35,692 nt of DNA from Anaerolineales bacterium (GTDB taxonomy: Bacteria; Chloroflexota; Anaerolineae; Anaerolineales; E44-bin32), in NCBI GenBank assembly GCA_022866145.1, contig JALHUE010000071.1, positions 1-35,692 of the forward strand. The letters are read 5' to 3'. Numbering within the stretch: position 1 is the first letter of the stretch; every line of letters begins with the position of its first letter. This document shows positions 1 through 35,692 of the stretch, piece by piece. The position numbers were made by a program, and so were the translations under genes. The notes below the pieces were generated by a model. That model did not search any database. It was not told the origin of the DNA and was given only the letters and a program-made list of their open reading frames with translations.

Positions 1-1
1 C

Positions 2-1762
2 AACAGCCGACTGATCCTCACCCGCTGGGCCGCCGGGTTTCTGGTTCTGCTCGGCACCTACCTGTGCACGACCCTGCTTGGATTGCCGCTACCGGCCGAG
101 CAGCTGTACTGGGTCGGAATCGCCATCCTGCTCTACAACGCGGTGCTGGCCCTCATCATCCGACGAGCCCGCGCCCGGCAGCTCCCCGTTCCCACCCAAT
201 ACCAGCAGCGACTGATCGGTCTGCAAGTTGGGCTGGATTGGCTGGCGCTGACCGTTTTTCTTCAGTTGACTGGCGGCGCCACCAGCCCGGCCATCCCGCT
301 CCTTGCGATCCACATGCTGTTGGTGACGATCCTGCTGCCCTCCCCTGCCCAGATCCTGTACCTGGCTCTCGGCATCGGCGCATTAATGATGATCGTCATC
401 CTCGAATACCGAGGGATCCTCCCCCACCACAACGTGATTCCCGGGATCCCTCCCGATCTGTACCTCGATCCGGTGTACGTCAGCGCTCAGGTTGGCCTGT
501 TCACGGTCGCTGCAGCGTCGACGGTCGCCCTGGCCTCGGACGTCATGTCCCGCCTGCGCCGGCGCGAACGCCAGGTGACGGCCCTGCTCCAGACTTCGGA
601 GGCGCTGTCGGCAACCCTAAGCTTGAGCGACGTGCTGGAGCGGCTGGCCCGCAATGCGGCGCTGGCACTACAGGCGCCGAGCGCATCCATCCGGCTGCTA
701 GAAGAGGGCAGCGACAATCTGCCGATGGTGGCTTCCTATGGCCTGAGCCGGGCTTACCAGGAGAAGGGGCCGGTCTATCTTTCAAAGAGCGCGCATGACC
801 GCGAGGCACTGGCCGGGCATGTCGTCATTGTGGCCAATGCGCTGGCCGACAGGCGGATTCAATACCCCGCTGCCCTAGAGGCCGAGCGCCTGAGGAGCCT
901 GATCGTGGCGCCGATCATTGGTCGCCGCGGGCCGATGGGCGTGCTGCGGGCCTACAGGCGCGAGGTGGGCGCCTTCGACGAGCAGTCGGCCGAGTTCGCC
1001 CTGGCGATCGCCCGCCAGGGCGGCGCCGCCATCGAGAACGCAATGAGCTATCAGGCGCTTCAAGAGGAAGACGCGGCCCGGGCCCAATTCGTGCGCACCG
1101 TGACCCATGAGCTCCGCTCCCCCACCAGCGGGGCCCAGAGCCTGCTGCGCGCCTTGCTGCACCAACACTCGGCTCAACTCACCGAGCAGCAGCGGGATAT
1201 CCTCCAGCGAGTTGATGCCCGCTTGGATGTGCTCACCGACTTGATCAATGATCTGCTGGCACTGGCTAAGAGCAAGACCGCCGGTTTCCAGGCCGAACCT
1301 GAACCCACTGACCTGACCTCCTTGCTGCAGCAGATCACTGGCCTGTACCGTTCCGAGGCCGCCGCTAAGAGCATCCGGCTGGAATACCACTCGCCCGCCA
1401 ACCCAGTGCGGGTCCTGGCCACCGAGGAAGGGATCGGGCTGATCTTCGGCAACCTTCTGAGCAACGCCGTCAAGTACACGCCGCCGGGCGGCGAGATCAG
1501 AGTCGGGCTGGTGACGGAAAAAGACACCGCTCAGGTGCGCGTGGCCGATACTGGAATTGGGATCCCCCAAGGCGAGCAAGGGCGGCTATGGGAGGAGTTC
1601 TGGCGGGCAACCAATGCTCGCAGATCCCAGAGCTCCGGCACAGGGCTTGGCCTGAGCATCGTTAAGCGGTTGGTGGAAGGGTTTGGCGGGATGATCACCG
1701 TCCAGAGCACAGAAGGTGAGGGGACAACCTTCACCGTCGCTCTGCCAAGCACGAAGAGGTAA
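2..1762 (+). CDS. Sensor histidine kinase (membrane N-terminus, GAF, HisKA, HATPase_c); 5' end probably runs off the window
   Basis: The frame is open from nt 2, with no stop upstream of the TTG at 83. The N-terminus has hydrophobic helices. H-box HELRSPTSG, N-box NLLSNAVKYTPPGG, G1 DTGIGIP and G2 GTGLGLSIVKRLVE are present. Stop is TAA at 1760-1762. Confidence 0.9.
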   Translation, partial: NSRLILTRWAAGFLVLLGTYLCTTLLGLPLPAEQLYWVGIAILLYNAVLALIIRRARARQLPVPTQYQQRLIGLQVGLDWLALTVFLQLTGGATSPAIPLLAIHMLLVTILLPSPAQILYLALGIGALMMIVILEYRGILPHHNVIPGIPPDLYLDPVYVSAQVGLFTVAAASTVALASDVMSRLRRRERQVTALLQTSEALSATLSLSDVLERLARNAALALQAPSASIRLLEEGSDNLPMVASYGLSRAYQEKGPVYLSKSAHDREALAGHVVIVANALADRRIQYPAALEAERLRSLIVAPIIGRRGPMGVLRAYRREVGAFDEQSAEFALAIARQGGAAIENAMSYQALQEEDAARAQFVRTVTHELRSPTSGAQSLLRALLHQHSAQLTEQQRDILQRVDARLDVLTDLINDLLALAKSKTAGFQAEPEPTDLTSLLQQITGLYRSEAAAKSIRLEYHSPANPVRVLATEEGIGLIFGNLLSNAVKYTPPGGEIRVGLVTEKDTAQVRVADTGIGIPQGEQGRLWEEFWRATNARRSQSSGTGLGLSIVKRLVEGFGGMITVQSTEGEGTTFTVALPSTKR

Positions 1763-1810
1763 CCCGCCCCTCGACAAACAATCCCTCGTGGCTCAAAAGC
1801 AGGACGAATG

Positions 1811-1836
1811 CGGGGTGCCGTTCTCACGGCACCCCG
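1811..1836. terminator. Bidirectional hairpin terminator between convergent genes
   Basis: Perfect 10-bp stem CGGGGTGCCG / CGGCACCCCG with a 6-nt loop (ttctca). It sits in the 106-nt gap between the kinase stop (1762) and the stop of the minus-strand gene (1869). The U-tract is weak. Confidence 0.6.
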
Positions 1837-1868
1837 TTGGTCTGTGGTCCACGAGCCAGGTCGACGAG

Positions 1869-3371
1869 CTATCGCCTCGGCTTTCCCTTCGGAGCCGACC
1901 GGGCCGCCTTCCCTGCGGGAGGCTTTGCGGCTCCGGCCGGTGGAGGCTGTAGCTCGGTAACTGGTGCCGCCGCTGGAGCGGCGGGCGCGGCTGCCAGGGG
2001 TTCAATGGTGGGAGGCGGCGAGCTGACCAGTTCGGCGGGGGCGGCAAGCGGCGGGCCGCGGCGCGCCGCTCGCCAATCTGTGTAGGCAAAGAACATCGCC
2101 CCCGAGCCCACGGCGAATGCGACTACCCACACCAGCGTTCCCAAGACAGGGATTCCGGTCAGCAGAACGAACGCCAGCGCCGCCAGGAGCATCACACCTG
2201 CCCGTCTCAGATACTGCTTGCCCGGATCGAGTGCCCGGCTGAGTGCAGCGTAGCTGGCAACGATGACCGACAGGCCATACAGGGACACCGCCAGCAGTCC
2301 GACGCACAAGCCAATCGCGGGGAGGCCAAGCGCCCAGATTGAGAAAGCGAAGCCCCACATCGACTGCAATCCAACTGCCAGGCCGATGACGACCACCAGC
2401 AGAGTGAGTATCGCCGCCACAGCGAACAGCTGGTTGGCGACCACGAACACGAGGAATCCCCACAACGCAGTCGGCCAGGGCTTGCGCCGCAGTCGGTCGG
2501 CACTGGCGGTGATGCTCGGGGGGAATAGCCACAGGGCGATCAGGCCGTAGAAGGCCAGCGGGAGAAACACCAGCAACCTGCCCTGCAGCCAAGCGAGCAC
2601 ACTTTCGCCCGACACCACGGCGGATGGCGCCTTCGTCGCGACCGGAGCAATGGCCATGGCTTCAGTCAGCGGGATGACAACCGGTTTGGGTATCACTTGC
2701 AGCACAGGCGCCTGGCGGACCCGCATCAGACCGCCGCCGCCTGAGGACGAGGCCGGTGGCGGGACGGTCGGCAGCGGCTGGGGCGCCGGCTGCGGACGCA
2801 CGCTCTCCCACCAGGCCTGCGTTTTGCCCAGCCAATCGCCTTGTTCCGCCGCCCCGATGATCAAGCGGGCGAATTCGAAGGGCCCAATGATAGCTCGGAC
2901 GTCGCGCCCCACCTCTCCACCCAAGGTTGCCCCCATCGTGGCGGCCAGCATGTCTCGCCCTACTGTCGCACCCGGCGGCAGCACCAAGCTCAGCCCGCCG
3001 AAGTACAGGTTCTTCCCGATTGACGCTCCGGGGCCCGAGAGCAGCTGGAGGGCTGCCACCATCATCGACCCGCCGACTTGGCCGTTGAGTTCGACATCCT
3101 GGGCGATGGTGATCAATGTGCCTTCCACCCGGCCATTGACGCGCACCCGGCCACCGAGGGCGATCACGTCCCCCAGAACCGTGCCATCGATGCTGACTTC
3201 TTCGCCCGAGAGGATGATGTCCTGATCGACAGTCGTCCCGGCTGGGACCGTGGAACCGTATACGATCTCCTGGGCACCGGCGCTGCCGGCGGTGCCTGCC
3301 AGCAAGCCGAGTGCCAGGATCAACGCTAGTAGCGCCCGAACCAAGGGTTCGATCGGCGGCCTGTGCTTCAT
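1869..3371 (-). CDS. Membrane protein with N-terminal bactofilin-like (polymer-forming beta-helix) repeats, a polytopic C-terminal half and a Pro/Ala-rich tail
   Basis: The ATG at 3371 is preceded by GGGAGG (3383-3378) with a 6-nt spacer. The N-terminus is signal/TM-like (MKHRPPIEPLVRALLALILALGLLAGTAGSAGA). Repeats read IDGTVLGDVIALGGRVRVNGRVEGTLITIAQDVELNGQVGG. The C-terminal half has several hydrophobic helices, and the tail is AAPAAPAAAPVTELQPPPAGAAKPPAGK. The longer ORF reaching 3410 has no RBS. Confidence 0.7.
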   Translation of the reverse strand: MKHRPPIEPLVRALLALILALGLLAGTAGSAGAQEIVYGSTVPAGTTVDQDIILSGEEVSIDGTVLGDVIALGGRVRVNGRVEGTLITIAQDVELNGQVGGSMMVAALQLLSGPGASIGKNLYFGGLSLVLPPGATVGRDMLAATMGATLGGEVGRDVRAIIGPFEFARLIIGAAEQGDWLGKTQAWWESVRPQPAPQPLPTVPPPASSSGGGGLMRVRQAPVLQVIPKPVVIPLTEAMAIAPVATKAPSAVVSGESVLAWLQGRLLVFLPLAFYGLIALWLFPPSITASADRLRRKPWPTALWGFLVFVVANQLFAVAAILTLLVVVIGLAVGLQSMWGFAFSIWALGLPAIGLCVGLLAVSLYGLSVIVASYAALSRALDPGKQYLRRAGVMLLAALAFVLLTGIPVLGTLVWVVAFAVGSGAMFFAYTDWRAARRGPPLAAPAELVSSPPPTIEPLAAAPAAPAAAPVTELQPPPAGAAKPPAGKAARSAPKGKPRR

Positions 3372-3415
3372 GTGTAGCCTCCCTTTGGGTTGAACTATCG
3401 TTTCCACCAATGCGG

Positions 3416-3421
3416 ATTATA
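3416..3421 (-). promoter_or_regulatory. Candidate -10 box (TATAAT on minus strand) for the 1869-3371 gene
   Basis: Plus-strand attata at 3416-3421 reads TATAAT on the minus strand, 44 nt upstream of the ATG at 3371. It is one of only five perfect TATAAT hexamers I found in the window, all intergenic. No good -35 is present. Confidence 0.4.
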
Positions 3422-3553
3422 CAATCCCGGACCCCGGACGGCACCAGGTCAGGCAGAAGCGCAGCAGGCTGCCAGCGCGCAACCGCCAGGGCCAGGGTTT
3501 GTTCTGATCCGCTCGCCGGGGGTGAGCTGCGCCTTCTCAAGCCTCGGCGTTGA

Positions 3554-3588
3554 CCGGCGCAAGCAGACACCAGCCCGTCTGCGGCCGG
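3554..3588 (-). terminator. Possible hairpin terminator after the M28 peptidase gene
   Basis: GCAGAC (3563-3568) pairs with GTCTGC (3577-3582), and outer CCGG (3554-3557) pairs with CCGG (3585-3588). The hairpin lies directly after the stop at 3592-3594. The stem is interrupted and there is no U-tract. Confidence 0.3.
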
Positions 3589-3591
3589 CAG

Positions 3592-4815
3592 TCACGCTAT
3601 CGAGCCGAGGCCTTGCAGCCCGACGACCACGTCCCGCAAAGCGAGCGCCAGGTACCCCAGCTTGTCCGGGCTGACCAGCTCCGGCACGTCGAGCTCCGTG
3701 TGCGCGATCACTGACCACAGCTCAGTGAAACGGGCGGAGGTAGCCGCCAACGCCGGGCGGTGGTGCATCACGAACAGGCTATGATCGCTCTGATACCAAG
3801 CCTCACCCTCGATCATGCCCGGCCAGCCGCCGAACGATTGGCGGACAATCCCAGCGATCTCGGGCGGGCATCCGTACAGAGAGAAGGCAGTGTCCCCGTG
3901 GCGATCGCCGGCGCCGTCGACGTTGATTCCCAGGACGATCTCCCCAAAGCGCTCCTGGTTCTGTTGCACGTACAGCTGCTCGCCCGGCGCGCTGTAGTAG
4001 TCCTCCCCGTTCATCGCCACGAGCTCAACGGCGAGTGCGAGAGAGATGGGCTGCAGCAGTTCAGCCAGCAGCAGCAAGGCTGCAACCCCGGCGGCGTTGT
4101 CCAGCGCCCCCGGGGTCCCCAACTTGGCGTCGATGTGGGCGAATACCACAACCCGCCTTCCGTCCAAGGGACCCTTGCTCGCCTGAACATTACAGCCCCT
4201 AGCCGGTGAACGGCGGGCGCGGATCTTCAGCTCGACCGACTGGCCGGCGCGCCTCGATAGGTCAAGCCCTTCCGCCTGGGTCATGTGCGCACACGGGATG
4301 TCGAAATCCCCATCCTCGATCAGAGGGAAAGGACAGATCCCCCCAGCCAGGTCAGGGTCTCGTCCGGTCGCCGCCACAATGGCCAGCGGCCGCTTGAGCT
4401 CAAGCCACGAGATGATCTGCTGGTGTTCCTCCGGGTTATAGAAGGGGAAACGCTTCGGCATCAGCTGTTGGCGAGCGAGTTTGCCGTGGACCAGCAGTAC
4501 CCTGCCTTCCGCCTCCGCCTGCTGCAGCTCCTCGAAGGTCCCGGCAACTGCCAGCTCTCCCCGGACATCGCAGCCGAGCGAGTAGGGGCTCGGCAGCACA
4601 GCAAACGAACGGTCAAGGGAGGAGAGCTCCGCCCCTGCCTGCTCCCAGCCCAGGCAATCGAACCCCGGGGTCTCCACCCTAAACCCGAATGCCGCAGCCG
4701 CCTTGGCGAACCAATCCGTGGCCACCTTGTTCCCCGGCGTCCCGACACAGCGCCCCGGGAGTTGGCGACACAAGAACTCCAGGTAGCCGGTCGCGGATTG
4801 TGCCAACTCACTCAT
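3592..4815 (-). CDS. M28-family zinc aminopeptidase
   Basis: M28 metal-ligand pattern: FAHIDAK, GALDNAAGVAALL, NGEDYYS and QSDHSLF. An AAGGA RBS lies 7 nt before the ATG at 4815. Confidence 0.85.
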   Translation of the reverse strand: MSELAQSATGYLEFLCRQLPGRCVGTPGNKVATDWFAKAAAAFGFRVETPGFDCLGWEQAGAELSSLDRSFAVLPSPYSLGCDVRGELAVAGTFEELQQAEAEGRVLLVHGKLARQQLMPKRFPFYNPEEHQQIISWLELKRPLAIVAATGRDPDLAGGICPFPLIEDGDFDIPCAHMTQAEGLDLSRRAGQSVELKIRARRSPARGCNVQASKGPLDGRRVVVFAHIDAKLGTPGALDNAAGVAALLLLAELLQPISLALAVELVAMNGEDYYSAPGEQLYVQQNQERFGEIVLGINVDGAGDRHGDTAFSLYGCPPEIAGIVRQSFGGWPGMIEGEAWYQSDHSLFVMHHRPALAATSARFTELWSVIAHTELDVPELVSPDKLGYLALALRDVVVGLQGLGSIA

Positions 4816-4975
4816 GCCTTGATCCTTCAGATCAGAAGCGTCGCCGAGCGCAGAAGCCGGCGATTGCGCTGGCGCAATTGGAAGGCGCGGAGCGCCTCCG
4901 GTGACCCGTTGTCACGTGGCGCGAGCATGCTGCCGAACCCGCTCTTCCAAGGGGGTGGCGGAGAGGGCCATCTCC

Positions 4976-5767
4976 CTAGATCCAGCCTCGCAGTCGGTAG
5001 TACACCAGCGCCAAGACCTCTCGTGCCATATCCCGGCTGCGAGCCAGCGAGGACTCGCTAGGGAGAAATGTCAGACCCGCCGCTTCCTCTCCGATCGATC
5101 GCCCGAAGGCGGCGGAGGGGATCGGGTGCATCCCCTCCCGGGCGAAGGCGCCCAGGGAACGGCGCAGATGCCAGCCCGACGTGACCAGGACAAACTCCTC
5201 TACTCCGCGACTGTTCAACAGCGGCTTGATCTGCTGTGCCTGTGCGTGCGTGTCCGCCGAGGTCATCTCAACCAGGATTCTCTCTTCCGGCACGCCCAAC
5301 CGAACGAGTTCCCTCTCCATGGCGACCGCCTCGGGCGTTGCCAACCCATCGTCCCCAGGGGGACCTCCCGACAGAACCACCCAGGGCTGATCCAGCATCT
5401 TGTAGAGGCGTGCGCCTTCCAAGAGGCGCAGGGCGGTCGCTTCGCTCAAGGACTCGACCCTGCCGGCCGCGCCCTCGAAGCTGGCGGTGCCACCCGATAG
5501 AACCACCACAGCGCGTGCGCCGCTGGCTTCAGCTTTCGTGGCGATCGGCGAGAAGCCGCGGCCGAGAAGGCCTTCAGCTCCCGAAGAGAAGGCGGGGGTC
5601 GCCATAAGCCAGTAGCCTGCCAGCAGCGCCACCAGCCACCGGGTTCCCCAAGGCCGCCGGCGGTCCCCCGCCAGGAGGAGGACTACGCCAATCAGCAGCC
5701 CCAGGAGCAAGAAGGCCATCGATCCCGGTAGAAAGTACGACTTGGTGAACAGGACGATTCCGTCCAT
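4976..5767 (-). CDS. DUF218 (YdcF/ElyC/SanA-like) membrane-anchored protein
   Basis: An N-terminal TM helix is followed by DUF218 signatures VVVLSGG and LVTSGWHLRRSLGAF. The ATG at 5767 has GGAGG about 10 nt upstream. The alternative ATG at 5824 has no RBS. Confidence 0.75.
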   Translation of the reverse strand: MDGIVLFTKSYFLPGSMAFLLLGLLIGVVLLLAGDRRRPWGTRWLVALLAGYWLMATPAFSSGAEGLLGRGFSPIATKAEASGARAVVVLSGGTASFEGAAGRVESLSEATALRLLEGARLYKMLDQPWVVLSGGPPGDDGLATPEAVAMERELVRLGVPEERILVEMTSADTHAQAQQIKPLLNSRGVEEFVLVTSGWHLRRSLGAFAREGMHPIPSAAFGRSIGEEAAGLTFLPSESSLARSRDMAREVLALVYYRLRGWI

Positions 5768-5873
5768 GCTGAACGTGCCTCCAGGTTGCGGCGGTCCGCC
5801 CTGCCAGACCGAGGGGCGCGGCATTGCGATCCGGCCGAATCAGCCGATCGCCCGCCAATGTCGGCGCTCCGGA

Positions 5874-7121
5874 TCAGGCGACCCGTTCGAGCATCGATTC
5901 GTACAACTGGACAACCTGGCGAGTGATATCCGCCCAGGCATAGTTGCGGGCATAGGCTGCCGCCTGCCGACCCAAACGCTCCCGCAGTCCATCATCCTCG
6001 GCCAGCAGTTTGAGCCGCTGCGCCAGGGCGCCGGCATCGGAGGTGGGCACATGGAACCCCGTCTCACCGTCCTTGACCAGAAACGCCAGGCCGCCGGTTT
6101 CAGACGCCACGACCGGTGCGCCGCAGGCCATGGCTTCCAGGGCAACCATCCCGAAGGACTCGTAGTGCGAAGGCACAACGACCATGTCGGCCGCCGAGTA
6201 GTAGTACTGCAGGGTGTCCTGATCGCGCTTGCCGAGGAATGCCACCACGTCGCCCATCCCCAGCTCAATCCGCAGGTTCTGCAGACGGAGCATCTCGGCT
6301 GTCATTCGCTCGGGATCGGCCTCCGGATCGCCGCCGATGATGGCCACAGACATCGGCCGCCTCTCCAGGGTCCCCTCCTGCTTGAGGATCGCCATGGCTT
6401 GCAGCAGCGTGTCGACGCCCTTCAACGGTTCGATGCGCCCGACAAACAGGACCATGTTGTCGCGGCAGTCCATGCCGATGAACTCTTTGGCTTCGTCCGG
6501 CGGGATGGGGTAGAAACGGCTGGTGTCCACGCCGGGGGGGATCACGACGACCTTGTGCGGATCGGCATGGTACAGCCACTGAAACTGGGCGAGTTCAGCC
6601 TGAGTCGAAGCCACGATCTGGTCCGCCTCCCGCAGGAGCTGGTTCTCGACCGCCAAGCGCTCAGGCGAGGCCCTCTCCTCCGGACTGCGCGCCACCCGGT
6701 TCTTCATTTCGCCCAGGGTGTGAAAGGTCTGGATGATCGGCGTTCCCCACAGCTCTCGGAGCCCCAGGGCGGCGATCCCGGACATCCAATAGTGGCTGTG
6801 GACGAGATCGTAGCGAATCCCCTTGGCAGCAGCAAACGATTGGATCCCTTCGATGAAGCCGGGGATGTAGGTCTCAAGTCGATCCTTGCCGACGGGTAAC
6901 TCCGGCCCGGCCGGGACGTGCACCACCCGGTTGCCGAAACCCAGGTTATGCAGGACATGCGGGACATGATCGTCCTGGGAGCGGGTGAAGACGTCCACGC
7001 CTACGCCCTGCCGACCGAGTTCCCGGGTCAGGTCGCGTACGTAGACGTTCATCCCGCCGGTGTCTTTCCCTCCCAGGGTCGCCAGCGGGCAGGTGTGGTA
7101 AGACAGCATGGCCACGCGCAT
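5874..7121 (-). CDS. GT4-family (Glycos_transf_1, MshA-like) glycosyltransferase
   Basis: N-terminus is MRVAMLSYHTCPLATLGGKDTGGMNVYVRDL. The GT-B C-terminal domain carries VGRIEPLKG and the E-x7-E motif ESFGMVALEAMACG. No SD is present; a -10-like box lies 6 nt before the ATG (see promoter feature). Confidence 0.85.
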   Translation of the reverse strand: MRVAMLSYHTCPLATLGGKDTGGMNVYVRDLTRELGRQGVGVDVFTRSQDDHVPHVLHNLGFGNRVVHVPAGPELPVGKDRLETYIPGFIEGIQSFAAAKGIRYDLVHSHYWMSGIAALGLRELWGTPIIQTFHTLGEMKNRVARSPEERASPERLAVENQLLREADQIVASTQAELAQFQWLYHADPHKVVVIPPGVDTSRFYPIPPDEAKEFIGMDCRDNMVLFVGRIEPLKGVDTLLQAMAILKQEGTLERRPMSVAIIGGDPEADPERMTAEMLRLQNLRIELGMGDVVAFLGKRDQDTLQYYYSAADMVVVPSHYESFGMVALEAMACGAPVVASETGGLAFLVKDGETGFHVPTSDAGALAQRLKLLAEDDGLRERLGRQAAAYARNYAWADITRQVVQLYESMLERVA

Positions 7122-7127
7122 GTCGAG

Positions 7128-7156
7128 ATTATCGCCGACGCCCCGTTTCTTGCCAA
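7128..7156 (-). promoter_or_regulatory. Candidate sigma70-type promoter giving a leaderless GT4 mRNA
   Basis: On the minus strand: -35 TTGGCA (7156-7151), a 17-nt spacer, -10 GATAAT (7133-7128), then CTCGAC and the ATG at 7121. The predicted TSS falls at or next to the start codon. Confidence 0.5.
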
Positions 7157-7179
7157 GGAACGCGGCCGACGGGTATAAT
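7150..7179 (+). promoter_or_regulatory. Candidate sigma70-type promoter for tRNA-Thr
   Basis: -35 TTGCCA (7150-7155), an 18-nt spacer, -10 TATAAT (7174-7179). The tRNA 5' end lies 45 nt downstream. The -35 overlaps the -35 of the divergent GT4 promoter on the other strand. Confidence 0.55.
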
Positions 7180-7223
7180 CCTTTTCGCGCGCCGTGCCTA
7201 CTGCCGGCGCTGCAAGTTGCCTG

Positions 7224-7299
7224 GCCACCATAGCTCAGCCGGCAGAGCGGGCGTTTCGTAAACGTCAGGTCGAGGGTTCGAATCCCTCTGGTGGCTCCA
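7224..7299 (+). tRNA. tRNA-Thr (anticodon CGT), CCA encoded
   Basis: Hand-folded cloverleaf of 76 nt. Acceptor GCCACCA/TGGTGGC; D stem GCTC/GAGC; anticodon stem GGCGT/ACGTC; loop TTCGTAA (anticodon CGT); T arm GAGGG-TTCGAAT-CCCTC; discriminator T followed by CCA. Confidence 0.93.
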
Positions 7300-7434
7300 T
7301 CCTCCCCTCTTGGGGGTCACCGCTTCGGTCCGACTGCAGCCTGCCTGCCTGAAGCGGCGCCAATCCTCAGAAGCGAATCGCATCCGACTCTTCGCGGCCG
7401 CGACCGGCGCGGGCTCCCAGGCAAGCCCCAAGGG

Positions 7435-7440
7435 TATAAT
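7435..7440 (+). promoter_or_regulatory. -10 box (TATAAT) placed for a leaderless udk transcript
   Basis: GGGTATAAT, then CGTCGC, then the ATG at 7447. There is no SD and I could not see a convincing -35. Confidence 0.45.
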
Positions 7441-7446
7441 CGTCGC

Positions 7447-8097
7447 ATGCAGCAAGACACGGCCCCCGTCGTGATCGGCATTGCCGGTGGCACCGGCTCA
7501 GGCAAGACGACGGTGGCCAACGTCATTCTCGGGCGCGTCGGCGCAGCCCACATCGCCCTCATTGGCCATGACGCCTACTACAAGGACATCAAGGACCTGC
7601 CGACCGCCCAGCGGGAGCTGATCAACTTCGATCACCCCGAATCGCTGCAGACCGACCTGCTGGTTGAACATGTCAAGCGGCTGCGCAGGTGGGAAGCGGT
7701 CAGTATCCCGGTCTATGATTTCACGACACACGCAAGGAAGTCGATCTCCGTGCTGGTCAAGCCCCAACCCGTCATCCTGGTCGACGGCATCCTGATCTTC
7801 GCCGAACCGGCGCTGCGGGAGCTGTTCGACGTCAAGATCTTCGTCGACACGCCGCCGGACATCCGATTCATCCGCCGGCTGGAGCGCGATATCCGCGAGC
7901 GTGGCCGGAGCGTCGAATCCGTTATTCATCAGTATCAAACAACGGTCCGGCCAATGCACCTGGAATTCGTCGAGCCCTCCAAGCGCTACGCCGACGTGAT
8001 CATCCCGGAGGGTGGCTTGAACACCGTTGCGATGGATATGGTGGTCGCCCGGATCGAGTCGCTCCTCGGAGACCCGCGAGGAGTCCCACAGCCATGA
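7447..8097 (+). CDS. udk: Uridine kinase
   Basis: P-loop [13 protein letters not shown]; motifs FDHPESL, YDFTTH and [17 protein letters not shown]. The upstream 52 codons of the long ORF from 7291 overlap the tRNA flank and have no homology-like features. Confidence 0.9.
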
Positions 8098-8606
8098 CCT
8101 CCAGCAAGTACAGCGCACCGCCCGCCATGCAAATTGACCTGTCGAAGGTTTACTCGGCCACCCTGCACACCGACGAGGGGGATATCGTCCTCGATCTGTA
8201 CGCCACGAAGGCACCGGCAACGGTCAACAACTTCGTCTTCCTCGCCCGCCAGGGCTTCTATGACGGGTTGATCTTCCACCGGGTGATCAAGAACTTCATG
8301 GTCCAGGGCGGCGACCCGACCGGCAGCGGCACGGGAGGCCCAGGCTATCGCTTTCAGGATGAGTTCGACCCTTCCTTGAAACACGATGGTCCGGGGGTGC
8401 TCTCCATGGCCAACGCCGGGCCAGGCACTAACGGCTCGCAGTTCTTCCTCACCCACGTCGCCACTCCATGGCTGGATGGCAAGCACACGGTCTTCGGCCG
8501 GGTCCGGAGCGGAATGGACGTATTGCTGGCCATTCCGCCACGTGATCCGTCCAACCCCCAGGCGCCGGCAGTGGCCATCCGAACCATCGAGATCGCCGAG
8601 TCTTGA
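8094..8606 (+). CDS. ppiB: Cyclophilin-type peptidyl-prolyl cis-trans isomerase
   Basis: [42 protein letters not shown] and LDGKHTVFG. The start overlaps the udk stop (ATGA at 8094-8097). Confidence 0.92.
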
Positions 8607-9172
8607 GCACGACCCCCGACGCAACCCGCTGGCGGCTGCAGCTGGCCCGCCTGGCGGGTCTGGTTCTCGTGGTCGCGTTCTCGGGCGCCATCTACTACTT
8701 CGCGGGCCGCGTCCCCAACATCGAGGTCTACGGCTATCCCGGCGTCTTCGTCCTCTCGGTCCTCGCCAACGCGACCATTATCTTTCCCGCGCCCAGCATG
8801 GCGGTGGCCTTCGCCATGGGCAATGTCCTCAATCCTCTCGGGGTTGCGGTGGTGGCAGGAGCCGGAGCGGCGCTGGGCGAAATGACCGGCTATCTGGCCG
8901 GCTATACGGGTCAAGCCCTGATTCCTCACAACGAGGCGTATCATCGCCTGGAACGCTTGACGCAGCGCTACGGCGGATGGGCCATCCTGGTCCTGGCCAT
9001 GATCCCGAACCCGGCTTTCGATATCGCCGGTGCTGTAGCCGGCGCCATGCGCATGCCGGTGCCGACGTTCCTGTTGGCGGCCTTCGTGGGCAAAACGCTG
9101 AAGATGCTGGTGACGGCCCTAGCAGGCGCCTACACCCTGGATTGGCTGACTGCGTTCTTCGGCCGCTTGTGA
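8603..9172 (+). CDS. Small DedA/VTT-domain (YqaA-like) membrane protein
   Basis: About five hydrophobic helices, with motifs [12 protein letters not shown] and [17 protein letters not shown]. The TTG start overlaps the ppiB stop (TTGA). The start codon is not certain. Confidence 0.7.
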
Positions 9173-9180
9173 GCTCGAGT

Positions 9181-10041
9181 TCAGCCCAGCGTGCCCTCCC
9201 CTGAGGCAAGCACATGGTAGGCGCGGGGATACGCTTCCTGCTCCAGGCGCAGGAAATCCGTCAGGAAGTAACCCTTCTCGAAAGCCTCGTCCAGGATGGT
9301 GTTCACCTGCCGCCGCCAGGCCCCGGCTAGTCCAGGCGCACGCCGAGCCAGCCCAGCAGCATCTGCCGGCACCTCCATCAAGACGATCGGCTTGGCCACT
9401 GCTTCAAGTTCCAGGGATGGCGTTCGCAGGCCGGCTTCGTTGAGCCCAGCCGGGTTGACCGGCTGGGCACCGGCTGCCAGATAGTGTGCCAGCGCAAGGG
9501 ATTCGCGCCGAAACCCGGCACGCGACTCCACCCGCCTTGTTCGTAGCCACCACCCCGCTTCCACCCGACGCTCTGCCGGTGGTTCGCATTCTCCATCAAG
9601 CGGGGATCCAACCCATGCTTGGGAGACCGCTCCGAGCCTGTGCAGGGAGAGGTCGGCCCACTCGCCATCCAAAGGATCGAGTTCCCAGGTGATCAGCGGC
9701 AGCCCGTCCTGCTCGGCCAGGCGGCGCAGGGCTTGCATCAGTGCCGTGGCAATCCCCTTCCGGCGCCAGGATGGGTGCACCAGGAGAAGCGCCAGGTGTA
9801 GCTTGAGCCTGGCTTGCACGACTCGGCGATCGGAGCGGGCATCTGCGCCGAGGAAGGCGGCCGCCGCTCCGTGCAGCTCGGTCGCCGGCCCGACTCCGAG
9901 AATGGTGCCACCATGCCGGGAGAGGGCGGCGAAGACCTCCGGCGGGACGACCGCAGGACAGCCGCAATCGGTCTGCAGCTTCGCCCAGCCGGACAGTTGG
10001 GCGGGGGACGCCAGCTGGCCGGACCGACCAGGGGGTCTCAC
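9181..10041 (-). CDS. GNAT-family acetyltransferase-like protein
   Basis: Acetyl-CoA binding-type segment LLVHPSWRRKGIATALMQALRRLAEQDG. The GTG start at 10041 has no clear RBS, so the start is uncertain. Confidence 0.6.
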   Translation of the reverse strand: MRPPGRSGQLASPAQLSGWAKLQTDCGCPAVVPPEVFAALSRHGGTILGVGPATELHGAAAAFLGADARSDRRVVQARLKLHLALLLVHPSWRRKGIATALMQALRRLAEQDGLPLITWELDPLDGEWADLSLHRLGAVSQAWVGSPLDGECEPPAERRVEAGWWLRTRRVESRAGFRRESLALAHYLAAGAQPVNPAGLNEAGLRTPSLELEAVAKPIVLMEVPADAAGLARRAPGLAGAWRRQVNTILDEAFEKGYFLTDFLRLEQEAYPRAYHVLASGEGTLG

Positions 10042-10127
10042 CTCGGGCCGTCAAGGGAGGCTCACCCGGCACATGCGGGCCTGTTTATCACCTTCACGCT
10101 CCCAGCCAGGTGCCTGCCGCCAGCCCG

Positions 10128-11075
10128 TCACTGCTCGATCCGCCCGTGCGAAAAGAGGCGACGAACGAACTCCCAGGTCCAGTTGCGGCCTTGGATATGG
10201 TCGAGGTGAGCCTCAAGGCGCGCCGGCTGCAATCCGAAGCGGCTGGGCAATGCATTCAGCTCGGCTGCCCGGTTGGCAGCCAGGTAGTCGATCCAGAAGT
10301 CTCTTAGCGGCCAGGCGGGGAGCATCCGGCCAACGACGCTCCACGCCGCCCGCAGGTATGGGGGGCGCATGTGGGAGAGCACCCGGGTGATGCTGGCTGC
10401 GGCAAGCACGTCACGCGTCAACTGGTTGGCGCTGAGGAACTCCGGCCCCCCGATCTCGTGGATGTGGCTCCCCTTCTCCGGAGCGGCCATGGTCCACTGG
10501 ATGAGCGTCAGCAGGTCCTCCACCCAGAGTGGATGCAGCAGCACCTCCCCATCCCCCGGCAAGAAGAACACCAACGGCGAGACTGCAGCCGCCAGAGCCA
10601 GGCTCTCGGTGAGATGATCACCCCGACCGAACAGCGCGCCCGTGCGGAAGATCGTATGCGGCACTCCGCTGGCCTGGATGGCCTCCTCCGCCAGGGCCTT
10701 CGCCCGGAGCACTGGATAGGCCGAGGAGCGGTTCGCCCCAACGTGGCTGACGAAGATCAGTTGGCGGACGCCAGCCTCGGCGCCCGCTTCGGCCAGGTTG
10801 CGCGTGCCCTGAACATCGGTGCGCAGCAGGTCGACTTCCGATCCATGATGTTCGGCCCCGGCCAGATGGATCACGACGTCAATCCCGACCATGGCCGCCC
10901 GCACGCCGCGCGCATCCGTGAGCGAGGTCAGGGCGGCCTCCACGCTGAGGCCGCGCGGCAGAGCAGGATCGCGCCCAGAAGGCTTTAGCAGGATCCGCGG
11001 CTGCTCTCCCTCTTGCAGCAGCCGACGCAGCAGATGTCTGCCTGCGAAGCCGGTTGCACCTGTGACCAGGATCAT
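10128..11075 (-). CDS. NAD(P)-binding atypical SDR (NmrA/NDUFA9-like epimerase/dehydratase family)
   Basis: Rossmann motif MILVTGATGFAGRHL. VIHLAG and the YPVLRAK region supply the Y-x3-K-like pattern. A GAAGG RBS precedes the ATG at 11075. Confidence 0.8.
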   Translation of the reverse strand: MILVTGATGFAGRHLLRRLLQEGEQPRILLKPSGRDPALPRGLSVEAALTSLTDARGVRAAMVGIDVVIHLAGAEHHGSEVDLLRTDVQGTRNLAEAGAEAGVRQLIFVSHVGANRSSAYPVLRAKALAEEAIQASGVPHTIFRTGALFGRGDHLTESLALAAAVSPLVFFLPGDGEVLLHPLWVEDLLTLIQWTMAAPEKGSHIHEIGGPEFLSANQLTRDVLAAASITRVLSHMRPPYLRAAWSVVGRMLPAWPLRDFWIDYLAANRAAELNALPSRFGLQPARLEAHLDHIQGRNWTWEFVRRLFSHGRIEQ

Positions 11076-11253
11076 CAGACCTTCGTTCCTCAGGGTTTTG
11101 TGGCACCATCGGAACCTGGGCGCGGGCGACGATCCACCCCCGCCGCCTGCTGGAGCCGAGGCTCGTGAATTCTAGCACACAGGCCTGCGCCTCCCGTGGG
11201 CAAGGCGAGTGTTATACTCGGCAGGTTTGACCTTTGAGGGAGAGGGGTGGTCC

Positions 11254-12513
11254 ATGGAACGCCGCCGGGTCGTGGTCACTGGAATGGGTTGTCTCAGCCC
11301 TCTGGGAAACGATGTCGCCAGCTCCTGGCAGGCGGCAGTCGCCGGAGGCTCCGGCGCCGGCCCAATCACCCTGTTTGACCCTTCCGCCTTCGAAACCCAT
11401 TTCGCGGCCGAGGTCAAGGGGTTCGATGCCGAAGCGGCCTTGGGCCGTCGGCTCGCCCGGCGCACGGATCGCTTCACCCAGTTCGCCCAGGTCAGCGCAG
11501 AGCAGGCGCTGGCGGACTCGGGACTGCAGGTCACGGACGCCATTCGAGACCGAGTGGGCGTGATCATCGGGACCGGCATCGGGGGCGTCACAACGCTCGT
11601 GGCCGAGAACGAGCGCTACCTCTCGCAGGGACCGCGGCGCGTCAGCCCGCACACCGTTCCGATGATGCTCCCGGATGCTGCCGCCGGCCAGCTGGCGATC
11701 GCCTTCGGCTTGCGTGGACCGAACATGGCCGTGGTGACGGCCTGCGCCTCAAGTTCCAACGCGATCGGCGAGGCGGCGGAGATGATCCGGCATAACCGGG
11801 CAGAGGCCATGGTGGCCGGGGGTTCTGAGGCCGCCATATTCCCGGTGGCCGTTGCCGGCTTCAACGCCATGGGGGCCATCTCCCGGCGCAACGACGATCC
11901 GGCGCGAGCCTCTCGGCCCTTTGACCTGAATCGCGACGGCTTCGTGATCGGGGAGGGTTCGGCCACACTCGTCCTCGAGGCGCTCGAGTTCGCACTTGCG
12001 CGCGGGGCGCGGATACTGGCTGAGGTCGTGGGGTACGGCTCGACCAACGACGCCTTTCACATCTCCGCCCCGGCTGAGAACGGCGCCGGCGCTGCCGCCT
12101 GTATGCAGCTGACGCTGAAGGACGCCGGCCTGGCCCCTGCGGACATCGACTACATCAACGCCCATGGCACCAGCACGAAACTCAACGATGCCAGTGAGAC
12201 GACGGCCATCAAGACGGTTTTCGGCGAGATGGCCGGCCGCATCCCGATTTCGTCGACAAAGTCCATGACCGGCCACCTGATGGGCGCGGCCGGCGCCCTC
12301 GAGGCGATATTCTGCGTGAGGGCCTTGCAGGAAGGGATCATTCCGCCCACAATCAATCTCGAGACGACCGATCCGGACTGTGACCTCGACTACGTCCCCA
12401 ATACTGCGCGCAAGCTCAAGGCCCGCTACATCCTCTCTAACTCCTTCGGCTTCGGCGGACACAACGCCTCCCTCATCTTCGCCCACCCAGACGCGATCGG
12501 CCGCTCCGCATGA
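11254..12513 (+). CDS. fabF: 3-oxoacyl-ACP synthase II
   Basis: RVVVTGMGCLSPLGN; active-site Cys in VVTACASSSNAIGEA; His motifs NAHGTSTKLND and GHLMGAAGA; C-terminal SNSFGFGGHNASLIF. The ATG at 11254 follows GAGGGAGAGGGG. Confidence 0.93.
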   Translation: MERRRVVVTGMGCLSPLGNDVASSWQAAVAGGSGAGPITLFDPSAFETHFAAEVKGFDAEAALGRRLARRTDRFTQFAQVSAEQALADSGLQVTDAIRDRVGVIIGTGIGGVTTLVAENERYLSQGPRRVSPHTVPMMLPDAAAGQLAIAFGLRGPNMAVVTACASSSNAIGEAAEMIRHNRAEAMVAGGSEAAIFPVAVAGFNAMGAISRRNDDPARASRPFDLNRDGFVIGEGSATLVLEALEFALARGARILAEVVGYGSTNDAFHISAPAENGAGAAACMQLTLKDAGLAPADIDYINAHGTSTKLNDASETTAIKTVFGEMAGRIPISSTKSMTGHLMGAAGALEAIFCVRALQEGIIPPTINLETTDPDCDLDYVPNTARKLKARYILSNSFGFGGHNASLIFAHPDAIGRSA

Positions 12514-13637
12514 CCCGCTACGCCCACGTCACCGGCTGGGGAATGGCCGTCCCCGATCGCGTCCTGACCAATGTGGAACTGGAGCGAATGGTCGATACCG
12601 ACGATGAGTGGATCATCAGCCGCACGGGGATCCATGCCCGTCGGATCGCGGACAAGCACGATACCACCGCCACTCTGGCCACCAAGGCCGGCCGCCACGC
12701 CCTCGAAAGCGCAGACATCGGTCCGGCACAGGTGGACCTGATCATCGTGGCCACAGGCTCGCCGGAGCACATCTTCCCGGCGACGGCCTGCCTGGTGCAG
12801 GATGCCCTCGGCGCAACCAAGGCCGGCGCCTTCGATCTCTTGGCGGCCTGCACCGGCTTCATCTTCGCCCTCAACATGGCTGCCCAGGCGATCCAAACCG
12901 GCGCGATCGACTCGGCGCTGGTCATCGGGTCGGAGACGCTCTCGCGGTTCGTTGACTGGGAAGACCGTTCAACCGCCATCCTGTTTGGCGACGGCGCCGG
13001 CGCATTTGTCCTCGAGGCTCGCGATACGCCGGGAGGGGTCTTGGCGGGGGTAATGCGCTCGGACGGCTCAGGCGGCGGCCTGCTGGCCATTCCGGCGGGC
13101 GGAAGCCGGCTGCCGACCACCCACGAGACGGTCGATCGCAAGCAGCACACCATCCAGATGAACGGCAGAGAGGTCTTCCGTTTTGCCACGCACGTGATGG
13201 CCTCAGCCACGCGAGAAGTCGTCAAGAAGGCCGGGCTGCAGATGAGCGATATCAAGGTCGTGGTCCCTCACCAGGCGAATCTGCGCATCATCGAAGCTGC
13301 CGCCCGCGGCCTGCGCCTGCCCATGGAGCGCTTCGTTGTCAATATCGAGCAGTACGGGAACACTTCCAGTGCCTCCATCCCGATCGCCGTTTGCGAAGCG
13401 GTACACGCCGGTCGGATCAAACCGGGGGACCACATGGTCCTGGTTGGTTTCGGCGCCGGCCTAACCTGGGGGGCGCTTGTCCTGCAATGGGCGGAGACCG
13501 AGCGCAAGGTCAGCCGCAGCCGCCGCGGGAAGATCCGGGTGCGCGGCATATTCGCCCGATTGCGAGCCGCCTTCCTGCGCCTGGTTCGCAGGCTGGAGGG
13601 ATTGCTCTGGGGGGCGGCCAACGAGCCTAGGGAGTAG
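12510..13637 (+). CDS. fabH: 3-oxoacyl-ACP synthase III with an extra ~48-aa Arg-rich C-terminal tail
   Basis: DEWIISRTGI; Cys in LAACTGFIFAL; His in VPHQANLRI; Asn in YGNTSSASIP. The start overlaps the fabF stop (ATGA). The tail after GLTWGALVLQW is not part of canonical FabH. Confidence 0.9.
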   Translation: MTRYAHVTGWGMAVPDRVLTNVELERMVDTDDEWIISRTGIHARRIADKHDTTATLATKAGRHALESADIGPAQVDLIIVATGSPEHIFPATACLVQDALGATKAGAFDLLAACTGFIFALNMAAQAIQTGAIDSALVIGSETLSRFVDWEDRSTAILFGDGAGAFVLEARDTPGGVLAGVMRSDGSGGGLLAIPAGGSRLPTTHETVDRKQHTIQMNGREVFRFATHVMASATREVVKKAGLQMSDIKVVVPHQANLRIIEAAARGLRLPMERFVVNIEQYGNTSSASIPIAVCEAVHAGRIKPGDHMVLVGFGAGLTWGALVLQWAETERKVSRSRRGKIRVRGIFARLRAAFLRLVRRLEGLLWGAANEPRE

Positions 13638-13643
13638 ACGACT

Positions 13644-13669
13644 GCGGGGCGCACAGAAGTGCGCCCCGC
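13644..13669. terminator. Bidirectional hairpin terminator between fabH and trxA
   Basis: Perfect 11-bp stem GCGGGGCGCAC / GTGCGCCCCGC with an AGAA loop. It sits in the 60-nt gap between the convergent stops at 13637 and 13698. Confidence 0.7.
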
Positions 13670-13697
13670 CATCTTTCAACGGAACCCAGACAAACGA

Positions 13698-14057
13698 TCA
13701 GTTCTTGTCCGGCAGGCTCAGGGTGGAAGCCGTCTGCAAGAATTCGTCAACCATATCCCGCAAATAGGGTTCGGGTACCGCTCCCACTTGCTGGTGGACC
13801 ACCTTCCCCCGAGCGACAAACAACATCGTCGGGATGCCTTGCACACCGTAGGACTGCGCCCAGGTGGGGTTCTCATCTGTGTTGACTTTGGCCACGATCA
13901 GCTTGCCAGCGTACTCCTTGGCGATCTTGTCTAGGATCGGGGCCACCATGCGGCACGGACCACACCACGGCGCCCAGAAGTCAACAATGGCGGGCAGGGG
14001 GGACTGGAGCACGGTCTTCTCGAAGGCCGCGTCCGTCACATGTACAGGTTCACTCAT
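13698..14057 (-). CDS. trxA: Thioredoxin
   Basis: WAPWCGPCRM active site and GIPTMLF motif. The 119-aa product from the ATG at 14057 matches thioredoxin size. The 26-codon extension to 14135 is not supported. Confidence 0.9.
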   Translation of the reverse strand: MSEPVHVTDAAFEKTVLQSPLPAIVDFWAPWCGPCRMVAPILDKIAKEYAGKLIVAKVNTDENPTWAQSYGVQGIPTMLFVARGKVVHQQVGAVPEPYLRDMVDEFLQTASTLSLPDKN

Positions 14058-14219
14058 GGGTTCCACAGCATGATCCTTTCCGGCGTGCCATGTTACCACA
14101 GCCGTCCGGCCTGCCGCCCCAGTGGAGGCAGCCATCAGGTACGCCCGCTCACCCTGCCCTCGCTGGCCGGGCCTGGGGGGCGGCCCTGCCCTCCCGAGCG
14201 GACGGCAGCAGGCAACCGT

Positions 14220-14633
14220 CTAGGCCGGTAGCAGCTCGTAGCGGGTCTCCAACTGTACTTGATCGTTCAGGCTGGCGGCCACCGAGCAGTACTTGTGCTC
14301 GGCCAGTTCGATCGAGCGGGCGACGGCCTGGGGATCCAGACCGACACCGCTCACCCGGTACAGCATGCGGATCTTCTGGAACCCCCAAGGGGGATCGGGG
14401 CTCTGGGTGCCCTCAACCTCGATCTCCAGTCCGGTGATTGACTGGCGCTTCTTCTGCATCACCTGGACGAAGGTGACCGCCGTGCAAGATGCCAGCGAGA
14501 TCAAGAAGAGTTCCGTCGGCTTGATCCCGTAGGCCGCATCGCCCTGCTGACTCGAGACCAGGGTTGTGTGCCGGTTGCTGTCGGTGCCTAGGAACGCGCT
14601 GTGCTCGATCCAAACCACACGGGCGCTGGGCAA
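14220..14633 (-). CDS. OsmC/Ohr-family peroxiredoxin-like protein
   Basis: OsmC pattern: LISLASCTAVTF and AEHKYCSVAASL, giving the two conserved Cys. The TTG at 14633 lies 6 nt after GGGGAGG and gives a 137-aa product of normal OsmC size. The ORF-track start at 14747 has no RBS. Confidence 0.75.
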   Translation of the reverse strand: MPSARVVWIEHSAFLGTDSNRHTTLVSSQQGDAAYGIKPTELFLISLASCTAVTFVQVMQKKRQSITGLEIEVEGTQSPDPPWGFQKIRMLYRVSGVGLDPQAVARSIELAEHKYCSVAASLNDQVQLETRYELLPA

Positions 14634-14667
14634 ATCAGCCTCCCCTCTGCGGGCTTGGTGGGGGAGC

Positions 14668-14673
14668 AGTATA
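14668..14673 (-). promoter_or_regulatory. Candidate -10 (TATACT on minus strand) for the OsmC gene
   Basis: Plus-strand agtata at 14668-14673, 34 nt upstream of the TTG at 14633. It is an AT-rich hexamer in otherwise GC-rich intergenic DNA. Confidence 0.3.
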
Positions 14674-14761
14674 GCATCCCCGGCCCTCCCAGACCCGGCC
14701 CAGCTCAGCGCCTGCGCCCAGAAGCAGGTGCGGTGGCCGGCGGCCAACGCAGTCCGGGCGG

Positions 14762-14767
14762 TATAAT
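14762..14767 (+). promoter_or_regulatory. Candidate -10 (GGTATAAT) for the zinc-ribbon/scpA operon
   Basis: TATAAT at 14762-14767, 33 nt upstream of the GTG at 14801. The GTG has a GGGGAGGAG RBS. Confidence 0.45.
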
Positions 14768-14800
14768 CCTGTCCTTGAACAACCGTGAGGGGAGGAGACG

Positions 14801-15259
14801 GTGAACTTGGAGCAGGTCTGCCCGAGCTGCCTCTCCTTGGACCTGGTCCACGAACCGGGCGCCTGGACCTGCCAGCAGTGCGGCATGGTGTTCGATCCGC
14901 CGCTGGTCCTGTGCCCCAGCTGCGGCGGCGCCAACGTCGCCGATGATGACGCGTGTGCCGCCTGCGGCCGTCCGCTGACCCTGGTGGACCAGGTGCTCAA
15001 CCGACACTCCAATCCGAGGACTCCCACCTTCCTGGCCTCTGTTCGCGACCAGGCCCCTGCACTGAAGGAGAGCGAGCAGCGCTCTTCCGAAGCCCGCTCC
15101 CAGGAATTCCTCGAGATCGACCGCCGGCGAGAGGAACAACAGGCCATCCAGGAAGCGCAGCGGCGCAGGTCCGATCGGATGCTGCTCAGCCTCGGGATTG
15201 CGCTGGGAGCGATTGTGCTGGGGGCTGCGTGCATCGTCGGCCTGGTGATCGCCGGATGA
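14801..15259 (+). CDS. Tail-anchored double zinc-ribbon protein (unknown function)
   Basis: Four CxxC pairs (CPSC, CQQC, CPSC, CAAC) are followed by a charged helical segment (EFLEIDRRREEQQAIQEAQRRR) and one C-terminal TM helix. A strong RBS is present. The stop overlaps the scpA start. Confidence 0.7.
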   Translation: MNLEQVCPSCLSLDLVHEPGAWTCQQCGMVFDPPLVLCPSCGGANVADDDACAACGRPLTLVDQVLNRHSNPRTPTFLASVRDQAPALKESEQRSSEARSQEFLEIDRRREEQQAIQEAQRRRSDRMLLSLGIALGAIVLGAACIVGLVIAG

Positions 15260-16026
15260 TGGAGAGCCCTCCGCAGTACCAGGTCGCTCTGCCGGTCTTC
15301 GAGGGCCCGCTTGGCCTGCTGCTGGACCTGATCGAACGCGAGGAGCTCGAGATCACCAAGGTCGCCCTGGCTCAGGTAACCGATCAATACCTTGACTACC
15401 TGCGCCGCGCTTCGCAGCACGAGATCGCCGACTTGGCGTCGTTCCTGGTGATTGCCGCCAGGCTGATCCAGATCAAGTCTGAGGCCTTGCTCCCTCGGCC
15501 ACCGGTTCGTCAGCCGGGCGAGGAGGATCCGGGAGACCTGCTGGCGCGCCAGCTGATGGCCTACAAGAAGTACAAGCAGGTGGCCGTCCAGCTGGCCGAG
15601 CGCCAGCAGTCGAACCTGCGGTCGTATCTGCGTCTGGCGGCGCCCCCATCGATCGCACCCAAGCTCGACCTGACGGGCGTCGGGCTCCCCCAGCTGCTGC
15701 GCGCCTTGCAGGCCGCCCTGGCATTCGGCGCGGCCACCGCCAGTTTCGCTCAGGTCATGGCCTTGCCGGTAGTGCACATCCGCGACAAGATCCGCCTGAT
15801 CGCCGCTGCCCTGCGGGCCGCCGGCCGCACCACCTTCCGCGAGGCGATTCGACATGCGCGCACTCGCCTGGAGATCGTGGTCACTTTCCTGGCCGTGCTC
15901 GAACTGCTGAAACGCAAGGCTATTGAAGCCGAGCAGCCCGTCCTTTTCGGAGAAATCGAGATCGTGCGTGGGCCGGAGTGGCAGGAGGATCAACTGCCGT
16001 TGGTAGATCTGGAATTCGAGGAGTAG
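15256..16026 (+). CDS. scpA: Segregation and condensation protein A (kleisin)
   Basis: FEGPLGLLLDLIEREELEITKVALAQVTDQYLDYL is the typical ScpA N-terminus, and the C-terminal winged-helix-like region reads VVTFLAVLELLKRK. The ATG at 15256 overlaps the upstream stop (ATGA). Confidence 0.88.
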   Translation: MMESPPQYQVALPVFEGPLGLLLDLIEREELEITKVALAQVTDQYLDYLRRASQHEIADLASFLVIAARLIQIKSEALLPRPPVRQPGEEDPGDLLARQLMAYKKYKQVAVQLAERQQSNLRSYLRLAAPPSIAPKLDLTGVGLPQLLRALQAALAFGAATASFAQVMALPVVHIRDKIRLIAAALRAAGRTTFREAIRHARTRLEIVVTFLAVLELLKRKAIEAEQPVLFGEIEIVRGPEWQEDQLPLVDLEFEE

Positions 16027-16388
16027 AGGCCGGCGATGAACACCGCCACCGTGGCTCCGGCCGTGTCGATGACGACATCGCGCAGGGCCGATGTCCGGCC
16101 CTCGACGAACGATTGGTGGAATTCGTCGCTCAGGGCGAAGAGAAACGCCATGGTCACTGCCAGCACAGCCCGGTAGCCGCTGGCCAGGCGCGGCGGAAGC
16201 GCCCAGAAGTAGGCGACCGCCAGCAGGGCGTAGCCGATGGCGTGCCCGCCTTTCTTGAAGAGCAGATCGAACTCGCCGAAATACGGCAGGCGGCTGGCCG
16301 GCAGTGAGGAGAAGGCGAAGATGGCCATCATCATTCCAACGGCAGGCAGCCAACGAAGCAGGACGGCGCGGGGAGACATGCGGGCCAT
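15990..16388 (-). CDS. VanZ-like family membrane protein
   Basis: Four hydrophobic helices with motifs SDEFHQSFVEGRTSALRDVVIDTAGA and KKGGHAIGYALL. The ATG at 16388 has GGAGGG upstream; 16379 is an alternative start. The 3' end overlaps the scpA 3' end by 37 nt (convergent). Confidence 0.75.
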   Translation of the reverse strand: MARMSPRAVLLRWLPAVGMMMAIFAFSSLPASRLPYFGEFDLLFKKGGHAIGYALLAVAYFWALPPRLASGYRAVLAVTMAFLFALSDEFHQSFVEGRTSALRDVVIDTAGATVAVFIAGLYSSNSRSTNGS

Positions 16389-16417
16389 TCTACCACCCGC
16401 CCTCCAGTCCAACGCGG

Positions 16418-16423
16418 TATAGG
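16418..16423 (+). promoter_or_regulatory. Possible -10-like box (TATAGG) placed for a leaderless YyaL-type transcript
   Basis: GCGGTATAGG, then CTGAC, then the GTG at 16429. There is no SD. The context resembles GCGGTATAAT at 14759. The hexamer is imperfect. Confidence 0.25.
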
Positions 16424-16428
16424 CTGAC

Positions 16429-18471
16429 GTGCCCAACCGTCTGCGCTCCGAAAGCTCCCCCTATCTGCAGCAGCATGCCGACAACCCGGTGGAATGGTGG
16501 CCGTGGAGCGACGAAGCCCTGGCCTTCGCCCGCGCCCACGACCGCCCGATCTTCCTGAGCATCGGCTACGCCGCCTGCCATTGGTGCCATGTGATGGCCC
16601 ACGAATCGTTCGAGGATCCTGCGACCGCCTGGCTGCTGAACCAGGACTTCGTCCCAATCAAGGTGGACCGGGAGGAACGCCCGGATCTGGACGCGATCTA
16701 CATGCAGGCCGTCGTCGCCATGACCGGACAGGGCGGCTGGCCGCTGTCGGCCTTTCTGACGCCGGCAGGCGAGCCGTTCTTCGCCGGCACCTACTTTCCA
16801 CCGGAGCCGCGCCACAACCTGCCCGCCTTCCGCCAGGTCTTGCAGGCCATGGCCCAGGCCTGGCGCAGTGATCGCTCCCGGCTGCAGGCCACCGCCCAAA
16901 GAGTGCTGGAGCATCTGACCCAGGCGCCGGCGGGGGGCGAGGCCGATGCGGGGCTGGACACCGATCTGCTGAGCACGGCCTCCCGGGGACTCTTCGAGAC
17001 CTACGACTGGACGCACGGCGGCTGGGGAGGCGCACCCAAGTTCCCGCAGGCCTCTGCCATCGAGCTCCTGCTGAGGCTGCACGTACGCAACCACGATCGG
17101 CTCCCGCTCGACATGGCGGTGGACTGCCTGCAGCGAATGGCGCACGGTGGATTGTATGACCAGCTGGGGGGCGGGTTCCACCGCTACTCCGTCGATGCCG
17201 CCTGGCAGGTGCCACATTTCGAGAAGATGCTCTACGACAATGCGCTGCTGGCTCGGGCCTACCTGCATGCTTGGCAGCTGACCGGCGACGAGGAGCTGCT
17301 GCAGGTCAGCCGCAGCACGCTGGACTACCTGCTGCGAGAGATGGCCGATTCCGTCGGCGGGTTCTACAGTTCGGAGGACGCCGACTCGGAGGGCGAGGAA
17401 GGCAGGTTTTACCTGTGGGCGATTCCGGAGATTCGCCAGCTGCTGGAACCGTCCGGACTCTCGGACTTCGCCCAAGCGGCCTACGGCACCACCGAAGGCG
17501 GCAACTTCGAGGGTCGCAACATCCTGCACCTGCCCCTCGCCCCAACCCGACTGGCCGATCGCCTGGGCCTTGGCCTCACCGAGTTTGGGGTGATGCTCAA
17601 GCAGGTCAACGGCGTGCTGTTCCAGGCACGCCAGCACAGGCGCCGACCGGGCCGCGATGAGAAGGTCCTGACCGACTGGAACGGCCTGCTCTTGGCCACA
17701 CTGGCCGATGCCGCTCGGGCCCTGCAGGATTCGACCTATCTGGCCGCTGCCCAGAAACTGGCTGGGTTCCTGCTGTTCTCCTGGGAGCAGCGTGGGCGAC
17801 TGCATCACGCCTGGCGCGACGGCCGGCCGAAGGTGCCGGCGTTCTTGAAGGACTTCGCCGCGCTGGGCAGCGGACTTCTGACGCTCTACCAGGCTGACTT
17901 CGACAACCGCTGGTATTCGGCGGCCTTGGATTGTGCCGAGCAGATTCTGCGCACCTTCGAGGACCCCGCTGGCGGCTTCTACGATGTGCCCGCGGATGAG
18001 CACGGCCTACTCTTCCGACCGATGGAGCTTCAAGACTCCCCCTCGCCCTCCGGCGGCGCCCTGGCCGCCAGCCTGCTGCTCCAGCTCGCCACGCTCGCCG
18101 ACGATCAGCGGCTTGAGCGCGCCGCCGAGCGGGCCATCGCCCGGATGCAGCCTCTCGGCCGGCAGCACCCGGGCGCATTTGCCGCCTGGTTGGCCGCCTT
18201 GGACTACGCCTGCGGACCCCGCTGGCAGCTGGCCCTGCTGGGGAGAACTGGCTTCCCGGACCTCCAGGCCCTGATGGCGACGGCCGCCGCCGGGTTCCAT
18301 CCGCGGCTGCTGACCGCCGGGGCACCCCAGTATCGGCCGGAAGGGCCTGCCCTTCTGCTGAATCGAGGGCCGATCAACGGACAGGCGGCAGCCTACTTGT
18401 GCCAGGACTACCACTGCGACCTGCCGACGACGGATCCGGCCGAATTGCGTGCTCAGCTTCAGAAGGTCTAG
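16429..18471 (+). CDS. Thioredoxin-domain protein of the YyaL/DUF255 (SPATA20-like) family with a six-hairpin glycosidase-like C-terminal domain
   Basis: SSPYLQQHADNPVEWWPWSDEAL, IFLSIGYAACHWCHVMAHESF, GGWPLSAFLTP, HFEKMLYDNALL and FYLW motifs. Confidence 0.88.
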   Translation: MPNRLRSESSPYLQQHADNPVEWWPWSDEALAFARAHDRPIFLSIGYAACHWCHVMAHESFEDPATAWLLNQDFVPIKVDREERPDLDAIYMQAVVAMTGQGGWPLSAFLTPAGEPFFAGTYFPPEPRHNLPAFRQVLQAMAQAWRSDRSRLQATAQRVLEHLTQAPAGGEADAGLDTDLLSTASRGLFETYDWTHGGWGGAPKFPQASAIELLLRLHVRNHDRLPLDMAVDCLQRMAHGGLYDQLGGGFHRYSVDAAWQVPHFEKMLYDNALLARAYLHAWQLTGDEELLQVSRSTLDYLLREMADSVGGFYSSEDADSEGEEGRFYLWAIPEIRQLLEPSGLSDFAQAAYGTTEGGNFEGRNILHLPLAPTRLADRLGLGLTEFGVMLKQVNGVLFQARQHRRRPGRDEKVLTDWNGLLLATLADAARALQDSTYLAAAQKLAGFLLFSWEQRGRLHHAWRDGRPKVPAFLKDFAALGSGLLTLYQADFDNRWYSAALDCAEQILRTFEDPAGGFYDVPADEHGLLFRPMELQDSPSPSGGALAASLLLQLATLADDQRLERAAERAIARMQPLGRQHPGAFAAWLAALDYACGPRWQLALLGRTGFPDLQALMATAAAGFHPRLLTAGAPQYRPEGPALLLNRGPINGQAAAYLCQDYHCDLPTTDPAELRAQLQKV

Positions 18472-18475
18472 GGGC

Positions 18476-19555
18476 GTGACCCCTCGGCGCCCTCTCGGGC
18501 CGAACAGCCGGCTACTGCGCCTCGTCCGTCGTCTGGTCATGCTAGCGGCGGGGGTCTTGGTGTTCTTCCTTGGCCTGCTCCTGATGAAGGAAGGGGTGGT
18601 TCCGGTCACGCCCTTCCTTCGAACACAGCTCTCGGTGTCCAGCCCGGCGAGCGCCCTTGGGTTTGGTTGGGTGCTCTCCAGCCTCGCCCTGTCGGGCTCT
18701 CCCGTTGCCGCCACCGCCCTCAGCTTCCAAGATGCTGGCGCGCTGTCGGTCAGGGAATCCTTCGCCATGATCGCCGGTTCGAGGCTGGGGGCGTCGTTTG
18801 TTGTGGTCCTTGTCGGGTTCATCTACATGCTGCGCGGCCGCAGCCGGGAGATGTCGCTGGGGGCGGGCCTGCTGGCCTTGCTGGTGACTCAGTCCACCTA
18901 CATCCCCGCTCTCGGCGTTGGCCTGTATTTCCTGCGGGCCGATTGGTTCAATGGGGTACGATTCACTGCGCAACAGGCAATGGAATCACCGCTGGACCTG
19001 CTGCTGAACTCGATCGTCAGCGGCTTCTCGCGACTGTTTCCGCTGTGGCTTCTGCTGCCGATAGGGTTCGCGTTGATCTTGACCAGCTTCCGGGTGATCG
19101 ACCGCGCCCTGCCAACCCTACGGATCGAACAAACCGATCTCGGCAGGATCAACCGCCTGCTCTACCGGCCGCTGGTGACCTTCCTGCTCGGCGCGGCGGT
19201 GACCTCGGTCACGCTTTCCGTATCTTTGTCGCTGAGCCTGCTGGTCCCGCTGTCGGCCCGCGGCTACATCCGCCAGGAGAACGCCATCCCCTACATCATG
19301 GGCGCCAACATCACAACCTTTGTCGACACCCTGGTGGCAGCCGCTATGCTGGGAAACCCAGCGGCAGTGACTGTCGTCCTGGCCGAGATGGCCAGTGTCG
19401 GGCTGGTGTCGATGCTCATCCTGCTGTTCGTGTACCGTCCGTATCAACGAGCCATTGTCGGCCTGATGCGGCGTTTGGCGCTCCGGCGCCGATGGCTCAC
19501 GGTCTACCTGGCCGCCATCTTCGCCGTCCCGATCATTCTGCTGTTCTACTATTGA
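18476..19555 (+). CDS. Na/Pi-cotransporter-family-like polytopic membrane protein
   Basis: Two internal repeats resemble the Na_Pi_cotrans signature (MIAGSRLGASFVV and IMGANITTFVDTLVAA), with about 8 TM helices. The start is ambiguous: GTG at 18449 (overlaps the upstream gene), GTG at 18476, or ATG at 18539. Confidence 0.65.
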   Translation: MTPRRPLGPNSRLLRLVRRLVMLAAGVLVFFLGLLLMKEGVVPVTPFLRTQLSVSSPASALGFGWVLSSLALSGSPVAATALSFQDAGALSVRESFAMIAGSRLGASFVVVLVGFIYMLRGRSREMSLGAGLLALLVTQSTYIPALGVGLYFLRADWFNGVRFTAQQAMESPLDLLLNSIVSGFSRLFPLWLLLPIGFALILTSFRVIDRALPTLRIEQTDLGRINRLLYRPLVTFLLGAAVTSVTLSVSLSLSLLVPLSARGYIRQENAIPYIMGANITTFVDTLVAAAMLGNPAAVTVVLAEMASVGLVSMLILLFVYRPYQRAIVGLMRRLALRRRWLTVYLAAIFAVPIILLFYY

Positions 19556-19564
19556 GGACGAACG

Positions 19565-20392
19565 ATGCACGTACTGGTCTGCTGCAAAGAACCCGACCGA
19601 GCTCAACCCCTGCTCCAGCTCCTGGCGCAGCTCAGCCTGAGGGGGCCGACAGCGATCACTCTACTGACGGTTGTCGGGAAGCGCCAAGCGGTGACTCCAG
19701 CAGAGCCCCCGCGCCTGCCTGCTCTCCCTTGGCCTGTGCGGCCCAAGATCCGGCGTGGCCCGGTTGTGCCGGAGATCCTGGCCGAAATCGAGGAGGCTGG
19801 CGACCTGGGGCTGGTCGTTTGCGGCTGGCGTTCGCCTCGCGCCTCCCTAGGATCGACGGCCAAGCGGCTGTTCCGCGCCTGTCCGACCGACCTGCTGTTG
19901 GCCCGGCCTTCTGCCGGCGGCCTCAGCCGCGCCCTGATCTGCACAGGCGGCGAGACACCCTCGCTGGCCACGCTCCGATCCGCGGCAGGGATCCTAGACA
20001 CAGGGGAGATCGAGGTCAGCATCCTGCACGTGATGTCGCAGGTGGCATTCAGCAATGCCAGCCCCCATGCTGACCTCGTGGACAGCGCCGAGACGGCCAT
20101 GCAGCGCGGCACGCGTGAGGGGATGCATCTCCGGCAGGCGATCGAGGTGTTCGCCAGTGAAGAATACGGGGGGGAGGTCCTTCCCGTGCTGCGACACGGG
20201 CTGGTCGCTGACGAAGCCGTGGCCGAACTCCATGAGGGAGGATATGACCTGCTGGTGATCGGCAGCCTGCCGCCGGGCCGCGCGCGGCGTTGGAGTGACC
20301 TGCTTCTTGAGGATGTCGGAGCCGAAATCGCCTGGCGCGCGCCCTGCTCCGTCCTGGTGATTCGGCCGGAGCCCTCCTCGACCTCGGGGTGA
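19565..20392 (+). CDS. Tandem universal stress protein (UspA-family) domains
   Basis: There are two USP-like halves. The second ends with the typical GYDLLVIGS and CSVLVIRP. A GAGGA RBS lies 6 nt upstream of the ATG. Confidence 0.7.
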   Translation: MHVLVCCKEPDRAQPLLQLLAQLSLRGPTAITLLTVVGKRQAVTPAEPPRLPALPWPVRPKIRRGPVVPEILAEIEEAGDLGLVVCGWRSPRASLGSTAKRLFRACPTDLLLARPSAGGLSRALICTGGETPSLATLRSAAGILDTGEIEVSILHVMSQVAFSNASPHADLVDSAETAMQRGTREGMHLRQAIEVFASEEYGGEVLPVLRHGLVADEAVAELHEGGYDLLVIGSLPPGRARRWSDLLLEDVGAEIAWRAPCSVLVIRPEPSSTSG

Positions 20393-20626
20393 GCCCTTCA
20401 CATCCACCAACGGGCTCCTTCCAGGCAGCCGTCGCACGGGGAAGCCGCGCCGGTCAGCCGGGCAACCACCCCTCAACCCAGCAGGGAAGCGATGAACCCG
20501 GGGTAGTGACTGCAGCTTGCCTCATCCCGCCCGGTCTGTCGACCAAGACGAGATTCCTGCGCTCTTCCGCAGGCGCTGCCCAGTGGGTCCGGCATCGTTC
20601 AGTCGCAACCTGCACTTGGCGTCGGC

Positions 20627-22468
20627 TTACTCCACTGTGACGCTCTTGGCCAGATTCCGCGGCTGGTCGACATCGGCGCCCCGCAGCACAGCCACGTGGT
20701 AGGCCAGCAACTGCAGCGGAACGATGGTGACGATCGGGCTCAGCAGCCAGGGGGTTTCGGGCACCCACAGGACATGGTCGGCCAGCGGCGGCACGAGGGT
20801 ATCGCCTTCCGTCGCCACGACAATCACCGGCCCACCCCGGGCTTTGGTCTGCTCGATCTGGCTGATCATCTTCTCATACCAGGGATCCTTGGGGGCGATG
20901 GCGACAACCGGCAAGTCCTTGTCGACGAGGGCGATCGGCCCGTGCTTCATCTCGCCGGCGGGATACGCCTCGGCATGGATGTACGAGATCTCCTTCAGCT
21001 TGAGGGCGCCCTCGTAGGCGATCGGCATGTTGATGCCCCGCCCCAGGTACAGGCAATGCCAGATCTCCTTGAGCGTCCGGGCGACAACTTCGACTTCCGG
21101 CTCACGTTCCAGCGTTCGCCCGACCAGGTCCGGCACAAGCCGCAGGTCGGCGACCAGCTGCTTGCGTCGCGCCGGTGTCAGCCCTCCGCGTAGGTCTGCC
21201 AGGAGCACGGCCAGCATGTACAGGTCGATCAGCGGCGCCGTAAAGGCTTTGGTTGAAGCGACCCCGATCTCGGGCCCCACCTGCATGCTGATCGAGGCGT
21301 CGGCAATGCGCATGGCCTGTGAGCCGACGGCGTTGACGATGGACCAGATCCTGGCGCCGCGCCGGCGAGCCTCATCGATCGCCGCCAGGGTATCCGCCGT
21401 CTCGCCGGACTGGCTGATCGCCAGCACGACAGTGTCACTGTCGACCAGGGGCTCGCGGTAGCGGAATTCGGAGGCGATGTCGACCTCGACAGGGATGCGA
21501 GCGATCGACTCAATCATCACCTTGCCCACCATGCCGGCATGGGCTGCCGTCCCACAGGCGGTGATCACGATCTTGCGGATGGCGGCGGCGTCGGTCGGAG
21601 TCAGGCCGAGCTGGGGCAGCAGGATCCGGGCGTCGTCGAAATCCACCCGCCCGGCGATGGTGTCGGTCGAGGAGCGAACCTGCTCGTGGATCTCCTTCTG
21701 CATGAAATGCTTGTACTCGCCCTTCTCGGCGGCCACCGGGTCCCACGGAACGCTGTGGATCACCGGCCGAACCACGCTTCCGTCCATGGTTTCGAGGGCG
21801 TAGGCGCTCTGCCGGACCACAGCCATCTGGCCCGGGTCCAGGAAGACCATGCTTCGAGTGTGCTCGAGGATGGCGGGGATATCGGAGGCAAGGAACATCT
21901 CATCTTGCCCGATCCCAAGCACGACGCCGCCGGCGTTGCCCAGGCGGGCGGCGATGATCTTGTCGGGTTCATCGGCCGAGAGCAGCACGATTCCGTGGGC
22001 GCCCTTCAGCAGCGTGAGCGTGCGCCGGGCGGCCTCGGCCAGGCCGTGGCCCATGGCCAGGAATTTCTCCACCAGGTGCACAATCACCTCGGTGTCGGTG
22101 TCGGAGCCGAACTCCACGCCTTCGGCCAGCAATTCCTCTTTGAGGGGCAGGAAGTTCTCAACGATCCCATTGTGCACAACTACCACCCTCCCCGTCGATC
22201 CCAGGTGGGGGTGGGCATTGCGGGCGCTGGGTTCTCCGTGCGTTGCCCAGCGGGTGTGACCGATGCCGACCTGTCCATGCACCGGGTCAGCCGCCAGCAT
22301 TGCACCCAGCCGATCCAGCTTTCCCGCCTGGCGACGGACCTGGATCGTACCGTCTTGGATCACCGCCAGACCGGCCGAGTCGTAGCCGCGGTATTCGAGC
22401 CGTTTGAGCCCGGTGAAGATGATGGGCGCAGCATCGCGCCCGCCGACATAGCCGACGATGCCACACAT
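20627..22468 (-). CDS. glmS: Glutamine--fructose-6-phosphate aminotransferase
   Basis: The MCGIVGYVG N-terminal nucleophile starts at the ATG at 22468, with GGGAGG 6 nt upstream. SIS-domain motifs ISQSGETADT and GPEIGVASTKAF are present, and the C-terminus is LAKSVTVE. The 32-codon extension to 22564 lies inside the ribozyme. Confidence 0.97.
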   Translation of the reverse strand: MCGIVGYVGGRDAAPIIFTGLKRLEYRGYDSAGLAVIQDGTIQVRRQAGKLDRLGAMLAADPVHGQVGIGHTRWATHGEPSARNAHPHLGSTGRVVVVHNGIVENFLPLKEELLAEGVEFGSDTDTEVIVHLVEKFLAMGHGLAEAARRTLTLLKGAHGIVLLSADEPDKIIAARLGNAGGVVLGIGQDEMFLASDIPAILEHTRSMVFLDPGQMAVVRQSAYALETMDGSVVRPVIHSVPWDPVAAEKGEYKHFMQKEIHEQVRSSTDTIAGRVDFDDARILLPQLGLTPTDAAAIRKIVITACGTAAHAGMVGKVMIESIARIPVEVDIASEFRYREPLVDSDTVVLAISQSGETADTLAAIDEARRRGARIWSIVNAVGSQAMRIADASISMQVGPEIGVASTKAFTAPLIDLYMLAVLLADLRGGLTPARRKQLVADLRLVPDLVGRTLEREPEVEVVARTLKEIWHCLYLGRGINMPIAYEGALKLKEISYIHAEAYPAGEMKHGPIALVDKDLPVVAIAPKDPWYEKMISQIEQTKARGGPVIVVATEGDTLVPPLADHVLWVPETPWLLSPIVTIVPLQLLAYHVAVLRGADVDQPRNLAKSVTVE

Positions 22469-22504
22469 GGAACGCCTCCCTTGAACTGGGTAGATCGGTT
22501 GGTT

Positions 22505-22720
22505 GCGCCCTCCCAGCCGTATTGCCCGACCGGTCGCCCGGTCGGTCTTGTCGGCTGGATTCACTTGGGCATGGGTCGGGCGGTGGCTCGCCCGGAGGGC
22601 ATCCGCTGATCTCTCGATTTTCCCGGGAGAACGGTGGAGAGCCGCTCTCGTCTTCCGGTTAGCCCTGCCGCGAAGCAGGGAACCCTCGCCTCGTCACCCC
22701 GTCAGGGGCCATGCGCTACC
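22505..22720 (-). ncRNA. glmS ribozyme: glmS ribozyme (GlcN6P-dependent self-cleaving riboswitch) in the glmS 5' leader
   Basis: Read on the minus strand: A|GCGC cleavage-site block (22717-22713) and a GACGAG block (22652-22647). AUCGAGAGAUCAGCGGAUGCCCUCCGGG (22618-22591) matches the conserved AUCGA...CGGCGGAUGCCUCCCGG core as I remember it. A P3.1-like stem is GGGCG/CGCCC. A P4 stem is CCAGCCG (22558-22552) with CGGCUGG (22519-22513). It encloses a perfect 8-bp hairpin CCGACCGG-GCGA-CCGGUCGG (22545-22526). About 64 nt separate the cleavage site from GACGAG, similar to Bacillus-type ribozymes. It lies immediately upstream of the glmS RBS. Confidence 0.78.
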
Positions 22721-22774
22721 CTGCACTTCCGAATTCTCTGTCCTCGCTGGAACTCCTGTCTGGGCGTTGGACCG

Positions 22775-22780
22775 ATTATA
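22775..22780 (-). promoter_or_regulatory. Candidate -10 (GGTATAAT on minus strand) for the glmS leader
   Basis: Plus-strand attata at 22775-22780, about 58 nt upstream of the putative ribozyme cleavage site and 40 nt downstream of the upstream operon stop. The -35 is poor. Confidence 0.45.
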
Positions 22781-22819
22781 CCGGACCCGCCGTGGGCTCA
22801 GCCACAGTACCAAACATGG

Positions 22820-24265
22820 CTATGCGCAGTCCAGCGTATGTTGGGTGGCTCGCCCCAGGTCGTGGTAGTGGCCGCGGCGGTGGGCAGGCAGCATCTCGGC
22901 CAGGACATACATCGCCTCATCGGTCATCAGCCGCAGCTCGGCGCGGTCCGGCGTCCGCCCCAGCGGGCGAAAACGAAAGGCGGTTCCCAGACGAATCTCG
23001 GCACCCGCTCCCCGCCAGGCTTTCGCCGGCCATGGCGCCGGGAACCCCTCCGTGCCCTCGATCGCCACCGGGACAATCGGAGAGCTGCTGCGGTGAGCGA
23101 GATAGGCAATCCCTTCGCGCGCCTGGATCAGCGCCGGCGAGCGCGTGCCCTCCGGCGCCACGATCAACACCTCGCCCGCCGCCAGCACCGCCAGCGCCCT
23201 GCGCAGCGCCTCGCGGTCGACCTCCCCGCGCCGCACCGGAATGACCTGCCACATGCGCGGCATCCAGCCCAGCACCGGGATATCGTAGGCCTCGGCCTTC
23301 GCCATCGGCACGACGTTCCGCGGCAGCACGCCAAGCAGCGCCACCGGGTCAATGAAGGCGATGTGGTTGATCATCAGGATGGCGGGCCCTTGCGCCGGCA
23401 GGTGCTCCAGCCCGTCGACACGCTTGATCTTGACGAAGAGGGGGAAGACCATCCGCCGCAGAATCCAGCGATAGGCGTTCCGCCGGGCTTCCATGCGGCC
23501 ATGGTCGTAGCTGCCCGACAGCCCACGGGGCAGCAGGCTGGGCGCCGTCGTGGACGGATCCATGCTACCCTGCCCGCTCGTCTCGGGAGCACCCTCGGCC
23601 AAACGCAGCACCTCGGCGACAGCCCCCTCAACGGTCAGCCGCGTCGTATCCAATACCACTCCGTCAGCGGCCGGCTTGAGCGGAGCGAGTTCGCGGGTTG
23701 AGTCGAGGCGATCCCGCGCCTCCAATCCCTTGAGGATCGCGGCGAAGTCGGCCGGCTGACGACGCGCTGCCAGCTCGCTGGCCCGCCGCCGCGCTCGCTC
23801 TTCCAGGCTGGCGTCCAGATACACCTTCAGGTCGGCATCGGGGAGGACCACCGTCCCAATGTCTCTGCCGGCCATGACCACGTCGCCGCGGGCGCCGATC
23901 TCCCGCTGTAGGCCGGTCATAGCCTGCCGGACACCGCTGTACATCGACACCTGCGAGACCGCCGCGTCCACCTGGGCAGCGCGGATCGCCCAGGTCACAT
24001 CCTTGCCACCCAGGAACACATCACACAACCGGCCGTCGATCTTCGAGGCCGGTCGGACATCGATCCGCAATCGACCCGCCAGAGCGGCGACCGGGGCTTC
24101 GGCCGCCGTGTCGATCCCCTCTTGCTGGGCGGCCAGCGTCACTGCCCGGTACATGACCCCTGTGTCGAGGAACAGGTAACCCAAGGCCTTGGCCACCCGC
24201 AGGGCAACCGTGGATTTCCCGGAAGCGGCCGGCCCATCGATGGCAATCGTCCTGGCCCGGGCCAT
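22820..24265 (-). CDS. cmk-plsC: Fusion protein: cytidylate kinase (N-terminal) + 1-acyl-sn-glycerol-3-phosphate acyltransferase (C-terminal)
   Basis: Cmk half: IAIDGPAASGKSTVA, LDTGVMYRAVT and GRDIGTVVLPDA. A Pro/Ser/Thr linker (ETSGQGSMDPSTTAPSLLP) follows. PlsC half: the H-x4-D motif MINHIAFIDP and IVAPEGTRS. It is one uninterrupted frame. The ATG at 24265 lies 13 nt after the upstream stop. Confidence 0.88.
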   Translation of the reverse strand: MARARTIAIDGPAASGKSTVALRVAKALGYLFLDTGVMYRAVTLAAQQEGIDTAAEAPVAALAGRLRIDVRPASKIDGRLCDVFLGGKDVTWAIRAAQVDAAVSQVSMYSGVRQAMTGLQREIGARGDVVMAGRDIGTVVLPDADLKVYLDASLEERARRRASELAARRQPADFAAILKGLEARDRLDSTRELAPLKPAADGVVLDTTRLTVEGAVAEVLRLAEGAPETSGQGSMDPSTTAPSLLPRGLSGSYDHGRMEARRNAYRWILRRMVFPLFVKIKRVDGLEHLPAQGPAILMINHIAFIDPVALLGVLPRNVVPMAKAEAYDIPVLGWMPRMWQVIPVRRGEVDREALRRALAVLAAGEVLIVAPEGTRSPALIQAREGIAYLAHRSSSPIVPVAIEGTEGFPAPWPAKAWRGAGAEIRLGTAFRFRPLGRTPDRAELRLMTDEAMYVLAEMLPAHRRGHYHDLGRATQHTLDCA

Positions 24266-24278
24266 GCCTATCGCCGCC

Positions 24279-26048
24279 TCATGGCTGCAGGTCTCCCCCC
24301 GGCAGCACATCCGGCACGACCAGGTCCGAACGAACCAGGAGGACCCAGCGCTCCAGGTTGACCGGGGCAACGGCACGGAAGTACCAGTTGAGCAACCCCG
24401 GCGGCAATAGACCGGACCAGCCCCACGAAGCTCGGGTCGCCAGGCTCTGCCCTCGGTATTCGTCACGCAGTGAGGCCGATCGGAGGTCGTACTCCTGCTC
24501 AGGCAGCAGCACGATCCCCGCCGCCTCCGTCGCTCCGTCCGGCAGCCACTCGACAGGAGCCCGGCGCAGGCTCCAGGCCATCGATGGAGGCAGCTCTCCG
24601 TACACTTGGAGGGTCACGGGATCGGCGGACTCGCGCCGCGCGCCGGCGAGGGTATCGATACTCTCAGCCAGCAGGCGTTGACCCAGCGTGGAAGTGGTTC
24701 GGTTCGCCAGCTCCTGCCCGGTGCCGGCCCAGCCACTGTAGTTCAGCCTCCAAGTGGCCGCGACGCCCAGCAGCGCCGTCAGCGTGATCGCCACCGAGCC
24801 AGAGACGACGACCGCCTCGCGCCACGACCATCCCAACCCGATCAGTACAGCCATGAAAGCAGCCAGCAGCAAGGCTGCCGCAGCGAGGAACAGCTGCTGC
24901 GCCGGCCCCAGGAGCGGCGTGGAGGCCGCAAGCGACCCCTCGGCATAGCTCATCAGCTGCAGCCCGCCGAAGCCCAACACGAGCAGCATGGCCAGGCCCA
25001 GCCCCAGCCGCGAGGGCCATCCCGCCCGTTGCCTGAGCTCGATGGCCAGGTCGGCTAGCGCAAGGCCAGCCAGGACCGAAATCGCGGCGGTCGGCCAAAT
25101 CATCAGCTGCAGCGAGCGGCCGGGGTAGATGATGGCGACGGCAAGGCCGCCCAATGTCCAGCATGTCAACCAGCCTCCCGCGGCACTGCGGCGTGCAGAC
25201 GCACTGAGTATCCCGGCGATCCCCAACACCACCCACAGCGGCTGGTAGATCGCGAAGGCCGCCAGCAGAGTGAGCCCGGAGACCTCGGGAACAGACCCCC
25301 AGCCGGCCAGCCATGCCCCCGCTGCGCCCAGGGCCGCCGGGAGAGCCGAAGGCACGAACCCGAGGGCGGTCGACGCCAGCAGAAATGCGCCCACGCCGGC
25401 CGCGCCAACCACCCGCCAGTCCCTTTCCGCAGGCCGAGGCAACGGATCGAGCACCCGCTTGCGCAATGCAAGATAGAGCAGCGAGCCCAGGCCAACTCCA
25501 GCCAGGCCGGCGGCGGCCTCTGGTCCGGCGGCGGCTACCAGGCCAATGCACGCGCCAAGAGCCAGGTTGGCCCAAGAGGTCTGAGGCCAGGTGAGATAGC
25601 CGGCCAGGCCGAGGCCGATCACCAGCAGGGCCGTCATGCCTCCATCAGGCGCCCGTGACGAAGTGACCAGGATCGGAGCAATCGCCAGCAACCAGGCGCC
25701 AATCACCGAGGGCCATCGGCCCAGAACTGGACGGAGAAACCAGGGAACCAGGACGAGGCCCGTCCCGGCCAGAGCGCCCAGCAGCCGAGCCGTGGCGTCG
25801 CTCAATCCGGCAATCTGGAACAGGATGCTCGTCCAGGCATGGTAGAGCGGGTTGACGGCCGCCGAAATCGCCTCCGGGACTGGCAAGGCCATCGGGATCC
25901 TGCTGGCAGCGGCCGCGGCCAACGCCTGGGCCGCCTGGTCATCCGTGAGAAGCGGCCAGGTCGGCTTGGCTAATCGCAGTCCGGCCGCGAGCAGGAAAGC
26001 CCCAGCGTAGGCAAGGATCTCGAAGTTCACCGAGAACTGGCGCTTCAT
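24279..26048 (-). CDS. Polytopic membrane protein, GT-C/PMT_2-like N-terminal architecture (protein D, 589 aa), function unknown
   Basis: About 12 or more hydrophobic helices are followed by a ~130-aa soluble C-terminus. The first loop carries DD (aa 36-37, nt 25943-25938) after an LRL helix. It is followed by an R-x3-G-A-L-A-G-rich helix like the N-terminal modules of proteins A and B. The start ATG shares one nt with the upstream TGA (TGATG). Confidence 0.6.
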   Translation of the reverse strand: MKRQFSVNFEILAYAGAFLLAAGLRLAKPTWPLLTDDQAAQALAAAAASRIPMALPVPEAISAAVNPLYHAWTSILFQIAGLSDATARLLGALAGTGLVLVPWFLRPVLGRWPSVIGAWLLAIAPILVTSSRAPDGGMTALLVIGLGLAGYLTWPQTSWANLALGACIGLVAAAGPEAAAGLAGVGLGSLLYLALRKRVLDPLPRPAERDWRVVGAAGVGAFLLASTALGFVPSALPAALGAAGAWLAGWGSVPEVSGLTLLAAFAIYQPLWVVLGIAGILSASARRSAAGGWLTCWTLGGLAVAIIYPGRSLQLMIWPTAAISVLAGLALADLAIELRQRAGWPSRLGLGLAMLLVLGFGGLQLMSYAEGSLAASTPLLGPAQQLFLAAAALLLAAFMAVLIGLGWSWREAVVVSGSVAITLTALLGVAATWRLNYSGWAGTGQELANRTTSTLGQRLLAESIDTLAGARRESADPVTLQVYGELPPSMAWSLRRAPVEWLPDGATEAAGIVLLPEQEYDLRSASLRDEYRGQSLATRASWGWSGLLPPGLLNWYFRAVAPVNLERWVLLVRSDLVVPDVLPGGDLQP

Positions 26049-28690
26049 CAGAACCCTCGGCCGCTGCGGGCGGCGTAGATCATGACTTCATCCGAGGCAT
26101 ACACCAGATCCATGGCAGCCTCGAACTTGGCCATGGCGGGCGGCGTCAGTGAGTATGTACGGCGCTCCAGCGGCCCGATGTACACATAGTCGATCCCGTA
26201 GGTCTGTAGGATCCCGACCAGCTCCGTCGTCTCGTGGGTTTGGTACAGTCGGCGCAGGTCCTCCTTGCGGGTTCCCTGAGGCTCCATGCTGCCTCGCCAT
26301 TGCAGCTCATGGAATTCCCAGCCTAACACATTCGGCATCCCGGTGTGGGTAGCGATCCGGCCGAACTCGGTGTAGCTGCCGCCGACGGCCTCGGCAATCA
26401 CCCCGGGCGGGAGGAACGCCCGAATCCATTCGATGGCGATCGCATCCTCCGGTCGCTCCGCAGCCAGATGGGCAGTACCGTCCAGTGTCAGCCCCGCCGG
26501 CGGCCGAAAACCATTGGTCTTGGTCCAGGTCGCCAGGGCAGGATAGACCAGTCCAAATAGCAGGGGCAGCAATGCCAGGGCCCGGAGTGCCCCTTTCCAG
26601 GAGGACTCTCGAGGCCAGAGCTCGGTCGCCACGAAGGCAGCCGAAAGCCCCAACAGCACCCAGGCCGCGTAGTAGAACTTGAAGACCGTGTTCATGCGCG
26701 TGCCGAACAGGTCCTTCAAGTAGACGAACTCCGGGCCGAGGATCAGGAGCAATCCGATAGCGGCCATGGCCAGCACGAAGGGAGTTCCAGCGGTGAAACC
26801 CGCCGGCTCGCCTTGACGGCGAAATCGCCGCAAGAGCACCGCCGCCAAGCCGAGGGCAGCCCCGATGACAACCGGGGTCAGGCCAGCCTGCAGCCGGCGG
26901 GCGATGCCCGTCTGCAGCGCCTGCTGGGCTGAGCCTGCCGCCAGCTGGTTGAGGGCGTCCGCGACCAGTCCAGGCTGCGCCGCCACTGCCGCCCCTCCCA
27001 GGAGGAGCGAGATCAGCCAAAGCCCCAGGGGAAGACCGAAGGCCAGGCCCAGGAGCAGCCAGGTATCGCGCCGAGACCAGCCTGGCGAGGCGCGCCAGAC
27101 CAGCCAGACCAAGACCGGCACAAGCGGCACGGCGAACATCACCAAGAGCTGCACGAACCGTGATGGAAAGAACAGGTTGGGCAGAATGCCGCCAGCCTGG
27201 GAGGTGAACGTCGGGTACCACGGTAGATACAACAGCAACCCAAGTAGCAGCGTCGTGACGACCGTCAAGGTCGGCGGGACAAGCAGCTCCCTCCAAGCCC
27301 CCGATTTCGATTTCCAGAGCAGCACCAGATACAGCAAGGCCAAGTAGATCGGCAGATCCCAGGTGTTGAGGAAAGCCAGCGCGCCAAAGAACCAGGCGGC
27401 CCACAGCAGCTCGGAAGCGGTCAGGGAAGATGGGAACATCCCCGAAAACGTCCCGATCAGCAGCGAGCCGGTGGCAACCAGTATCCCGCCGATGATCAGC
27501 ACGCCCCCGGCGGCGGCCAGCGCGCCCTGCGCGCTTCCAGACGTCTGATAGGCGCCGGCTGCTCGAGCCACCGACAGGGCCAGGACCAGCCCCAGCGCGG
27601 CGTACAGCCCGCGCCGGGCAGTCTTGGGGGACAACCCACCGGCCCAAGCCCGAATCCGGAGCTCCCCGCGCCGGGCCGACAGGAAGATCTGAAGCGTGAA
27701 GGCAATGGCGAGCAAGACGAATGGCAGTGCCAGCAAGTGAGGGTGATTGTCGGCCAGAAGGAATGAGAAGAAGGGGAACTCGTCGATGACCTCGATGTCC
27801 GCACCGCCGAGATTGCGGTCGTGAATCACACGCGAAGCCCGCCACCACCACAGGAACCGATTGGGCATCAGACTGGGAGGTGAGACCGGTGCCGCATTCA
27901 GGTCCTTGATGTCCAGCCAGGTCCAGAAGCGCGAGGTCAGTTCCCCATCGGCCCGGGCGCGCCAGCCGATATGCCCTGACCAGAGCACGTCCAGGATCCC
28001 TTCGAGATTGCCGGCGACCAAGACGAACAGCGGACCCAACAGGGCGGCGGCGTGGCGCAGCCCCGCCTGTCGCCGCTGCAACAGGCTGAGCAGGATGCTC
28101 CAGGCGCCGAGGCAGGTCAGGGCGAACCACAGGGCATTCCCCAAATTGAAGGCCACCCCGGCCGGCACCGCCGTCAGTCGAGACATGAGCGCCAGCAGGA
28201 CATACCCGAAGTAGTAGTACGAGATCGCATAGCCCGAGAGCCACGGATCTTGCGGCGGGAAGCGCGGCGATTGGAGCACGGCATTCAGGTATGCCAGCTC
28301 CATCGGTTTCTCGGTTGCGGCGATCTCCGGGTTCGCCGCCCGGACCGCGGCCCATCCGACAAAGGCCAACAGAAACAGCAGCTCGGTCCAGAAGACGGTC
28401 CGCCGATGCTGGCGGATCCACGCCCAGAGATCTCGCCAGCGCCCAGCCCCGGCAACCAGCCCGCCGGCACCGAGAACAACCAAGGCACCGAAGGCGCCGG
28501 GGAAGTCATTGCGTAGGACCCCGACGGACGCCCCGAGCCACAGCAGATACCCCGACGCCAGCAAACCCAGGGCGCGACTGAGGGCATACCCGCGATCGGC
28601 CAGGTGCGGGAACAGGCGGTAGGCGATCGGCAATGCCAGAGCGCCAAGAAGCGCCGTCCAGATCCACCAGGCGATCAGGGGTGCGATCAT
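26048..28690 (-). CDS. YYY-motif giant membrane protein (DUF2298 / Chlor_Arch_YYY family; protein C, 880 aa)
   Basis: DPWLSGYAISYYYFGYVL (YYY at 28219-28211), EFPFFSFLLADNHPH (27781-27737) and RMNTVFKFYY (around 26700-26672). It is highly hydrophobic and has a soluble C-terminal domain. The ATG overlaps the stop of protein B (ATGA at 28690-28687). Confidence 0.85.
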   Translation of the reverse strand: MIAPLIAWWIWTALLGALALPIAYRLFPHLADRGYALSRALGLLASGYLLWLGASVGVLRNDFPGAFGALVVLGAGGLVAGAGRWRDLWAWIRQHRRTVFWTELLFLLAFVGWAAVRAANPEIAATEKPMELAYLNAVLQSPRFPPQDPWLSGYAISYYYFGYVLLALMSRLTAVPAGVAFNLGNALWFALTCLGAWSILLSLLQRRQAGLRHAAALLGPLFVLVAGNLEGILDVLWSGHIGWRARADGELTSRFWTWLDIKDLNAAPVSPPSLMPNRFLWWWRASRVIHDRNLGGADIEVIDEFPFFSFLLADNHPHLLALPFVLLAIAFTLQIFLSARRGELRIRAWAGGLSPKTARRGLYAALGLVLALSVARAAGAYQTSGSAQGALAAAGGVLIIGGILVATGSLLIGTFSGMFPSSLTASELLWAAWFFGALAFLNTWDLPIYLALLYLVLLWKSKSGAWRELLVPPTLTVVTTLLLGLLLYLPWYPTFTSQAGGILPNLFFPSRFVQLLVMFAVPLVPVLVWLVWRASPGWSRRDTWLLLGLAFGLPLGLWLISLLLGGAAVAAQPGLVADALNQLAAGSAQQALQTGIARRLQAGLTPVVIGAALGLAAVLLRRFRRQGEPAGFTAGTPFVLAMAAIGLLLILGPEFVYLKDLFGTRMNTVFKFYYAAWVLLGLSAAFVATELWPRESSWKGALRALALLPLLFGLVYPALATWTKTNGFRPPAGLTLDGTAHLAAERPEDAIAIEWIRAFLPPGVIAEAVGGSYTEFGRIATHTGMPNVLGWEFHELQWRGSMEPQGTRKEDLRRLYQTHETTELVGILQTYGIDYVYIGPLERRTYSLTPPAMAKFEAAMDLVYASDEVMIYAARSGRGF

Positions 28691-31600
28691 TGCACCACCT
28701 CATAAATCGTCGTTTGCCCCTGCTGATAGGCCGGCCGGAGAATCCCCTGTTCCACCATCTTCGGGAACTTCTCCAGCCCAAATGTCGGACACTCCAAAGG
28801 CGACTGCGGAATTGTGGCGTCGATCGGCCAGCAATCCGCGGCAGCGGTGTCCGGCTGCGGCATGCCCAACGGCCAGCCGCTCAGCTCACACAGCACTCCC
28901 CCGGTGACTTCCATCGGCGAGCAGGGCTGTACAGTCTCGAAGAACATCTGCTCGAGCTGGCCTACGACGATGTATCGGACATCGTAGCGTTCCAGGAACT
29001 CCACGGCAGCCTCGATGGACCGGGTGAGATAGAAGTCATTGATCGCCAGTGCCCGATCGGTGACCACCGCCTCACCGGAGACCAGCCGCTGCTGACGCTG
29101 ATGCCAATTCCAGCCCAGGACTCCTGGCAGTCCAGTGTAGATCGTGTAGCGCGAGCCCCAACGGTACTCGGGGACGTTCGCCTCGACGATCACCGGCGAG
29201 CCCTCGACGTTCTGCTGCATCCACCGAATCGCTGCGTGGTCCTCTGCCATCGAGAACGACTTTCCGAGGTCATGGTAGCTGGAGGTCAACATGTAGGCCA
29301 TGCCATCTAGGCCGCGCGGCGCTTCGCTGGATATCCGATCGCGGACCTTGGCGACGGTTGCCGTCACCGGGTAGGCCAATGCCGCCCCGGCCAGCACAAT
29401 CAGCCCGACCGACCAGAGCCAACGCCAGGACGGAGACCAGAATCGCAGGTCCGACCACGTCCAGGCGAGGGCTGCGGCCGATGTCAGGGCGAAAATTTCC
29501 CACACCTGCAGGTAGAACTTGAAGACAGTGTTCATGCGCGAGATGTCGCCAACGGCGACCACGACCTCGACCAGGAATGTCAGGGCCAGGGCGGCGCCGA
29601 CCAACACCAGGGCATACCGCTTCTCGAGCGGCTGGCCAGGGCGCAAGAACAGCAGGCCCGCCCAGGCCAACATCGGCACGACCACGAGTGCAATAGAGTA
29701 GTCCATCGCCGCCAGGACCGCCGTCAGGGCGCCGAGCCCGATCGCCCCGGCGAAGATCAATCCTGCATACGGCCGGAGGCGAGCCAGGCGCGAGAGCGGC
29801 GTCGCCGCCATCCACTGCCGCGTCTCCCACCCCATCCACAGGATGAGCAGGAACAGGAACAGACCATGCACGGTGAAGTAGGCGTCCAGGCTGGTGGTAG
29901 ATCCCTGCCAGCGGGCGATTTCCCCGTAGCCCTCGCCATACCACTGATGGTAGGGGGCATACAGCAACCCGGCCAGCGCCAACAGGCCGAAAGCCGACAG
30001 GGCGGCGTCAGCCAGCATCCGGACGTCGAGCTTTGGACGCCGGACCCAGGCGGCCGCGATCAGCCCGACAAACGCCAACGCCCGGTAGTCCGGCGCGTCC
30101 GCCAGATTGGTCGGCTCGATCGCCCCCAGGATCAGCCCCCCCACCCACAGGCCAAGCAGGATGTTGAGGGGCCTGCGTCGCCGATGGTCATCGGCCTCGA
30201 TCAGCCAAGCCAGCAGCCAAACCAGAGTCAGCGTGGTCAGCAGCCGGCTAAACATGTGCGCGTGCAGGTCGGCATACAGGAACGTGAAGAACGGAAACTC
30301 GGTGATTGGACCGGCTTCGCCGCCCTCAGGCGGAATGGCCCGGCTTGGGTCCCAGTACCAGGAATCCAGACCCATTGGCAGAGGTGACTGCAGGGTCAGA
30401 TAGCGACCAGCGCCGCGGGCAGCCTCCAGCAACCCCGGCAGGGCGCGTTCACCCAACTCAGCTTGAGACGCACCAATGCGTTTGAAACCGGTGTACACCA
30501 TCCGCGCCGTCCCGAGGTTCCCCAGCAGCACCAGCCCCAGCGCAGCTGAGATCCCGGCGATCCGGGCGCAGCGCAGCCCGGAGCAGTCCCTTCCGGCCAG
30601 GGTGCGGGCGACCAGGTTGGATCCGCCCGAGTAGGCGACCAGCCCCAGAAGCGCGAAGAAGGTCGGCAACGCCAGGTTGTAGGCAATGGCGGGTTCGATG
30701 CCGAGCAGCTTGATCGGAACGGCGGCGAGGACAAAGCCGTAGTAGTAATAGTTGATATACCCCCCGGCGAACCATGGATCATACGGCGGGAAGGAGGTGC
30801 TCTTGAGGACCGCCGTCAGATACGACAGGTCCATCGGCTTCTCCCCGCCCTTCGACGGGTGCCACAGGTCCGGGTTGCCGATGCGAATCAGCAGATCCAG
30901 CAGAAACAGCGAGAGCGCCAGGATTTCCACCCAGGCGATCTCGCGTCGACGGGCCCGCCAGTAGCCCAGCAGTTCGTCCCGGTCCCGCCAGGCCAACGCT
31001 GCCGACAGCCCGCTCAGGAGGGCGATCACCAGCAGGATGGAAAGACGGGTGAAGGAGATCCCCAGGCTGCCAAGGATCCAGACGCCCCAGCCGACGATGA
31101 CCAATCCGGCGGCCCGGGCGAGCGGGTAGCCGCCATCGCGTAGCCCCGGGAAGGCCACGCGCACGACCGGAAATGCTGCGAGCCCAAAGAGTGCGATCAA
31201 CATCCACCAGACAACCGTCGCCAGCGCGGGATAGCGATTGAGCACAGACCCGGGCGGGAACAACTCGCGCCACGTGCCCCCGGCTCGCTGCCGCTCCAGT
31301 CGGTCAGCCGGCAGCATCAGATCCGGCGGCGGCTCGCCGGCCTCTTTCGGGATGACATGCACCACCCGCTGCAGGTCCACTTTGGCCAGCAAGTCGCGCA
31401 CTCGCTCAGCCGAGAAGGTGTCCTGCTTGGCGAAGATCAGGACCTTCGGATGGTCGTAGACGGTGAACGCTTCTTCGGCTAGTTGGTCGCTGACTTCGAC
31501 CGGCCCGAGGCGCAGGTTGCTCTCAAACACCTCGATCAATTCGTACCCCAGGCTGCCGCTGACCTCGCCTGGACTCGCTTTGGCATAACACGCCAGAACG

Positions 31601-34029
31601 CTCTCCTCTGAAGGGCAGTCAATCAGCAGCCGGTAGTAGGCCGTGGTGAGCGGATAGCGCTGAGGGACCCGGGGGGCGGTTCCATACTGCCGGTTCGAGG
31701 TGATGATCAGCAGGTCAGCCTGCTCGAGGCTGTCGACGATCCGCTGCGCCTTGTCGGGGACTCCGTCGAAGTCGTCGTCCTGGTCATCCTGCCAGTACAG
31801 TTCCTGGACAACACTCCCGTACAGTCCGCCGTTGTCTCGCGAGTCGACGCGCACCGGCAGGCCATCATCCCAGGAGGACTCGCTGGCGATCACCGCACCC
31901 CGCAGCCCCAAGGCCGAATCCTCGAGCATCAGGCGCAGGCGGTAGTCTCGGTCGCGCTCCACTTCGAACGGGGAATCGAATCGCAAGCTCAGCGAGATCT
32001 CGTCACCCGCCGGCAACGGCTGCGCCAGACGGCCCCGAGCCACAAGCGGGCTTCCCGGGGCGCTGTCATCATAGACCTCGGCGACGGCGATGAGCGCCTC
32101 CCCGGTGCCTCCGGGAAGGCGCCGGGCAAACGGCAGCAGCACTCCCTCGGCCGTCCCATTCTGGCGGGCAGTGAACGAGAACTCCTGCGGGATCCCCGAG
32201 GCCAGCGCGTACACCTCGCGCGGGTACCCCATGGATTCAACCGGCGAGCCTTCGCGCGACTCCGTCACCACGTCCATCGTCCCCCGCAGCATGACGGCGC
32301 CCGGTGTGTCCATGGAGAGACGGACGACGTAGCGCGGTCCAGGCTCGACCGGCAGCGCCTGGTCCAGCGGAATGACCAGCCGGGTTTCCCCGCCCTGCTC
32401 CAGCAGTTCGGCGCTGCCACTGGCCAGGGCTTGCGCCGAATCCGGCGCGGGCAGCACCTCGACTCGCAGCCGCTTGACGCCGGTTCCAGGTGCGAGGTCG
32501 GTGACGTGGGTCAGGGTGACCTCGTCGACGGTCCCGGTGACCTGGCTGGTGAAGGAGGAGTCGAACGCCTTAGCCTGGGTGAGGACAAAATCCAGCGGCA
32601 GCGGAATCGGTTCCAGCCTGGGCTCAGCCTCACCCTCGAGCAGCAGATTCGCCGGACCCGGCAGGTTGCGGTAGATCCAACGGGAAGCTGCGACCCGGGT
32701 CATCGGTTGGGTATAGACGGAGAGGAAGGCAAACGCCTGGGCGGCGGAGAGCGCAAGGACTGTCACCAGAAGTGCGCCGGCCGCGATCCGGGACGGCCGC
32801 CGCCAGCGGCCAGGCGCATTGCCCGCCTTGAACCACAGCTGCCACAAGAACCACGATCCGAGCAGGGCCAGCGTGGGATAGACCGGCAGCATGTAGCGCA
32901 TCGAGGGCGTGAAGCTCGTCGATTGCCAAAGGAAGTAGGCGCCAGTCCAGGTGACCAGGAGCAAGTGCAGCCGCCACTCGCCTCGCAGCGAACGGTAGAT
33001 AGCGTAAGCCCATCCCGCCCAAGCTACGATCGCGGCCGCAGGACCCATCCCCCACAACACCAAGTTGCGCAGGGCGAACAGGATCGGTGTCCGGTTGGCC
33101 CACTGCAATGCCGGGGGGAAGTCGACGTCGCCGCTGGCTTGCTGCCGGATGACAGCCATGTTGTCGAGCCACAGGGGATTCAGATGCAGCCCGAGGAACC
33201 CAGGCCCGGAGAAGGCATACGGCTGCAGGATCCGGAACACTACCAGCGAGGCGAAGGCCGCCAGTGACAGCCCAGCCACCAGACGCACCAGCTCACGTTC
33301 ACGGCCCTCCCGCGGGACGGTCCAGTAGCGGGCGGCCACCGCCAGCACCAGCACCAGGCTGAGCGGTGCCGCACTGACCTTGGTGGCGACGGCCATCCCG
33401 AGGGCGATCCCGAAGAGGGCGTAGTCCAGCCAGCGACCCCTGGCCTGGGCCAGCACGGCGAAGTACAACCCAGCCACGATGAAGGTGTTCAGGAAGGGGT
33501 CGACAACGAAGAAGTGCGCGTGCTGGATCAGCAGCGGAGAGAACGCCAGCAGGGCAGCCGCCAGCAGGCCTACCCGGCGGCGGTACAGCCGTTCGCCAAG
33601 CAGATATACGAAAAGGATGCTGATCAGGTCAAACGCCGCCGAGGCCCCCCGCCCAACCAAATGAATCTGGTCGTACCCCGACTGGCCCAACCCCTCGGCC
33701 AGGAAGCGGACGAGGAAGATCGGAAGTGTCCCATAGACGAAGAAACCATGGCCAGTGTTGTGCGGATTCAGCGGCGAGGTGGCGGTATTGAAGTACTCCG
33801 CCACGGTAGCGGGCAGGCTCAGGCTGCTCTCCACCATGGTCAGAAAGCGCTCATCGGGATGCAGATGGGTGTACTCGTCCCAGTTGATGCCGGTGAGGCG
33901 CAGGTAGGCTGCGATGAGCAGGATGACGACGATCAGCCCGTCGTGAAGCCAGTCACGGGGCGGGGTGCGGGTGCGCGGCGACGGAGGGAGATCCTCATTG
34001 GGCGAAAGCGAAGGCGGCGCGGATTGCAT
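28687..34029 (-). CDS. 1780-aa fusion membrane protein (protein B): N-terminal GT-C/PMT_2-like module, ~490-aa extracytoplasmic region with a tandem beta-rich module, and a C-terminal YYY/DUF2298 module
   Basis: N-terminus: YLRLTGINWDEYTHLHPDERF (33882-33847), VYGTLPIF, R-x-ASAAFDLISILFVYLL and ATK, as in GT39/ArnT-like proteins. C-terminus: DPWFAGGYINYYYYGFVL (YYYY at 30750-30739), EFPFFTFLYADLHAH (30300-30256) and RMNTVFKFYL (29540-29512). The ATG at 34029 directly abuts the upstream TAG. Confidence 0.85.
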   Translation of the reverse strand: MQSAPPSLSPNEDLPPSPRTRTPPRDWLHDGLIVVILLIAAYLRLTGINWDEYTHLHPDERFLTMVESSLSLPATVAEYFNTATSPLNPHNTGHGFFVYGTLPIFLVRFLAEGLGQSGYDQIHLVGRGASAAFDLISILFVYLLGERLYRRRVGLLAAALLAFSPLLIQHAHFFVVDPFLNTFIVAGLYFAVLAQARGRWLDYALFGIALGMAVATKVSAAPLSLVLVLAVAARYWTVPREGRERELVRLVAGLSLAAFASLVVFRILQPYAFSGPGFLGLHLNPLWLDNMAVIRQQASGDVDFPPALQWANRTPILFALRNLVLWGMGPAAAIVAWAGWAYAIYRSLRGEWRLHLLLVTWTGAYFLWQSTSFTPSMRYMLPVYPTLALLGSWFLWQLWFKAGNAPGRWRRPSRIAAGALLVTVLALSAAQAFAFLSVYTQPMTRVAASRWIYRNLPGPANLLLEGEAEPRLEPIPLPLDFVLTQAKAFDSSFTSQVTGTVDEVTLTHVTDLAPGTGVKRLRVEVLPAPDSAQALASGSAELLEQGGETRLVIPLDQALPVEPGPRYVVRLSMDTPGAVMLRGTMDVVTESREGSPVESMGYPREVYALASGIPQEFSFTARQNGTAEGVLLPFARRLPGGTGEALIAVAEVYDDSAPGSPLVARGRLAQPLPAGDEISLSLRFDSPFEVERDRDYRLRLMLEDSALGLRGAVIASESSWDDGLPVRVDSRDNGGLYGSVVQELYWQDDQDDDFDGVPDKAQRIVDSLEQADLLIITSNRQYGTAPRVPQRYPLTTAYYRLLIDCPSEESVLACYAKASPGEVSGSLGYELIEVFESNLRLGPVEVSDQLAEEAFTVYDHPKVLIFAKQDTFSAERVRDLLAKVDLQRVVHVIPKEAGEPPPDLMLPADRLERQRAGGTWRELFPPGSVLNRYPALATVVWWMLIALFGLAAFPVVRVAFPGLRDGGYPLARAAGLVIVGWGVWILGSLGISFTRLSILLVIALLSGLSAALAWRDRDELLGYWRARRREIAWVEILALSLFLLDLLIRIGNPDLWHPSKGGEKPMDLSYLTAVLKSTSFPPYDPWFAGGYINYYYYGFVLAAVPIKLLGIEPAIAYNLALPTFFALLGLVAYSGGSNLVARTLAGRDCSGLRCARIAGISAALGLVLLGNLGTARMVYTGFKRIGASQAELGERALPGLLEAARGAGRYLTLQSPLPMGLDSWYWDPSRAIPPEGGEAGPITEFPFFTFLYADLHAHMFSRLLTTLTLVWLLAWLIEADDHRRRRPLNILLGLWVGGLILGAIEPTNLADAPDYRALAFVGLIAAAWVRRPKLDVRMLADAALSAFGLLALAGLLYAPYHQWYGEGYGEIARWQGSTTSLDAYFTVHGLFLFLLILWMGWETRQWMAATPLSRLARLRPYAGLIFAGAIGLGALTAVLAAMDYSIALVVVPMLAWAGLLFLRPGQPLEKRYALVLVGAALALTFLVEVVVAVGDISRMNTVFKFYLQVWEIFALTSAAALAWTWSDLRFWSPSWRWLWSVGLIVLAGAALAYPVTATVAKVRDRISSEAPRGLDGMAYMLTSSYHDLGKSFSMAEDHAAIRWMQQNVEGSPVIVEANVPEYRWGSRYTIYTGLPGVLGWNWHQRQQRLVSGEAVVTDRALAINDFYLTRSIEAAVEFLERYDVRYIVVGQLEQMFFETVQPCSPMEVTGGVLCELSGWPLGMPQPDTAAADCWPIDATIPQSPLECPTFGLEKFPKMVEQGILRPAYQQGQTTIYEVVQ
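31880..32575 (-). repeat. Tandem duplication of a ~126-aa module inside protein B (protein-level repeat)
   Basis: Copy 1 starts at SFTSQVTGTVDEVTLTHVTDLAPGTG (S at aa 492, nt 32556) and ends RYVVRLSMDTPGAVMLRGTMDVVTES. Copy 2 starts at SFTARQNGTAEGVLLPFARRLPGGTG (S at aa 618, nt 32178) and ends DYRLRLMLEDSALGLRGAVIASES. Shared anchors are SFT..GT..V.L, GTG, Y.(V/L)RL, LRG and ES. Confidence 0.55.
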
Positions 34030-35692
34030 CTAGGGCACCGGGCCCGGGCCGCGCCAGGCTTCGTCCGGGCCGCGCGCCGGAACGGCGTAGATCAGGAAGT
34101 CATGTCCTTCTTCCGGCGGAATAAAGTGGCTCAGCGTTCCGGATGGGAACACCTGCTTGAGGGTGTCCAGGCCTTCCTGGTCCTGCGGGTTCAGGATGAA
34201 CAACTGCGCCCGTCGCTCCCCTTCGAGGGTGGAAAGGTCCGGCGGCCAGATGGCGTAATCTCGCAGAGGGTCGCCGGCGTGGATGCCCACCAGGCGCGTG
34301 TCCACCCAGTAGGGAAAGGCGACGACGTGAGCCGTCTGATAGCTGCCCGTGGAGGCTGCGAAGCTGCGAATCACCTCACCCATCTGGCCGGTGTTCCAGG
34401 CGGATCGCCGGAACAACCCGGCGTACTCGACGAATACCAGGCGGTAGTTCAGGCCGATCGCCACCACCAACAACGCGGCGGCCGCCCCTGCCCAGGCCGC
34501 CCGCGCCAGACGCGACGACCACTGGCGCCAGATCCAATCCAGCAGTCCGGCCAACGGGATCGCCGCCAGGGTATAGACGGGGACAATCGCCCCGGAGGCG
34601 CGGTTGGTCGCCGGGTTCTCGGCGGGGAACGCCAGCGCCATGATCGAGGGCAGCATCAGCAGGGGAATCGAGAGCAGGGTGAACAGGTCGAGCCAGGAAC
34701 GGCGGCGAACATAGCGGACGGCGACTATCACGACGCCAAGATGGAACAGGGCGGCTGTCACCCAATCCAGGGCCGGACGGTGAGGGATCGAGTTCACCCA
34801 GACTTCGCCGTTGTCCCAGCCGAACATGCGCAGGGCATTCCAGGTGTTGCTCAGGAAGAGCACCAGCGGATCCCCGGGGAGCTCGCGCTCCGCTTCTCCA
34901 ATTCTCGTCAGCGCCCGTAAGAACAACTGATCGGGCATCTCGATCGCCACCCGCAGCAGCGGGGTGAGAGCGATCAGGGCGATCAGGCCGGCAGCGACCA
35001 ACCAGCTGGTCATCGCCAGGCGCTGCCCGCGTGCCTCGCGGTGCAGCAGGAAGAGGAGCACGCCGAAGGCAATCACGAGGGGGAGGACGCGCGTCGGCGA
35101 GTAGCCATGCAGACCCAGACCGATGAACAGCCCGCACCACAGGAAATCGTTGCGGCTGCGGCGCCGGATGCCCCGCGCCAGGAAGTACATCGCCGGCGCT
35201 ACGAAGAGCGGATACAGAGGAAACCGCAGCCCCACCCGGCTGATCACGTTCGGCCAATAGGCAATCCCGGCCAGGACGAAGGCAATCAGCCCCGCCTTGC
35301 GTCCCGCCACTTCTTTGGCGAACAGGTAGACAAAAGGCAGGGTCACCCATCCCGCCAGCGCCGTGCCGATCTTCAACGTGAGGAAGGTAATGCCGGTCCC
35401 CAGAAGGGCATTGGTGGCTGCCGCCAGGTAGAACTGCAGGGCCTCGCGACCGGTGTTGCGCGGGAAGAAGATGGCGGTCAGCCCGCTCTCGACGTCCAGC
35501 ACGTCCAGCAGCTTCTCGGCATGATCACTGACCATTTCGATCGGCACGCTGCGCAGGTAGGCAAACCGAAAGAACAGCGTAAGGGCAATGGCGCCGGCCG
35601 CCGCCACGCCCCAGGCCCCGACATGGATGTGAACCCGTGGCGAGCGCAGCCAGCGGGCTGCTTGGCGCAACCCGGCCCGCAACTGGATCTCG
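34030..35692 (-). CDS. GT-C/PMT_2 (ArnT-like) polytopic membrane protein (protein A, at least 550 aa); N-terminus at the window edge
   Basis: About 12 hydrophobic helices plus a ~130-aa soluble C-terminus. The K-x-G-T-A-L-A-G-W-V-T-L-P-F-V-Y-L-F-A-K helix pattern parallels the B N-terminus and D. A TTG at 35682 is a possible start. The frame stays open to nt 35691, so the gene may begin outside the window. Confidence 0.6.
   Translation of the reverse strand, partial: EIQLRAGLRQAARWLRSPRVHIHVGAWGVAAAGAIALTLFFRFAYLRSVPIEMVSDHAEKLLDVLDVESGLTAIFFPRNTGREALQFYLAAATNALLGTGITFLTLKIGTALAGWVTLPFVYLFAKEVAGRKAGLIAFVLAGIAYWPNVISRVGLRFPLYPLFVAPAMYFLARGIRRRSRNDFLWCGLFIGLGLHGYSPTRVLPLVIAFGVLLFLLHREARGQRLAMTSWLVAAGLIALIALTPLLRVAIEMPDQLFLRALTRIGEAERELPGDPLVLFLSNTWNALRMFGWDNGEVWVNSIPHRPALDWVTAALFHLGVVIVAVRYVRRRSWLDLFTLLSIPLLMLPSIMALAFPAENPATNRASGAIVPVYTLAAIPLAGLLDWIWRQWSSRLARAAWAGAAAALLVVAIGLNYRLVFVEYAGLFRRSAWNTGQMGEVIRSFAASTGSYQTAHVVAFPYWVDTRLVGIHAGDPLRDYAIWPPDLSTLEGERRAQLFILNPQDQEGLDTLKQVFPSGTLSHFIPPEEGHDFLIYAVPARGPDEAWRGPGPVP

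Follow-up and report, generated by a model that had tools for sequence, protein, structure and literature searches.

In an uncultured bacterium of the Anaerolineae (Chloroflexota), the four genes A to D of the minus strand encode five modules assigned to the GT-C fold by profile or by structural model: A, the N-terminal part of B, the YYY/DUF2298 part of B, the YYY/DUF2298 protein C, and D. The reading we lean toward, with some reserve, is that their operon is an extracytoplasmic assembly line for an envelope glycoconjugate (polysaccharide or lipoglycan) of Anaerolineae; because the cluster is conserved throughout this class, it probably builds an envelope glycan. The sequence-only reading of the window (the whole 35,692-nt stretch analyzed here) had proposed an undescribed machine for extracytoplasmic glycosylation or lipoglycan building. 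The five GT-C modules and their conserved order agree with that proposal, its list of parts is revised below, and the function is one that we infer.

Genes A, B, C, D, and cmk-plsC are consecutive on the minus strand (Table 1). ORF calls and the junctions read from the sequence verify the coordinates and the near absence of spacers recorded earlier: the ATG of B directly follows the TAG stop of A, B and C overlap in ATGA, C and D overlap in TGATG, and D is separated from cmk by 13 nt. GC3 is 0.80 to 0.84 in all six minus-strand genes, a coding signature that is missing from the antisense and alternative-frame ORFs. No excess of promoter-like or terminator-like sequences was found inside the operon. 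At the sequence level, A-B-C-D-cmk is supported as a translationally coupled operon of polytopic membrane proteins.

Table 1. Positions of the operon genes, their modules, and the 3′-flanking features in the window
Feature	Position	Strand	Remarks
Gene A	34030..35692	-	3′ part: 553 of 734 codons plus stop; cut by window end
Gene B, whole ORF	28687..34029	-	1780 aa
B N-terminal PMT/PMT_2-type GT-C module, ~aa 1-440	32710..34029	-	
B middle non-membrane region, ~aa 441-930	31240..32709	-	
B C-terminal YYY/DUF2298 module, aa 931-1780 plus stop	28687..31239	-	
Gene C, stand-alone YYY/DUF2298 protein	26048..28690	-	880 aa
Gene D, predicted ArnT-like GT-C fold	24279..26048	-	589 aa
cmk-plsC, single ORF	22820..24265	-	481 aa counted from ATG
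glmS ribozyme, glmS leader	22503..22728	-	RF00234
glmS ORF	20627..22468	-	

The earlier estimate of at least 550 aa for A holds for the part inside the window; the complete protein has 734 aa in the near-identical contig L081 (6 mismatches in 11,663 nt). A matches the Pfam family PMT_2 with 38 bits (gathering score, 26), and its motif S55-D56-H-A-E59-K60..D63 is invariant in 42 orthologues. Residues 127 to 239 of B match both PMT and PMT_2 (46.4 bits each). This N-terminal module has approximately 11 hydrophobic segments and carries, after TM1, the motif H57-P-D59-E60-R, invariant in 21 orthologues. Both proteins thus exceed the Pfam gathering score for PMT_2/PMT, as expected from their initial description as PMT_2-like GT-C modules. 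The middle region of B contains no hydrophobic segments and has no Pfam match at E ≤ 1; its only profile matches in the PDB, both weak, are to an Ig-like adhesin domain (E = 0.0016) and a CBM (E = 0.025). This region of ~490 aa is presumably extracytoplasmic. The C-terminal module of B matches DUF2298 (361 bits) and TIGR03662 (498 bits; cutoff, 300), shares 29 to 34% identity with C, and retains the EKPM[DE], DPW, YYY, EFPFF, D.H.H, and RMNTVFKFY motifs.

C is a second member of the same family (DUF2298, 345 bits in Pfam; TIGR03662, 477 bits in TIGRFAMs), so that both proteins named as YYY/DUF2298 from the letters alone lie above the TIGR03662 cutoff. The remark that this family has no assigned function also stands, with none in the searched literature or among solved structures. 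At the profile level, YYY shows no similarity to PMT_2-type families or to any PDB sequence. The AF2 model of C (pLDDT 87, pTM 0.91) has GT-C enzymes as all nine of its top Foldseek matches (E from 3.5e-5 to 2e-3, probability 1.0), and its significant structural matches, which include DPY19, AftA, AglB, and STT3, are limited to such enzymes, with low global TM-scores (0.27 to 0.37). The C-terminal domain resembles that of AglB-S2 (3vu0; TMt 0.53, probability 1.0). Judged by this model, the YYY modules have a GT-C-like fold. They can therefore no longer be set apart from the other three, as was done previously, and the cluster would comprise five GT-C modules rather than three plus two of unknown kind.

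C has ~18 predicted helices and three Arg-rich loops (residues 82-95, 206-214, and 338-354). The positions of these loops place its invariant residues (TEKPME, DPW, YYY, D291, E304, D314-N-H-P-H318, E654, D660, and W791/H794/E795) on the predicted outer side; the conserved stretch at 788-800 reads GWEFHELQWRG. The conserved acidic and His motifs of the GT-C modules in general are found in loops predicted to face outward.

These likenesses also bear on an alternative that we regard as unlikely, namely, that the system glycosylates proteins. A and the N-terminal module of B, whose profile matches are to PMT and PMT_2, families of protein O-mannosyltransferases, would O-glycosylate surface or secreted proteins in the manner of GT39 Pmt. 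Equally unlikely in our view, the YYY modules would act as oligosaccharyltransferases and place a lipid-linked glycan on envelope, sheath, or S-layer-like proteins: their layout, a polytopic membrane domain followed by a C-terminal globular domain, is that of STT3 and AglB, the match of the C-terminal domain of C is to the globular domain of AglB, and PglB and the peptide-modifying DPY19 are also among the structural matches of C. The GT4, methyltransferase, and flippase-like genes upstream (see below) could make and flip a lipid-linked oligosaccharide, and the archaeal relative of D, Agl23, acts in N- and O-glycosylation. However, neither C nor any of 50 members of its family gave a Pfam STT3 match, even at E ≤ 1, and no WWDYG motif was seen in C when its sequence was read by eye. 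The broad family PMT_2 includes lipid and glycan modifiers such as ArnT, so its name does not specify an acceptor, and the cluster contains no candidate gene for an acceptor protein.

D has no Pfam match, and the D protein of the window scores 38.8 bits against TIGR03663, which is below the cutoff of 126. Its AF2 model (pLDDT 84.6, pTM 0.85) has ArnT as the best Foldseek match (5f15; E = 1.6e-8, TM 0.52 to 0.57), followed by STT3, AglB, ALG9/12, and PglB (E up to 5e-5), and hhalign aligns D with the N-terminal module of B (94.6%, E = 6.6e-8). TIGR03663 is the best NCBIfam match in all 51 D orthologues and the sole match in 50; the remaining one shows an additional marginal match to EPS_sugtrans (E = 0.0032). 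The model gives D a GT-C fold like that of ArnT, in line with its first description as GT-C-like, and the profile matches make it a diverged relative of Agl23 (TIGR03663). Taken together, the HMMER/TIGRFAMs and AlphaFold/Foldseek searches lead A, the N terminus of B, C, and D to GT-C-type families or folds.

TIGR03663 now takes its name from Agl23 of Haloarcula hispanica. This flippase-activity-associated protein belongs to an archaeal dolichol-based pathway of N- and O-glycosylation; in purified form it reportedly translocates lipid-linked oligosaccharide in liposomes, and it is also reported to rescue yeast rft1 (PMC11182771). Agl23, the sole studied relative of D, has thus been described as a translocator and not as a transferase. 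D, and possibly A, might accordingly be GT-C-fold carriers or scramblases for lipid-linked sugars, or non-catalytic partners, and the operon might be a donor-delivery device with one or two true transferases, the YYY modules; we consider both parts of this proposal doubtful. In its favor, conservation among the four proteins is lowest in D (~25 to 33% identity where C has 37 to 50%), with only four invariant columns, and a YYY gene adjoins a TIGR03663-type gene in most loci. However, the first outside loop of D contains, at the GT-C catalytic position, an acidic pair (D36-[D/E]37) in the clade of the window and D-x-E in 42 of the 44 orthologues outside it. Together with two invariant arginines, this suggests a working active site. 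The subthreshold TIGR03663 score of the window D also counts against the proposal, many operons of relatives already contain a separate flippase-like PF03706 gene, and the Agl23 phenotype would, by our own reasoning, equally fit a transferase that consumes a flipped donor.

Conservation was assessed in 80 Anaerolineae-type loci, taken as the best matches to C and therefore biased to close relatives. Of 61 loci, 59 have the B-YYY gene immediately before C. D comes immediately after C in 59 of 72 loci, A before B in 46 of 51, and cmk after D in 50 of 55. The A-B-C-D-cmk order, whose conservation the sequence-only reading had proposed to check, is kept across Anaerolineae down to ~36% identity. 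All these loci come from one Chloroflexota class, and the neighbors are housekeeping genes, with cmk, plsC, and glmS among them in the window and lepA and tlyA among them in relatives, so part of the conserved order could reflect general synteny. That the membrane proteins are merely unrelated occupants of a stable housekeeping region is, nevertheless, very improbable. Relatives at 37 to 85% identity again show the abutting codons and the overlaps of 4 nt and 1 nt, and all four proteins share one fold class. The flanks change (an epimerase or a PF03706 gene upstream; one to three copies of plsC, and glmS present or absent, downstream), whereas A-B-C-D stays fixed. B physically fuses a PMT_2 module with a YYY module, and in L084 the two are separate neighboring genes.

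The suggestion that the operon may continue beyond the window is supported by the near-identical contig. In L081, A is preceded by the 3′ end of a GT4 gene and then by a methyltransferase gene that overlaps A. Most loci have GT4 and methyltransferase genes upstream, and at least 20 have a PF03706 gene. A flippase-like gene (PF03706/TIGR00374), GT4, and the methyltransferase follow one another in this order directly upstream of A, with no more than 13 nt between them, in L082, L085, and L088; L084 and L089 keep the order with looser spacing. From the near-identical contig and the relatives, the full unit is a flippase-like PF03706 gene and/or an epimerase gene, followed by GT4-SAM methyltransferase-A-B-C-D-cmk. 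The reported lack of a cytoplasmic GT and a flippase is accurate for the window and results from its edge, as GT4 (L081) and PF03706 (relatives) lie upstream. The PF03706 and UbiA genes were seen in relatives only; the contigs of this organism stop short of the region.

All seven long contigs carry a UbiA gene, and in the six loci scanned it is assigned to decaprenyl-phosphate phosphoribosyltransferase (254 to 270 bits; curated cutoff, 234). This DPPR-synthase-type gene is located with mevalonate kinase and isopentenyl phosphate kinase (IPK) genes 4 to 6 kb upstream of the cluster; in L082, the sole locus scanned for them, two UbiA-adjacent genes match mevalonate kinase and IPK. The cluster itself contains no GT2 gene for a polyprenyl-phosphate sugar synthase. 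A precedent comes from systems in which a GT-C enzyme is combined with a flippase and a polyprenyl-phosphoribose synthase (PMC11194591).

At the other end, the last gene combines Cytidylate_kin (229 bits) and Acyltransferase (84.5 bits) domains. A Cmk-PlsC fusion is indeed a single ORF in the window, but as the end of the operon it is not conserved: it is found in 1 of 43 loci, and the closest relatives lack it. The fusion point is codon Q232 (CAG, 23572-23570), with the plsC Met at 23563, and L001 and L002 have TAG at this position. A single TAG-to-CAG change accounts for the fusion. The 351-nt gap between cmk-plsC and glmS contains a glmS ribozyme (RF00234; 30.1 bits against a gathering score of 37, E = 2.7e-5, whole model matched), found above the gathering threshold at the same position in L004 (42.3 bits) and L007 (41.4 bits). 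The ribozyme delimits the operon on the 3′ side and is itself outside the system. As glmS forms a unit of its own, with a ribozyme leader, it provides no evidence of the dedicated amino-sugar supply once ascribed to it.

If the operon does assemble an envelope glycan, the cytoplasmic GT4, the methyltransferase, and the epimerase would make or modify a lipid-linked primer at the inner leaflet, and the PF03706 protein, the Agl23-like D, or both would carry the primer across the membrane. At the outer face, modules of the PMT_2 and YYY types would then lengthen and branch it, with polyprenyl-phosphate sugars as likely donors; to our knowledge, all characterized GT-C enzymes use such donors. One of them might be a polyprenyl-phospho-pentofuranose, given the UbiA, mevalonate kinase, and IPK genes of the relatives. 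By analogy, the scheme would resemble the mycobacterial one, in which PimA/B and the Emb/Aft/Mpt GT-Cs make LM/LAM and arabinogalactan.

Among known systems, C shares with the oligosaccharyltransferases STT3/AglB/PglB (GT66) a large polytopic domain and an extracytoplasmic C-terminal globular domain, with AglB and STT3 among its top structural matches and the C terminus similar to AglB-S2. It differs in its low global TM-scores, the missing STT3 Pfam match and WWDYG motif (by eye), and its ~18 predicted helices versus 13, three of the extra ones before the acidic-motif loop. The ArnT/PMT enzymes (GT83/GT39), mannosyl or aminoarabinosyl transferases that act on lipid A or protein, include the best structural match of D (ArnT); A and the B N terminus are PMT_2 members, and all three have an acidic motif after TM1. 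Unlike those enzymes, A and the B N terminus have large extra domains. The acceptor must also differ from that of ArnT, since Anaerolineae lack a lipid A pathway, at least according to literature cited in PMC13319060.

Another close counterpart is the TIGR03662/TIGR03663 pair, described in TIGRFAMs as co-occurring neighbors in Chloroflexi and Archaea. As in that pair, the C terminus of B and C exceed the TIGR03662 cutoff and have the YYY motif, and D is a TIGR03663-like partner directly after the YYY gene. Here, however, D is below the family cutoff, and the system is much larger than a gene pair: it adds two PMT_2 modules, a giant protein that joins PMT_2 and YYY through its soluble middle domain, and GT4, methyltransferase, and flippase-like genes upstream.

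The mycobacterial glycan machinery (PimA/PimB; PimE, MptA-C, EmbA/B/C, and AftA-D) likewise encodes paralogous GT-Cs together that act outside after a GT4 primes in the cytoplasm, includes very large GT-Cs with soluble extracytoplasmic domains (AftD and Emb), and draws on a UbiA/DPPR synthase donor pathway, for which relatives here have a gene of that type nearby. The structural matches include AftA, AftB, AftD, and EmbB. However, that machinery lacks the YYY family, no homology to Emb or Aft was detected at the sequence level, no DprE1/DprE2 genes were seen, and we know of no arabinan or lipomannan in Chloroflexota.

The three-component systems (GtrABC, ArnC/ArnEF/ArnT, and PPPRS-MATE-GT-C, the last being the pentofuranose systems of Kelly et al. 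2024) combine a polyprenyl-phosphate donor, a flip, and an outer-face GT-C. In the relatives here, similarly, the cluster or its vicinity contains a flippase-like gene and a UbiA gene of the phosphoribosyltransferase type. The flippase-like protein here belongs to the MprF/PF03706 type instead of MATE or GtrA, and UbiA lies outside the operon. In those systems a single GT-C decorates a finished polymer, whereas here one operon chains five GT-C modules, conserved throughout the class, which suggests assembly of a backbone rather than optional decoration.

Four consecutive minus-strand genes, A to D, encode membrane proteins that together contain five predicted GT-C-type modules: A, the N-terminal PMT/PMT_2 module of B (B-N), D, and two YYY modules, one at the C terminus of B (B-YYY) and one represented by the stand-alone protein C. 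The best-supported reading, which on balance we consider probable, is that A to D and the genes upstream of them form an extracytoplasmic glycan-assembly line. The ORF list reproduces the coordinates given in the sequence-only reading of this DNA, and every junction that it described is present on the minus strand. A and B meet as CCC-TAG-ATG, B and C overlap in ATGA and C and D in TGATG, and the stop codon of D is followed after 13 nt by an ATG that opens a typical Cmk N terminus, IAIDGPAASGKST. Spacers along A-B-C-D-cmk range from -4 to +13 nt and are comparably tight in relatives. GC3 is 0.80 to 0.84 in all six minus-strand genes from A to glmS; in the long antisense and alternative-frame ORFs, GC peaks at codon position 1 or 2, and these are therefore judged to be noncoding-like. 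A consensus scan of the cluster reveals no promoter-like sites, and terminator-like sites inside it show no excess over shuffled controls. Spacing and site scans provide indirect evidence that A-B-C-D-cmk is probably a single cotranscribed operon.

Coordinates of the features discussed, in the window unless a relative's contig is named
Feature	Position	Strand	Remark
A	34030..35682+	-	ORF list; open at window end
B	28687..34029	-	ORF list; 1780 aa
B, middle region	31240-32709	-	residues 441-930
C	26048..28690	-	ORF list; 880 aa
D	24279..26048	-	ORF list; 589 aa
cmk-plsC	ATG at 24265, ends at 22820	-	ORF list; long ORF
cmk-plsC, codon Q232	23572-23570	-	CAG
glmS ribozyme	22503-22728	-	full model matched, 30.1 bits vs Rfam gathering 37
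glmS	20627..22468	-	ORF list
DUF255/DsbH gene	16429-18471	+	680 aa
ORF antisense to DUF255/DsbH gene	16390-18003		537 aa
tRNA-Thr (CGT)	7224-7299	+	
Uridine kinase/PRK-family ORF	7291-8097		listed start
Second GT4 glycosyltransferase	5874-7121	-	
DUF218 protein	4976-5824	-	
M28 peptidase	3592-4815	-	
B as two genes	L084 12316-17302		PMT_2 gene and DUF2298 gene
UbiA-family gene	L082 3354-4226	-	counterpart at equivalent place in L084-L089

The assignment of the C terminus of B and of C to the YYY family (TIGR03662, Chlor_Arch_YYY; Pfam DUF2298), made earlier by eye, holds well above the curated cutoffs. B and C score 497.9 and 477.3 bits against TIGR03662 (NCBIfam cutoff, 300.25) and 361 and 345 bits against DUF2298 (Pfam gathering threshold, 27.8), with the DUF2298 match in B spanning residues 978 to 1512. 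The YYYxG motif takes the form S157-YYYFG in C, where it varies little or not at all among 50 sequences, and INYYYYG in B. With cutoffs passed and motif present, both proteins can be assigned to the family by sequence. Homologues of C number in the thousands, all from Chloroflexota-type metagenome bins, and are mostly unnamed or annotated as "DUF2298" or "uncharacterized membrane protein"; clustered at 50% identity, the YYY/DUF2298 family comprises about 9,185 representatives. Four YYY proteins of the representative library (P0325, P0329, P0377, and P0398) are larger than B, with 2,434 to 2,719 aa, 4 to 8 matched stretches each, and a YYY region that begins near residue 710 to 830. A full-text literature search retrieves no functional study of DUF2298, TIGR03662, PF10060, or "YYY domain," in agreement with the earlier statement that the family has no assigned function. 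Literature searches likewise find no AlphaFold-based survey of new GT-C families that covers DUF2298, and the PDB yields no solved structure of a YYY relative.

The AlphaFold model of C, built from a 50-sequence alignment (pLDDT 87, pTM 0.91), points to a GT-C fold. Its nine best PDB matches in Foldseek are all GT-C enzymes, namely DPY19 (C-mannosyltransferase), AftA, AglB, and STT3, with a probability of 1.0 and E values of 3.5e-5 to 2e-3 but global TM scores of only 0.16 to 0.37 and rmsd values of 17 to 27 Å. The C-terminal domain of C separately matches AglB-S2 at its C-terminal globular domain (3vu0, TMt 0.53; Foldseek). Comparison of the YYY profile with the A and B-N profiles by hhalign gives no signal (1 to 3% probability), so that the tie between YYY and GT-C is one of predicted structure only. 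Single-sequence and family-profile searches with C against the PDB return nothing meaningful and no link to any PDB chain. Pfam searches with 50 YYY proteins at an E value of ≤1 return DUF2298 and sporadic DUF6541 matches and nothing else. At the same threshold, no Pfam match is obtained for the soluble domain of B, of C, or of D. Because of the low global TM scores and the lack of a sequence-profile link, a GT-C fold is considered likely but not proven for both YYY modules.

An assignment of C, or of YYY as a whole, to the STT3/AglB/PglB (GT66) oligosaccharyltransferases is not supported: the Pfam STT3 domain is absent in 50 of 50 YYY proteins at an E value of ≤1, the sequence of C has no WWDYG string, and all that remains is the fold-level resemblance of its C-terminal domain to AglB-S2. 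The operon might be thought to be a protein-glycosylation system, a view for which the AglB and STT3 matches of the model could be quoted and to which the lack of an STT3 family match is relevant; we regard it as unlikely and favor the assembly of a glycan. The Arg-rich loops 82-95, 206-214, and 338-354 of C are predicted to be cytoplasmic from the model helices and the positive-inside rule. Under that topology, every invariant polar cluster of C is predicted to lie outside (T126-E127-K-P-M-E131; D148-P-W; S157-Y-Y-Y; D291; E304; D314-N-H-P-H318; N442..D445; E654, D660, R665, and N667; W791, H794, E795, Q797, W798, and R799), as would be expected for an outer-face enzyme. B-YYY is 29 to 34% identical to C and retains most of its invariant residues, and for this reason both YYY modules look functional.

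A and B-N score above the Pfam gathering thresholds, as anticipated for PMT_2-type modules, and can be placed by sequence in the GT-C superfamily. A matches PMT_2 with 38 bits (threshold, 26.1), and B matches PMT_2 and PMT with 46.4 bits each (thresholds, 26.1 and 22.7) within its first 240 residues. Profile searches with the two families against the PDB return nothing meaningful, and neither does a single-sequence search with B. Just after TM1, in the first extracytoplasmic loop, all 42 sequences of A share D56, E59, and D63, and all 21 sequences of B-N share D59-E60; acidic residues directly after TM1 are common to the A, B-N, and D families. The middle region of B, about 490 residues without membrane segments, has no family match in Pfam at an E value of ≤1. 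Its profile gives weak matches only, to the Ig-like adhesin domain FnBPA (E value of 0.0016) and a hyaluronan-binding CBM (E value of 0.025), and it may be a candidate carbohydrate-binding module. In one relative (L084), gene calling splits B into a PMT_2 gene (717 aa) and a DUF2298 gene (950 aa) that overlap by 20 nt. Either the two modules are truly unfused there or the assembly contains a frameshift; the case is relevant to the question of whether PMT_2 and YYY must be fused.

D was proposed to be GT-C-like, and Foldseek searches with its confident AlphaFold model (pLDDT 84.6, pTM 0.85) agree: they yield 18 GT-C matches at an E value of ≤1e-3, led by ArnT (5f15; E value of 1.6e-8, TM 0.52 to 0.57) and followed by STT3, AglB, ALG9/12, PglB, Pmt4, EmbB, and AftD. 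The model thus assigns D a predicted GT-C fold. In hhalign comparisons, an alignment of 51 D orthologues matches the B-N profile with 94.6% probability over 321 columns and the A profile with 84.9%. The window protein has no Pfam match, and single-sequence and family-profile searches against the PDB return nothing meaningful. In NCBIfam, it matches TIGR03663 with 38.8 bits (cutoff, 126.25) over residues 68 to 132 only. All 51 orthologues match this family at an E value of ≤0.01 (best, 3.9e-41); it is the sole NCBIfam match for 50 of them, and 9 reach PMT_2. Since D and ten sampled orthologues (23 to 85 bits) fall below the cutoff, D is a diverged relative of TIGR03663 rather than a member by the curated threshold. 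The D family has a D-x-E motif after TM1, with the Glu present in 42 of 44 sequences, and the clade of the window protein has D36-[D/E]37 instead. The idea that D has lost its catalytic Glu (Q38) was considered and rejected: the clade reads D-[D/E]-Q, with the acidic pair moved by one residue, not lost.

The TIGR03663 partner family is no longer unassigned. It now carries the NCBI name "flippase activity-associated protein Agl23," and according to PMC11182771, Haloarcula hispanica Agl23 was proposed to be a hexose-P-dolichol flippase and, once purified, moved a lipid-linked oligosaccharide across liposome membranes. D, and possibly A, could accordingly be seen as carriers, not transferases; we think this improbable and retain a glycan-assembly line in which D might still act as translocator. 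D places the Agl23 family in a bacterial setting and could help in deciding between translocator and transferase.

When one genome is scanned for each species, more than 570 loci prove to contain a relative of C. The counts of gene order, obtained by tblastn with the window proteins, rest on the best 80 of these, which hold the nearest homologues of C and come nearly all from Anaerolineae-type MAGs. Among these best 80 of >570 loci, the full order A - B(N) - B(YYY) - C - D - cmk is found in 41, so that conservation of the order in related genomes, a point the sequence-only reading had raised, is borne out. In the same best 80, B-YYY lies immediately 5' of C in 59 of the 61 loci with room, D lies immediately 3' of C in 59 of 72, cmk comes after D in 50 of 55, and A stands before B in 46 of 51. 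The order is kept down to about 36% identity of C; the more distant Caldilineales and Ardenticatenia have a B-like gene and C only. The region has housekeeping genes on both sides, and A to D might be taken for a mere conserved neighborhood, which, beside this order and the tight spacers, appears highly improbable; a dedicated assembly line is preferred. The bacterial A-B-C-D operon is also found on a contig labelled as a Methanosarcinales archaeon MAG (L013, JAIWHF010000015.1), which is almost certainly misbinned, as it shares 91.8% identity over 15.3 kb with an Anaerolineales contig (L010).

The last ORF of the cluster encodes Cytidylate_kin and Acyltransferase domains (Pfam) in one frame. 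It had been described as a fusion enzyme that ends the operon; both domains do lie in one ORF, but Cmk and PlsC are fused in only 1 of 43 loci. Fusion codon Q232 is replaced by TAG in the closest relatives (L001 and L002), the plsC Met is kept three codons past this position, and separate cmk genes in relatives encode 223 to 234 aa. A designed operon end or conserved fusion protein is therefore rejected, the single TAG-to-CAG change not being common to relatives; the fusion arose by recent loss of a stop codon, or possibly reflects a base error common to two assemblies. The role of glmS as a dedicated amino-sugar supply of the operon is rejected as well. The 351 nt between it and cmk-plsC include a TATAAT-like box and match the glmS ribozyme over its full length; about 40 nt past the cmk-plsC stop there is a GGTATAAT box. 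The ribozyme is kept at the homologous position in relatives, at 42.3 bits in L004 and 41.4 bits in L007, above threshold. Given this leader, glmS is regarded as a separately controlled housekeeping gene.

Elsewhere in the window, about 17 kb from the A-D operon, the genes of a second GT4 glycosyltransferase, a DUF218 protein, and an M28 peptidase adjoin. The tRNA-Thr gene directly precedes the uridine kinase/PRK-family ORF, whose true start is further downstream, as the listed one overlaps the tRNA. The DUF255/DsbH protein has an N-terminal thioredoxin-like domain (252 bits), and the ORF opposite its gene has no family match.

Upstream, the operon continues beyond the window, as had been suspected. 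A search with A retrieves a 734-aa protein that is identical over the window fragment. A near-identical contig (L081, Logan SRR19116067; 6 mismatches in 11,663 nt) reaches 1,630 nt further and contains the 3' end of a GT4 gene, followed by a SAM methyltransferase gene with a stop codon that overlaps the A start codon, ATG. Relatives with long contigs have the order lepA - PF03706/TIGR00374 flippase-like gene and/or NAD-dependent epimerase/dehydratase gene - GT4 - methyltransferase - A-B-C-D-cmk, and in L082 the spacers are ≤13 nt all along from PF03706 to cmk. The apparent lack of a cytoplasmic GT or flippase, emphasized in the sequence-only reading, is thus an artifact of the window end. The PDB and NCBIfam matches of the upstream GT4 are generic (including SPS-like, MshA, and PimA/B) and well below cutoffs; no specific function is assigned.

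A divergent three-gene operon is found 4 to 6 kb upstream of A in 7 of 7 long contigs of relatives examined, with tlyA and lepA standing between its UbiA gene and the A-D cluster. In the six contigs scanned, the UbiA gene matches decaprenyl-phosphate phosphoribosyltransferase with 254 to 270 bits (NCBIfam cutoff, 234). The two genes beside it (4-nt overlap) were scanned in L082 alone, where they match mevalonate kinase and isopentenyl phosphate kinase, and GHMP-kinase and AA_kinase family genes occupy equivalent positions in the other long contigs. Decaprenyl-phosphate phosphoribosyltransferase-type enzymes make polyprenyl-phospho-ribose. GT-C enzymes of mycobacteria, of pilin arabinosylation in Pseudomonas, and of the systems described by Kelly et al. 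(PMC11194591) use pentofuranose donors that have this compound as their precursor. The UbiA operon, seen only in relatives, is no more than a lead to a possible donor pathway for the cluster.

In the proposed assembly line, the GT4, methyltransferase, and epimerase would prime and modify in the cytoplasm, and the primer would be translocated by the PF03706 protein and/or the Agl23-like D. The PMT_2-type and YYY-type modules would then transfer stepwise from polyprenyl-phosphate sugars, and a polysaccharide or lipoglycan of the envelope would result. All modules would use such donors on the extracytoplasmic face, where the predicted topology of C places its conserved polar motifs; the steps beyond GT-C-fold proteins, outward conserved motifs, and a conserved operon are drawn by analogy from GT-C enzymes elsewhere. 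More tentatively, and with considerable doubt, YYY/DUF2298 could be a large undescribed family of GT-C glycosyltransferases that, with its PMT_2- and Agl23-type paralogues, forms the core class-wide synthase of the outer envelope layers of Anaerolineae/Chloroflexota, part of the donor being polyprenyl-phospho-pentofuranose from the neighboring DPPR-synthase-type UbiA. If so, a mycobacterial-style arabinan or ribofuranan-like polymer would exist in a phylum where none is known.

Chloroflexota have layered envelopes, with outer layers thought to be polysaccharide or protein, and have no LPS and BAM genes, according to PMC13319060, which cites Sutcliffe. The class-wide operon, with five predicted GT-C modules and GT4, methyltransferase, and flippase-like genes, is a concrete candidate for the outer-layer machinery and offers specific targets for gene deletion and protein assays; DUF2298/YYY gains a predicted fold and a likely reaction class. 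Clusters of GT-C enzymes for envelope glycans are already known as a kind. What sets this one apart from them is the likely placement, by structural modeling, of the uncharacterized YYY family among the envelope-glycan GT-Cs, the five-module architecture with its fused PMT_2-YYY giant, and its conservation throughout a class of the Chloroflexota.
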